Shown here: one piece after another, positions 1 through 64,000 of the stretch | How positions within the stretch are numbered: position 1 is the first letter of the stretch | Layout of the letters: every line of letters begins with the position of its first letter | Assembly: GCA_030704615.1 (NCBI GenBank) | Contig: CM060733.1 | Location: 62,806,001-62,870,000, forward strand | DNA: 64,000 nucleotides | Direction of reading: 5' to 3' | Origin: Takakia lepidozioides | Taxonomy: Eukaryota > Plantae > Bryophyta | Position numbers and translations under genes: made by a program | The notes under the pieces: generated by a model | The model's input: the letters and a program-made list of their open reading frames with translations, nothing else | Told to the model about the DNA's origin: nothing | Databases searched by the model: none

Positions 1-1955
1 TGGCAAATGTTATTTTGTTCGTGGCCAAATTATATGCTTGCATTAAAAGTGGGTCGCTGGCAATAATTGCCTCCACCTTGGATTCCTTGCTAGACCTGTT
101 GTCGGGCCTCATTTTGTGGTATACAGCATTTTCCATGCGAAGAAAAAATCCTTATCTTTATCCAATCGGCAAAAAGCGGAAGCAACCTTTGGTTGGTTCC
201 TTACATATTGTGTCTATATTCATTTATTTGGACTTGGTCGATGTTGTGAAATGTTTAAATTTTATTTTATTTTAAATTTTTAAATTAATTTTAAAACAGG
301 CCAGAGAAAAAAATTATTTTAAAGGAGGAGGACTTGGAATAGACCAGATGCGCTCTCATCCACAATTTTTAAGGCATGAGAGAGATACTTGAAGAAATGA
401 GTCCAGCAAGAGAAGAGATGGAAAGACAAAGACTAGAAAAGGCCAACATAAAGTGACATCAACATAGTGGATCTAAGTTTTGTTAGATAGGTTATTGGCT
501 TGCAGGGCATCTTGGTTTTTGCTTGTGTGATGGCGATGTTGGGGCTTGAAATTTTTGCAGAGTCTATACGCAAACTTATTTCTAAGGCAAACATTGTACC
601 CTTATATATTCCCAGCATGTACAATATCTATGCAAAATCATTTTAGTCACTTGAAAATGTTGTCATTAACGAACAAACATGCACCATATCTTAAAACCAA
701 TAGATGCAGTTAGAAATTTGTAGAATACAACAATCAAATTTAAAGATATTTAGCAAAACTATGCTCATTTGCCCATTCATGTTTTCACAATAGCATTTTT
801 GCATTTGCGCATAATAGAGAACCCTACTAGTTCGTAATTTGGTCATAATGCCAAAGTTTTGCAATAGTAGAAAATTAAACATTGTAAACTACTACATCAT
901 ATAGTACCTAAACTGCAGAAATGTGTTAAAATTGACATCTGTTGGTTGTGACAGGATCATGCATCTGATCTAGGCACTGGCAACAAAAGGGCTTGGGTGA
1001 TCGGCATCATGTTGGGCGTGACAATCGTTAAATTTTTTCTTACACTTTATTGTCGTGCTTTCAGTAATGAGATTGTGAGGGCGTATGCCCAAGATCATTT
1101 CTTCGATGTTATGACCAATTCTATCGGCCTAATTGCAGCTGTGTTGGCTACTATTATTACTGGTGGCTTGATCCTGGTGGAGCGATTGTGGTAAGAAATT
1201 TGGACGATAGTTTTTATTGCAATATTGTATCCATTTTTGTAAGTTTGTGGGACAAATTTTAATGACAATCGTTATTTTATTTATTTTATTTTTAAAAGAA
1301 ACTCTTTTGAAGATGGAAGCTAGTTGTCCCATTCGTGGAGAGTTTTCAACTTTTCATGGACAATTGAAATTGTATTATTTGCTGAATTTTGACAAGGACC
1401 GAACATTGAAGTTTAGGTAGAGGAGGGAGGGTGGGGGGGTTTATATTTTCAAAAATCTAAAAGACAGGAAATTGTTAGCTCCCTCCTTCTTTAATTCAAT
1501 AAGAGCGTTTTGTAAATATATAAGGTACAGCTCATTTATGTCTTTCGTCCTAAAAAATATACAAGTTCTCTTTCCCATTTTTTAATGGGTTTGTCTGTAT
1601 GCAGTTGGCGATGTACACAATGCGAACTTGGACACTAACCATGCTTGACGCTTTGAAATCATTGTCAAGCAGAACAGCGCCGCCTGAGTTTTTGGCAAGA
1701 ATTACTTACCTCGTTTGGAATCATCACAAAGAAATACGAAAAATAGACACGGTGCGTGCCTACACGTTAGGAGAGTTCTATTTTGCCGAGGTGGATATCA
1801 TGTTGCCAAAAGATATGGCTTTGCAGCAAGCACATGACATTGGAGAATCCCTTCAAGACAAGTTGGAAACATTGCCTGAAATCGAGCGTGCATTTGTGCA
1901 TTTGGACTATGAGGTTAGCCATAGGCCCGAACACGCGGGGCACCCTGACTATTGA
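1..1955 (+). CDS. MTP: Metal tolerance protein (cation diffusion facilitator, Mn-CDF/MTP8-11 group), 5'-partial. Exons <1-191, 506-586, 955-1190, 1605-1955; apparent 1-nt frameshift near 1150
   Basis: Motifs [20 protein letters not shown], [15 protein letters not shown]|[36 protein letters not shown], [28 protein letters not shown]..HRPEH. Acceptors AG at 504-505, 953-954 and 1603-1604; donors GT at 192 and 1191; exon 2 donor is GC at 587 (or GT at 596). Confidence 0.93.
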
Positions 1956-3619
1956 ATTTTTCCAACTGAAACCAAAATTTGCACCTATCCCATTGTGATA
2001 ATGATGGATGGTTGATGGGACATTTTGTTATTGTTAGAAAATGCAGTTGGATTAGAGATGATGAGAAGTTACTATTTCAAATCATTTACAAGCACCTAAT
2101 TTATTGTACTTCTATTAACCCATTACCTCCACAAATATCATGTTATCATTTAATTTCGATAATTCAAGTATGTGATCTACTAGACAAATAATCTGGATAT
2201 AGGGTTTTTTTTTTATAAATGAAAGTGGAAGCAACGTAGCTACGGCGTGAGTATGGCCCTGTGAGCGCTTAACCCAGAAAGCGTGACTGTAGAGTGGTGT
2301 TGTAGTAGAAAAAGGTCTTATACTCGAGGACATGGATAAGAGCTGGGCTTGTTATTGTGGAAAAAACACCAAAATAAGTAGAAAACTTTTGGAGAATGTC
2401 GTGCATCCATCATTTCCTTGAAATGGAAAATGATATGTAGGACAAAGAAGAAGTCCACAACTTAACCATAATAATCAATTAAGTTCTACACAATGTCGTG
2501 CAGTAATTCTTTCTAGAAATAAGAATATGATATGCATGACATACAAGAAATGCACAACTTAACCATGAAATGTCTTGAAATGGAGAACACCAAATGAATT
2601 GGATGAAAATCATCTTCAAATGTTCAAATGTAGTTTCGTTGCATTGAATACTCATGACAGTCAATCTCCAGAAATTCCCATGAGATGTTCCTGAATACCA
2701 CATAGACGAACTACTCAAATTGTTTGAGTTGTCCTGCTACAAAAGAGTATCAATTTCATTGTAACTTAGAGTGGGCTGGTGAATGAACTCGTATCTTTTT
2801 GGGTCACAAAACATCGTGTTGACAAAGATCTAGTAGATGATGTATTTTTCTCTTTTCTTGATACTACTTGAAAAACATGCAAATGATAGCAGGGCAGGTG
2901 CAATTTGCATAATTCCCCGCCCTAATGTCATATACCTTGTCATAAAAAATAGATCTAGAAGTGACCAGTGTGCACAACCGTCTATAGTCAGTGGGGGGGG
3001 GGGATACCCATAATACCTGTCACCGCGTCTGAATGATTGTTGCAGACTCCACGTTGCACTCATGATCCGTACCTGGAGGAATACAACGGACTGCTTTCCC
3101 ATTCTTGATGGTGGGGTGCAAATTAGCCTTGACAAGAGGAACTCGAGCAGCGTAAGGCAAAGCTATGGATAGTCTAGGCAGAACTGGGCATCGTGGAGGG
3201 CGAAACCCTGTGTCCTCCAACATAGCAAAGCCTCTCCCCCTCAACACATGTGCGGATGACAAATGATTTGTAGAGTGTAGGAGGATGTCCTCGCAACATG
3301 ATTCCAGTTCGACATTGGTTTGTTGATTGTGGAAAAATATAAGTTTGGTGCATCCAAAAATTTGGATACGACATTGTTTCAAAAACTGCATGTGTCTGGT
3401 ACTTAAAGAGAATGGAAGGTTCTTACTGGCAAGTATCATGGAGCTCAAATAATGCTTCTATAACAGCAGCTAGGAGCCATATCTATCACTAGGTATGGCA
3501 ACGACCAATAGTACGTGAACCTCTCCGAGTCTTTGGAGGAAGACACGGCTTGGAGATTCCACCTCCGCAAATTGATCTTATGGTTGGGACCTTGACATTC
3601 AAGAGATCACAAGTGTCAT

Positions 3620-3939
3620 TCCCAAATTGCAATCTTTGGGGGGGATACCTGGGTACAAGATAGAAATTTGAGGCACTGTGTGGGACACGTTTCCAATTCA
3701 ACGTGTGCAGTTCCTCCTAGTAAGCTTTGATGGTGACATCATTTTTAAATTCCTACCACATGTAGCTTCTGGCGGCTTGATAAGTCTCATGCAAGGGATG
3801 GATAAAAAGCATGATGAGCATCCCTGGTATAGAACGGAGATTTCTAATATTCACAATGAACTCGGCCTCGAATCTAGAAGGACAATTTGTAATGGTCACC
3901 TCCGTTGTGTCAATTCATCTTGCTAGCAATTGAGGAGCT
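3620..3939 (+). mobile_element. Degenerate transposon ORF fragment (N-terminal Cys/His, GCM-like zinc-binding region), cut by the LTR at 3940
   Basis: VQFLxxSFDGDIIF..MQGMDKKHDEHPW..SNI..CNGHLRCVNSSC resembles N-termini of SWIM-containing TE ORFs common in bryophyte genomes (recollection, not searched). Confidence 0.45.
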
Positions 3940-4888
3940 TGTTAGAGGGCTGTCTGGGACTTAGACAGTTTTACGGGTTCTGTGGGGCACCCTTAATTTT
4001 GCGCAGACTTAGACCAACAGAGGCCTTAGGGGTGACAGACAGGCTTACACAGTCAGTCACAGCCTTACACAACCTATCACAGCCTATCACAATCTATCAC
4101 AGCCCGACACAGCCCGACACAGTCAACCACAGCCAAACACAGCCTCACACAGCTTCACACAGCCAGTCACAGCCCAATACAGCTTCACACAGCCAATCAC
4201 AGCTCGGCACAGTCACAGCCCGACACAGTTTGGCACAGCCCGTCACAACATTCACAGGGAACGATTACTATTGGCAGGGAACGACTATGTGGGAACGACA
4301 TCTGCAGAGGGAACGTGCATTCTGTCTTGAATGACAGTTTGTTAGTTAGGCGGCTAGAACAACTTGCGGGAAGAATAGGCAGAGTAGCAACAGGGAGGGG
4401 GACACTTCTTGGATCACGACTTGGTCATCGCGGGAAGGAAGCACGAACTTGAGCGCAAGGATGGAGAGCACGGTGAAGGAGGAGAGACGATCTGTTGATG
4501 CTTGATTCATGCAAGTTGTAGAGATGTACTGTAGAGAAGATTAGAGACACCATGACTACGGCCTGATACTTAAAAGACAATAATCTGATACATATTTGAT
4601 ACACTCACACTGTGTAGAGAGACCTGAGTGAAGCTGTGGAATGAATGGATGAGTGGATGGAACCTGGTAGATTGTTGAAGCAATCTGATACTTAATTATA
4701 GACAATAAGGTAACTTGCTAACATGAATGCGAGAAGGAATACAAATAGGAAGCACCCCCATGATACACTAGCTGTAGGTCATGACTGATTGTTCTGAGCG
4801 GGCTGAGTGCTTAGAGATTTCCAACTCTTCTATCTTGGAGTTCCCACCTCGGATAGCGAAGGGATAGGTGAGTAAAAGCCGCTCGACA
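3940..4888 (+). repeat. 5' LTR of Ty3/gypsy family A, copy 1 (~950 bp, TG...CA)
   Basis: Starts TGTTAGAGGGCTGTCTGGGACTTAGAC and ends AAAAGCCGCTCGACA; both termini match the reverse complement of 56118-57131; followed by a PBS. Confidence 0.9.
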
Positions 4889-4890
4889 TT

Positions 4891-4908
4891 TGGCGACCAT
4901 ACTGGGGA
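4891..4908 (+). promoter_or_regulatory. Primer binding site TGGCGACCATACTGGGGA (probably tRNA-Arg type)
   Basis: Starts with TGG 2 nt after the LTR end and resembles the TGGCGAC...CTGGGGA PBS of Tat/Ogre/Athila-like gypsy elements. The tRNA identity is inferred. Confidence 0.75.
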
Positions 4909-7900
4909 ACTGAGTCCAAGGAGTGTGGGAAGTAGTGCAATTGGAGCTGGGGATACTATAAGTACAGGGGGGCTAGTAGTAGGGAGTTGTCAGGGGCCAA
5001 CACCAGGTGGGAGTTCCACCACTACAACAGCAGGTCCTCAAGGACCAGCACCAACAAGAGGACCAGCACCTGTCAGTGGGCAGGGTGTAGGGCCACAGAT
5101 GGCGGTACCTCCAACATGGGCAAAACCACATTTTCCAATATATGCAGGAAAAGGGGATCATGATGTACACATCAGCAAATTTGAGCACATGTGTATTGTG
5201 AACAATGAGAATGGCGATGATGCCAAGATGAGACTGTTTCTTTGTTCATTTATCAAGAAAGCAAGTGAATGGTATGCAAGGTTTCCTAATAATCATTTCC
5301 TAACCTGGAATGGCCTTAGTACAACATTCCGAAACAGGTTCAAGACAAGCAAAACTGAGAATGAAGTGTATGGGAGTTTACAACAGTTAAGGCAAAAGAA
5401 GCATGAAACTGTTGAAGAATACATGGAGAAGATGGAGTTAATGATGAAAAAGCTGGCTGCTGTACGAGCACCAGGATTACAGAAGACCTGGTCTGTGAGT
5501 GGACTAAGACCTGAATTACAAAAGAAAGTGGACATGCTACCCCATAATACAGTGGAGGAGGCATTCGAAACAGCCAACAAAATTGAGCAATTGGGAATGC
5601 TCAGGAGAGATAAAAGGGATGATGAGGACTTTGAAGATAAGTCAGATGAGGAAGAAGAGCAAGAGCAAGAAGAAGGAAAAGTTGAAGAGGGACAACTATG
5701 AGAAAAAATTGGAAGAAATCTTGAAAAAGTATGCCACAGATGCTGCAACACATTGGAGGAAGGGTGTTTGGTGTGCAAAATGCCAGAATGAAGGCCATAC
5801 CACGGCCGAATGCCACATGAAGGAGAAACACTGTACTATCTATAAAATGGATAATCATTCTACTGAGAATTGTTATTACAACAGAAGGACAACTGCGAGA
5901 GAACCTAGGCAAGTGAGGGTGCATCAAGTGCAACCCCAGCCAAGAAGAAACAATGATCAGGACCCACTATGGTAGGCCTGGTGGATATAACAATGGTATG
6001 GCAGGGAGAGGTAATCCAAGAGGGAATTACCCAGGCAATCCCAAAGGAAACTATCAGGGTAATCCAAGGGGGAATTACCAGCCAGGGAATCAGGATTATA
6101 GAAATAATCCCAGAATAGACCAAGGGCGAGGACCCAATGGTGAAGAACTGTGTTACTATTGTAACCAGGCACGACATCGCAAAGCAGCCTGTCCATTTTG
6201 GATCAAGCACCAGAATGAGATGAGAGCTCCTGTGAATGAGGGCCCAGTAGTGGAAGCTCACATGGTTAGGCCATGTTTTGTACCAGAAGTAAGTACAATG
6301 ATAGTTACCAGAAGCAAAGCTAAACTAATACCTCCAGTGGATGAGGAGGAAGATGTTAATGAAGATGGCAGTGATGTGCCTGAAGATGATGAGGCTTGGA
6401 GGGATGAGAAGGAACTGCACAAAGCAGTGGCTGATACCATAAGGGAAATGCAGAAGGATATTGATATCCCTATGGCAGATTATTCTGACTCTGAAATAGA
6501 AGATGAAGAAGGTGAAGAGGAAGTGAAGCAAGAGGCTTCACAAGTGTAGGATAATGAAGGGACTTTGGCTGAAGTAATATGCTAGTCCAAAGCTGAGAGG
6601 GAAGTCATTTCATTAATGAGACCATAGAACTATTGACTAAAGAGTTCATGATTGTGCACAGGAAGAGTACAACCTATTACCCACTGGGCAATGGGCAGGC
6701 AGAGGCCACCAACAAAATACTATGCACTATCTTGGCTAAGTAGTCAATGCAAACAGAACAGATTGGGATACAAAGCTGTTGACAGCTTTGTGGTCATACC
6801 GGACTTCATATAAAGTCACCACCAAGTATACACCATTCCAATTAGTTTATGGTATGGAAGCTCTACATCCAGTGGAATTCTTATTACCTACCATGAGAAC
6901 TGAATGGGGAAAGATAATGGAATTGGAGGATTCAATTAAAGTAAGGAAACATGAATTCTATCATGCGGAAGAAGTACGTGCTGATGCAGCAGATGACATG
7001 ACCAGAATTCAGATGAAGAGGAAGGATCAGTTTGATGAAGGTAAATTGAAGACTTTTAAGATGGGTGATTTGGTACTGTGGTTGCAGAAGAAGGGAAAGA
7101 TTAAAGCTTCTAAGCTTAAGTCACCATGGAAAGGACCTTATGTCATACAGAAGATGTATGATAACAACACAGCTATGTTACAAACCATTAACAAATAGAT
7201 GCTTGGTAGAGTCAATGCCAATAAGTTGAAAGGATACAGTGGTATCCATGGTAGACCATTGCAACATGATTTGCATCTTGAAACACAGATGCAGTCACAG
7301 ACTACACCGGTAACACCAACGGAGCATGAGGCACTTGTCGTAAAGCCGAATGTGTATGGCCATAGCAGAGAACACATGTGTTCACACAACCATCACAGCC
7401 CACCACAGTCTAACACAGCATATCACAGCCCACCACAGCTTGACACAGCCTGTCACAACTCAACACAGCCCACACAGGTTGCACAGTCCATAGGGTCAGT
7501 GACAGGTGGACACGAGTTAATGTCAAAAAAGTGGCTGGTGAGTGTAAAGACAATTTGGAAGTCAAACTCGGAGAATGTGCCACGCGGACAGAGGGAGACG
7601 GGAGAGTGTTTGAATTCAAACACGTGGCCTAAGGGGCAAAGCACTCTGCATTGCATGTACTGCAATAACGACCGCCATCACACAAGAAGACAAACAGGGC
7701 CGTCAAAGTACCTACCCAGTACCTCAGCCGAAACTTATTACGAGCCCATTAATGCATCAAGAGGACAGTTAACGGAACCCTTTACGCGTCCGACAAAGGG
7801 GAACCTTTGCCACATATGTAGTCCTAGTGGTCATTCCAAGATGGAATGTGAACAGATTAAGGTAAAAAAAAGAAGTTACCTAATGAGGCAACCAGCAATG

Positions 7901-8719
7901 TGAATCTCGTGCAAGAGACTCCATTCAAGAAACAAGAACAAGAAATTAATAAAATTATGAGCAGAAGAGTAGGGGTCATTCCGGATAACCAATGTCTCGA
8001 CGGGAGGGGCAATCAAAGCTATAGCTTTGTAGCTATGGCGGATATCACGGACTATACACTAGCTCTACTTCTTACGCAGTGGCGCAATGATGGACAGGTT
8101 GAAAGTACTTTCTCTCTCACTCACTACTTGCAAGCCCCGCGGGCTTACACTCACTTGCCTATTCCATTCTGTGTCAACCATACTTTCATGCTTTACGCCT
8201 TACAAGCTTTCCTACAGCTATTCCAAACAAGGCCTTCTTGTTTGTCCGGGATGAAGAGAATTAGAGGGATGGAGGATCTCAGGGTGAAGAGCACGACGAT
8301 TCTACAGAAGCAGACAATCGCTACACCATAGGTAGTGCAGCTGCTGCAGGAGCTGCGATTGGAGGGGTTGCTACTCAAAGAGGGGTATTTGCAGGATTGG
8401 GTGTCTCAATTTTTGCGTAACAGGGCAGTTTCTGCAGTGACCTCCCTACATGGTTTTACAACAAAAAACCAATGGGAAAAATGTTCCAATGGATGCCGCA
8501 AAGGCTCTACAATGAGCATTCAAGAAGCCTAAATGGCCACATGGATAAATAACCAAGCCTCAAAGGCTACAAGTCCCAAAACCCAAGCCCACACCGGGGC
8601 AGCAGTCCACTAGTACTCCTACAATTGAAGAGCTCTATTTACAAATCACCATTGTGGCATATTTTCAACTACATTGCATCACATAGTCCCACCATTGACT
8701 GGGATCAGAAAAGTAATCA

Positions 8720-9735
8720 TTCCACAACTTCTCTCATTTGCCCCTAGGTCTCCAAAGCCTCCATCCCGCGCCCTTGTTGTGCATATCCTGCAATCATCAC
8801 ACTCCACAACACCACATGTCGTTCAGCCATACTGTCGAACACTCCCTTTGCATCCTCAATGCACCCACATTTGGCATACATATCCACCAGGGCAGTGTTC
8901 AGAATGACAGGTGCAATTCCAGATTTGATGATGCCACCATGCATCTCTTTGCCCTTTTCCAGGGCTGCCAGGCCTGCACGAGCATTGCAAACACACAAAC
9001 GTGATCTGGTTACACTTCACCCCTTCCCCTATCATTTGCTCATAGGTCTCCAAGGCCTCCATCTCGCGCCCCTGCTGTGCATATCCTGCAAGCATGGCAT
9101 TCCATGACACCATATCTTGTTCAGCCATACTGTCAAACACTCTCTTTGCATCCTCGATGCACCCACATTTTGCATACATGTCCACCAGCCTCCAGGGTAT
9201 TGTTCAGAATGACATCGGGTACAATCCAGCTCTGACAATGTCACCATGGACCTCTTTGCCCTTTTCCAGGGCTGCTAGGCTTGCACATGCATTGCAAATG
9301 CACACAAACGTGATGTGGTTGGGCTTCACCCCTTCCCCCATCATTTGATCATAGGTCTCCAAATCCTCCATACCAAGTCCCTGCAAGCATCGCGTTCCAT
9401 GACACCACATCTCGTTCAGCCATAGACTTGTTGAAAACTCCCTTCGCATCCTTAATGCACCCACATTTCGCATACATGTCTACCAGGGCAGGGTTTAGAA
9501 TGACATCTGGTACAATTCCAGCTTTGACGATGTCACCATGGACCTCTTTCCCCTTTTCTAGAGCTCCCCTGCTTGCGCACATTGCAAACACAAACAAATG
9601 TGATGTGGTTGGGCTTCACCCTTTTGCGCAACATTTGCTCATAGGTTTCCAAAAGCATTCCTACCACACCCATGCTTGGTAAATCCTGCCAACATTATAT
9701 TCCACGTGATCAAAGATCGTTGAGGCAAGGTCCAT
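8720..9735 (-). pseudogene. PLS-class pentatricopeptide repeat (PPR) gene remnant with frameshifts
   Basis: About three tandem P-L-S triplets: ALVDMYAKCGCIEDAKxVFDSMAERDVVSWNAMLAGYAQQG..EALETYEQM..EGVKPNHITFVC..ACA.LAALEKGKEVHG. The frame switches several times. Confidence 0.9.
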
Positions 9736-12700
9736 CGGTGGTAAAAAGTCTCTCTTTTCACCCTCCGTCGTAGTTTCGCTACACAAAAATCCATGGTGGT
9801 GGCTCTGGAGTCTTTGACCCTGCCACTGAGTCATAGGTTGTCCGGAGTCCCCTCCAATTGTCCCACACCGCTAACAAGCCCACGCTTTGCCGTTTGAAGT
9901 CATCCTGACCTGCTATCGTTTCGATGCAACCATTCGCTTTGTTGCGATATTTCATCGCTATACAATTTGTTTCTTCCAATTGCCAAGCTCCTCGCCATAT
10001 GTTCCTACTGGACTTGAAAGGCGGAAGAACAAAGATGTCACAATCTAGGACTGGAACAGTCGTCCTGCATTGTTCGAACAAGATCACCTTGTCGTTACTG
10101 GTACCGAATTGGCAACCTAATCCGCTGTCGATGCAGCTTCCTACGGTCATCTTGATGCCAGAGCTCCTCTCCATGGTCGTCGCAGACACTGTCTAATTTC
10201 CTACGTGCTTTACCAAAGATTTCCAGATAACTAGCAAACTATCCTGTTTTTGGCAGTACAATGCCGAACCGCTTGTCTTATGAACAAAAACAATTTGAAA
10301 AAAAAAGTGTACCACATATGCATCTACAGTAGGCAACTACTCTTGTGAGTTATATCAGGAGACGGGAGCTTTGCGTAAAGGAAGTCAGTTGATGTTCGTG
10401 AGCGGGGTAATTTCCGGAACTAACGTGTCGTTGTTGGTGGACACACTCTACAACAAATTGCGGCTTTCATGACTGCCATGGGTGCGCAGTCATGGCAGAT
10501 TTGTGGTAGAAATGTCTTTGTAGTCGTAAAGCCTTTGAAGTCATAATGCAGGTCTGGGGAAGGCGTATATGCGACTGCATGACTCCGGACTCTGCTCAAC
10601 ACAGGTCAAACATGTTTGACCACGAATATTGGCATGGCGGATATGACTACCAGTCACGGTCATGGCTACACTGGAATGACGTGTGCATATTGCTAGACGG
10701 ACATATGACCTCATGATTCTCACTCTAATGCATTCTGCCAGATCATCATATGGATGAATGAGAGGGTGAGTCTGTGACAGGAAACAACTTATGAGGTGTC
10801 TACATATGATTGGTTGAGATATTGTGGTGCGGGGGATGGAAGTGAATATAACGGTTGCATACGAAGCAGATTACTAAGGCGTTTGGGCTATGTGGAGAAC
10901 AATTGAACACAGCAAACGTGCTAGAGAGGCGACTGTGCACCGCGTTCTGTATGTGAGGTTATGTGTAAATGGTGGCCGTGCATTACAGTGTTTGTTTATG
11001 GCGGACAACATCAAAACCAAGGCTCATATTGCGAAGCGACAAACGATCACAGGATGCATTCAGCGGATAGGCACAATCATGCAAAATATTCAATTCACTC
11101 ATGCTCACAAGTTTCAAAAGATTACAGATCAAAAGTCTCTAGCCAGTGAAGGGCACCCAAGAGAACATGAAATTCACTAGACCGAAATCAAAATAAATCA
11201 CGCCACCGAGTCTGAAACAAATCGTCCCGTATACGCCTCCTACAATTATTGACCCCTCACAGTCTGACCCCATTGCCACCATGCAGCGATGGTAGTAGGC
11301 CGTTCCAGTGCTCAACGCCGTCTGGTAGTGGAATACAAGCCTGGAGATACGTTTGTTCAGATCCACCCAATCGCACGCCAAAACATGGCCCAGCTGAAAA
11401 GAGAAATACCGGTTACGAATGTTCAAATGGCATTGAAATGAGGTTGCTGAGACAAGTATAGACACAAAATCAAAGTGAATGTGAGATGCACGATTATCAC
11501 AGGTTGAAACCAATAGGATATGGGAGCTTCAGGAGGTGGTACCTACCAAGCAGCATAACCATAGAGATACGGGTATTTTTGCCCACAGACAGCGAGTCTC
11601 TTGCTGCAAGCGGAAAGACAAAAAAAGTGAGGGACGGCCTCCCTCCTATGGACCCGCTCTCACCTAGCCAACAAAGGACGACTAGACAAGCATCTTCCGC
11701 TCTCTTGCTGATGCGCAATGCTTTAGCTTTCTGTGCAGCATATCAAATCTTGTGCTTTGCTGAATTTCTGCCATGCTCCGATGCCATGAAGCAGTGTGAA
11801 GTGTTTGATGTCGACGGCGCATGAGTACGCCCTTAGAATGCATAGCAATGGTAAAGACAGAAAATAGCGTTGCAAGCAAAGAGAGCAGGACAGAGGAATA
11901 GACCGTCTTTGGAGTATGAGAATTGGAGGGAAGGGCACATATATACCCCAAACTCCCGCCATCCTCACAAGCAGGCAACGGAACGGGGCAACGTTACGAG
12001 GTTCGGGAGTGGATGGCGCATCAATGGGAGATGAATTCCACCTTTAGGAATCATAAATCCGCAGATGTTGAGAAAATTGGAGAGTACTAAGTTTGTTGTC
12101 AATTGCTCCTGCGAAAGTGAGCCTCATAGGCTACAATGGGTTCCTGTGGGGCCTATATGTCATACATTCCATTGGGATCTCGAGAAAAAATAAAAGTAAG
12201 CTTGCAACTTTTGGACATGGGCATGCTAGGTTCCACAGTGAAGATTTTCATATAACCATTTACATATCCCAGGGGTTGCCATGGGCGCTGGGTTACCAGT
12301 ACTCACTGGTCATAGGCTACAATAGGTTTCTGTCAATCATATGTGCCATACATTCCATGGCGATTTCTTCAAAAAATAAAATGAAGTTTGCAACATTTGT
12401 GGTATCCATCTGAGTTAATAGAGTTCTGGTATTCAAATACCCATTAGAAAAAAATTGAGGCCAAAGAAAGGCTGTCCCAACGTTCATATGACCCCTATAG
12501 CCGCTCAAGGCAACAGCGATTTTTAAAATGCCATTTTGCCATCGTGGCAAAATGGTGGCAAAATGGGTTCTACGATGCTGTTTCCGCCGTGGCAAAATGT
12601 TGCCATGGAGGATGATGTTTTCGCGGGAAGCGCCGCGTTCTCGCGCTTCTCGCCCCTCCTTCTCGCGCGCTTCTTCCCCCAAATTTTCCTCGCGTGTTTC

Positions 12701-12899
12701 TTCTAGCAGGGTCCAATGCTGCAGGAAACGCCTGGAGGTGAGTGAGTGACCTTCATACCAGATAGATACAACCCCTAATGCAAGGAGCCGCTTGACATTC
12801 TTGGCTTCTTCATTGTAGTTCATGGATTATTCTCTGTAAAGTGGGCCTGTGCATTCGTTTTTGTCCATGGCACGGCTCTAGGTATGCTGCTAAAGCGTT

Positions 12900-13880
12900 T
12901 GCGTTTAATGTTTTTGTCTAATCCTATGGAAGAGAGGGGCGTTGCCCCGGGGTCGCTTATCTTCCATCTGAAGTGAGTTCTTGAAGCGTTGACATAAATG
13001 AGTTATAACTCTAGTTGTCAGTGGCTGACGACACTGAAGTTTTCACCACTAGCACAGACTCCAGACTCATCTTCCCACTTTCCAGGTCTGGACACCTGAT
13101 GCATGGTTGAACGCTGTTGCTGCCCAAGTGAGTCTTGAAAACTCTCACATTATCACCAATGGTCGATTGAATCCTCCATGAGACTCTTGAAACGCTATCT
13201 TCCACTGCTAGTTTCTTCGTCCCCTTCTTCCGTGCACAAAAGAAAAGATGGCAGAGTTAATTGTAGTACTTCCAGGCCATTCACATGTGATCAATTGCTT
13301 TTGCAAGTTGAAGTACGAAGTACAAGCGTATTGCACCATATGTACTTGTGACACGGCTGCCCAGTGACGGATGATCAAAGGGAGCTGACAATGCTAAGCC
13401 TCTGCATTGACTGACGGGTCATGACAGAAAGTCAAGGACAACGTGGTGAGGGCACCTCTTCTTCAATCTATTTCAGCCTGGTTTGCCCTCTCATCAGACT
13501 CCTCCTTGATTTTGCATGTTGAATTGTGTAAGTTAGCTCGTTGGGTGGATCTATGGTGGTTTAGAGTGATTTTGACATGTTATCCAAATGGGCCTGGTCG
13601 CCATCGACAATCAGGTGTCCCATCTGGGTCTGTTTTGCACGACAGGGCCTATCAGGTGACGGTGGGCAATTTTCCAGGGTGTACCTGTCCCGACTTTGTG
13701 TGCATGCGTGAGGAAGCTCTAGGGAAGAGAGGGAAATGGGTTCCCTGCAAGCATCTTTACTACATTTTTTTGCGCAGGATGTATTGTGATCCCAAAAGAG
13801 ACCAAATCATTCACCAAGCGACACTTGGTCTTGGTGAGGTACGGACACTTTTGCAGCGAGACATCGACAATAACGAGTAG
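12900..13880 (+). mobile_element. Degenerate TE ORF ending in a SWIM zinc finger (13640-13880)
   Basis: YQVTVGNFPGCTCPDF...GKRGKWVPCKHLYYIF is a SWIM motif (CxC..CxH); upstream frames are broken and no exon structure is evident. Confidence 0.7.
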
Positions 13881-14149
13881 TGTTGCATATGTTGCAATTT
13901 TTTGCCATGTCCAAAAGGGCTGCCTTGTTTGTAGAACATCTATACACAGTTCTTCAATAAGGACAAGTTGGCGATGTCTCGTTATGAAAGGTCGTTTTTT
14001 TTTTCATCGGGATGGTTTACGAGCCTCTAAAACTGTGTGTGTCAATGCACACCACTTCTGCCCCTACCCCCCACTCAAAAAAAATAAAAAAAATAAAAAA
14101 TTGGGGAGGTTTTTTGTTCGCGGGGCTGCCAAACATGGACAAGTCTCAC

Positions 14150-15600
14150 TATGAAAGCTCATTTTTTTTTTTCACCTCCTCTTCAGAAGCATTGCGTAAA
14201 CGAGCTTCATGATGACCATCTGATTTTTTTTCCACCTCTTCTTCAATAACAAGCACCTGAACAAGTTTCACAATGACAGCTCATTTGTTTTCCACCTCCT
14301 CTTCACAAACAAACCCTAAATAAGCATTCATGATGACCATCTATTTTTTTTTCACGTCTTCTTCAATAACTTTTCACCTAAACAAGTTTAGACCTCATTA
14401 TTTTTTCACCTCCTCTTCTCAAACAAACTCTAAAGAAGCATTCATGATGACCATCTGAATTTTTTTCTCCTCTTCTTCAATAACCCAAACCTGAATAAGT
14501 TTACAGCTCATTTGTTTTCCACCTCCTCTTCCAAACAAACCCTGAATCAGCATTCATGATGACCATCTGATTTTTTTTCCACCTCTTCTTCAATAACAAA
14601 AACCTGAACAAGAGACAATGAGAGCTCAATTTTTTTCACCGCTTCATCACAAACAAACCCTAAATAAGCATTCATGATGACCATCTGATTTGTTTTTCAC
14701 CTCTTCTTCAATAACATAAACCTGAACAAATTTGACAATGAGAGCTCAATTTTTTTCACCTCTTCTTCTCAAACAAACCCTAAGTAAGCATTCATGATGA
14801 CCATCTGATTTTTTTTTCACCTCTTCTTCAATAACATAAACCTGAACAAGTTTGACAGTGATAGAGCTCAATTTTTTTTCACCTCTTCTTCACAAACAAA
14901 CCCTAAATAAGCATTCATGATGACCATATGATTTTTTTTCACCTCTTCTTCAATAACAGAAACCTGAACAAGTTTGACAATGAGAGAGCTCAATTTTTTT
15001 TTCACCTCTTCTTCACAAACAAACCCTAAATAAGCATTCATGATCACCATCTGTTTTTTTTTTCACCTCTTCTTCAATAACAGAAACCTGAACAAGTTTC
15101 ACAATGATAGCTCAATTTGTTTTTCATCTCTTTTTCACAAATAAACCCTAAATAAGCATTCACAATGACAATGTGTTTTTTTTCACCTCTTCTTCAATAA
15201 CAAAAACCTGAACAAGTTTCACAATAAACCGCTCATTTTGTTTCACCTCTTCTTCACAAACAAAGCCTAAATAAGCTTGAAGATGACAATTTGTTTAATT
15301 TTCACCTCATCTACATTAACAAAAACCTTTGCTTGTTTCACAATGAGAGGTCATTTTTTTGGGCCTCTTCTTGACCATCCGCCGTATTTTTAACCTCTCC
15401 TTCAATCCATCATCCATCCACCATCCATCCAGCATGGATGGAATATTGGAAACGTCAGTTAGCTTCACAATGAGCATCCAAACTTTTCTTACCTCTTGTT
15501 CATGCAAGAAACCCTAAATAAGATTCATGATGACTCACCCAACCTTTTGTTTTTCACCTCTTCTTTAGTAACAAAACCTTAGTAAGCTTCACAATGACCA
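14150..15600. repeat. Tandem array of ~120-bp units, each made of two ~60-bp subunits; roughly 11-12 units with degenerate edges
   Basis: Recurrent T(n)CACCTCTTCTTCAATAACAnAAACCTGAACAAGTTT.ACAATGA.AGCTCA alternating with T(n)CACCTCTTCTTCACAAACAAACCCTAAATAAGCATTCATGATGACCATCTGA. Confidence 0.95.
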
Positions 15601-16539
15601 TTCCATTTTGTCTATACCTCTTTTTTTAAGCGCTATAACTGCTTCCACGATAATAAGACCCTCTCTAAATAGAGGACTCGGGTATGGGCCCTGCTTCTCC
15701 CTCCACTAAACCCCTGGGCTCACGCTTAGAGGGCAAAGCGTGAGCCGAGCTCTTGGGCTCATGCGGCTAGGCTCACGCCGTAGCTACGCTCCTGCGCTGG
15801 GTCCAACCCACCTGGCGACGCGCGGGCGTGGCAAGATGGTACGACGCACCGGATGGCGACGCCCGGGCGTTGCAAAAAGAGGCTGCGGGGCTGACGTCGC
15901 ACGCTCCGCGCGCGGGGGCGTGGCTGGCGTCGCTAACCCCTCCTATTTGCAGTAGCGCCTCAAGGCCCACAATGAGCTAGCTTCCTTGCCTTAGCTCTCG
16001 AAAGACACCCTTTCCTAACTAGGGAGCTTCAAGCTCCACTCCCTAGGACCTAGGCTCCCTCTAGCAAACTAAACTACAACAAAGCAAGAGCAAAGCAAAG
16101 AAATGAACTAGGTGAAGAAACAAGGAAGCCTTGCCCTTCTTTTATACTATTTTTGGGGCTCTTAAAATATTGTAGGATAGTCTTAAACTAATATAAACTA
16201 GAGGGAGATATATAAAAACTACTAAAGTGCAATAAACAAATATTTGGATGGAACTCATCCGAGAAACCGGTCAAAGGGATTTTCCTCATCCTGTTTGACC
16301 GCTAGATGGCGGTTATCATCCGCACAACCCCTAAGGCGAATTTAAGCCTTTTCCTCCAATGAAATCCATAGAAAATCATTTAAATCGGTTGCCGCAAGTG
16401 TCGTAGCCTTGTAATTCGGTGCCGTTGATAACCTTAACCATAAATCACAAAATTTGGTGATAAATTATGATTAGGTGCTCCATAATGCCTCTCATTTTAC
16501 AACAATTGGGACATTATGGCGCACGCGCGAGCTGACTGG

Positions 16540-17000
16540 TGGGCCCCGCGCACGGACGCCCGGCTCCCCCCACCCGGACCCCCCCGCCCGCCGCTGTGCG
16601 CGGTCGCCCACCTGCTGCTGCGGCCCCACTAGCCGCGCCCCTAGTCCGGTGCGGCCAGTCCGCCCGCCAGTCCGCTGCCCGTGAGTCCAGTTCCCCTCAG
16701 TCCGCCAAACCGTCAGTCTGCCGGCCAGTCTGTTGTGCACGCCAGTCCGTTGTGCCAGTCCCCGCAAGTCCACCCAACAGTCCGTTGTGCCCGTCTGCTG
16801 CCCCCCCAGTCTGCCAGTCTGCCAGTCCGTACCGGCTGAAGGATCTGGATCGTCCATTATGAGAAACCCATCCGTGCCATCCATGCCAGTCCGTTGTGCC
16901 AGTCCCGGCCAGTCCACCCAACAGTCTGCTCGCCAGTCCGCCGCCCATGAGTCCGCTTTCCTCCAGTCCACTGATGATGCCGCCTCTGGACCGTCCGTTC
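16540..17000. repeat. GC-rich short tandem repeat region (GCCAGTCC-like units) in a probable TE remnant spanning ~15650-17050
   Basis: Many CAGTC(C/T)G motifs and a duplicated GCCAGTCCGTTGTGCCAGTCCCG..AGTCCACCCAACAGTC block. Confidence 0.7.
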
Positions 17001-17599
17001 GCAAATGCCATCTGAGCCCTCCATTTTTAGGGCATGAATTCTAAGCCGCCTGCCACTTGCCAGCAGCCGCGAATGTGCGCACTAATGCTCCTTGCACGTC
17101 GTCCATCGTGTCCAGTGTACCGCGGCGCGTTTCTTGCAGGTTCTGACGCGTGTCCTCTGTACTGTATAGGGCATGAACGTGGAAGCAGAAGGTGATGATA
17201 TACTAAAAACGGGATGCTGGATTACACGGCCTATCTCGACAAAGTTTGCAAACACCCAAACCAGGACCCTTCAACACGAATGACCTCCAATGGAAGAGAG
17301 ACACGCAATATGGTTATATGGGTGCCAGACAGAATGTTTTGAAGGCCTGCATACCGTGGGATAGAGTTGATGACTTTCTCCTTGGAGAGGAGAGTTTGGT
17401 GGACTACCCCACTCAGTTTTGAGTGAATGTCCATACTAAAGTGCAACCCGGCATGCTAAAAGAGCCGAGAGCCAGCAGTTCTCTGAACAATATCATGTGT
17501 GCTCCATCCTCATCGTCCTTTTGTAGTCTGATTGCATGTCTGTTGCCATTTTTCGTACCCACGTTCTGTGATTTCATGCTTCCAGAAGTCGATGGATAT

Positions 17600-18228
17600 C
17601 CATTGTGATTTTTATGTCTAGGTATCAATGCTGCTACGGTCCAGATGACAAGCGCACCAACAATGCGATAGTGGAGGATCCCAAACTGAAACGTGGAGGA
17701 CCTCTTGTGGGTGCTGGAACATCTCACCCTCATAAAGGCCCAAGGAGAAAGAAGTCGAAATATGGAGAGTCTTACAAGCGTGGTTGCCAGTGCTGTTTCA
17801 AGGTCCAGCAATGCTATCTCGCCCTCGACATTTGTGTCCTCACGTACTATAACAATATGGAGCATACAGACGCGAAAGGGAACGCCTGTCATGGGAAGTC
17901 CGTTGAGTTCATGAACACTCGCCACGCCTATGCACCACACATTAGCGAGGAATTGAAAGCATGGGTCATGGAGTGTCTGTGCCGAGGCCTGTCAGTCGCC
18001 CAAATCATGATGGAACATAAAGAGCACGTCATGAACAACACCGGGTTGGGGGATGCATGGACACGAGACAATTTTTTGCTGGAGCAGGATGTGCGCAACC
18101 TGGCTGAGAAACGGGCGTGGCAAACGTTCAAAAAACATGCCAACGATGCGGAGAGTGTCCGCATGTGGAAAGACTAGAACCCGAAATCGGTCTTCTTCTA
18201 TCAAGAGGAGAAATTGGCGCTAACATTC
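17600..18228 (+). mobile_element. MULE/SWIM-family transposase N-terminal fragment, truncated by a fold-back
   Basis: KRGCQCCFKV..HTD.KGNACHG..APHISEELKAWV..GLSVAQI..RD.FL.EQDVRN..H.NDAESVRMW..NPKSVFFYQE resembles plant MULE-derived SWIM proteins upstream of the DDE domain. Confidence 0.8.
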
Positions 18229-18321
18229 GTCATCGTAGTGCTTGAATGTTAGCGCCAATTTCTCCTCTTGATAGAAGAAGACCGATTTCGGGTTCTGGTC
18301 TTTCCACATGCGGACACTCTC
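18151..18321. repeat. Inverted repeat: 78-bp arms (18151-18228 and 18244-18321), 15-nt loop, one mismatch
   Basis: GAGAGTGTCCGCATGTGGAAAGAC(T)AGAACCCG...CTAACATTC is followed by its reverse complement GAATGTTAG...GGTTCTGGTCTTTCCACATGCGGACACTCTC. Confidence 0.97.
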
Positions 18322-18379
18322 AGTGAGTCAGTGTAGTCTGCATCTACCCTGAATTCTGCAATCAACTCATGGAGATTGT

Positions 18380-18850
18380 TTTGTTCAATCTAAATACTAA
18401 GCATGTTGTGACTGCCCCTACAACCCCCAATGCAATGGCTTGACCGAGCGCTTTAACCAAACCATGTGTAAGATGCTGGAGAAAAATGAGACCCTTATCG
18501 AAGAGTGGGACATTGTCATTTCTATTTTGTTGTTTGTCTACTGTACTTCCATTCATACTAGTACAAGATATCACCCTTTGAGTTATTGTATGGTAGGAAA
18601 TGTCGTAGCCCTTTGCATATTTCCTGGCTGCAAGTTTCTGCTACAAAGCCTAAAAACTGGGAAGAATTGATGCCTAATGGCGTCAATTGCGTGAAATTGC
18701 TAAGTCTAACATTCATTTTGCTCAAGCTTCCTAGGCTAAACATTACAATCGCAAGATAGTGTATTCTGAATCCTTTAAAGTTGGGATATCTGTTTGTGTA
18801 CGACTTCAGGCTGATAAACAGATTTCTAAGGCTAAAGAATTGATGGGCCC
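18380..18850 (+). mobile_element. Integrase C-terminal fragment of another gypsy-like element
   Basis: Degenerate HVVTAPYNPQCNGLTERFNQTMCKML..EWD..LFVY.TS.H.ST.Y.P (rve core end). Confidence 0.75.
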
Positions 18851-19349
18851 CATTTTATCACTGAGATATTACCCGGTAGGCAGTATGTTCTACTCCCTCA
18901 GCATGCATCTACTCCTGCTCTTGCTAGTTCTATTTATGTATCTTTGTTGGTCCTTGTATTCTGACCTTCGATTTGACTTGTCTTAATGTTGAGAACAGAC
19001 AGGTGATTTACACCCCTACTCGGGCTGCTCTCTCCAGATTGCAGTCAGCTAATTCAGAGCCTTAGTCAGTTCTTCATTTTTTTTTCGTGATAGTTTCTGG
19101 CATCAACTTGTATCATGCATGGGGTTTTTTCCAGTTGGATCTTTTGTCCTTCACCCATCTTGCAGGGCAAGGTTTTGTTCTGCTGGTTTTTTCATCCCAT
19201 GTATGACAAGTGCCTAGTCTTGTAGTCATGTTTTGTTAGTTCCTGTTTTCTTTCTCAGCTCGCAGGAGCTCGCTCCTTCTTGTGAGGCCAGCATGCTTCA
19301 CATATGTGAGGACTTGATTCCTACCTACCTGATTTTTAGACATGGATGA

Positions 19350-19950
19350 ATGATGATACGGATGAAGCGGGATGTACACGCTCGTTAAAGTGTGATGGAT
19401 GGAGCATGAATGAGACGGGATGAAACTTATCGTTAGTCCTGGATGGATGAGGCTAGAATAGCCGTTACGTATTAAGCGCCGGTACAGCTGGCTGTATTAA
19501 GTTAGAATTGTCTTTTAGTTAACAGTTAGAATAGGATTAGATTAGGTGATGTGGCCTCATTGTGTGGCCTAGCTGGGACGACATCTGGCTGGCCAATAGA
19601 AGGCGGCCGTTTGGCTTAGATTAGATTACGTGCTTAAGTACTATATAAATCAGCACGCTCAGGCAAAGTGGGTGGTGGATTTGATCTCAAGTGTTGTACG
19701 GTGTGTTTGTGTTGAAACTGGAAGTGTGCATGAGTGCTTGGATGAATGTGTGTTGGAAAGGTGTATCATTGTGACAGATTCCATCCTATTTAGCAAGTTC
19801 ATTTTTCACACTCATCCATCTGTTTATCATCCAACTGTTCATTCATCCATCATTTATTCATCTGCTGCTTTCAGGTGGGAAAGACCATTGCCTTTTATTA
19901 TGTCGTCCAGCTTGTTTCCGCGGTAAAGGGTGCCAATCCGCGGGAATACA
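19350..19950 (+). repeat. Probable LTR of a different family
   Basis: TG start, TATATAAAT box at ~19642, TTTCCGC-type end finishing ...GGGAATACA. No TSD found; boundaries approximate. Confidence 0.35.
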
Positions 19951-20779
19951 CTCCACTTCTTCCTGGGCGCGTGGTGACACGGTCTTCAAGTGTGATGACG
20001 TGGAGTGAGCCCCATGATGTGGCATTGGCGGAAGGTGACGTGGCGTGAGCGTAGTTGCGCTCATGCGCTCACGTGACCAGGCTCATGCCGAGGCATCCCT
20101 GATATTGATACAGGGGAGACTTCCGACAAGGAGCTGGATGACGACTTTGCCTGTGAGTAAGTTCAACCTGTGGATGCTTGCATTGTTGTTTCAATACCCA
20201 GAATCACTGTTCTTAAGGCAAAGTGCACATGGGAGATATCCTCTTCGTTGGACTTGTGCATTGCATCATTGTGTTCAAAATTGGTTTTTGTCCACTTGTG
20301 CAGGAGTCCGCGTGCTTCCACTGACCCTCCAGGGCTATCACACCTTTTTGGACTTCTTTCAAGTCTTCCTCAGTCTTACGTTCTACCTGTCTATGCGGAG
20401 GCACTCGCAGCAAGCCTGTCCATTCATGGCACTCGCAGTCCAACCATCGACGGCCGTGGTAGAAGACGTGGTGTTGGGGCCGGAATCTTTGTGGATGACA
20501 TAGCACAGGAGGTCGATACTGATTTTGATGACTGTAACACTTGATATGAAGTTTTCTTTTGCTTTCATTCGGGGCCAATTTTGAAATGGGATGGTTGTGT
20601 GTCATTGTTGTCATGTTTGCAATGTGTGCGTGGGATGCAAATTCATGGGAACAAACTATTGTTGGAGATGGGGGTTGCATGGACTGCCCGGATTGTTCCT
20701 TCAATCTATTTAGTGTTTTGCGGAGCTCACAGGCTTGTGTGCATTGCAAAAACAAACAAACGTCTTTGGTTCGGGTAGA

Positions 20780-21050
20780 GCATTCTCGCATCATTTGCTC
20801 GTTGGTCTCCAAACCATTCCTGCTAGAAGAATGCTTGGTAAATCCATCATGATAAAGTCCACGTGATCAAAGAGCGTTCAGGCTTTGTCAATTCTGGTGA
20901 GCATCCATGATGCTCCCGCACATACCTGGCATGTTCGCAAGGGTGGTGAGTAAGAAAAGATTTTGCAGGGATCCGCTTTGGATGATGTGAGTGTGCACCT
21001 GCTCACGACGTAGGCACATTCCAATGTGGGGGCTTGGTATGTTGATAACG
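20780..21050 (-). pseudogene. Second degenerate PLS PPR fragment
   Basis: EQVHTHIIQSG.LQNLFLLTTLANM.GMCGSIMDAHQ..PERSLITW; shares nucleotide similarity with 9675-9730. Confidence 0.65.
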
Positions 21051-21259
21051 TCTAAATGGATGCAATGGATAGAAAGGATGGATACAATGGATGTAACACA
21101 TCCAGTTTGCATTCCCTGGAAATGGCTGATCAACCCGCGGTAATAGGTGACACCCGCGGAAATAGGCCCTGTATGCATGCTGACGTGGCGTGAGCCTGTG
21201 CTGGGCTCACGGTTTCCTGGGCTCACAGGCTCACGCCTCTGGGCTCACAGAATAGCACC

Positions 21260-24200
21260 CCCCATACGGTGGAGGAGTCATTTGAAAGAGCCAAGAGAAT
21301 TGAGCAATTGGGGATGCTCAGGAGAGAGAAAAGGGATGATGAGGACTCTAAAGATGAGTCAGATGAGGAAGAAGAGCAAGAGCTCAAGAGGAAGAGTAAG
21401 AAGAAGGAGAAGTTGAAGAGGGATAACTATGAGAAAAAACAGGAAGAAATCTTGAAGAAGTATGCCACAGAGGCTGCAACACATTGGAGGAAGGGTGTTT
21501 GGTGTGCAAAATGCCAGAATGAAGGCCATACCACAGCTGAATGCCACATGAAGGAGAAACAATATACTATCTGTAAAATGGATAACCATTCTACTGAGAA
21601 TTGTTATTACAACAGAAGGACAGCTGCAAGAGAACCTGGGCAAGTGAGGGTGCATCAAGTGCAGCCCCAGCCAAGAAGAAACAATGATCAAGACCACTAT
21701 GGTAGGCCTAGTGGATATAACAATGGTATGGCAGGGAGAGGTAATCCAAGAGGGAATTACCAAGGCAATCCCAGAGGCAACTATCAGGGTAATCCAAGGG
21801 GGAATTACCAGCCAGGGAATCAGGATTATAGAAATAATCCCAGAACAGACCAAGCGCGAGGACCCAATGGTGAAGAACTGTGTTACTATTGTAACCAGGC
21901 AGGACATCGCAAAGCAGCCTGTCCATTCTGGATCAGACACCAAAATGAGATGAGAGCTCCTGTGAATGAAGGCCCAGTAGTGGCATCTCACATGGTTATG
22001 CCATGTTTTGTACCAGAAGTAAGTACAATGATAGTTACCAGAAGCAAAGTTAAACTAATACCTCCAGTGGATGAGGAAGAAGATGTTAATGAAGATGGCA
22101 GTGATGTGCCTGAAGATGATGAGGCTTGGAAGGATGAGAATGAACTGCACAAGGAAGTGACTGATACTATAAGGGAAATGCAGAAGGATACTGATATCCC
22201 TATGGCAGATTCTTTTGACTCTGAAAGAGAAGATGAAGAAGGTGAAGAGAAAGTGAAGCAGGAGGCTTCACAAGTGCAGGGTAATGAAGGGACTTTGGCT
22301 GAAGTAATATGCCAGTCCAAAGCTGAGATTACCATTGGACAGCTATTGGCTGTGGCACCTCATTATAGGCAGAGGCTGTATCAAGCAATCAATCAGATTG
22401 CTCATGTGGCAGAAAACACAGACCTGAATAGTAAGGTGACCAGTTATAATGTGAAGCCTGAAGGGCGAGAAACAGTCATGGAGTTTGATGATTCTATGCC
22501 AGTAATCCAATTGAGAATTGGAAGCACAGACTTGACTGATGTACTGATAGATGGAGGTTCAGGAGTGAATATTATGACAGACCAGTTAAGGTAGAAGCTT
22601 GGTCTAAGTAACATGAAACCAGCCCCATTCACAGTAACAATGGCAGATCAAAGGAGTGTATAGCCATTAGGCTTGATAAGAGGAGTTAAGATACAGATCC
22701 AGAAGAAGATCTTTAAGATCACAGTGACTATGTTGAAAATGGATGATGTTATGGAAGCTTACTCCTTATTGCTGGGTCGACCATGGCTGAAACAGGCCAG
22801 GGTATTCCATGACTGGAATTCCTAGCTACTTACTGTGCATGATTGGAGGCACAAGATACAGGCCACCACTAAGAAATCTAGTAGGCTACCTGCTACCAGA
22901 AGACCTCGTGGAGTCAGAGAGTGTGATTGGAGGGGAGGACTTGATGAGGAGCAGGAAACTACACTGTTTGCTGTACACCCAGAGTGGGAACAAGTTGTAG
23001 AAATGCAACTGGGAGGCCTGAGTTGCTTTAAAGATATCTGCTGTGGTGCAGTAACAACAATACCAATTGAGGGGGAAACAAGTAGTTACCCAACACATTT
23101 CTATTAGGAAAGGGAAAGGGAAATGGAAATCCTAGAAGAACCAGCCACTGTGAGTTTACAGGATGAAGTAGTGGCTGGATGGACAATCACAACTGAAGAG
23201 CAGGTGAGAGAAGTGAATGTGGGAACTGAGGAGGAACCAAGAATGGTGAAAGTGGGGGCTGACTAGGAGCCATAATTCTTTGAGGAAGCTAAGAGCTTGT
23301 TCATCGAATACAGAGATGTATTTGCTTGGAGCTATGAAGATTTGAAAGGGATACCACCTGAGATCTGCTAGCATAAGATTGAACTGGAACTAGGGTCAGT
23401 ACCAATCAAACAGGCAAGGTACATGATGAATCCCAACTATGCACAAAAGGTTGGGGAAGAGATCAAGAAGCTGGCTGAGGCTAAGTTCATATACCCGATA
23501 GAGTATATGACTTGGCTATCACCCATTGTGATAGTTCCCAAGAAGAATGGTAAACTGAGAGTTTGTGTGAACTATAAGAAGTTGAATGTTTGTACAAAGA
23601 AAGATCCCTATCCTTTGCCATTCACAGAAGCTGTACTGGACACTGTGGCAGGCCATGAGATGTACTCATTCATGGATGGCTTCAGTGGGTATAACCAAGT
23701 TCAAGTGGCAGAAGAAGACCAGAGAAAGACCGCTTTTATCACAGACTGGGGTGCTTATGCATACAAAGTCATGCCTTTTGGACTTTGTAATGCACCAACA
23801 ACTTTTCAAAGGGTGATAAGTGAATCCTTCCATGAGTATCTGGATGATTTCATGCAAGTGTTCTTAGATGACTTCAGTGTGTATAGCTCTAAGAATGAGC
23901 ACTTGCAGAAGTTGGAGTTATGTTTGGCTAGATGCAGGATGAGAGGTCGTGGTCTGAATCCAGAAAAGTGTACTTTCTGTGTGAATTCAGGGGTACTACT
24001 GGGACACATTGTGTGTAAGAAGAGACTGCTTGTGGATCCTAGAAAGACAGAGGCTATTAAAGCCTCACCACCACCAAGTAACGTTAAGGGTCTAAGGAGG
24101 TTCCTTGGACAAACTACTTATTATAGAAGGTTTGTCAGACGGTATGCACAGATGGCAGCTCCATTGAGCAAGCTTTTGAAGAAGGATGCAGTGTTTGCAT

Positions 24201-27200
24201 GGATAATTGAATGTCAATAGGCATTTGAAGCACTTACATTGTCAGTAACAACTACACCTGTGCTGATTAACCCTCACTGGCATGTAGTATTTCATGTACA
24301 CTGTGATGCCTCACGAGAAGCATTGGGAGCTGTGTTAGCCCAGAATGTCATAGGAAATATAGATTCACCTGTGTACTATGCTAGCAGATTGTGGAACAGT
24401 GCGGAGAGGAACTATAGCACTACTGAAAGAGAAGCTTTGGCAATGATTTATGCAGTTAAGAAATTCAGGCATTACCTATTGGGAATGAAGTTTATGTTTT
24501 ATGTGGATCATCAAGCTTTGATTTATCTGGTGAACAAGCCTTTGATAAGTGGCAGGATAGCAAGATGGATGATAATCTTGCACGAGTTTGAATTCGAAGT
24601 TATTTACAAGCCTGGCCGTTTGCATCTTGTGGCAGATCACTTGTCACGGCTATCAACAGGAGAGGCCACCACGGGAGTAGACGACCAACTGCTTGATGCG
24701 AGTTTATTTGCAGTGGAGGTACAGGGAAGTGCAGATGAGTGGTTAGATTGGCAATGGCCAATTAGATACTACCTTACTCATGGTCAGTGCCCACCCAGTT
24801 ATGGGAAGGAACAGAGGAAGAGAATAGCTATCAAGGCCTTACCCTACACTATGATAGGTGGCAGATTGTATAAGCTAGGAGTTGATGGAGTTCTTAAACA
24901 ATGCTTGTACCACCATGAAGTAAATAAAGTTTTGGAAGAAGTTCATAAAAGAGTGGCTGGAGGACATTTTGGAGAGGAGACTACCAGTAGAAAAATACTA
25001 CTTGCAGGTTACTGGTGGCCTACTTTGTTCAAGGATGTACACAAGTATTGCAAGAGTTGTGATGAGTGTCAAAGGCTAGGACCTTTGCAAAGATCTGGGA
25101 AGATGGCTTTGCATTCTACGATGCCTACTGAACCATTTCAGAAATGGGGACTAGACTTTGTTGGACCAATTAATCCACTAACCAGGAATACACAGAACAA
25201 GTATATAATCACATCCACTGATTATACTACAAAGTGGGTGGAAGCTAAGGATCTGAGGGACAACATAGCTAAGTCCACAACGAGGTTCCTGTATGAGAAC
25301 ATACTCACAAGATTTGGCTGTCCCCTAGAATTTATCAGTGACCAGGGAAGTCACTTCATTAACGAGACCATAGAACTATTGACTAAAGAGTTCATGATTG
25401 TGCACAGGAAGAGTACAACCTATTACCCACAGGGCAATGGGTAGATAGAGGCCACCAACAAAATACTATGCACTATTTTGGCTAAGATAGTCAATGCAAA
25501 TAGAACAGACTGGGATACAAAGCTGTTGACGGCTTTGTGGTCATACAAGACTTCATATAAAGTCACCACCAAGTATACACCATTCCAATTAGTTTATGGT
25601 ATGGAAGCTTTACTTCCAATGGAATTCTTATTACCTATCATGAGAACTGAATGAGGAAGGAGAATGGAATTGGAGGATTCAATTAAAGTAAGGAAACATG
25701 AATTATATCATGTGGAAGAAGTACGTGCTGATGCAGCAGATAACATGACCAGAATTCAGATGAAGAGGAAGGATCAGTTTGATGAAGGAAAATTGAAGAC
25801 TTTTAAGACGGGAGATTTGGTACTTTGGTTGCAGAAGAAAGGAAAGATAAAAGCTTCTAAGCTTAAGTCACCATGGAAAGGACCTTATGTCATACAGAAG
25901 ATGTATGATGACAACACAGCCATGTTACAAACCGTTAACAAAGAGATGCTTGGTAGAGTCAATGCCAATAAGTTGAAGGGATACAGTGGTATCCATGATA
26001 AACCATTGCAGCATGATTTGCATCTTGAAACACAAATGTAGACACAGGTGACACCGGTAACACCAATGGAGCATGAAGCACTTGTCGTAAAGCCGAATGT
26101 GTATGGCCTGAGCAGAGAACACGGGTGTAACAGAGCTTATCACAGTCCACCACAGTGTACACAGCCTATCACAGCTCACCACAGCTTTACACAGCCTGAC
26201 ACAGCCCACACAAGTTGTACAGTCCATAGGGTCAGTGACAGGTGGACGCGGGTTAACATCAGAAAAGTGGCCGGTAAGTGTAAGGGCAGCTTGGAAGTCA
26301 AACTCGGAGAATAAGCCACGCAGACAGAGGGAGATGGGAGAGTGTTTGAATTCAAACACGTGGCCTAAGGGGCAAAGCACTCCGCATTGCATGTACTACA
26401 ATAGCGGGTGTCATAATGCAAAAAGACAAACTGGGCCGTCGAAGTACTTACCCGGTACAACAGCCGAAACTAATTACGGGGCCATTACTGCATCCAGGAA
26501 GCAGGTAACAGAACCCTTTACGCGTACAGCAAAGGGGGACCTTTGCCACATGTGCTGTCCTAATGGGCATTCCAAGTGGGAATGTGAACAGATGGGGGTA
26601 AAATTGAGAAAGTTACCCGATGAGGCAACAGCCAATCAGGAACGTGAATTTCATGCAAGTGGTTCCCTCCAAGAAGCAAGAACAAGAAATTAAAAAAGTT
26701 ATGAGCGGAAGAGTAGGGGTTGCCCCGAATAACCAGCGTCTCGATGGGAGGGGCAATCAAAGCTATAGCTTTGTAGCTATGGCGGATATCACAGACTATA
26801 CGCTAGCATTACTTCTTACGCAATGGCGCAAGGACGGATGGGTTGAAAATACATTCTCTCTCACTCACTACTTGCAGGCCCCACAGGCTTACACTCACTT
26901 ACCCGTTCCATTCTGTGCCAACCATACTTTCATGCTTTACGCTCTGCAAGCTTTCCTACAGCTATTCCAAACAAGGTCTTCTTGTCTGTCTGGGATGAAG
27001 AGAATTAGGGGAATGAAGGATCTCAGGGTGAAGAGCACCACAATTCTACAGAAGCAGACAATTCCTACACCACATGCAGTACAGTTGCTGAAGGAGTTGC
27101 GATTGGAAGGGCTGCTATGCAAAGAATGGTCCTTGCATCATCGGGGGTTCATGATTCAATTCATTCAGAACTTTGAGCCTCGAACAGGAGTTACACATGT

Positions 27201-29365
27201 GAGCGGAGTAGATATAGAGATTACTCCCCAGTAATTGCAGCAACTGTTTGAATTGCCATCTGGCCATGTGAATGTGGATGAACACAGGACAAGATTGCAA
27301 ATAGGGGATTTGTTTCAAGAAACGAGTTTATTTAAAACCCAGGGATACACCTGCACCAAGGCCGAGTACCCAGGGTTAAGGGAAGTTGGCCAAATACTGA
27401 ACGTTCTGTTTGCCATGAAACAGAACCAACAGTATCTTAGCAGATCTTTCACAGAGGAGGTACTGAAAGCCTTGAGGGGAGAAGATGTGGCTTGGGCGGA
27501 GTTGATGTACAATGGTCTGGTGGAGGAGATGAAGCGGTTACAAAATACTACTGCTAAATCCCCGATCATTGTGTCTGGCCCAATAATTTCGCAAATTATC
27601 CTTGACTCTTGTTTGCTTGATGCGCGAGAACGCAAGGTGATGAGAGTGTTTGAGACAGCCACAACTGCAGTTGAGGAGCAGGGCTCTTCACAAGGTGAAA
27701 GGGGATTGGAGGGGCAGCACCAGTCCAAGAGACAGAAGCGGGATGCAACTGTAGTGGCAGATCCACTAGCTACAAGGAAACCACAAGATGATGTTTCCAT
27801 AGTGCTTGTGCAGGATGAGGAGCAGCAGCACAGGGAGCTGTTATTGCTGGAAGCACAACCCTTGGAGAGGGAGGTAGAGTTACTTCAGTGCCACAGCCAC
27901 CACAGCCAGTTGACTCGGTTGCCCCAGGGGTAACTCAGATTGTACATGCTGTCACACTGGAGCCTCTTGCTGTGGAAGGAGAAGGGTTGGACATCCCCAC
28001 TACAAAGCAGGTAGTGGCAGAAATTGAGAAGGGTGACCTTCTCTATGAAAACTCTGGCATGGTCGGAGAACCAGTAGTACCAAAGATGCAGAGTCTGACC
28101 AAGGAAATCCCTGCTGTGCAAGTCATGCCTAAACTTGTGGAGGAGGTTCAAGGGGTAGAGTGCAAGGGCACTGCAACACCTGTGGAGGATGAGCTGGCTC
28201 AGGAATAAGATCTTGTGGAATCATGGCCCGATTGGTTTGTGAAACATCAAACTGAGGAGGATCAGGGAGAACAGCAGCAAGTTCTCCATGAAGACCCACA
28301 ACAAGCTATGCTTATGAGTTCCATAAGCAGGACTCTCAACCTGTTGGGCACCTATGTGAAATCCCACGTTCCTTCTACGCAATTGGCAGCATTGAGGGAG
28401 GAGCTCAAGCAAGAGTTTGAGGCAAGAATTGCCACTGAGTGTGCAAATAAGGTGGATGTGGAGGCCAACCTTAAGTTGTAGAAAGAGTTGGAGGACATTC
28501 AATCTACTCTACAATTTGCGAAAGAAAACTTGATTGAAGCAGGTCTGGAGCAGGAGAAGTTGCATGAACTCCATAAGCAACAGCTATATCAATTGCAGGT
28601 GAAGCATGAGGACAAATTGCAGGAAGTGAAGTCGCTTCATACAGAGTTGGAGGCAGTTCATCAAAAAATGACCATCTAATGTGCCACATTAACAACTACT
28701 CTGGAGTTGACCGCATTAGAAGTTAAGAATCAAGCTGAGAGATGTTTAATGGTGGAGGCTGAGTCAGTAGAGCAGGCGAAACTCATTGCTGACTTGAAGG
28801 CTACTATCCGGCGCAATGAGGATACCTTTCAACAGTACAGTCAGGTTGAGGCTCAAAAGGACAGGTACATCCTTGAGTTGCAGCAAACACTCACATCACG
28901 GAAAAATGAGCTTTCTGTGACTACCAAGGCTTGGAAGGAAGCCAATAATCTGTCTGCTGCCTATGCAGCCCTGGTTGAACCTCATGCGAAGCGCATGGAG
29001 TTGCCAATAACAGGAGGGACAGTGGCGCCAATATCACAGCAACCACAGCAGGTCGACACTGTTGATACCATGACATTGCAGCAATCTGAGGTTTGGGGGG
29101 ATGTTTCTATTAACCCATCTAAGACTCCTGCTGCACTTGAGTATAATCGGACTATGATTATGCCTTTCAATCAAATTCCCATTGTGATGGATTTGGCTTG
29201 GAAGGAATTCAGTCCTCCACACTCTTTGGCACACTATTACCAGATCATGCGCATTTGGTTGCCAGTAGCGACTCGGACTAAGGTTCTTCCAAATAACCGA
29301 TCCATTGAAGATCACCACTTTGCAAGGTAATGGTCTGAGGCAGGCACCATGCTGAAAGAATTAAT
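21260..29365 (+). mobile_element. Ty3/gypsy family A copy 2 (no LTRs visible): gag C-terminal half, PR, RT, RNase H, INT and a large extra ORF (~26620-29360); several premature stops
   Basis: PR LIDGGSGVN; RT RVCVNYKKLN..DGFSGYNQ..MPFGLCNAP..FLDD; RH HCDAS..NYSTTEREALA..DHQAL; INT H..GHFG..C.EC, WGLDFVGP, ISDQGSHF, YPQGNG, GPY. Domain order RT-RH-INT is gypsy. Confidence 0.95.
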
Positions 29366-29369
29366 TGCC

Positions 29370-32300
29370 TTCCAGATTGTTCATGGGTACACCTACACCA
29401 AGGCATGTGCAATCACTGAGCTCGGCACTAATCGACGATGAGCCCCGGCTTCCTCATTTCTTCCGTTGCGGGGCAGCAGATGCGGAATATGAACACGAGA
29501 TAGTAACAAGTAATGTTTGGGTGTTTCACGTAGCCCCATCATTTCGAATTTGTTGGTTTGCATGCTGTGTGATGTGTGAGCTTTTCTTCCCGTTTCATGA
29601 CCAACTTTGATGGTTGGTAGGGATCACACACTGATCCCGGATGAGCCCAACATTAGTGATGTTTTGATTTGTTTCAGCCAACGTGGTACTACGGTTCATC
29701 CTGAACCTCGTCTGCACTTCTTTAATCCCGCATGGCGTCTGTTTGAGGGAGATTTGTGTATTAGAGTAATCCACGCTGGAGGGAGGAGTACCATTGCCCT
29801 ATGGATTCATGAAGGTGGTCATTGGGTGAGGGTTAATGCGATGGCTCGTGAAGTCATGACATGGGGAGGACGTGTTGAAATGGTGGAGTGGTATCGCGGG
29901 GCAGAACTAGGGTTGCAGAGTCCTTGTCTGTTCTGCTGTGCCATGACTGACTGTTATTGAAGCTTTGTGACTTCTTTGTCTCTTTTCTTTGTTTTCTTTT
30001 GTTTGATTCAATTGCTGTCAAGATGACCAGCCCTGCTGGTATTGATGCTCCGTTCTATGGTCGTGAGGGTGAGGATGTCCATGACTGGGTTGATCGTATT
30101 CAGATGGCTGGGGATGTTCGTGAGCTGTCTGAGGACAAGATGTTTAAAGTGGCTAGATTGAATCTTAGATCTAGAGCTGATGAGTGGTTTAGGAAGCAAA
30201 ATCCCAGACCTAATAACTGGGAAGATTTCCAGGCAGCAATCATTGCAAAGTTTGGGGTGGTTGACCTGGCTGAAATCAAATGACTCGGCTGGATGCTATA
30301 AAACAGGAGAACCGCCAAAGAGTCCAGGTTTACTTTGACAGATTTACTCGTCTCTTCATGAAGGGAGAGATCCCTGATTTGGAGCAACGAAGACGTTTTA
30401 TAGGGGGTCTTAGACCCGAAATCATGAGATCCATGTTGGGCAGAAAGTTTGCTGATATAGATGAGGCTTTGGAAACCGCTATTGACTAGATTGAGAGAGG
30501 CTTAGGCAAACTGGGAAACACCGCTTGAACCCATGAGTGGGGAGGATGCTGATGAAGCATTCTATGTCAATCCGCTGGACAAGAGACTGGATTGTCTCAC
30601 AAATACCCTGCAGAGGTACTTTAATAGGGGAAATGTCATTGAGGAGGCTTCGGGGAGTAGGGCAACACCCAAACATGTTCGTTTTAGCAGTTCTTGTAAT
30701 GATGATGGGCATATCTCGCCCACTCATCCCACGGGAAGAGTTCAGGTTACTCGTGGAAAATGTCACAGGCAGGGCCACCGTACGGAGATGTGTGGAGTGA
30801 GGTGCTCATACTGCAAGATGTTGGGACACTGGAAAGTGCTTGTCACCGCAAGATGGAGCAAACCACTGGCAGCAACCCTTCAACGAACTTGTGACAACGA
30901 GGACGAAATTCTGGCTGAAATGACTGCCCTAATCAGGGAGAGAGATGCCAATGAAGTGAGGCTTCCCAGGAATAGAATAGTACATATAGGGCCCACCCCC
31001 GAAAGGGGGCAGTAGCCGCAAGGCGAAGTGGCTCTTAGTTACGCCGGCTTCGGCCGGAGTCTTCTCTCTCTCTAGAACAGTACCATTGCCCCCGCCTGTT
31101 TCTGATGCTGCTGGAGGATCAAAGTCAGGAACTGAGTTGGGTTTCGGCCCTGCAACACCAAGCAGTGAGCGAATCATGCCCAGAACACCAAGGAACGTGG
31201 AAGGAGGTACAAAATCACGGATCCTCAACCATTTTTTTACAAAGGGAGGATTTCTTCATCACCCATGGACTTGATAATGTCAGTGCCTAGAGAATTGGAA
31301 AAATTGAAAGGTCTAGTGAAAGTTGTTGAAAAGGCCACAAATGTTGTTGCTGCAGCTAAATTAATACCAGGGGTCCAGCAAAGAAGTACTGCCCTTGTGG
31401 CAAACACTATGAGAGAGCCTGGTTCTGAGATTTCTTATACCAATTCAGGGAGGGTAAAGGCCCTGCATGCTATGGTTTCCATTGGAGGGCATCAGGTTTT
31501 GGGTCAGGTTGACACTGGAGCTAGATGCTGTCAGTCATGGCTGCTGCCAGCACGGTGCGAGATCTGGGATTAATGGGTTCGGTGGTCAGTGACAAGGATA
31601 TGACCTACAAAGTGGCTTCAAGAGCTGTGGAGACAGCTATGGGGAGGCTTGAAGACCTGAAGGTCACTATGGGGGAGCTCACAAATCAGTTATCTTTCAT
31701 GATGGTTGACACGAACACCTATCATATGTTGCTTGGGCTGGACTTTCTCAAGAAATTTGGAGCTGTGGTTGACACTGAAACTGAAACTATAAGGATATGC
31801 AATGGCCCTGGGAAGGATGTAGCTCACTTTCCTTTGCACACCATCAATCAATGTGAAATAGAGAATGGAGGAGCTGCAGGATCAGGAAGCTGTAATAGGG
31901 GAGGCCAATGCAGTTTTGGCTTTGAGGAAGAAGGGATCATGAATATATCCAACCCTTCATGCCTTGTGGAAGTGGAGCCTGAATCAAGTGATGAAGCTGA
32001 AACCTGTGAGAGTTCAGAATCTGAAGAAGAAGAGTGGCATAGTCAGGAGATGAATTGGTTGATGATTTGACAGTACCTCAAAATGAGTATGAGCTTAAGA
32101 GGGCCATAGAGGTTGCTGAAGGCACTGAGGAAGTGCTGGAGGATCAGGGTTTGGCATCTCTTCTCGAGGAGGAAACAACCAAGGGCACGGCCTCTTCCAT
32201 TATTCATGAGGCCTATTCCAAGGCATGGGAAAGGGAGCTGGTGAACTCTGCAGCAGATATAGAAGATGACTTCTATGACTGGAATATGATCTCTTCCAGG

Positions 32301-32770
32301 GAGGAAAGGGCAAGGATGGAGGCTCACATTTTTAGTGTGAATAGCCTGGAGTCTAAGGAAGAACACGAGGCTGAACTGCCCTGGCAGAGGATGAAAACCA
32401 GACTCACCTTCAGCCAAAAGATGTCAGGTGAGCAGAGATGAAGTCTAGAGAGTTTGCTTTAAAAGAAACAACACTGCTTTGCATTGTCCAAGTCTGATCT
32501 TGGATTTGGTTCAGTGGTTGAACATGTGATTGATATACAAGGGTTACCCCCTTGTAGAAGCCACCCTAATAGGCTCTCGGAGTGGGAAGAAAGTGAGGTA
32601 CAAAAACAGATCGAATCCCTGATTGCTTTGGGCAAAATGCGAGAGAGCAAATTTGAGTTTTCATGTCCAGTTACCATCAAAGAAGGATGGGTCAAGAATT
32701 TTTGCAGATCTAATCTGATGGGCCCCACTCCTGAAGCTTTAATGACAAGGGATTTGTCTAGACTATGATG
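29370..32770 (+). mobile_element. Second gypsy-like family (B): gag, CCHC knuckles, protease and RT N-terminus; degenerate and truncated
   Basis: FYGREGEDVHDWV..LNLRSRADEWF..WEDF..IKQE..VQVYFDRF..FIGGLRPEI; C.KC...GH and CSYC...GH; VDTGA and LLGLDFL; VEHVID....P..P.RLS..E..V.KQIE.L..G. Confidence 0.8.
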
Positions 32771-33659
32771 CAAAAAAAAAAAAAGAAAAAGAAAGCTACA
32801 ACCTACAAAAGAAAAATCTTAGATCTCTCATTTACGTTTTGGGCCTGAAAAGGGCTTGTTGACCGCTGATGTGGCATGTAAACAAGCCCAAAACAGATTG
32901 CACTCCAAAGGCCATTTTTGGCAGAAAATTAGCAATTTTGGAAAAAGCACTTCACCTTGTGGTGTGTGAGCATTACATACACACATCCACCATTGGCTTT
33001 TTAAAAATTTGTAGTAAAAAAAGTACTTCATTTGGAGGCACATTTTCTCTTGTCAATTTTGAGATTTCTACCCCTATGTAATTGCATGCAAAGCAACCAT
33101 AGGTGAAAAAATCAGTTGGACCTGCAATTTAGTGGGGTCATAGCCACTCCACTATTGATTTGGAAATGGTGGGTCTTGGGGCAAGCAAAATTGGATAAAG
33201 CTAGGTTTTAATTTGGTCAAACCAATTTTTTTCTCACTTTTTCTTTGGGACCTGATATTTGAGGTCTGCGCCAACATTATAATCTCACAATTTCCACGGT
33301 TGGGTCATTTTTTGGTATGTCATGCATAAATGAGCTGGGCCCACTGTTATAAGGTTGGAATCTCTGGATGATTTTTGGTAGGTTTTTAGGGGCAATTTAC
33401 TGCAGCTGGGTACCCAAAATTGGTAAAAAGTCAAAAAAGGGCTTGGGAACTTGAGGGTTAATTGGAAAAACGAAAAGAAAAGAAAATTGCTGACAAGTGC
33501 AGTGTCATGTGACTAAATACTTAAATTTGATTTGAAGGATGAAAGCTGTAGGATCAAATATTAGGACTCACTCCCTTTCTAAAAAAAACAAAAAAAACTC
33601 ATCAACATATCAACCCTTCCCATAATCAACACAGGTAATAATCCACCTGTGCCTGTGCG

Positions 33660-34567
33660 CCTGTGCCTGTGGGATCTATTTGTGTGGTGCTTCTGAATTT
33701 CTTTGTTGATCGATTGTGGTCCACATGCCCCGTTTGGGCTGCATTGCGGGCTCACACGTGATGGAACTTGTGGAGGGCTAGATGTGCCTATGTGTTCTCG
33801 GGTAGGCCGATCAGTGTAAGGTCTGTGCTGTCAGACCTGATGTCTGAGGCCCGTAAAACGTGGGGTGTGTTGGAGGCAGCTATTTCCAGATGCGCAGAGA
33901 GGAGGTGTGTTAAGCTCTTACATGATTTTGACCACTCGTGGAGCAGAGGAGGGAGGATCTGCTCCAGAATTTCAGAATCAAGGGTTCAATGGAATGTCGA
34001 CATCCCGGCTGACTGGCAGTTCCCTTAGCTCTCGGCTCTCCCCTTTGGGTGGAGATGAGCCTGAGGTCAATTGGAGACACCTAAAGTCATTTAGAAAAGG
34101 GAAGGCCAAGGCCTTATCTTTTGATGCCCCAACGTGGTGCTTCCTAGTTCTGGCTCTATGCAGCTCTTGCTTTTGTAGTTCTTTCTCGCCCTATGCAGTT
34201 CCAGAGTGTTGGCTGCAGTCTGTTTTTAATCCTCCATGTTGGCTCTGGTTGGTTTCATTATCCCTCTTCCCGACCACTGCTCTATGTTGGACTCTGCTCC
34301 TGAGCTGCTGGTTGCTTTTCCTGCCATTTTCCTGCTCTCGGGCATTTTAGATCTATAGATTCCCTTTCCTGGCAGCTTACTTCTCGAGCTCCAGCCTGCT
34401 TTTTCTCTTTTGGTCACGATGCGTTGCCTTCCTATGTCAGCCTCCATGGCACTTAATTAGAGGTTATTTTTTCCTCTTGTAATTCCTGGACTCTTGTCCT
34501 TAAATATATAAAGTTTCGAGGCCTCCATCCCTCTTCTCTAATTTACCAAAAAAGAAAAAAAAAGAAA
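33660..34567 (+). mobile_element. 5'-truncated L1/Tx1-like LINE 3' end with A-rich tail
   Basis: WAALRAHT.WNLWRARC..VFSG matches 63405-63470 (WACLRAHTLWALWKARC..VFEG); V-NW-[RK]HL near the end is also shared; ends in an A-rich run at ~34548-34567. Confidence 0.8.
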
Positions 34568-35043
34568 CATTCAAAGAGCATAGAGCTCAAACCCAGGGTG
34601 CAAAGTCTCCCCTTGAGTCCACCTCTTGACCAGTGTGTCTGACAGCTCGGGGTAACAGAACTGAAAACAAGTCTGAAGCATTAATTGAGTTTAAGATGGC
34701 AGCTGCAAAGGAGCCACTGCAAATCCCCACATCTGTACAATCATATCTCATGACATTCAGGTGTTCCCAGAAGGTCAAAGTTGGTGCAAATGATGTAAGC
34801 TGTACATTTCACTTTCTCCACCAACAGCTATCTGCAAATAGAACTGGTAGATACTTATGCCCACATATTGTCTGTTGAATTGCTTGCACAATCCGAATAC
34901 CACTGCAATTCCTGATCCTAGTTGCACCTGAAAAGTACTTGACTAGAAGCAAATGACGTCCACTGTGGAGAGGTGTAGGCACTCTTGGGGGAAAGAGAGA
35001 AACTGAGGGTTGCAGAGGGGCTAGGAACCAACTGAAACTCATC

Positions 35044-38000
35044 TTATTTGTGCTTGAAGTGTGGTTTCCGCTTTTCGATGAAGGCTTGCATGCCTTCTTT
35101 CTGGTCCTCTAGCCCAAAAGTGGCATAGAACAAGGACTGCTCTTTCTTAATACCCTCTTGCAAACCTATCTCATATGCGCTGTTTACAGCTTCTTTTGCT
35201 AGTGCCACTGCTGGTTGTGATAAATCTGCTATTTTTTTCCCCACCGAAATTGCCTCAGCTAACAATGCTTCATTGGATCCTGGAACCTGGACAGTACCCG
35301 TAAGTGCCAGTAAGTTTTCAACTTTCTGTAACCCTCCATCCCTGTCTTCAGAACACACTTGGGCATCTGCCAGTCAGTTGTGTCAACACTATGAACTCAG
35401 CACTTTCAGGTTGGTTTTCCACAATGGTACTCCGACTTGTCACACATCACTTAAATGCCGGAAACTTCAGAAGGACGACAAATGAAATGGAAAAGACGCT
35501 TACAACACGGCTGACCAGTCCTCTTTGTACTGCTTCTTCAGCATTCATGAAGTACTTCCCAGTGAGGATCATCTCCATTGCACGTGACTTGCCCACTTCT
35601 CGTATTAAACGTTGCGTTCCACCGATGCCTGGGATTGTACCCAAGCTCAGTTCTGGCTGCCCAAACAAGGCTTTCTCGCCTGCTAGCACTATGTCGCACA
35701 GCATCGCTAGCTCACAGCCACCTCCTAACGCATATCTGCACCAGAACCCTGGTACTTTTATCCAGTGGCCCTAGCATTGGACTTTAGTTAGTGCTGCCAT
35801 AAAATCTCAGATCACTTCAGCTGCCGGGGGGGAAGAAAGCCCCATAGAAGAATGGGACCCATTTGAAATAGATCAAATCATGCTTTCGTACGCACCAGAC
35901 AATCAACCCTACTAAAGGGAAACTCAAAACATATTTGTTAAAAATGGTATCATGACTCGACTCACTAGATTTGCATGGCCTCTGTGCATGAGAGAGAACA
36001 AGATGAAGAAAGAGAGCTTTACTCCTGCAGACCAGCTTGTTTCTCATGCACACTGCAATTGGCTCGAATAAAGGAGAAATCACCCATTTACAGCTGCAAT
36101 GATGGGTTTGCGAATTGCATGGACAGCATTCCAACGATAAACAAAGCGCGATGTACACGCATCCACAAAGCTCTTATCCTTCATTTCCTTTATGTCTGCT
36201 CCAGCTGCAAATGCCTTGTCTTTTCCTGTCATCACTATAGCCCCTACCTGTCCCATCCAGCCAATCATTAGATGCTGTCCACTGGAACTGCAGCTGATTT
36301 TCCTGCAGTAAGAGCCACTATTGATCATGGTAATGCACATCGCTTCCAACTGCTTAGAATTCTGGGGCTCTTGTGTGTGAACAGTGTTGCAGACTCTCAA
36401 GGGTAAATCTTTTCACTCTTACAGAAGTCTCTTCAGAAAAGGTTTCAATGTAGGGAATGTCTACAGACTCTCCATTTGCCTCCAACATGTCTGGACATTG
36501 TACTGCCATAGATGCAGCCCAAGAGAACCAGTTTTGACTGGGAAGTAGGAGCTTCGCCATGAAGTTCTCTGCAAAGGTACCTGTGATCATAAGTCATTGT
36601 GTAAAGGGCCCCTCTGAGCAAGTGATACAATGATAGAGGCTACAAAATCTTCAACTCAAATGAATTTCCATCATGGTGAATTGCTGGTATATGAGGATTC
36701 CTTGCACTTGGGAAATGCAGCTTTGTAACTGAGCCATCTTCTGACCTCTTACCTGGACGTCTGATTAACAGGTTTCAAAACCATTTACCTGAAGTGTCAC
36801 TATTTTTTCATTCATGGGGAGAAATGTGGTCTTAACTTTGTTGCAAATTAAGCACATTGTGCAAACCAGAAAGTTTTAACCCTCCAGTTGCCCACTTATT
36901 GCACATTTAGCCAGGCGGATGGGGAGCAGATGCTCCCTACCTGCGGTGCTGCATCAAAGGTTTGGAGGGCATCCACCACCTCAGTCATAAGAGCCTCAGA
37001 GAGAGCATTCAACGCTTTGGGACGGTCCAGTATCACCAATCCGACGGCCTCTTCCACCAACTGGGCTCGGATGCATTTATAGCTCTTTCCTTCCAGAGGG
37101 GTCCCTTGCATTTCCCCCTCTGCTATGTGCATACCTGCAGAGTCCATCTCTCGATTATGGCATCTGAAGGAGTGAATCAATCGTGCAAACTCTGTCCTCA
37201 TGCCAGTTGAAACTCCAGATATTCTGGTGTGGTAGAAAGCTGATTGCAAGTTGGACAGAATCCCTACAGTTTCTGACTGTGATTGAGCTCTTCCATTCCC
37301 CCTAAAACCCAACTGATATCCTGGCATTTTGCACTTATCTGATCTGCTGGATTCAGAAGGTGGTAGCCCTGCAGCAGCCCACATAGATTTCTGTCTCAAA
37401 TTTTGCTTCATTTTATTGAGCACCATGAATTAGGATGTGGAATGGAAAGCTATTCAGCTTGGTACTTTCTACACCAGGCACTCTCTTAATGGACAATTCA
37501 ATATATTGGAGAAAACAAGCTTGAGCAAGCCTATGAAATTATGAGTACATTTTGGCGCCAAACTTTCTTGTTCTGGAATTTCGATCACCTCAATGTGGAT
37601 AAAGCGTTTTCAGGACCAAATCAAAGTCACCAGAATCCAAATTAATACGATAAGCCTAAGAAAATAATGATCAGATGATCCAACCATAAATCATCATTGC
37701 TCATAGTTTAGCACTGAGCCGCATAGCCACATACTATCACCAGAACAAAACCCACACGCTCTCCCACCGCTCACCGTTCCAAGTCAATCACAGGGCCTTC
37801 CAAGAATTGAATCTATTACCACATTGTTGAAGGATAGCCGGAGCACCATGGCTTGAGCCAACTAGATACTTTGTTTTCTACCCTACCCGACCCATGAAAA
37901 AGTAACAAAGGAACACTCAGAGAAGCTGGATAAATTCTACTCAGACATGCAAGAGATGAACTTGGAAACACGTGCAGGAACTCCTTCTAGCGTACAGACA

Positions 38001-38147
38001 AGCAAAGTAAACTATAAGCTATAAAAGCCAGTCGAAGGGAAAGAATGTACTTGAACTAAGCCGTGGGCTTGTATAGAATGGTGAAAGAGCCCGCATGGAT
38101 CGCGCACATTGTAGAGCAGAAGACAAATGCCGAGATAGTGGCATCAT
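35044..38147 (-). CDS. Enoyl-CoA hydratase (crotonase, ECHS1/PaaF-type), probably mitochondrial. Exons 38051-38147, 36941-37134, 36084-36247, 35504-35735, 35044-35286
   Basis: [41 protein letters not shown] (catalytic Glu 1), [20 protein letters not shown] (catalytic Glu 2), [20 protein letters not shown] junctions in phase; Arg/Ser-rich N-terminal exon (exon 1 less certain). Confidence 0.93.
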
Positions 38148-38653
38148 GTTTTTGCAATTTGTATGAAAAATCTTTCTCTCGAATGATTTCGAAGCTAATG
38201 TTCCACAAATTACGTTTACTTGTATGGATCCCTCTGCAATTGAGCCCGTCTGTAGGTCTCGCAACACCACTCGTGAGCTCGGTGGGTTCTGTTTCTTATG
38301 CACTACAAGTTACAGACTGCACAGAAAATTCTACGGACCGGAGAAGGCGATGCCAACGACACTCAAGGGGCTTTGCTGGTCCATAATCGCAGATTGGTAC
38401 AGCGCAAGTGCCCTGAAATACACCGTGACTCCCTCTCTGTCTTCTCTCTCCATCTCTCCTCCCGCCCCAAAATCATAGCTGCTGAGTCACCATCGTACGT
38501 GGCGACTAAGTGAACAAACAATTATAGGTAGGTAGGTAGGTAGGTTCCTAGGTAGGTAGCAGTAGATGGCCACGCAAAGCACAAAATCATTTGTACGAGA
38601 AATGTGGGTGTTGTGCGGCTGATTGGGTTTCAGGAAGAGTGGAAGCTCCAGCC
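38148..38653. promoter_or_regulatory. Probable bidirectional promoter/5' UTR region between head-to-head genes, containing a (TAGG)n microsatellite at ~38525-38560
   Basis: Only ~500 bp separate the inferred ATGs of the hydratase (-) and NUDIX (+) genes; CT-rich tract at 38430-38465. Confidence 0.5.
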
Positions 38654-41600
38654 ATGGCCACTGGGCTTTCTTGTCTGAGAGCGTTAATCTCTGTTGGACG
38701 AGCACGGGGGATAGCCCAACATCGGTCTTCACTGTCTTTCAGCTCTGTGTGGGATAGCCGACGAGGTGCTGTCCTACAATTTCAGTTGAGCAAAGGTTTA
38801 CAACTAACCATCTTCTGGTCACTGCACTTTGGATTTCAAGGTTTGATGTCGGGTTTTCTCTGGTTAACGTATGTCTTGCATTCTGAAATTCTCTTGTGCT
38901 TGTCTCCTTTGAGAACCTAGGGCATTTCAATAATTTGGCTACGTGATAAGAGAGGGCAATTTCCTCTCGTAATTTGGGTTTTGCAGTCGTTGTGTTTGGA
39001 AAGCTGATATACAAGATTCGCATACCTCGGAAATGGCGAGAATCTTTTTTTCGTTTCCGCTTATAATTGCTACGACTCAAATTGACCTCTCTCATACCGG
39101 AGGTTAAAGCAAAAAAATTCTGCTACCCTTCCTCGATCTTTTTGTCAAATGCTGCACTACTCATTCATTCAACTTCCTGCATTGGTGTACACAGACAAAC
39201 ATAGAGGAATAAGATAGAGTCGGTGCAGAACGTTTTTATGTTGCAGCATTGTAACCAGTGCTACCATAGGAGCAAGTGATGAGTTTTTCATCAGCCACAA
39301 TTTGTGCAGGAGTCTGTAAGGCGACAGTAGTTGCCCCCGATCTGTCTATGGAAGGCCCAAAGGCTTCTAAGAGATAATAAATGAAAGAAATGGAAACTGC
39401 AAGAGAGATTGTACTCATAAGACGTTGTTTGCCGTAGCCTTGTGGCTATTGACCCCGCGCCCAGTTTGAGCGGGAACAAAAGGGACAGAACCTACCTCTG
39501 TCAGGGGCTGACGTTGGTAGTGTGACTTACCATCATATATAGAATTAATCCGGGTTTTCCAGATATCCTCTAGAAATCCCTTCACACAAGCATCAATCTG
39601 CGGTGTGTGATTTGCCCAAAAACTAGGTCTCAGGAGGGCCTGGGCTTTTGGCTCAGCTTCGAGACTTTCAAAGTTGTTAAACAGGGGTACAGGCACAATT
39701 CCCTTGATAGAATTGAAGAGAGCGTCTCTTTGGTGAGAGAACCCCGGACAGTGTATCAGAAAGTGAATACTGTCTTCAGATTGCCCACAGAGCGGGCAAT
39801 TGCACTCTCCCTTTCCTCTCTGCTTCTGTTTGCTGTTCAAAGGTAGGCTTCCTGCCCTGAGTTTAAATTTCAGTCTAGTGCCGAAAGTGGGTAGACCCTT
39901 GAGGTCATCCAAGATGTCCTCCCCCATGTCACTGACTGGAAACAAGTTCAGGGAAGTTTTCTGCCTAACTTCATTTTCATCAGACAATCTCATGGCAACA
40001 GACATGGCTGAGGACACTACAGCCTCTAAGTCAGATTTATCCAGCAGGGTCAAGACTTGCGGATCCAGGTCCAGGTCCTTGAGAATCTCTTCTACTCTCT
40101 TCTGCCAGGACTTAGCCTGTTTGACAGGGCGGTCCTGTTTCCAAGATATAGATTCGATTAACTTAGGATATCTGGTGTTGGGCATATGTTGCAGCTGACC
40201 CCACCATCTGACCTTGAATTCATCTCGTCGGGAGCTTAAGGACGGAATGCCAAACTCACCCCGAACAGCCACATTGGCTGTTTTGGAGCATGCTGACATA
40301 CACTCCTTAAGCACCCCCACTTGAATGGATTCTAGAGACTTAGCCTGGTTGGAGTTATCAACCCATATAGCAGATCCGTACTCCAAGGCAGGTCTAATAA
40401 CGCGACAAAGCATGGTTTTCTTAACCTCAGAGTTGACCCCTCTGCAGTGGAAAAATTTAGTGAGCCCCAGAGCTTTGCCCTTGCCAGTTTGAACAACTTT
40501 CCGGATATGTGCATCCCAATTACAATTGGAGGAGAACTCAACGCCCAGGTAAGTGTAGGAAGGGAGGACCGGGATCTCTTGGCTACCCCACTGCCACTTA
40601 AGATCACTTCCTCCCTCTCCTCTGTCGTTGAATGCTACCACTGCACATTTGCTGACATTAGCCTCTAGCCCCCAAAGATCAAAGTATCTCTTCGCGCAAT
40701 CAATCAACTCCTGGAGATTGGTTGGAGTCTCCCCTATGCCTGCGAAGTCATCCGCAAACATAAGGGCTGGTATGGTGGTATCACCCACCCTTAACCCAAA
40801 TCCCTCACTTTCCACATCCTCGAGGAGTTGATTGATGAAAACATTGAAGAGCAGAGGGGAGAGAGTACATCCTTGAGCTACACCTTGGTCTATGTCAAAG
40901 AAGTTGGACTTCTGTCCGTTAACAGTGACACAGCTTTTGGTGCGAGCATACAAGTTGTGGACAACTCTCCACATCTTTCCCTTGATCCCACAAGACCAGA
41001 GGCGGAACCATAGGCCATCTCTCCACACTGTGTCATGAGCCTTTTTGACATCCAGGAAAAAGACATAAGTGGGTTTCCCTTCTTTTTTCCTTCCCTGGAT
41101 AATCTGGCTTAGAGTGAAGATATGATCCACACAGCCCCTGTTTCGCCGAAAGCCAGCTTGGCCTTCGTGGAAACAACCTCTAGACTCCAGATCAACCTCG
41201 AGACGAGTACTTATAACTCTGCAGAATGTCTTGCCAACAGCATTGAGGAGCGTGATGCCATGGTAGTTCCCCGGTTCTTTGTCACCCTTCTTGTATAGAT
41301 TGACAATGACCCCCTGTCGCCAGCGAAAGGGGATCATTTCAGTCTTCCAGATGAGGTTAAAGAGGAGAACTAGGGCCTCTATCATGGGATCGCCACCGTG
41401 CTTGATAAGCTCGTTGACAATACCATCAGGTCCACCAGCTTTATATCCATTTAAATGTTCAATTGCTTCCACAATCTCAGAAGGACTAATGGGAGCATTA
41501 TAAGCCATTGAAATATACTCCAGTTCATCAGGGCTGTTTTGAATTATAGGAACAGTTTCCCTCCATTCAGCAGAAGACCCCTCACTGTTAGACCTAGAAG

Positions 41601-44600
41601 TTGCTGCAAGAGAGAGAGAGAGAGAGAGAGAGAGCTTTATGAGATATGGCGGCGAAGGACTAGAGTGAACCCCTAACAGGGTAGTGGTGAATGCATTAGG
41701 GAAATGGGTGCTTGGAAAAAGATGGGATGGAGATACGTGCTGTCAACGCATACAAGTGCTGGCCTTGTCAACAAGCACCCTTGAGTCCAACCAAGTAGGA
41801 CTCTCATACCTTGATTCCAGTGCTTGTGCTTGTGGCTTCATATAGTTGGGAGTGTTTGATTCCACACAAGCCCTTGTGGTCCTTTTGGCCCCACTCAAAG
41901 ATAGTTACAATTTCCTTTAAGAAATAATGAGCTTCTAACATTTGTGGTTCAAACATGAATTTTTGGGCCTTTCAAACCACTGGCTCATATATTATTCTCT
42001 CAAGGGTTGTTTTAGGGTGCTCCTTAAACAGGGTTCTCATTTTTTCAAATTCTTATGCTCCTCAACTGCCTAACTTACTTGGTAGGTTGCCTTCATGTCA
42101 ACGAATGCAATAGTATTGTCAGGATAAAAGCAGCATGTACTGAAACTGGTCCAGAGCAGATCACATGGTTTAGGTGAATGAGAGGAATCCATTTCTTTAT
42201 GTGTTTGAACTTTTCTGAAAGCACATTGTCAAGGCGCATTCGATGTTGTGCAGCAGGCAATCTTCTATGCAGATGCAGGCATCAATCGTGCTGCAGAGAT
42301 GCGGGGAGATGCCACAAGACTGTCCCACGCCTTCAGCAGCCCTGAAGCTCTTGTGAGCCTCATTTTGCCATCTGAGTACTACCTAAAGTATTTCCACTGC
42401 ATGTACTCATAAGACTTTGTTTGCTGTAGCCGTGGTATTTCCACAGAGAGAAAAAGAAAGATGCCTTCTGGTTATATGTTGGTCTTGCATGCATGCGTTC
42501 TTGTCACAGCCATCTGTGTGCATGACAGGTGACTTCACAGATGGGTACTTCTGCGCTGGATTACATTTAGGGTCTATGAGAGTGGTAGTTTTCACTTGTG
42601 CAGGCAACACCAGCCCTGACTTAGCTCGGCGTGTGCAAACACACAACTCTGTATAGAGAGTTGTGTTTCTTGGATGAAAGCTCTGGAATGGGTTCTAGGA
42701 GCATACATTTTTGGTTGTAAAGTTGATAATCTTCAAGAGCGGCCAAGGAGCACGTGTCCCTTATTTTTGCCCTCTTTTGTCATTGTATGTGCCTTCTCCA
42801 TCTTAGACTAGCCAGAGTCCAGGTATGTTCATCAGAGTCGGGGATGACAATAGCGCATTGGTGCATCAGGTGGTACCTCTCTTGGGAAGCAAAAGCTTGA
42901 TAAAAGGTGGCAAGCCTGTCCTCATTCCAGCATCGACACTACCAAGAAAGGAGGAGGATGAACCAAGTGCTGGCGACCCCATCTTTCTTGGCTTAACCAA
43001 CTCCAATCAAGTGCCTGTGTTTGCTGTTAATGTGAAGGACCTCTGCAGGTGTGCCTCTTATTATTTTGATCAGCACTAGCTATCTCATGAGACTAGTGTG
43101 CCCAGTGATGAGAGTAGAGATTCTGCCCTTATAGCAAGCATGGGAAGTGAGAATGTGTGGGGTCAGCCACAAACCTGCATTGGGAAAACCTGAAAGAAGC
43201 ATCAAATCAGTGAGTGTTGTCATTTTTGAGGTGATAACATGAGTAACACATTTAAATGTATGTGTATAGAGTGATGACAGTAGTGAGATGAGAGAAGGGA
43301 GCTGAATTGGGGGCTTGAGGAAACAATGGGAATGCAAGCTAAGGCAGGGAAGCTGTAGCAGTACAGATGGAAAAAGACAGGCATGGGAGCAAGATACGGA
43401 GTGGGTGGATGTGCGGAGATATGGCCCCCAGCTGCAGGCATCAGAGGCAGGGCTTCTGGCATATGCTAGGGGCATGGTTGAGTGGCAATCTCGCAATGTA
43501 ACACCCTGCTCCTTAATGTCATACAATTAGATGTTTGCATCTTCCCTGGCTATTATCTTGGCAGCTTCCAAAAGCCTCAACCACAAATGTGGAATCTGCT
43601 TCCCATTTGCGATAATCTGGTTTGTGGTCGAGTGTCAATTTTGGCATTAGGTACTCGTCTGCGCCATTTGATTCTTTCATTCGGAGCATTTTGAAGTACA
43701 ACTCAGAATATTATTAAGCTCAAGTGTTCACTGCACCTAAATGTTCTGTAGATCAGATCACATGCATCCCATTCCAGCAATACCTAGAGAGAGAGATGAT
43801 GCCAGCCGAAGCCAGCAAAAATAAGAATATTACCTATATATTATACTTCCCACTGGAGGATTGATTACAATTACTTTAGATATCATATAACTCGTATTCT
43901 GATCAATATCCCACTAAAAATTGACAAATATGAAGAAGTACTAGATGTCGACTCAAAACGTTTCAATAAGTGGGGCCTATGCTTGTGCAGTGCTTGGCAC
44001 AGGCAAAGATAGAGGAAACGGAGTTTGGGGTGGCGGTTTTGACTACTTTGTGGGAGGTTATTAGGTGCAAAGCATTCTTCTACTGGTCAATGAGGGCAAA
44101 CTGCAATGATTGGTGGTCAGTGAAAGTGTGCATGCATCACTTAGTCTTACTTGCAAAGATAAAGCAGGGTTGTCCTGGCTGAATCCTGATAGGCCTGTGC
44201 CTGTGTTTGGGGTTTTGAGCAGAAATATTGCGGGCACTGTGGCATGAGAATGGTTGCACGAGATGGGGGACATTCTTTAAATTGCTCATCTCCATCATGT
44301 GGGACTGCTGCCTATCCACGCTTGGTATGCTGAGGTGCCTCTGTCAATCATACATCCATTAGATTTGCTTCTTTGTTGTCCTACTTTGTCGTCTCCTGCT
44401 TTTCATATATGCCTTCCTCGTTTCTTTTGGCAGCTCCATTTGCATAGTTGAATGATGATAAGGTGCAAATATCAGCAATTGATGGAGTCTTTGTTCACAG
44501 GATCCAGCTGTCATAATGCTTGTCACCTCTGGCAATTATGTTCTCCTTGGCAGACAAGTAAGCAGTCTTTGCAGTATTTGGTTGTATCTGGGTCATTGGA

Positions 44601-47600
44601 AGAGTTTTTTCTCTTGGAACACATTTGTGAAGGTTACTAGTGAAAGCACTGTCTTTACTAAACCGGTTTGCATTGGGGTCTCTACTCCACTCCATGTCAG
44701 TGTTCATGGAACAAAATTGTCTCGCTATGGACGACAAATGAAAGCCATCACTGTAGGGGGCTATAGTGCCAGTTCTCCCAGCACTTTTGATGCCTGGTTC
44801 TCACTTATGCCTGAAGTGCAGAAAGTAACAATGTAGCACCCCTTATACCTACCAGGCCTATTGATCAACAAATTACTGTATTGAAACTGTCATATTTTCT
44901 GCAGGGGAAATGGGAACCTGGGCGGTATTCATTGCTGGCGGGCTTTGTAGAGATTGGAGAGACATTTGAAATGGCTGTTGTGCGGGAGGTCAAAGAGGAG
45001 TCTGGAATCAACGTGGACCTGACTAGCATAAGGTGCTTGTCATGTTATTCTATGTATTTCAGTACCTCATCTCTTTCCTCCTTTCCTTGGCAAGGACTCT
45101 CTCTACTTGTTCCAGCTGTCCCTGCAAGTTATAAAGTTCTTTCTTTGTTGTTCTACTTGTGTCCTTTGGGCCCTGTGGACTTCATGCAGATGTATTAACT
45201 TTCTGGCTGTCTGTCTTTCTTGTCTCTCTTCCCCATAGATTAGTAGAACAGTAACTCACAAGTTGTTGGTTGATCAGGATGGATAAAGTTCCTTCGTTGT
45301 CACAATCTATGTAATGTGACCCTCCCATCTTTTAATCCTCGACCAGAGGTCATCCTCAGTGGCAGCTTGCCAACTCTCTGAATATACAAGGAGACTTTAC
45401 CCATCATTGGGGAAAATCTTATAACCTTCCTACCCCTCTGGGAAGTACTCCACATCCCTCATGACTGTCCTATGTGGAAGTAGATCACCTGTTCCTCATA
45501 CTATGAAGTCCAAGGCAGATGCTGTTGTCTCTGACTCCCAGTCTTCGACAGAAGCCTTCAACTTGGAGGGCCAGCACTTTACATGTATGCCTTAGTCCAT
45601 CTTCAGGCAATGCTTGGTGTGTTATGATGTGGGTTTCTTGGTGTTTCACTTTGTCACATGGACCCTCAGCCCCTTGGACTTCCGAGTTGACAAGTAGACT
45701 TACCATTGACTTTTCATGTGACGTTGCTGTATTGTGTAGCTATGCAGCTAGCCAGCCGTGGCCCTTTCCATCATCACTTATGGTGGGCTTCACCGCTACT
45801 GCAGTGAGGAATCCAAGTGAATCTTATCTCGCAATAGCTGAGCGTTGTGACATCATTGCTGTTGGTTTTGAGAAACTGGCTGTGGTTAATGAGGTCAACT
45901 CGTTGCCAAGGGCAGCAGCTGACTGTAAGGAACTAGAGGTACACTGCTGGCTGGTCATCCTTCTCATATTGAGGAGGTTCATTGTTGATTGTCATTTTTA
46001 GGATTGTGCAAGGAGGGTAACTTCCTACTTTCACCTTACAGTATCTAAGATGTCATCTACAGTGAGTTGACCCAGCTGTGGGCACCTGCATTAACTTTCT
46101 GCTGTCCTGTTGAGACGGGGTGTCAGACCAGGGTTAGGCAGAGAATGACAAGCTTGAGTGCAATGGAGCCATCTGCACTTCTTTATTGGGGCAGTGAATG
46201 GAGAAGCAGGACTGTTGAGAATGACTGCTGCGTGGTGGCCTGGATGGTTGGCATGCAGGACGCAAGGTGGATACATAAGGACTTGTTACGTTGGGTGCTT
46301 TCAGGGAAACCCTTGCCACATGGTGTTGCACTCAATGTACCGGGCAAATATGCAATTGCTCACATTCTGATGGAGCAGTGGATTTCCAGTAGCATAGAAG
46401 CTCCATGGGCTGGGGATGCTGTAGCAACTGTTGAGATTGATCATGGTAAGGCTCCTGTGAGAAATCCAGTTTTCTCTCTCTTTGTATATTGATATGGCAT
46501 GTTGCCTTCCTCCAGTATGACTGGGAGTGCAAACACAGCTAAATGACACCACAATGTCATGTCTTCCTCTCTTTCCTCTCGCAGTGGGACTGGCAATGCG
46601 AAAATTGCCACAACTGGTATGCAGATGCTACCTCGTCAGCTCCAGAATCAAGATCATACTTTCCTTTATGATGTCCAGTTCTTAAATCAACAGTCAAATC
46701 CCTCTATGTGGGAGCACTGTAACAGCAGTCATGGCTGATGCCATACACTTGTGGTTAAAAACCCACATTTGGCTTTTGGAGGATTAGTCTCCTATGGAAT
46801 AATAGTCTTAAGGTTATCTTGCAAGTAAGTTCAAAGGTACACAATCAAAACATGATCCGTTCATACTTAATAAAAATGTACAATCATTTACTCCATCTGT
46901 TAAATCAGAGTTGCATTCTCCTTTTGAGTGAAGCCCTAAAAGCTCAGTAGCATGCCGACGGGTGTTCTAGAGGGCAGTGTCCAAAGCTATGGTGTTTGCC
47001 AGTGTCAGCACTTCTCATTCTTTTTGGATATACAGATCACATGTTGTGACAGCTTCCTTGGGTGACCTTTCAAGGATCCAAATTTCAGTGTTCCTATGGT
47101 GCATTGAGGCAGCAAAAGACTAATCTAGATATTTTGGGATGCATGAGGGACAGGGGTTTTCAAGTATGTCCTCATCTGTTTGAAGGACAGTTCCGGTCAT
47201 GAAAAACTGGTGAGTTTCTACGGAAGATAATGCATTTAGAATAGGAAAAGATAGGGATCCACATTTCTCTGCAATTACATCTCCACTAGGTTGTGAATTA
47301 ATGTCCACTGACCAGTAACTTGAATGTCTGTGTGTAGTTGGTGAGGGGAGATGCACGATTAGGATATCACTCTGACATCTTGGAGGCGACTCACAAGCAA
47401 GTTCAAGACCTGGGGCTTCAGGTAGGAGGTTCTTCATATCACATTCTGTCTCTGGTAGAGTGTTCTCATTTTTCCTAGCAAGTGGGATCAAAGATTGACC
47501 CTGGTATAAGGTCTGGTCTAAGTCAAGGTGGTCTAATGTCTCTTTCAAGAAATTCAATGATCATACTACGTCGTTGAGAGTAATTTGATCTCTCAGAGGG

Positions 47601-47783
47601 TGGGTTTTTGAAGTACAGGTGGAGGTATTGGGGGGAGGCAGGATTGAACATGATTCTGAGCAGCTCAAGCTTCATGTCTTCAGCATATCACAAGCATATG
47701 GGCAAGCTGACCACACAGTTACTTGTTCCCTCCTTCGTCAATGGTTTCCTTTCCACGGCATCACTTTGTCTTGGGAAGGTTAA
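38654..47783 (+). CDS. NudC-type NAD(P)H pyrophosphatase (NUDIX) fused to a C-terminal Janus/Ocnus (PHPT1-like) phosphohistidine phosphatase. Exons ~38654-38765 (uncertain, a linking exon may be missing), 42257-42352, 42870-43048, 43359-43497, 44223-44324, 44501-44557, 44905-45032, 45740-45938, 46259-46445, 47154-47209, 47338-47421, 47619-47783
   Basis: Zn ribbon KYCGHCG..C....[13 protein letters not shown]; Nudix box [23 protein letters not shown]; [14 protein letters not shown]; ELEDARW; PGKYAIAH; then VEIDHG|VFKYVLI..KL|LVRG.....YHSDI..|[30 protein letters not shown]. All junctions from 42352 onward are GT-AG and in phase. Confidence 0.88.
39409..41603 (-). mobile_element. 5'-truncated non-LTR retrotransposon (RT plus C-terminal CCHC) in the first intron of the NUDIX gene, with a 12-bp TSD
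   Basis: Uninterrupted 697-aa ORF 39415-41508 with [51 protein letters not shown]...HFLIHC; CTGCAAGAGAGA at 39397-39408 and 41604-41615. Confidence 0.93.
41609..41634. repeat. (AG)n microsatellite at the LINE insertion site
   Basis: About 13 AG units read directly. Confidence 0.95.
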
Positions 47784-48863
47784 TGGAAGACGGCTACATA
47801 GGGTCAGGAGACTGAGGTAGGATTATTTCCTTAGCCATAAGTGATTGACCGCATGCATTAGATGCAAAGAATAGCCTTGGGGCTGATCGTATTTCAAGAA
47901 ACTCCAGCTCAGGGCGAGCTGGTACAGTGCAATGGTTTTGGCGGGCATTAAGGCTACTGCAGTCTGGACTTCTACGGACCTCGCCTACAAGTGTATCTAC
48001 ACAAAAGGGCACTACCGCTTTCATGAATAAAAGGCAGCAGTTGAAGCTCCATGAGCTTGGGGACGACATGGCTTTAGTGAGTGCACACCCTCTAACTCGA
48101 AGCTCTGAAGAAGACCACTGTTATTAGTACAACGGAGGGCTTACTGATGTAATCTGATTCCTCAATTGCAGCCCCCTCTACTCAGTACAAAATGCCAAGA
48201 ATTTTGGAACCATATGCACAGATGCCATTACGAATGCTTCTGTGACAATTCAACAATCAGGTCTGTCTGCACTCTACATAATGAAGTAAGACTGGGTTCT
48301 AGCCCTCTTCATGGGGCTGTTAGTGAGACATCCAGAGTGTCCAATGAGTCACAAGGTACAGATGTTGGACTTTAAAGGGAGAGAGATTCAAAGGGAGAGA
48401 GGTCATGTCTGAGTCAAGGACGAATTTCAACACAAAAACTCACTATGAAAACAGAACACCAAGGTTTGCCAGCAACCAGGGACTAGTGAGAACAGCGATC
48501 GTGGAGCACACGAAATTACAAACCAACATCTCCCCAGGTAGATCTAGCAGCGGTTCATATGCATGGGAATGGCGGCTCAACTGGAGGCTGGGACGGTGCA
48601 CATCAGCACATGCGTCGAAAGCCTCGGGAAGGCTACGTCGACATCTTATCTGCGTGGCAAGATTTATGCGGAAAGTGCGAGTCCGTGGACATTAAGATGC
48701 CGTCTGGGTGTTCAGGCTCCACGGCACGGTCTCACGTACTAAAAATGTACGAGTAGCAATACATACTGTGAGGAGTTCAACACCGACGAGTACAGATCTG
48801 ACGGAGAGGGGGTAGTTCTTAATTCTGCTGGGAGCTTCATTCGAATTTCTTGAGAGTACAGCT

Positions 48864-51800
48864 ATGGCAGGCAAGCGAATTTTGATAGTGAGTACGTCGC
48901 ATGAGAAGCTCGGAACCACCGACCAGCCCACTGGCGTATGGTGAGAAACTCTCCCACCCCACCTCCTTCTCGTCTGAGAGGGTTGACGTTTCATCGAACC
49001 GCTCTACCGCAGGCACGGCAACTGTAGAAGAATCTAGACAATGTTCGACTATCGGTGCTAGATTGCTAAGTCGGTGTTCGCTATGGCAGGGCTGAAGAGC
49101 TGGTAGCGCCCTACTACAAATTCAAAGAGGCAGGAGCAAATGTAATTGTGGGCAGCATCAAAGGTGGCCGCATTCCTATCGGTAAGCCGCCTAGTTTGAT
49201 GTCACGCTACAGGACGCATTCCACGAAGAATGCGGTATGTCTTTAAGGGGATTTCCTTAGGTTGGCATCTCTGTCGTGGTTGAATCGATCAGTCATCCTA
49301 TTTGTGCAGTAGGTTGGGAGTGTTTACTCATATCACACAATTCAATAGGGACATGCATTGGGAATTTACTGAAGATAGTGATGTAGAGAGATGATAGCAA
49401 CCGTAAGTAGAAAAATAAAGAGCCTCTAGCGGGTTGTAGCGGGTGACTTGTTGCAAATTTTGAAAATACCATGTCTCTTCTTGGAAATGCCTCACCTCAA
49501 AAGAAAGAGAGGTACGATTGTGTAATTCGTGGGTCAATAATCGTGTGGTGTGATGTTTTGTGATTGCAGATCCTGTCAGCTTAGCAGGTGGGGCTGTCAC
49601 AGAGCATGTGAAGCTCTACCAACAAGATGGTTAGTCTGGCCGTTCTTCTCTGCGGACTCCGCAACCTTGAAGGAGGAACTTAGAATTTAGGTTGCCTATC
49701 ACTGGGTGGACTTGGTGATAGTGCCTGTGTGAACATGTCTACATTTTTACATCTGCATGATGCCTATGAGAGGAAGTGCATAAAGTCAAAAGTTGCACAG
49801 TAAATGAGTTGCAATTGACATTGCACTCAGCATTGTGGTCATAGCGTAGCAGTTTAACTCTCCAGACAGCCATTGAGTTCTACATTTCTGCTAACAATAT
49901 AGGTCGTTGATTAAGGGTGGTTATTGACACTATAAGCTTGGTATGTTGGCTGGAGCAGAGGAGTTGAAGAAACTGGTGGAGAATTCTATCTCTGTGAAGG
50001 ATGCAGGCAAAAACTATGATGCTATTTTTCTGCCAGGTAGGGCAATCTGCATATGTAATCCCCACCACCCCTTTCCTCTTCTAATGATGCAGATCTTTCA
50101 CGTGTACGACATTCACATTGAACCTGACATTGTCCCCTGGATGAGCAAAGACTGATGGTGCATTTAACTGATTTCACCTCAGTGGTCAGGCCTGTCTGCG
50201 CAAATGTCACCACCATACAGGTTTGATCTTAGCTGGTGTACTGGTATGACCTTTTTCTTTTTACACATAGAGAGGGATTGCACGAGAGAGGTGTTTACTG
50301 ACCTTCCAAAACTGAAGCCTTCACAGTAGCTGGACTGCGTTGTCATTCCATGCTGGCGGAGAGGGAGAGGGAGATTATGTACTCATAAGACGTTGTTTGC
50401 CGCAGTCTTGTGGCTATTGACCCCGCGCGGTGGCATCCTGTATCTCCCATGGACTTATATAGGCCTGCATGTATGGGGGATCTAATCTTTCTCCCCCAAA
50501 ACCATTAAAACAAAGAAAAACAAAGGGCAAATGTATTCAATGCAGTCGAGCGTCCTGTACAGACTCTCAAAGATTGAAAAGACACAGAGAGGGTGCCTAG
50601 TTTCAATAGAGCATTCACATTTGAATATAATGTTGGTGTGCGTGCGACTTGCACCTCACCTTTTGTCTGGTCCAAAGAATTGTGCAATGGGAAGAAAGCA
50701 CCTCTAGACTTTCTAGCAGCTTTTTAAGATGATGCAGTAGGTGTGTCTGTCACTTTGTCTCCCTCTCTTCTCCTTTTCCCCTGGTTTCCCTTTACTTAGA
50801 TCTGTGTCTCTTGTCTGTCTCCCTCTCCCCTGGTTTCCCTTCAGGCCTCCCAGAGTTAAGAAAATTTGTCTTCTTTCCTTCCCTCACACATACACACTCA
50901 TGGATATCCACTTATCCCCAGTTAATCAAGTGCTGGGGCTTGCAGGTGGGCATGGAATAGTCTATGATGCTCCAAACAATCCTGATCTAATTGCAGTGGC
51001 TGAGAAGTTATGGGCAGAAGGGAAGATTGTGTCAGCAGTGTGCCACGGGCCTGCAGGATTCGTAGGCGTTTGTACACCTGATGGAAAATCAATGGTGGAT
51101 GGGAAAAAGGTATGGTACATTATTTGCAACACCACAGCTTATTCCAATTCAACACTGGAAGATGGGTGATGCTAATTTCAAGTATTAGCATCACCTGAGA
51201 ATGTGAATTTAAGTTGGGATGGATGAAAGATAGTTGGATATATCTAAGTAACATAATGCTCAGATTGTTTTCACTCTTTGGCTTGCAGGTGACAGGGTTT
51301 TCCAACTCCGAAGAGGAGGCTGTAGGCAAGACAAAAATCGTACCCTTTCTTTTGGAGGATAAATTGAAGGAGGTGGGTGGTTTATACGAAAGTGGCCCAG
51401 ACTGGGTATGTGTACATCCCAGTTAGGACTGTATGCTACGTAATCTGTATGTACATTGGTTCATTATTTTTTCTGTGGAAGGTATTAAATAAATTGTTGT
51501 AGGTGAAAATGACTTTAGTTGACAACGGCTCAGTGGTTTACAGCGAACGGATGCATTTGCAAGGTAAACATCTATACACTTGCCGGGATAATGCCAGCAA
51601 AAACTTTGGGATTGTCCACGGACACTTTGTCGAAATTAAGGATGTGAAAACCTGAAAACGTGTGTTTTCTTATTGCCAATTATACAATGGAGAAAATTTA
51701 CCATGTTTTATCTGCTGTCCGCAGCTGCTTTTAGTATCTTGCATGCTTTGATACTGATGAGAATTTTTCCTGGGGTTGGTGGAAACTATTACAGCAACCG

Positions 51801-51893
51801 TATGCAGTGACAGATGGACAATTGATTACAGGTCAAAATCCTGCTAGTTCGGCCAAAGTTGCTGAGCTTGTTTTGGAGGTCCTGTCCGAATAG
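48864..51893 (+). CDS. DJ-1/PfpI superfamily protein, single-domain Hsp31-like (putative glyoxalase III). Exons 48864-48940, 49090-49181, 49570-49629, 49959-50036, 50946-51109, 51289-51405, 51795-51893
   Basis: RILIVSTSH..TGVWAEELVAPYY..GGRIPIDPVS, YDAIFLPGGHG, VSAVCHGPAG, VTGFSNSEE..VPFLLED, DGQLITGQNPASS. All junctions GT-AG and in phase; Glu/Cys/His catalytic set present. Confidence 0.93.
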
Positions 51894-52199
51894 GAAAGAT
51901 TACTTTCATATCTGCAGTAGACTGGCATCTGTTCTGCAGTGGCTACAAAGACAAAGATGTATTGATGGTACTTCTTTTCATGAACTCTAAACTGTAGTTA
52001 AACTCTGTGTGCTTTTCACCTTTGTTACTAAACTGTGTAATTAACCTTCTAGCTTCGAAAATAAATTTTTCTCAAAGGTTGAAAATGGAAGTTATTAGGA
52101 TGTAAGGCATACATTGCAAAAATGGCTTTTGAACATGTGGAAGAATATTAATCACTAACGTAGAAATTTGTGTTGATAATTGTTGCAATACAATTTACA

Positions 52200-53440
52200 G
52201 TGACCAATGGTAAGTTTACAACTGCAGCCCTGCTGATCCCTACACATCCACTCCCCACACACCCCCCCCCTGACCCGCTGCTGGCCTTCCTGCTCCTCTC
52301 TCAGGCCCGACAACCCGCCGCGCTTGTTTCTGCTCTTTCGCGCTTCCCAAAATCTCATTTGCTCCTCTCTCCCAGCAGTATTCATTGCCTTATCTCGCTT
52401 CCATCCTCGCGCTGTTGGCATCTGGCAGGTATCTGCTCCCCCCAGCTGGTGTTACTCGTTGCAGCCCCGCCGTCTGCCAACCCGGTGATCACTGCTTCAC
52501 TTCAGCCCCCAAGTCATAATTCTCCCCCTCTCTCGGCCGCCTTCACCCTGACTTCAGCACAGAGTCACATATTTTTTCTCTAATTACACCCTGCTCCCCG
52601 TGTTTTGAAGCACCAGAACTTTAAGATGACCACTATCCCCGAAGTGCTTATAAGGTAATGCTTCACCCTCCTCTGGCTTACTTCCCCCCCGCTGCGTGTT
52701 GGTGTCCTGTCCTGTGAGATCTCTTGCTTTCTCGTTCTATGGCGTCTAGAGGAGCCCCTTCACGCAAGAAAAGATCTGGTCCTGGTTCAAGCTCTAGAGG
52801 GAGAGGAAGTTGGGTTCCCCGAAGCTCAGCATCAACTCCTGTCTCGTCCATTCTTGGAAAGGGTCCCGAGCTAGCAGGTCCTAGACATGGTCCCATGGGT
52901 GGAATCGGTGGCCCCTAATGCAGATTCTCAGGATGTGATCTCACTGGATCTAGAGTGTCTTAGAGCTCACTCTACAAAAATGATGCAACATGGAATACTG
53001 TTGCATTTTCCAGGACGGCCTAGAGACAAAGACGAGGCGAGGAAATGGATCATAGAACACTTAGGGGCTCAAGGGGGGCTCTCGCATCACTTCTGCCACT
53101 CAATGGGGAGGGGATTCTACACTGTCAAATTTGGCACGAAAGAAGAGGCGGACTGTGCCTGGCCTTCAATACCCGCAAGTCCAGATTCAAAGTTCATATC
53201 TTCTCGTGGTCACCTGCATGGGGGCACAAAGAGGGCAACACCTACAAACCAAGAATCATCGCGCTGCCTTTTTTGCCTGACAACTACCTAGCCTCTCTAT
53301 TTCGGTTCATACATTGGGTCATTGAATGTGTTTGATCCCATAGATGATGCAGTACTGAGCGTGGACCAGGACCCTTTACTGTTCGACAGTGGAAAAGACA
53401 GCGGAGTTCCGAAGATTGTTGTCCTAATGCTAGAATCAGG
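52200..53440 (+). mobile_element. LINE 5' region: C-rich 5' UTR and degenerate ORF1 (RRM/DUF4283-like)
   Basis: Basic N-terminus MASRGAPSRKKR.., then W......G......MGRGFYTVKF..EE, frameshifted; ends where the tandem array begins. Confidence 0.6.
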
Positions 53441-53444
53441 TACA

Positions 53445-55470
53445 ATTGGAAATGCCATTGAGATGATTTTGGTTCGCTTTGAGACTTGGCCAGTATGTTC
53501 AATGTACCATGGAAGAGGCCCCAGAGTAATATGAGATCAACCAAAATTCGTTCAATGGGCCGACAGATGGTTGCCCATCCAAATGATTTTCGTTCACTTT
53601 GAGACTTGGCCAGTGTGTTCAATATACCCTCTGATAGGTCCCAGTGTAATATGAGATCAATCGTTAACGATTAATCATGAATCATCCAACATGGGAACTG
53701 TTGGTTCACCCTTTGAACCATTTAACATTGACATCATACTTGTCCAATAACTTTAAGACGGCATGTACAAGACACTCACAAAGTTTCAAATGAATCCAAA
53801 ATCATTTGGCAGGGGAATGATTGGTTCACCCATAGCCAATTTCAGGGGCTGAAATTGTCATTTATGGGGCTCGAATTGCCAATTTCAGGGGCTGGACTTG
53901 CAATTTGAGGGGTTGAAACTGCCATTCCAGGGGCTTCAATTGCCAATTTCAGGGGCTGTACTAGCAATTGCCATTTCACAAGCTACAGTTGCAATTGAGG
54001 GGCGGGAATTGTCATTTCAGGGGCTAGAAGTGCAATTTGAGGGGTTGGAATTGACAATTTCAAGGGCTCAAACTACAATTTGAGGGGCAGCCGGGGTTGG
54101 TCATTTTAGGGACTGACATTTCCAATTTGAAGGGCTTGAATTGCATTTTGAATTGTAATTCAAGGGTTACAATGGGCCATTGGGGGGCTAGAATTACCAA
54201 AACAATGACATCCAAAGTAATATAAAATCATTTGATAGCGGAATGATTGGTTCACCCTTTCAACCATTTTTTATTCACGTCATACTTGTCCGGTACTTGT
54301 AGGAGGGCATATGGCGGACACTTGCAAAGCTTCAAAGCAATGTAAAATCATTTGATAGGGGAACAATTGGTTCACCCTTTCAACCATATTTTACTGACCT
54401 CATACTTGTCCGGTACCTTTAAAATGGCATGTAAAAGACACTAGCAAAGCTTTAAAGCACTCCAAAATCATTTGATATGTTCATGATTGATTCACCCTTT
54501 CAACCATTTTAGATTGATTTGAAACTTGTGAAAGACCTGTAAGAGGGCATGTACAAGACACTTGCAAAGTTTCAAATCAATTTAAAATCATTTGGTAGGG
54601 GGACGATTGGTTCACCCTTTAAACCATTTTAGATTGATGTCATACTTCTCAAAGACGTGTAAGAGGGCATGTAGAAGACACTTGCAAAGTTTAGGAGCAA
54701 TAAAATGTCATTTCATCGGGGAAGTTTCCGTTCACCCTTTCATCCAATTTTGAATTGAACTGGATTTTTACTAAATAAAATGATTTAGAGGGCATAGGAT
54801 TGTGGGGCGCAGTGAGTGTAGGGCGCAATGATTTTGTTTTTGGCTTGATTTTGTTCTGTGAGTTGAACCCTACACCACCACATCCTTGCCAAAAAATGTA
54901 CCAAAGAAAAATGTTTGGAAAAAAATGTTCATCCTTTGCTCTATGCTCACTATTGCAGAACTCTCTATGAAGAGTGCATGAAGTTGAAGATAACTTCACC
55001 TTGGAGTGCAAATGAGGGAATAAAATGTGTTTTGGATGCAGACGATGTCTGTTCATGGTGATATTTTGCATGCAACTCTTCATGTTGTTATCAAGCATAT
55101 GGCTTCAGAATGGAATTAAAAACAATTCATGTACAGGCGAAAGGTTGTTTCTCCTTATGTTTGAATAACCGATTCAAACAACTTTGTTGAGGTTCAACTT
55201 TGGTCCATATGTGCTTAAGTACGTACAAATCACGTACACAAAGTTGCAAGCGAAGAAATAATCATTTGCCCCCCGAATGACTCGTTAAACCTTTCAACCA
55301 ATTTTCAATCATGAATCATTTAATATGGGAACTATTGGTTCACCCTTATAACCATTTTAGATTGACCTCATACTTGTCCAGTAACTTAAAGAGGGCATGT
55401 ACAACACACTCCCAAAGTTTCAAATCAATCTAAAATCATTTGGCAGGGGATTGATTGGTTCACCCATTGA
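53445..55470. repeat. Second ~120-bp tandem array with an orientation switch, and a nested ~21-bp CAATTT(C/G)AGGGGCT array at ~53835-54190
   Basis: Unit TTGGTTCACCCTTT.AACCATTT...CATACTTGTCC...GAGGGCATGTACAAGACACTTGCAAAGTTTCAAA...AAAATCATTTG recurs at ~120-bp spacing (54250, 54370, 54490, 54610, 54730). Confidence 0.9.
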
Positions 55471-55633
55471 CCCGGTGTACACTGTCACTCTTCAAGATTC
55501 ATGGGTGTGCTTGATTATCCCATATGATGGACCCAGGTGCCATGGCCAAGTAACAAACCATTAAAACATTATGGTACGAGACAAAACACAATTGAAAACA
55601 ACATTTATTCAAACATGATGTACAGTCAGAGGT

Positions 55634-56117
55634 CTACAAGTTTCTATCCATCCTCCAGCAATTTTTGGGCTCAGGCCAATTGAATAGCCCCGTCATGAAA
55701 TGCTTCACAACATTTTCCAGTTTGTACTGCAACTCTACTGTGTCTACACACAAGTTTTCCAGAGCGGAAGCAAAACATGTTCCAGTAGACATATCGTTGA
55801 ACAGGCTTGCATCGAACGTGTTACCCCCATCTATTGCCTGGGCTATCTTCCCAATTGCAAAGGTCTCTGATGGCACGGTTAGAGGGGGCCTACGAGGTGT
55901 GCCATCTGACTGGTTGTTGGCTACATTATGAACAATTGCAATTTCAGGTGCAATCCACCATCTATGTGCGAGAGTCTTTATCATCTTGTCTCTGCTCTAA
56001 AAAATGTACAACGTGGTTTTTGGGTCATCCGTCGTGGAGGCCATCCCCCAATCGTATACCCCGATGTACACATCTTCAGACCCTTGTGGAAAATGCAACA
56101 AGATGTTGTCGGGGACG
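55634..56117 (-). pseudogene. Protein kinase C-lobe fragment (subdomains VIb-IX), cut by an LTR; one in-frame TAG
   Basis: Manual translation VPDNILLHFPQGSEDVYIGVYDWGMAS...F*SRDKMIKTLAHRWWIAPE...SETFAIG gives the NILL loop end, DWG (DFG equivalent), APE and a subdomain IX-like motif. Confidence 0.75.
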
Positions 56118-57131
56118 TGTCGCGCGGCTTTTACTCACCCATCCCTTTGCTATCCGAGGCGGAAACTCCAAGATAGAAGAGTTGGAAATCTCTAAGTACT
56201 CAGCCCGCTCAGAACAATCAGTCATGACCTACAGCTAGTGTATCATGGGGGTGTTTCCTATTTGTTTTCCTTTCCGCATTCATGTTAGCTACCTTACTAT
56301 TGATAATTAAGTATCAGTTTGCTTCATCAATCTATCGGATTCCATCAACTCATCCATTCATTCCACAGCTTCATTCAGATCTCTCTACACAATGTGATTG
56401 TATCGTATAAGTATCAAATTATGATTTATCAGGTATCAGGCCGAAGCCATTGTGTCTCTAATCTGCTCTACAATATCACTACAGCTTTGCATATAACAAG
56501 CATCTATTAATCATCTCTCCTTCACCGTGCTCTCCATCTTTGCTCCGTTCTTGCTCTCCGCCCGATCCCCTTTCATGCATGACCAAGAAGTGCTCCCGTG
56601 AAGTGATCCCCCTTCAGTCCTTGCTCCCGTTTTATCTTCCTACCCGTTGTTCTAACCGCTTCCTTCACTAACCGTCGTCCGTGAACTAACATGTTCCCTT
56701 TGCAGGTGTTGTTCCCCAAGTCGTTCCTGTCCTGCTATCCTTTCCCTATGGTCGTGACAGCTGTGTCAAGCTGTGACTGGCTGTGGGAAACTGTGACGGG
56801 TTGTGACCGGATGTGTGTCGGCTGGATGTGGGGAGCTGTGATGTTGTGGTGTGTGTCGGTGGGATGTTGTGACTGGGCGGGGATTGTGTGGGTGGATGGT
56901 AATGGGGTGTGTCGGGCTGTGCGAGCTATGACGGGATTTGTGGCTGTGTTGTGCTGTTGGCGTGACTTGCTGTATTGGCTGTGGACTGGCTGTGTTGGCT
57001 GTGACGGGCTGTGTAACCCCCTTCTAAAGTGCGCTGCTGTCACCCTAAGGCTCTGTTGGTCTCAGTCTGTGCAAAAATAAGGGTACCCTAAGATCCCGTA
57101 AAGTGTCTAAGTCCCAGACAGTCCTCTAACA
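56118..57131 (-). repeat. 3' LTR of Ty3/gypsy family A, copy 3
   Basis: Reverse complement matches both termini of 3940-4888; preceded on the minus strand by polypurine tract AAAGGGGAAGGGGTAAT (57132-57148). Confidence 0.9.
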
Positions 57132-58040
57132 ATTACCCCTTCCCCTTTCAAAAAGCCGTCGGTCCTCACGGTTTACTGATGCGATTAGCAAACCTTTGTG
57201 AGTGAGCACCTTTCTGACGTTGTGAGAGTTTAGTGGCGGACTGTGTGTACGAGCCCGAGGTCTGTCACTGGTTGACGGAGTGATTGAACACTACCCGGAT
57301 AAGTGATTCCCTCTGGAGGTGATATCGAGGTAGTAACCTTTCAGGCATAGGAGACCCCGTCGCTTTCCTCTGCCATCTGGATTGCATAGGTCTTCTCCCA
57401 TGTCAAAAAAGAATCCGCTGAAAGAAACAGTTGTATCAGAATACTCATCGCCTCTCAGGTGTTGTAATGTCGAACTTTTGTGGAATCCTCTAGGGCATAC
57501 AATGTTGTACCTACCATGTCTGGAAGTTTATATTTTAAAACTTGCTGTAAACGCTGAACGGCAAAATTGGTGAAGACCCTGAGCTCCTTGTCTGTCCAAG
57601 TGAGTGGGGTACCAATGACTTGTGAATTGTGCAAGTATTTCCATGCCACATGTCCCTTATAGAAAATATCATCAATGCCGAATTTCTGTGTTGACAAATT
57701 GTTCTAGGCCGCATGAAACCATGAACGAATTTGAGAATCCTGAGAGGGATGGCTGAGTAAGCGGTGCTTACCAAAGAGGAGCCACCATGAGCTGAGGGGG
57801 ATGTAGTGGAGGCGAGGAGGTGGGGTTTTTTGACGAACTGGCGTTAGGCTGGAAACCCCCTGCTGACTCATTGTGAGGGCTTGGCGATGGTGTTGGAGAT
57901 GGAGCTGGAGCTGGAATGGAGCTGGCGGAATACCGAGGATAGCCTCCGTCAGGGTGAAGCCAGCGATGAGCGTCTTCCTGCTCCATTCATAACCTCCCGA
58001 GGAGGGGAAACTGCCTGAGGGCTGCACCTCCACTGTATTC
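57132..58040 (-). mobile_element. 3' internal region of gypsy family A copy 3 (PPT and probable C-terminal part of the extra ORF), truncated
   Basis: Abuts the PPT and LTR; broken minus-strand ORFs 57455-57697 and 57704-58033. Confidence 0.6.
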
Positions 58041-58064
58041 TCTGTGAGATTATAACATTAGCCA

Positions 58065-58138
58065 ACAGTCAGTAGCTCAGATGGTTAAGTGCACTGAGTG
58101 CTACCCAGATGATTCTGGGGCAAATCTTGCTGCCTGTC
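58065..58138 (+). pseudogene. Degenerate tRNA-like sequence (tRNA pseudogene or SINE head)
   Basis: A-box-like TAGCTCAGATGGTTAAG; ends ACAGTCAG and CTGCCTGT pair with one mismatch; degraded B-box GGGGCAAATC; ~74 nt. Confidence 0.4.
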
Positions 58139-59417
58139 TAGTGGTCCAAGAAAATAGATTCTTACTAGCTTTTCCTCCACCCAAGCACTTCCATTTGAAA
58201 GCGACCAGCACATGAACTGTGGAGGCGGAATCAAACTCAGTGGAGTTGTCCCAGAATGCAAAGTGAGAGTTTTTCCCACCGAACAGCCTGGACGAACTGA
58301 GTGGACCTTGGTGTCATGGATAGCATGAACTCAAAGGGTTGTTCCGCCCGAAGAGGGTGCCCCACCCACACTTGAGGAAGAGTTCACTGCTTGGAGTCGG
58401 TGTATGTAATTTGGTAATAGGTTTTGTGGTGAGTTGTGATCCATGAGCCTGCCAAGCCCTCCGACCGACTGCTGCTGCTGGTACCAAGTCACCGGTCGTC
58501 CGGGTTCCCAAGTCAGTTCGGACTGGGAACTGGCTCTGCCAAGAAGTTGGCATTTGAGGCGAGAGCCTATACGGCGGTATTCGGCGGTGACGTTTCCGCC
58601 GAGGCCCAAAGCTAGGAACCCCCAACCATCATCCAATGTGTCAATGAGAGCTTCCTGACGCTCTGGCTGCCAGGACGAGAAGGTGGCACACAGCCAGTCG
58701 ATGGAGGAGCTGAAGGGAAAGACAAGAAGAGGGCTCCCGTACAGAGCCTAAAGTCACCCCTGGTTTCGATCCATGATGGAATTCTTCACGGCTGTGAGCA
58801 CGGATTGCAAGAGCATCGGTGGGGGGGGGGGGGGGTGGGGTGGGGGTGTTGAGGGTGGAAAGAGCCTGCGATATGATTCTCCTCGATATTCTAGATGGGG
58901 AGCTGTTGGAGGGCCTGGATGGAAGGGTGCGATCAGGGCCCTGGAGCAATCCGTAGATTATAGGTGTGATTTTTACCACAGCCAAGCTGCGCCTCACTGC
59001 ATTCTTCGGAGTCCATTCACACAGCTTTAGATTAGTAAAAGAGCGCAGGTCCAAGCATCTAGTTGCCAGATTAATGAGGCGTTCATCCTCCGAATCATAG
59101 TAAGGACATAAATAAAAAACTGCTGGAGGGTAATGAGGGGGGGGGCTCCCTGTTCCCGTGGCAGCAGAATGAGACGAGGTTTTGGTGGCGGCGATGAGAC
59201 AAGGGGAGCGAAGCGCCATCCTCTTCGTTTGGCGTTGCGTTCCAACGAGGGAAGCAGGAAGGAAGAGAGGCCGCTGCAGTGCTCGCATCCCGAGAGCGCG
59301 AAGGAGAAAGAGGAACCACCGGGCACTTCTAGTTTCGGATGGGGGTACCCCTGGATTTGGGACTTGAGCCTGAGCTGTGAATTCGGGCTTGTTCCTTCAG
59401 GGACAGTCTGTCTTCAC

Positions 59418-62400
59418 ATGCCCATCTCCATTGCATTCGTAGCAAATAATGCTCAGTGTCTCTTCTTTGATTTGCACAGAAATATAAGCACCATCCAGAG
59501 TTGGCAATTTCAGCTGCCCATCTCCCCTGCCTGGCAGATGTCGAGTTTTGGCTAGCTGGCACCCCCTAGGGAAACTCTTACCCCACCTCTTCTTCCTCTT
59601 TGATAGGAACCCGCTTTCTGATGCATATCTCTACAATTTTGTTTCCTGGTTAGGACTTTTGTGGCTGATTCAAGAGGCGGCATCGCAATCTTAATCTCTC
59701 CGAATCTAGTCAATCAAATTTTTAGCATGGATATCTGGATGACTGGAAGAGCTCAATTTGGCATTATCTCCATTCCTAGTTCTGGATGCAAAATATGACT
59801 TATCAATGTTTATGCTCCAAACGCCATTAATGACAGAATAGCTTCTGGAGGATGGCTTTGCAATCCAAAATTTGAGTTGACCACACAAAGATTAACAAAT
59901 GGATTTTGGTAGGTGATTTCAATATGACTGACAGGGCTCTGGACAGGTTGGAACCTGGCACTTCCTGCCTCACCTCTGAAGAGCTAAATGCATGGGAATC
60001 TCTCTGCCTCTCTGTAGGTTTTATTGACATCTCCACTCCAGGAGATAACGAGCTTAGATTCTCTTGGTCAAATTGTAGAGCTCCACCGGATCTAGTCATG
60101 GCTAGATTAGACCGGATATACTGCACCAGTGGCATCTTGTCTTGGGCCCAGCCAGCCCCTTTAGGTCCGGTGCTCGCAAATTTTGATCATGCAGAGATTA
60201 AAGCTCTTTTCACTGTCCCCGGGTCCAAGCTCAGAGGTAGAGGTTACTTCAAGCTAAATTCTTCATTGCTCAAATCTAAGTCAGCGGTTAAAGAACTGGC
60301 CCAGGTATGGTCCACATCTGGGAATCAGTTCCAATCCGCCACCCTTAGATTTCTTACTAAACTTGAAGCAACGCGGCTTAGATCTCTGGAGCTCTCTAAA
60401 GCTTTTGTTGTGGCCAGCTCTCAAAAAGAAAAGAGCCTGTTCAAATGCCTCCATCTATGCCAGCAGCTCCTAGAGAACAAAGATGAAGGTCCTTGCACCT
60501 TAATGAATTATAATACAGCCAAGTCAAACCTATGGAGCTTTAGGCAGCAGAAAGAAAATGCTATCAGGATTAAGGCTGAAGTGAACTGGTCACTGAATGG
60601 GGAAAAAATGACAAAATACTTCTTTGCTAAAGCTAAACAAAGGCAGATGGCCTCGACCATTGCCTCTCTCTCCTCCCCTGATGGGACTACTTCCTCAGCC
60701 CCAAAGGTGATGGCCTCCATAGTAGAAAAGCACTTTGCATCTCTGTTCTCATAAAGGTCCAGCTCTGCTGAAACAAGACTGGCCTCAGAAGAGATCTTGC
60801 AACACATCCCCTCTCTTCTGTCACAAAAGGAAAAAGAAGATCTATCCTCCCCGCTTTCCAGTGAAGACCTGTCTGAGGCTCTACACTCCCTCCAATCTGG
60901 GAAAATGCCAGGCCTAGATGGCATGCCTGTTGAACTGTTCAAGGCCCTGTGGCAGACTATAGGAGGTGACTTTGTTGAGTTGGTTAAAGACATACATTTG
61001 AAGGGAATTATGCCCTCACAGCTTTCTATAGGTCTCATCACTCTGATCTTCAAAACATGGGACAGAAGCTTGATATCTAATTATCGCCCCATCACTCTCT
61101 TGAACTCGGCCTACAAAATTATTGCCAAGGCCCTGACATTCAGGCTGCAGCCCATCCTCTCCAGAGTTATTAGGCCGGAGCAGTCTGGTTTCTTGACAGG
61201 GAGAATGATTCTTGATAACATCCTTCTAATCAATGAGGTCATGCATAAGGCTAAGTGCTCAGAGCAACCCCCGGCTTTGTTAATGCTTGATTTTGAAAAA
61301 GCTTTTGACAATATTGACTGGGGATTTCTGAATCAAGTCCTCAACAAAATAGGGATGCCACAAGGCTTTAACAGGTGGGTTAATCTCCTGCTCACTTCGG
61401 CATCCAGTAAAGTCACTATGAATGGTGCCATCTCCAAATCCTTCGCTCTCTACAGATCTGTAAGACAAGGATGCCCTCTATCCCCATACCTGTTTCTCAT
61501 AGCGGCTAATGCTCTGGGCCACTACTTTGCGGCAAGGCACGACATTGCAGGCCTAAAAACAGATGATGGAGCCTCAATCAAGGTCTCTATGTATGCAGAT
61601 GACACTACATTGTTTCTCAACAATGAAGACCCAGCCAACATAATGCGCGCCAGAGAAGCCCAGCAATTTTTTTGCAAAGCCTCGGGTCTCAAAATAAATT
61701 GGAACAAGTCGGTTGGTCTGCTTACGGAGCTGCTTGCTACCTCCCGCCTTCAGCACGGACCTAGATGGGGACAGGAAATAGGACTCAAGTGGCTCCAGCC
61801 GGGTTCGGCACATACGCTGTTGGGATTTCAAATTGGAATAGGGCTAACTGACGATCAGCGTTACGAACCCATCTTACAAAGGCTTCGTAACAAGCTGGCA
61901 TTCTGGAGCTCGGCGATGCTGTCAATTGCAGGTAGAGCCTTGGTCCTGAATCAGATCCTGCTTGCATCCATTTGGTATCCGGCCTCAGTCTGGTCCCCAG
62001 GCTCCATGCTCATTGCAAAAATCAAGACCATGATGAGGAATTTTCTATGGGGTGCCTTCCCTCAACACCCCTCGAAGTGAGCCCTAGTCTCATGGGCTCA
62101 GCTCTGTAGGCCTCGCAAAGAAGGAGGGCTGGGCTTGCTGGATCCACCTCTGCAAATTACGGCATTACTTGCAAAATGGATCCCTAGGTCGCTCACCAAT
62201 GAAGGCAGCCCTTGGTGTAACTTAGTTCAAGAACACCAAGTTCGATCCTTCCCAGCAAATTCCACAGCATGGGCACCATGTCTCAAGTGGATGATGCATG
62301 GTCATGGGAAGTCGAAAAAGATAGGCTCTGCAGCTTGGATCTCTATATGGGATGCCTGGAGAATAATGCGGCCTCATCTTACCCAGAGAAGAGCCAAATG

Positions 62401-64000
62401 CTTTGAGGAGGCTGTCAGGCAACCCCTGTTTGGCAATCTCAACCTGGATTATGGCCCTTTGGCCTTTCTTCACAAACAATGGGCTACCTGGGAGGCAAAA
62501 GGACTCTCTCATATTGCCAATGTCTGGGAAAATGGTCAGTTTATCCAATCCGGCCTCTTGTCCTCTCTAATTTCGGCCAGATCCATTGCTTGTGCTTGGG
62601 ATCATATTATAAGAGGGGTACAATACGTTCAGCCCTTGCTAGTAGGGGATCCATGCACAGCCAGCGAATTGCCAGTATGGTTTGGATGCTCTCAAGGAAA
62701 CCGCCGGCTTGCCCTCTTGGCCACCTCCACCTCTGCTAACCATTGGGAAGGGCTTCTCTTCCAGGCTGGGGATGGTGGGCATTTGACCCTTCTAGGCACA
62801 GGAGAAATGCATCATGATCTAGCTTACCGGATACGGGTCTTTGAAACGTCCTCTGGATCCACAGAACCCAGCCCGCCCTTTGATGCGCAGATCTGCTGGG
62901 CTCAGAAACTATCATTTGTTTGGTTCCTGTCCTTTCCTCTAAGTAGGCTGCAGCTTGACCTTGGAGAATGGTCATGGATGGATGGCAAGAAAACGCCATT
63001 GCTTAGATACAAATTCAAGACAGGTTACAAAATGCTTCTCGGGCAAAACAGCCAAGTGGAATGGCAAATGGAATCTTGACTTGCAAATCCCTGGTTGGAA
63101 CTCTATATGGAAGAATATCTGGGCCAAGCACCGTCTGGCCAAGATCAGTGTTTTTTTGTGGAAATTGGCAAACAGGATTCTCCCAGTGGCAGCCTGCTTC
63201 CCTGAGCAGGATACTACATGCCTTGCCTGTAACATAAATTTGGAAGAATCAGTAGAGCATGTTTTTACAGAATGCAATACTGCTGTTAGAACCTGGCAGT
63301 TGGTGATAAGGTTCTATCTAAACTGGAAAGCAGTGCCACATACCGATGCTTCTTTACTGATGCTTAATCTACGTAATGGCTCGATCCGGAACTCCTACCC
63401 AATTTGGGCATGCCTAAGGGCACACACTCTATGGGCACTGTGGAAGGCTAGATGCAGCCAAGTCTTTGAAGGAAGACATCCAAGCATCAGATTCATTCTG
63501 TTTAAGTTGTACTCTGAGCTGTTGACTGAGGGGAAAAAGGCATGGGTGTCACTGGTTGCTGCAACAGGCAGGTGCAGCGAAAGGAGGAGTCGTTAACTTC
63601 TCGCGGATTTCGACATCACCTTGGGCAAAGATGACCTCATGTGCACAAGGCTCGATGAATCGAGAGTCCAATGGCACAATGATATCCCCCGGGCATGGCA
63701 AATCGCCGGTTGAATCGGATGGTCTTGATGTCAATTGGAAACATCTCAATCCATGGGCTGCAAAGTCCAACGCCCACGTGGATTTTGGGGTGTGAGCTAT
63801 CACTGCTCTGATGCTGCAGGATTTTTATGTGCCAAACTCCGTATATGATGCAGCACTAGACCACTTCATCTCTTCACTTCTACATCACTGATATTTCCTC
63901 TCTTTGCTAGACAGCCTAGACTCCCACTGTTCCCCCCCCTCTCTCATAATGCAGGGTGCTTCCCCTTGTGATACGCCTCTATGGCCCCATCGGAGGTCAT
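59418..64000 (+). mobile_element. L1/Tx1-like LINE ORF2 (APE endonuclease, RT, zf-RVT) with stops/frameshifts, plus 3' UTR running off the window; 58140-59417 is probably the ORF1 C-terminal region
   Basis: GGIAILIS, NVYAPN, WILVGDFN, RLDRIY, xDH; PGLDG, NYRPITLLN, LDFEKAFD, RQGCPLSP, YADD; GGLGL; FLWKL..C..C...ESVEHVFTEC. Confidence 0.93.

What the first reader, a model, noticed from the sequence alone, without database searches (positions are those of the whole stretch)
46259..47783. NudC-type NUDIX hydrolase fused in frame to a PHPT1/Janus phosphohistidine phosphatase domain
Seen in sequence: the last NUDIX exon ends ..[14 protein letters not shown] at a phase-1 donor (GTAAG, 46446). A phase-1 acceptor at 47153 (branch-like GACTAAT upstream) continues (G)[18 protein letters not shown]. 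Exon 47338-47421 gives [28 protein letters not shown]. Exon 47619-47783 gives [54 protein letters not shown]-stop. None of these exons is in the ORF track. Established knowledge: [12 protein letters not shown] / VRG.....YH.DI / LGGGRI.H / S.AYG.A.H are the signature blocks of the 14-kDa phosphohistidine phosphatase family. Equivalents of human K21, R45, catalytic H53, R78, S94 and H102 are all present. SQPWPFP marks the NADH-pyrophosphatase/deNADding subfamily (NudC, Npy1, NUDT12, AtNUDX19). The first PHPT1 motif sits inside the NUDIX exon with no separate start, so this looks like a real fusion rather than two adjacent genes. Inference: one polypeptide may couple NAD(P)H or NAD-cap turnover to P-N (pHis, pLys, phosphoramidate) hydrolysis, possibly in an organelle. 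I do not recall a characterised NudC-PHPT1 fusion or a characterised plant PHPT1, but novelty is unverified.
Basis: partly seen in the sequence, partly recalled or inferred. Interest (0 to 1): 0.92.

Follow-up and report, generated by a model that had tools for sequence, protein, structure and literature searches.

The report
Moss NADH pyrophosphatase–phosphohistidine phosphatase fusion
This is a real, spliced moss gene that joins an NAD(P)H-cutting enzyme to a domain like the animal phosphohistidine phosphatase; the same fusion runs from green algae to conifers and was noted in a 2016 paper, but I found no test of what it does.

Summary
Contigs from two independent runs (probably RNA) show ten GT..AG junctions, including the fusion junction 46445/47154, and one 1,946-nt contig spans both halves. 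Eleven introns match Ceratodon and Sphagnum orthologues in position and phase. The NudC catalytic and NAD-binding residues and the PHPT1 residues K21, H53, R78, S94 and H102 are intact, and both halves are under similar purifying selection.

The architecture is not new. It occurs in chlorophytes, charophytes, bryophytes, lycophytes, ferns and gymnosperms, with no angiosperm hit. Maruta et al. 2016 (PMC5118724) described it as SQPWP-Nudix 'subgroup II' with an Ocnus domain, a paralogue of AtNUDX19. They did not assay it or link it to PHPT1, and I found no later study.

Best reading: an organelle-targeted (probably mitochondrial) NAD(P)H pyrophosphatase carrying a His53-type phosphoamidase domain, apparently the main PHPT1-type domain in green plants. 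Coupling between the two domains is untested. Searches were run exon by exon; the joined model was not searched. Verdict: new member of a known, uncharacterised subfamily.

The parts
38654..38795 (+). Inferred coding exon 1: ATG plus a Ser/Arg-rich, acid-poor transit-peptide-like N-terminus. Donor not resolved (candidates 38766, 38796, 38841 phase 1; 38869 phase 2).
   Evidence: Sequence and composition; orthologues have a phase-1 first intron after aa 39/52. Not covered by the read lay.
39409..41603 (-). 5'-truncated LINE-type element in the inferred intron 1 (RT ORF 39415-41508), flanked by a 12-bp direct repeat, possibly a target-site duplication
   Evidence: RVT_1 1.5e-31; repeat 39397-39408 / 41604-41615
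41685..41794 (+). Exon 2 (rest of presequence); 3' end supported by RNA contigs, 5' end 41685 or 41680 inferred
   Evidence: Loose ends before 42254 in both runs match 41765-41794
42254..42352 (+). Exon 3, start of the NudC N-terminal domain
42870..43048 (+). Exon 4, NUDIX-like domain
43362..43497 (+). Exon 5, NUDIX-like domain
   Evidence: (1.7e-05)
44223..44324 (+). Exon 6, zinc ribbon with four Cys; equivalent of NudC Y124 at 44313
44501..44557 (+). Exon 7, start of the Nudix core (DPAVI motif, NudC I132 equivalent)
44905..45032 (+). Exon 8, complete Nudix box; E174/E177/E178 equivalents at 44986, 44995, 44998; F160 at 44944
   Evidence: (2.5e-09)
45740..45938 (+). Exon 9, SQPWPFPxS motif, a green-lineage insert, and the conserved Glu before the DARW motif
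46259..46445 (+). Exon 10: last Nudix helix, linker of about 17 aa and first PHPT1 strand (VEID); the domain boundary lies inside this exon
47154..47209 (+). Exon 11, Ocnus/PHPT1; K21 equivalent at 47162, Y22 at 47165
47338..47421 (+). Exon 12, Ocnus/PHPT1; R45 equivalent at 47344, catalytic H53 equivalent at 47368
47619..47783 (+). Exon 13 coding part, Ocnus/PHPT1; R78 at 47640, S94 at 47688, A96 at 47694, H102 at 47712; stop TAA; no PTS1 (ends WEG)
   Evidence: (1e-12)
47784..48199 (+). 3' UTR, at least to 48199; AATAAA at 48026

Best explanation
The gene is the moss orthologue of the green-plant SQPWP 'subgroup II' Nudix protein. An N-terminal presequence imports it into an organelle, most likely the mitochondrion (inferred). 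The NudC/NUDT12/NUDT13-type module, a Zn-containing homodimer by homology, cuts the pyrophosphate of NADH/NADPH to give NMNH plus AMP or 2',5'-ADP; it may also cut NAD- or dpCoA-capped RNA (inferred from intact residues). The tethered PHPT1 domain keeps the His53/Ser94/Lys21/Arg78 pocket and most likely hydrolyses P-N phosphoamidates by the animal general-base mechanism. Candidate substrates are organellar pHis proteins such as succinyl-CoA ligase alpha or NDP kinase, and stray pHis/pLys. The two active sites probably work side by side as a shared nucleotide and phosphate clean-up enzyme rather than by channelling. Shown: gene, splicing, frame, orthology, residue conservation, selection, fold of an orthologue. 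Inferred: both activities, location, substrates.
For: Splicing and one contig across both halves. Introns identical to Ceratodon and Sphagnum. In the chlorophyte Micractinium the Nudix tail, linker and first PHPT1 motif lie in one tblastn segment of 100% identity, i.e. one exon. NudC residues shown essential in PMC5034116 are present; E174, E177, E178, W194, S199, M201 and I132 are invariant in 36/36 homologues. Moss orthologues pass the NCBIfam NAD(+) diphosphatase cutoff (190 and 186 vs 158). PHPT1 H53, S94, H102 and Y22 are invariant in 36/36; mechanism in PMC11277029 and PMC4817053. The model of the Ceratodon orthologue matches NUDT12/NudC (E about 1e-26) and PHPT1 (TM by target 0.91, rmsd 0.9 A). 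dN/dS vs Sphagnum is 0.18 (Nudix) and 0.21 (Ocnus). N-termini of 13 orthologues are basic and acid-poor; TargetP gave mitochondrion 0.61-0.95 for all five Ocnus-bearing members. Mouse NUDT13 is a precedent for a mitochondrial NAD(P)H pyrophosphatase.
Against: No assay of any family member was found. K21 is Glu in Physcomitrium, R78 is Trp in Sphagnum and Psilotum, and R45 is Trp in three algal sequences, so phosphatase chemistry may be weakened in some lineages. WoLF PSORT preferred the chloroplast for three of five members. Side-by-side action does not explain well why the fusion was kept across the whole green lineage with a linker of 16-19 aa in land plants. Exon 1 is inferred only.
Confidence: 0.5

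Rival explanations
1. Coupled two-step breakdown of a small molecule: the Nudix domain cuts a dinucleotide (NAD(P)H, a damaged form, or an N-linked nucleotide adduct on His/Lys) and the PHPT1-fold domain removes the phosphate left behind (from NMNH, 2',5'-ADP, or the resulting pHis/pLys).
For: The fusion is retained in both green divisions with both domains under equal constraint. Short green-clade Ocnus ORFs are mostly cut-off fusions, so the domain rarely stands alone there. A HIT-NudC fusion (HIT proteins hydrolyse P-N bonds, own knowledge) is listed once in PMC6856373.
Against: No P-N hydrolase neighbours among the closest bacterial nudC loci: no true HIT-type ORF in 80 loci, two RH-motif ORFs only. 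Animal PHPT1 substrates on record are proteins. The linker varies from 16 to 38 aa in algae.
Confidence: 0.22
2. The Ocnus domain is a non-catalytic or weakly catalytic phosphate/pHis sensor or docking module that regulates or positions the Nudix enzyme, as ankyrin repeats do in NUDT12.
For: Independent losses of K21, R78 or R45 in several lineages while the phosphate-binding H53/S94 core is kept. NudC-type enzymes often carry accessory domains.
Against: This protein and most homologues keep the whole catalytic set (K21 34/36, R78 32/36, H53 36/36).
Confidence: 0.18
3. The main job of the Nudix half is removing NAD or dpCoA caps from organellar RNA, with PHPT1 acting on proteins of the same compartment.
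For: Four Zn-Cys and all NAD-RNA decapping residues of E. coli NudC are present.
Against: The Zn ribbon is degenerate in most chlorophyte members, so a lineage-wide RNA role that depends on it is doubtful. No direct data.
Confidence: 0.08
4. Artefact: two adjacent genes joined by read-through or misprediction.
For: One X1 contig (46425-46779, depth 5.6) runs into intron 10, which would give a Nudix-only product. An in-frame Met lies 25 codons before the PHPT1 start. The runs are only guessed to be RNA.
Against: The spliced junction is in both runs. The domain boundary lies inside an exon. The same architecture and introns occur in other mosses, and some fifty fused proteins occur across green plants. 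The Met is not conserved.
Confidence: 0.02

Closest known systems
SQPWP Nudix subgroup II (Maruta et al. 2016, PMC5118724): Pp3c14_12120, kfl00032_0450, Cre13.g582476, Vocar.0001s0115
   Same: [quoted passage not shown] The Physcomitrium protein in my hits (533 aa isoform; cluster mate ends AWG) fits the table row for Pp3c14_12120.
   Different: Nothing structural. The paper gave no assay and did not connect Ocnus to PHPT1. It said 'lost in higher plants'; my hits show it persists in lycophytes, ferns and gymnosperms, so the loss looks angiosperm-specific.
AtNUDX19 (SQPWP subgroup I)
   Same: NUDIX-like + Zn ribbon + NUDIX with the SQPWPFPxS motif; NADPH pyrophosphatase.
   Different: Paralogous subgroup; no Ocnus domain; chloroplast plus peroxisome with PTS1. 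Mosses have both subgroups. No AtNUDX19 sequence could be fetched for a direct tree.
E. coli NudC, mammalian NUDT12 and NUDT13
   Same: Nudix box, Zn motif, NAD-binding residues and fold. NUDT13 is a mitochondrial NAD(P)H pyrophosphatase.
   Different: No C-terminal phosphatase domain; NUDT12 has N-terminal ankyrins and is peroxisomal. The moss Nudix half scores higher against environmental, mostly proteobacterial NudC (167-215 bits) than against NUDT12 (132) or E. coli NudC (98).
Human PHPT1 / Drosophila Janus-Ocnus (PF05005)
   Same: Fold (rmsd 0.9 A for the orthologue model) and residues K21, Y22, R45, Y52, H53, R78, S94, A96, H102.
   Different: Stand-alone 14-kDa protein in animals; here fused and probably organellar. 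E51, Y93 and M95 of the peptide-binding rim differ (G, I, Q), which hints at other substrates. Green domains fall on their own side of a supported branch.

Membership tests
SQPWP subgroup II Nudix-Ocnus (Maruta 2016) | NUDIX-like + Zn ribbon + NUDIX + C-terminal Ocnus in one frame | tested here: met
   (exon by exon plus phase arithmetic)
SQPWP subgroup II Nudix-Ocnus (Maruta 2016) | Orthology with moss members | tested here: met
   11 introns in the same position and phase, exon lengths equal or within 3 nt, vs Ceratodon and Sphagnum; best tblastn scores with mosses
SQPWP subgroup II Nudix-Ocnus (Maruta 2016) | Placement apart from subgroup I (AtNUDX19) in a tree | not tested
   No subgroup I sequence was returned by any tool; relied on the paper's tree and table
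NudC / NADH pyrophosphatase (NADD) subfamily | Nudix box GX5EX7REUXEEXGU with catalytic Glu | tested here: met
   exon 8
NudC / NADH pyrophosphatase (NADD) subfamily | SQPWPFPxS motif plus Y124, I132, F160, M201 equivalents | tested here: met
NudC / NADH pyrophosphatase (NADD) subfamily | Four-Cys zinc ribbon | tested here: met
   exon 6 translation and Pfam 1.1e-05
NudC / NADH pyrophosphatase (NADD) subfamily | NAD(P)H hydrolysis and homodimer | not testable with these tools
   needs an assay
PHPT1 / Janus-Ocnus | Ocnus HMM and PHPT1 fold | tested here: met
   fold tested on the Ceratodon orthologue
PHPT1 / Janus-Ocnus | Active-site K21, H53, R78, S94, A96 (and H102) | tested here: met
   mapped through Ceratodon to human PHPT1; A54 is Ser, a backbone contact
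PHPT1 / Janus-Ocnus | Phosphohistidine phosphatase activity | not testable with these tools
   needs an assay
PHPT1 / Janus-Ocnus | Stand-alone 14-kDa protein | tested here: not met
   fused; filed as a PHPT1-type domain, not as PHPT1 itself
AtNUDX19 orthologue (subgroup I) | No Ocnus domain; C-terminal PTS1 | tested here: not met
   has Ocnus, ends WEG

The most novel reading that the evidence does not exclude
The two domains form one pathway: an organellar repair enzyme in which the Nudix half cleaves NAD(P)H-derived or N-linked nucleotide adducts and the PHPT1 half removes the remaining phosphate. This would be the first plant His/Lys phosphoamidase I know of, link pyridine-nucleotide turnover to phosphohistidine control, point to an ancestral non-signalling role for PHPT1, and mark a function lost only in flowering plants.
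Probability: 0.2. Interest if true: 0.75.

Novelty: new member of a known kind. Interest (0 to 1): 0.35.

Why it matters
The architecture is on record, so the gene itself is no discovery. What remains of value is that I found no characterised phosphohistidine phosphatase from a plant in the library searched, and this fusion seems to be the main place where green plants keep a PHPT1-type domain. It is conserved with an intact active site from chlorophytes to conifers and was apparently dropped in angiosperms. Named orthologues exist in tractable models (Marchantia MARPO_0019s0154, Physcomitrium Pp3c14_12120, Chlamydomonas Cre13.g582476), so organellar pHis turnover and the natural substrate of the PHPT1 fold can be tested directly.

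Tried and rejected
- Two separate genes or read-through: rejected.
- Lineage-specific novelty: rejected.
- A bacterial source of the fusion: no Ocnus relative confirmed in the genome-contig scan of 185,579 species (pattern-seeded, so not exhaustive).
- A HIT or SixA neighbour of the nearest bacterial nudC as a hint of coupling: not found. Three of four annotated loci sit in a dnaX-recR / pheA-kdsB housekeeping context.
- An alphaproteobacterial (mitochondrial) donor: green sequences form one group (support 99) but do not nest in any bacterial clade, and no other eukaryote rows were available. Unresolved.
- Functional Nudix-only isoforms: the Welwitschia and Diphasiastrum short forms stop at intron 9, before the last Nudix helix, so they are not evidence.
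- Stand-alone green PHPT1: the short hits are mostly fragments carrying the Nudix tail or linker. One unnamed 132-aa eukaryote protein (P0356) could not be traced.
- A flagellar or sperm role as for Drosophila Ocnus: unlikely, since the fusion is kept in Zygnematophyceae and conifers, which lack flagella (own knowledge).
- Literature searches by gene id and keywords found only the 2016 paper.
- Organism identity: not confirmed (blank).
- The joined protein was never built, searched or folded; the natural Ceratodon orthologue stood in for it.
Full report
Observation. Exon 46259-46445 carries the last Nudix helix, a short linker and the first PHPT1 strand, and ends at a phase-1 GT at 46446. The next exon starts at 47154, and the frame stays open to the TAA at 47781-47783. 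Two public runs from two studies hold about 30% of the region's words, close to the exonic share. Laid on 42200-48199 they show ten GT..AG joints, each in both runs, including the fusion junction. One X1 contig of 1,946 nt runs from upstream of 42254 to 48087. The tool only guesses that these runs are RNA, but intron-free contigs with a 3' UTR and a single differing letter are best read as mRNA.

Whole gene. Exons 3-13 are 42254-42352, 42870-43048, 43362-43497, 44223-44324, 44501-44557, 44905-45032, 45740-45938, 46259-46445, 47154-47209, 47338-47421 and 47619-47783. The loose 5' ends match 41765-41794, the end of exon 2. No in-frame ATG lies next to exon 2. The best start is the ATG at 38654, which begins a Ser/Arg-rich, acid-poor stretch. 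That places a 2.2-kb LINE-type RT element (RVT_1 1.5e-31; 12-bp flanking repeat) in intron 1. Exon 1 and its donor are inferred. The model gives about 547 aa. Pfam on single exons gives NUDIX-like, Zn ribbon, NUDIX and Ocnus in that order, and the last exon matches human PHPT1.

Relatives. An unindexed search with the last exon returned many 380-810 aa proteins with the match at the C-terminus; 19 of the 20 long ones scanned carry NUDIX plus Ocnus. Named carriers: Cryptomeria, Taxus, Welwitschia; Psilotum, Pteridium, Adiantum, Ceratopteris; Selaginella; Sphagnum, Ceratodon, Physcomitrium; Marchantia, Riccia, Calypogeia; Mesotaenium, Spirogloea, Closterium, Chlorokybus, Mesostigma; Myrmecia, Micractinium, Chlamydomonas, Volvox and a pedinophyte. 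No angiosperm appears among the fusions or among short Ocnus proteins sought with a gymnosperm-led profile. These lists are capped at 120 and word-seeded, so absence is likely but not proven. The window scores best with mosses (Ceratodon 756, Sphagnum 719 bits). All 11 introns from exon 2 on match both mosses in position and phase, with exon lengths equal or within 3 nt. In Micractinium the domain boundary and the FKY motif lie in one uninterrupted segment. Both domains give trees that broadly follow plant phylogeny, with green sequences on one side of a supported branch. One origin before the chlorophyte-streptophyte split is the simplest reading. Most short green-type Ocnus ORFs still carry the Nudix tail or linker and are fragments.

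Residues and fold. Mapped through Ceratodon to E. coli NudC (roles from PMC5034116), the window keeps E174, E177, E178, Y124, I132, F160, Q192, W194, S199, M201 and four Zn cysteines. The Glu I label E219 rests on the NUDT12 alignment and my own knowledge. Moss orthologues pass the NCBIfam NAD(+) diphosphatase cutoff. Mapped to human PHPT1 (roles from PMC4817053 and PMC11277029), it keeps K21, Y22, R45, Y52, H53, R78, S94, A96 and H102. H53, S94, H102 and Y22 are invariant in 36 homologues, whereas K21 is Glu in Physcomitrium, R78 is Trp in Sphagnum and Psilotum, and R45 is Trp in three algal sequences. The Ocnus half is as constrained as the Nudix half (dN/dS 0.21 vs 0.18 against Sphagnum; mean column conservation 0.61). 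An AlphaFold model of the Ceratodon orthologue has a disordered 73-aa N-terminus and two confident modules that match NUDT12/NudC and PHPT1 (rmsd 0.9 A).

Mechanism. Shown: one transcript, one frame, two intact catalytic constellations, deep conservation. Inferred: import into an organelle (basic, acid-poor N-termini in 13 orthologues; published TargetP calls mitochondrion for all five Ocnus-bearing members while WoLF PSORT often says chloroplast); NAD(P)H pyrophosphatase activity (about 0.85), with mouse NUDT13 as a mitochondrial precedent; His53-dependent phosphatase activity (about 0.65). I put 0.5 on side-by-side action with P-N protein substrates. Animal PHPT1 acts on ATP-citrate lyase, and succinyl-CoA ligase alpha and NDP kinases are known pHis proteins, which gives organellar candidates. 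Coupled removal of the phosphate left by the Nudix cut gets 0.22, a sensor or docking role 0.18, organellar RNA decapping as the main role 0.08, and artefact 0.02. A search for a parallel P-N hydrolase beside the nearest bacterial nudC genes gave no support for coupling, and no bacterial Ocnus was found.

Comparison with what is known. Maruta et al. 2016 (PMC5118724) split plant SQPWP Nudix enzymes into subgroup I (AtNUDX19; chloroplast and peroxisome) and subgroup II, and wrote that all subgroup II enzymes except those of Micromonas have an additional Ocnus domain and that higher plants lack them. Their table lists Physcomitrella Pp3c14_12120 (533 aa) and Klebsormidium, Coccomyxa, Chlamydomonas and Volvox members. 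This gene is a member of that subgroup. The paper linked Ocnus only to Drosophila testis proteins and did no assay. It is the only paper in the library with both 'nudix' and 'ocnus' or with any of the gene ids searched; subscription journals are mostly not covered. New here are the RNA support in this species, the extension to lycophytes, ferns and gymnosperms, and the explicit PHPT1 active-site mapping. The scan's own notes held nothing on this gene.

Verdict. Real gene, correct observation, known architecture, untested function. Novelty: new member of a known kind. Interest 0.35, carried by the open and easily tested question of what a PHPT1-type domain does in plant organelles.

Noticed in passing
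window 39409-41603 (-): 5'-truncated LINE-type element with an open 697-aa RT ORF ending in a Cys/His motif, inside the inferred first intron, with a 12-bp flanking direct repeat. The gene is still expressed and spliced.
   Followed up: partly
window 46425-46779: Contig in run X1 only (depth 5.6 vs 11.9 spliced) runs into intron 10. If it is an isoform it would encode a complete Nudix fold without the Ocnus domain; AATAAA at 46869. Other scattered intronic contigs suggest pre-mRNA or DNA instead.
   Followed up: partly
window 36896-37426 (-): Exon of an enoyl-CoA hydratase family gene (ECH_1 1.9e-06), head-to-head with the fusion gene.
   Followed up: partly
window 49091-51414 (+): Exons of a DJ-1/PfpI (Hsp31/glyoxalase III-like) gene just downstream (Pfam 0.003 on one exon). 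These neighbours are not seen beside the Ceratodon or Sphagnum orthologues.
   Followed up: partly
window 42401-42431: A 30-nt intronic stretch attracts deep contigs with loose ends in both runs, probably a dispersed repeat.
   Followed up: no
window 46235-46258, 47130-47153, 47595-47618: Several used acceptors have G-rich upstream sequence rather than a polypyrimidine tract.
   Followed up: no
P0333, P0153, P0001 (homologues): Substitutions in PHPT1 anchoring residues: K21E in Physcomitrium, R78W in Sphagnum and Psilotum; the Zn ribbon is degenerate in most chlorophyte members.
   Followed up: partly
The Nudix half scores higher with environmental, mostly alphaproteobacterial NudC than with NUDT12 or E. 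coli NudC; a donor could not be resolved.
   Followed up: partly
distribution: Algae-to-gymnosperm presence with apparent angiosperm loss resembles that of flavodiiron proteins and dark protochlorophyllide reductase (own knowledge); a lead only.
   Followed up: no
whole genome: Closest to mosses; 5,084 windows of 64 kb would be about 325 Mb, which from memory fits Takakia lepidozioides. Not verified.
   Followed up: partly
window 4868-7903, 21269-29330, 59906-63596: Ty3/gypsy-like gag-pol ORFs and an L1-like endonuclease-RT element, judged from ORF translations.
   Followed up: no
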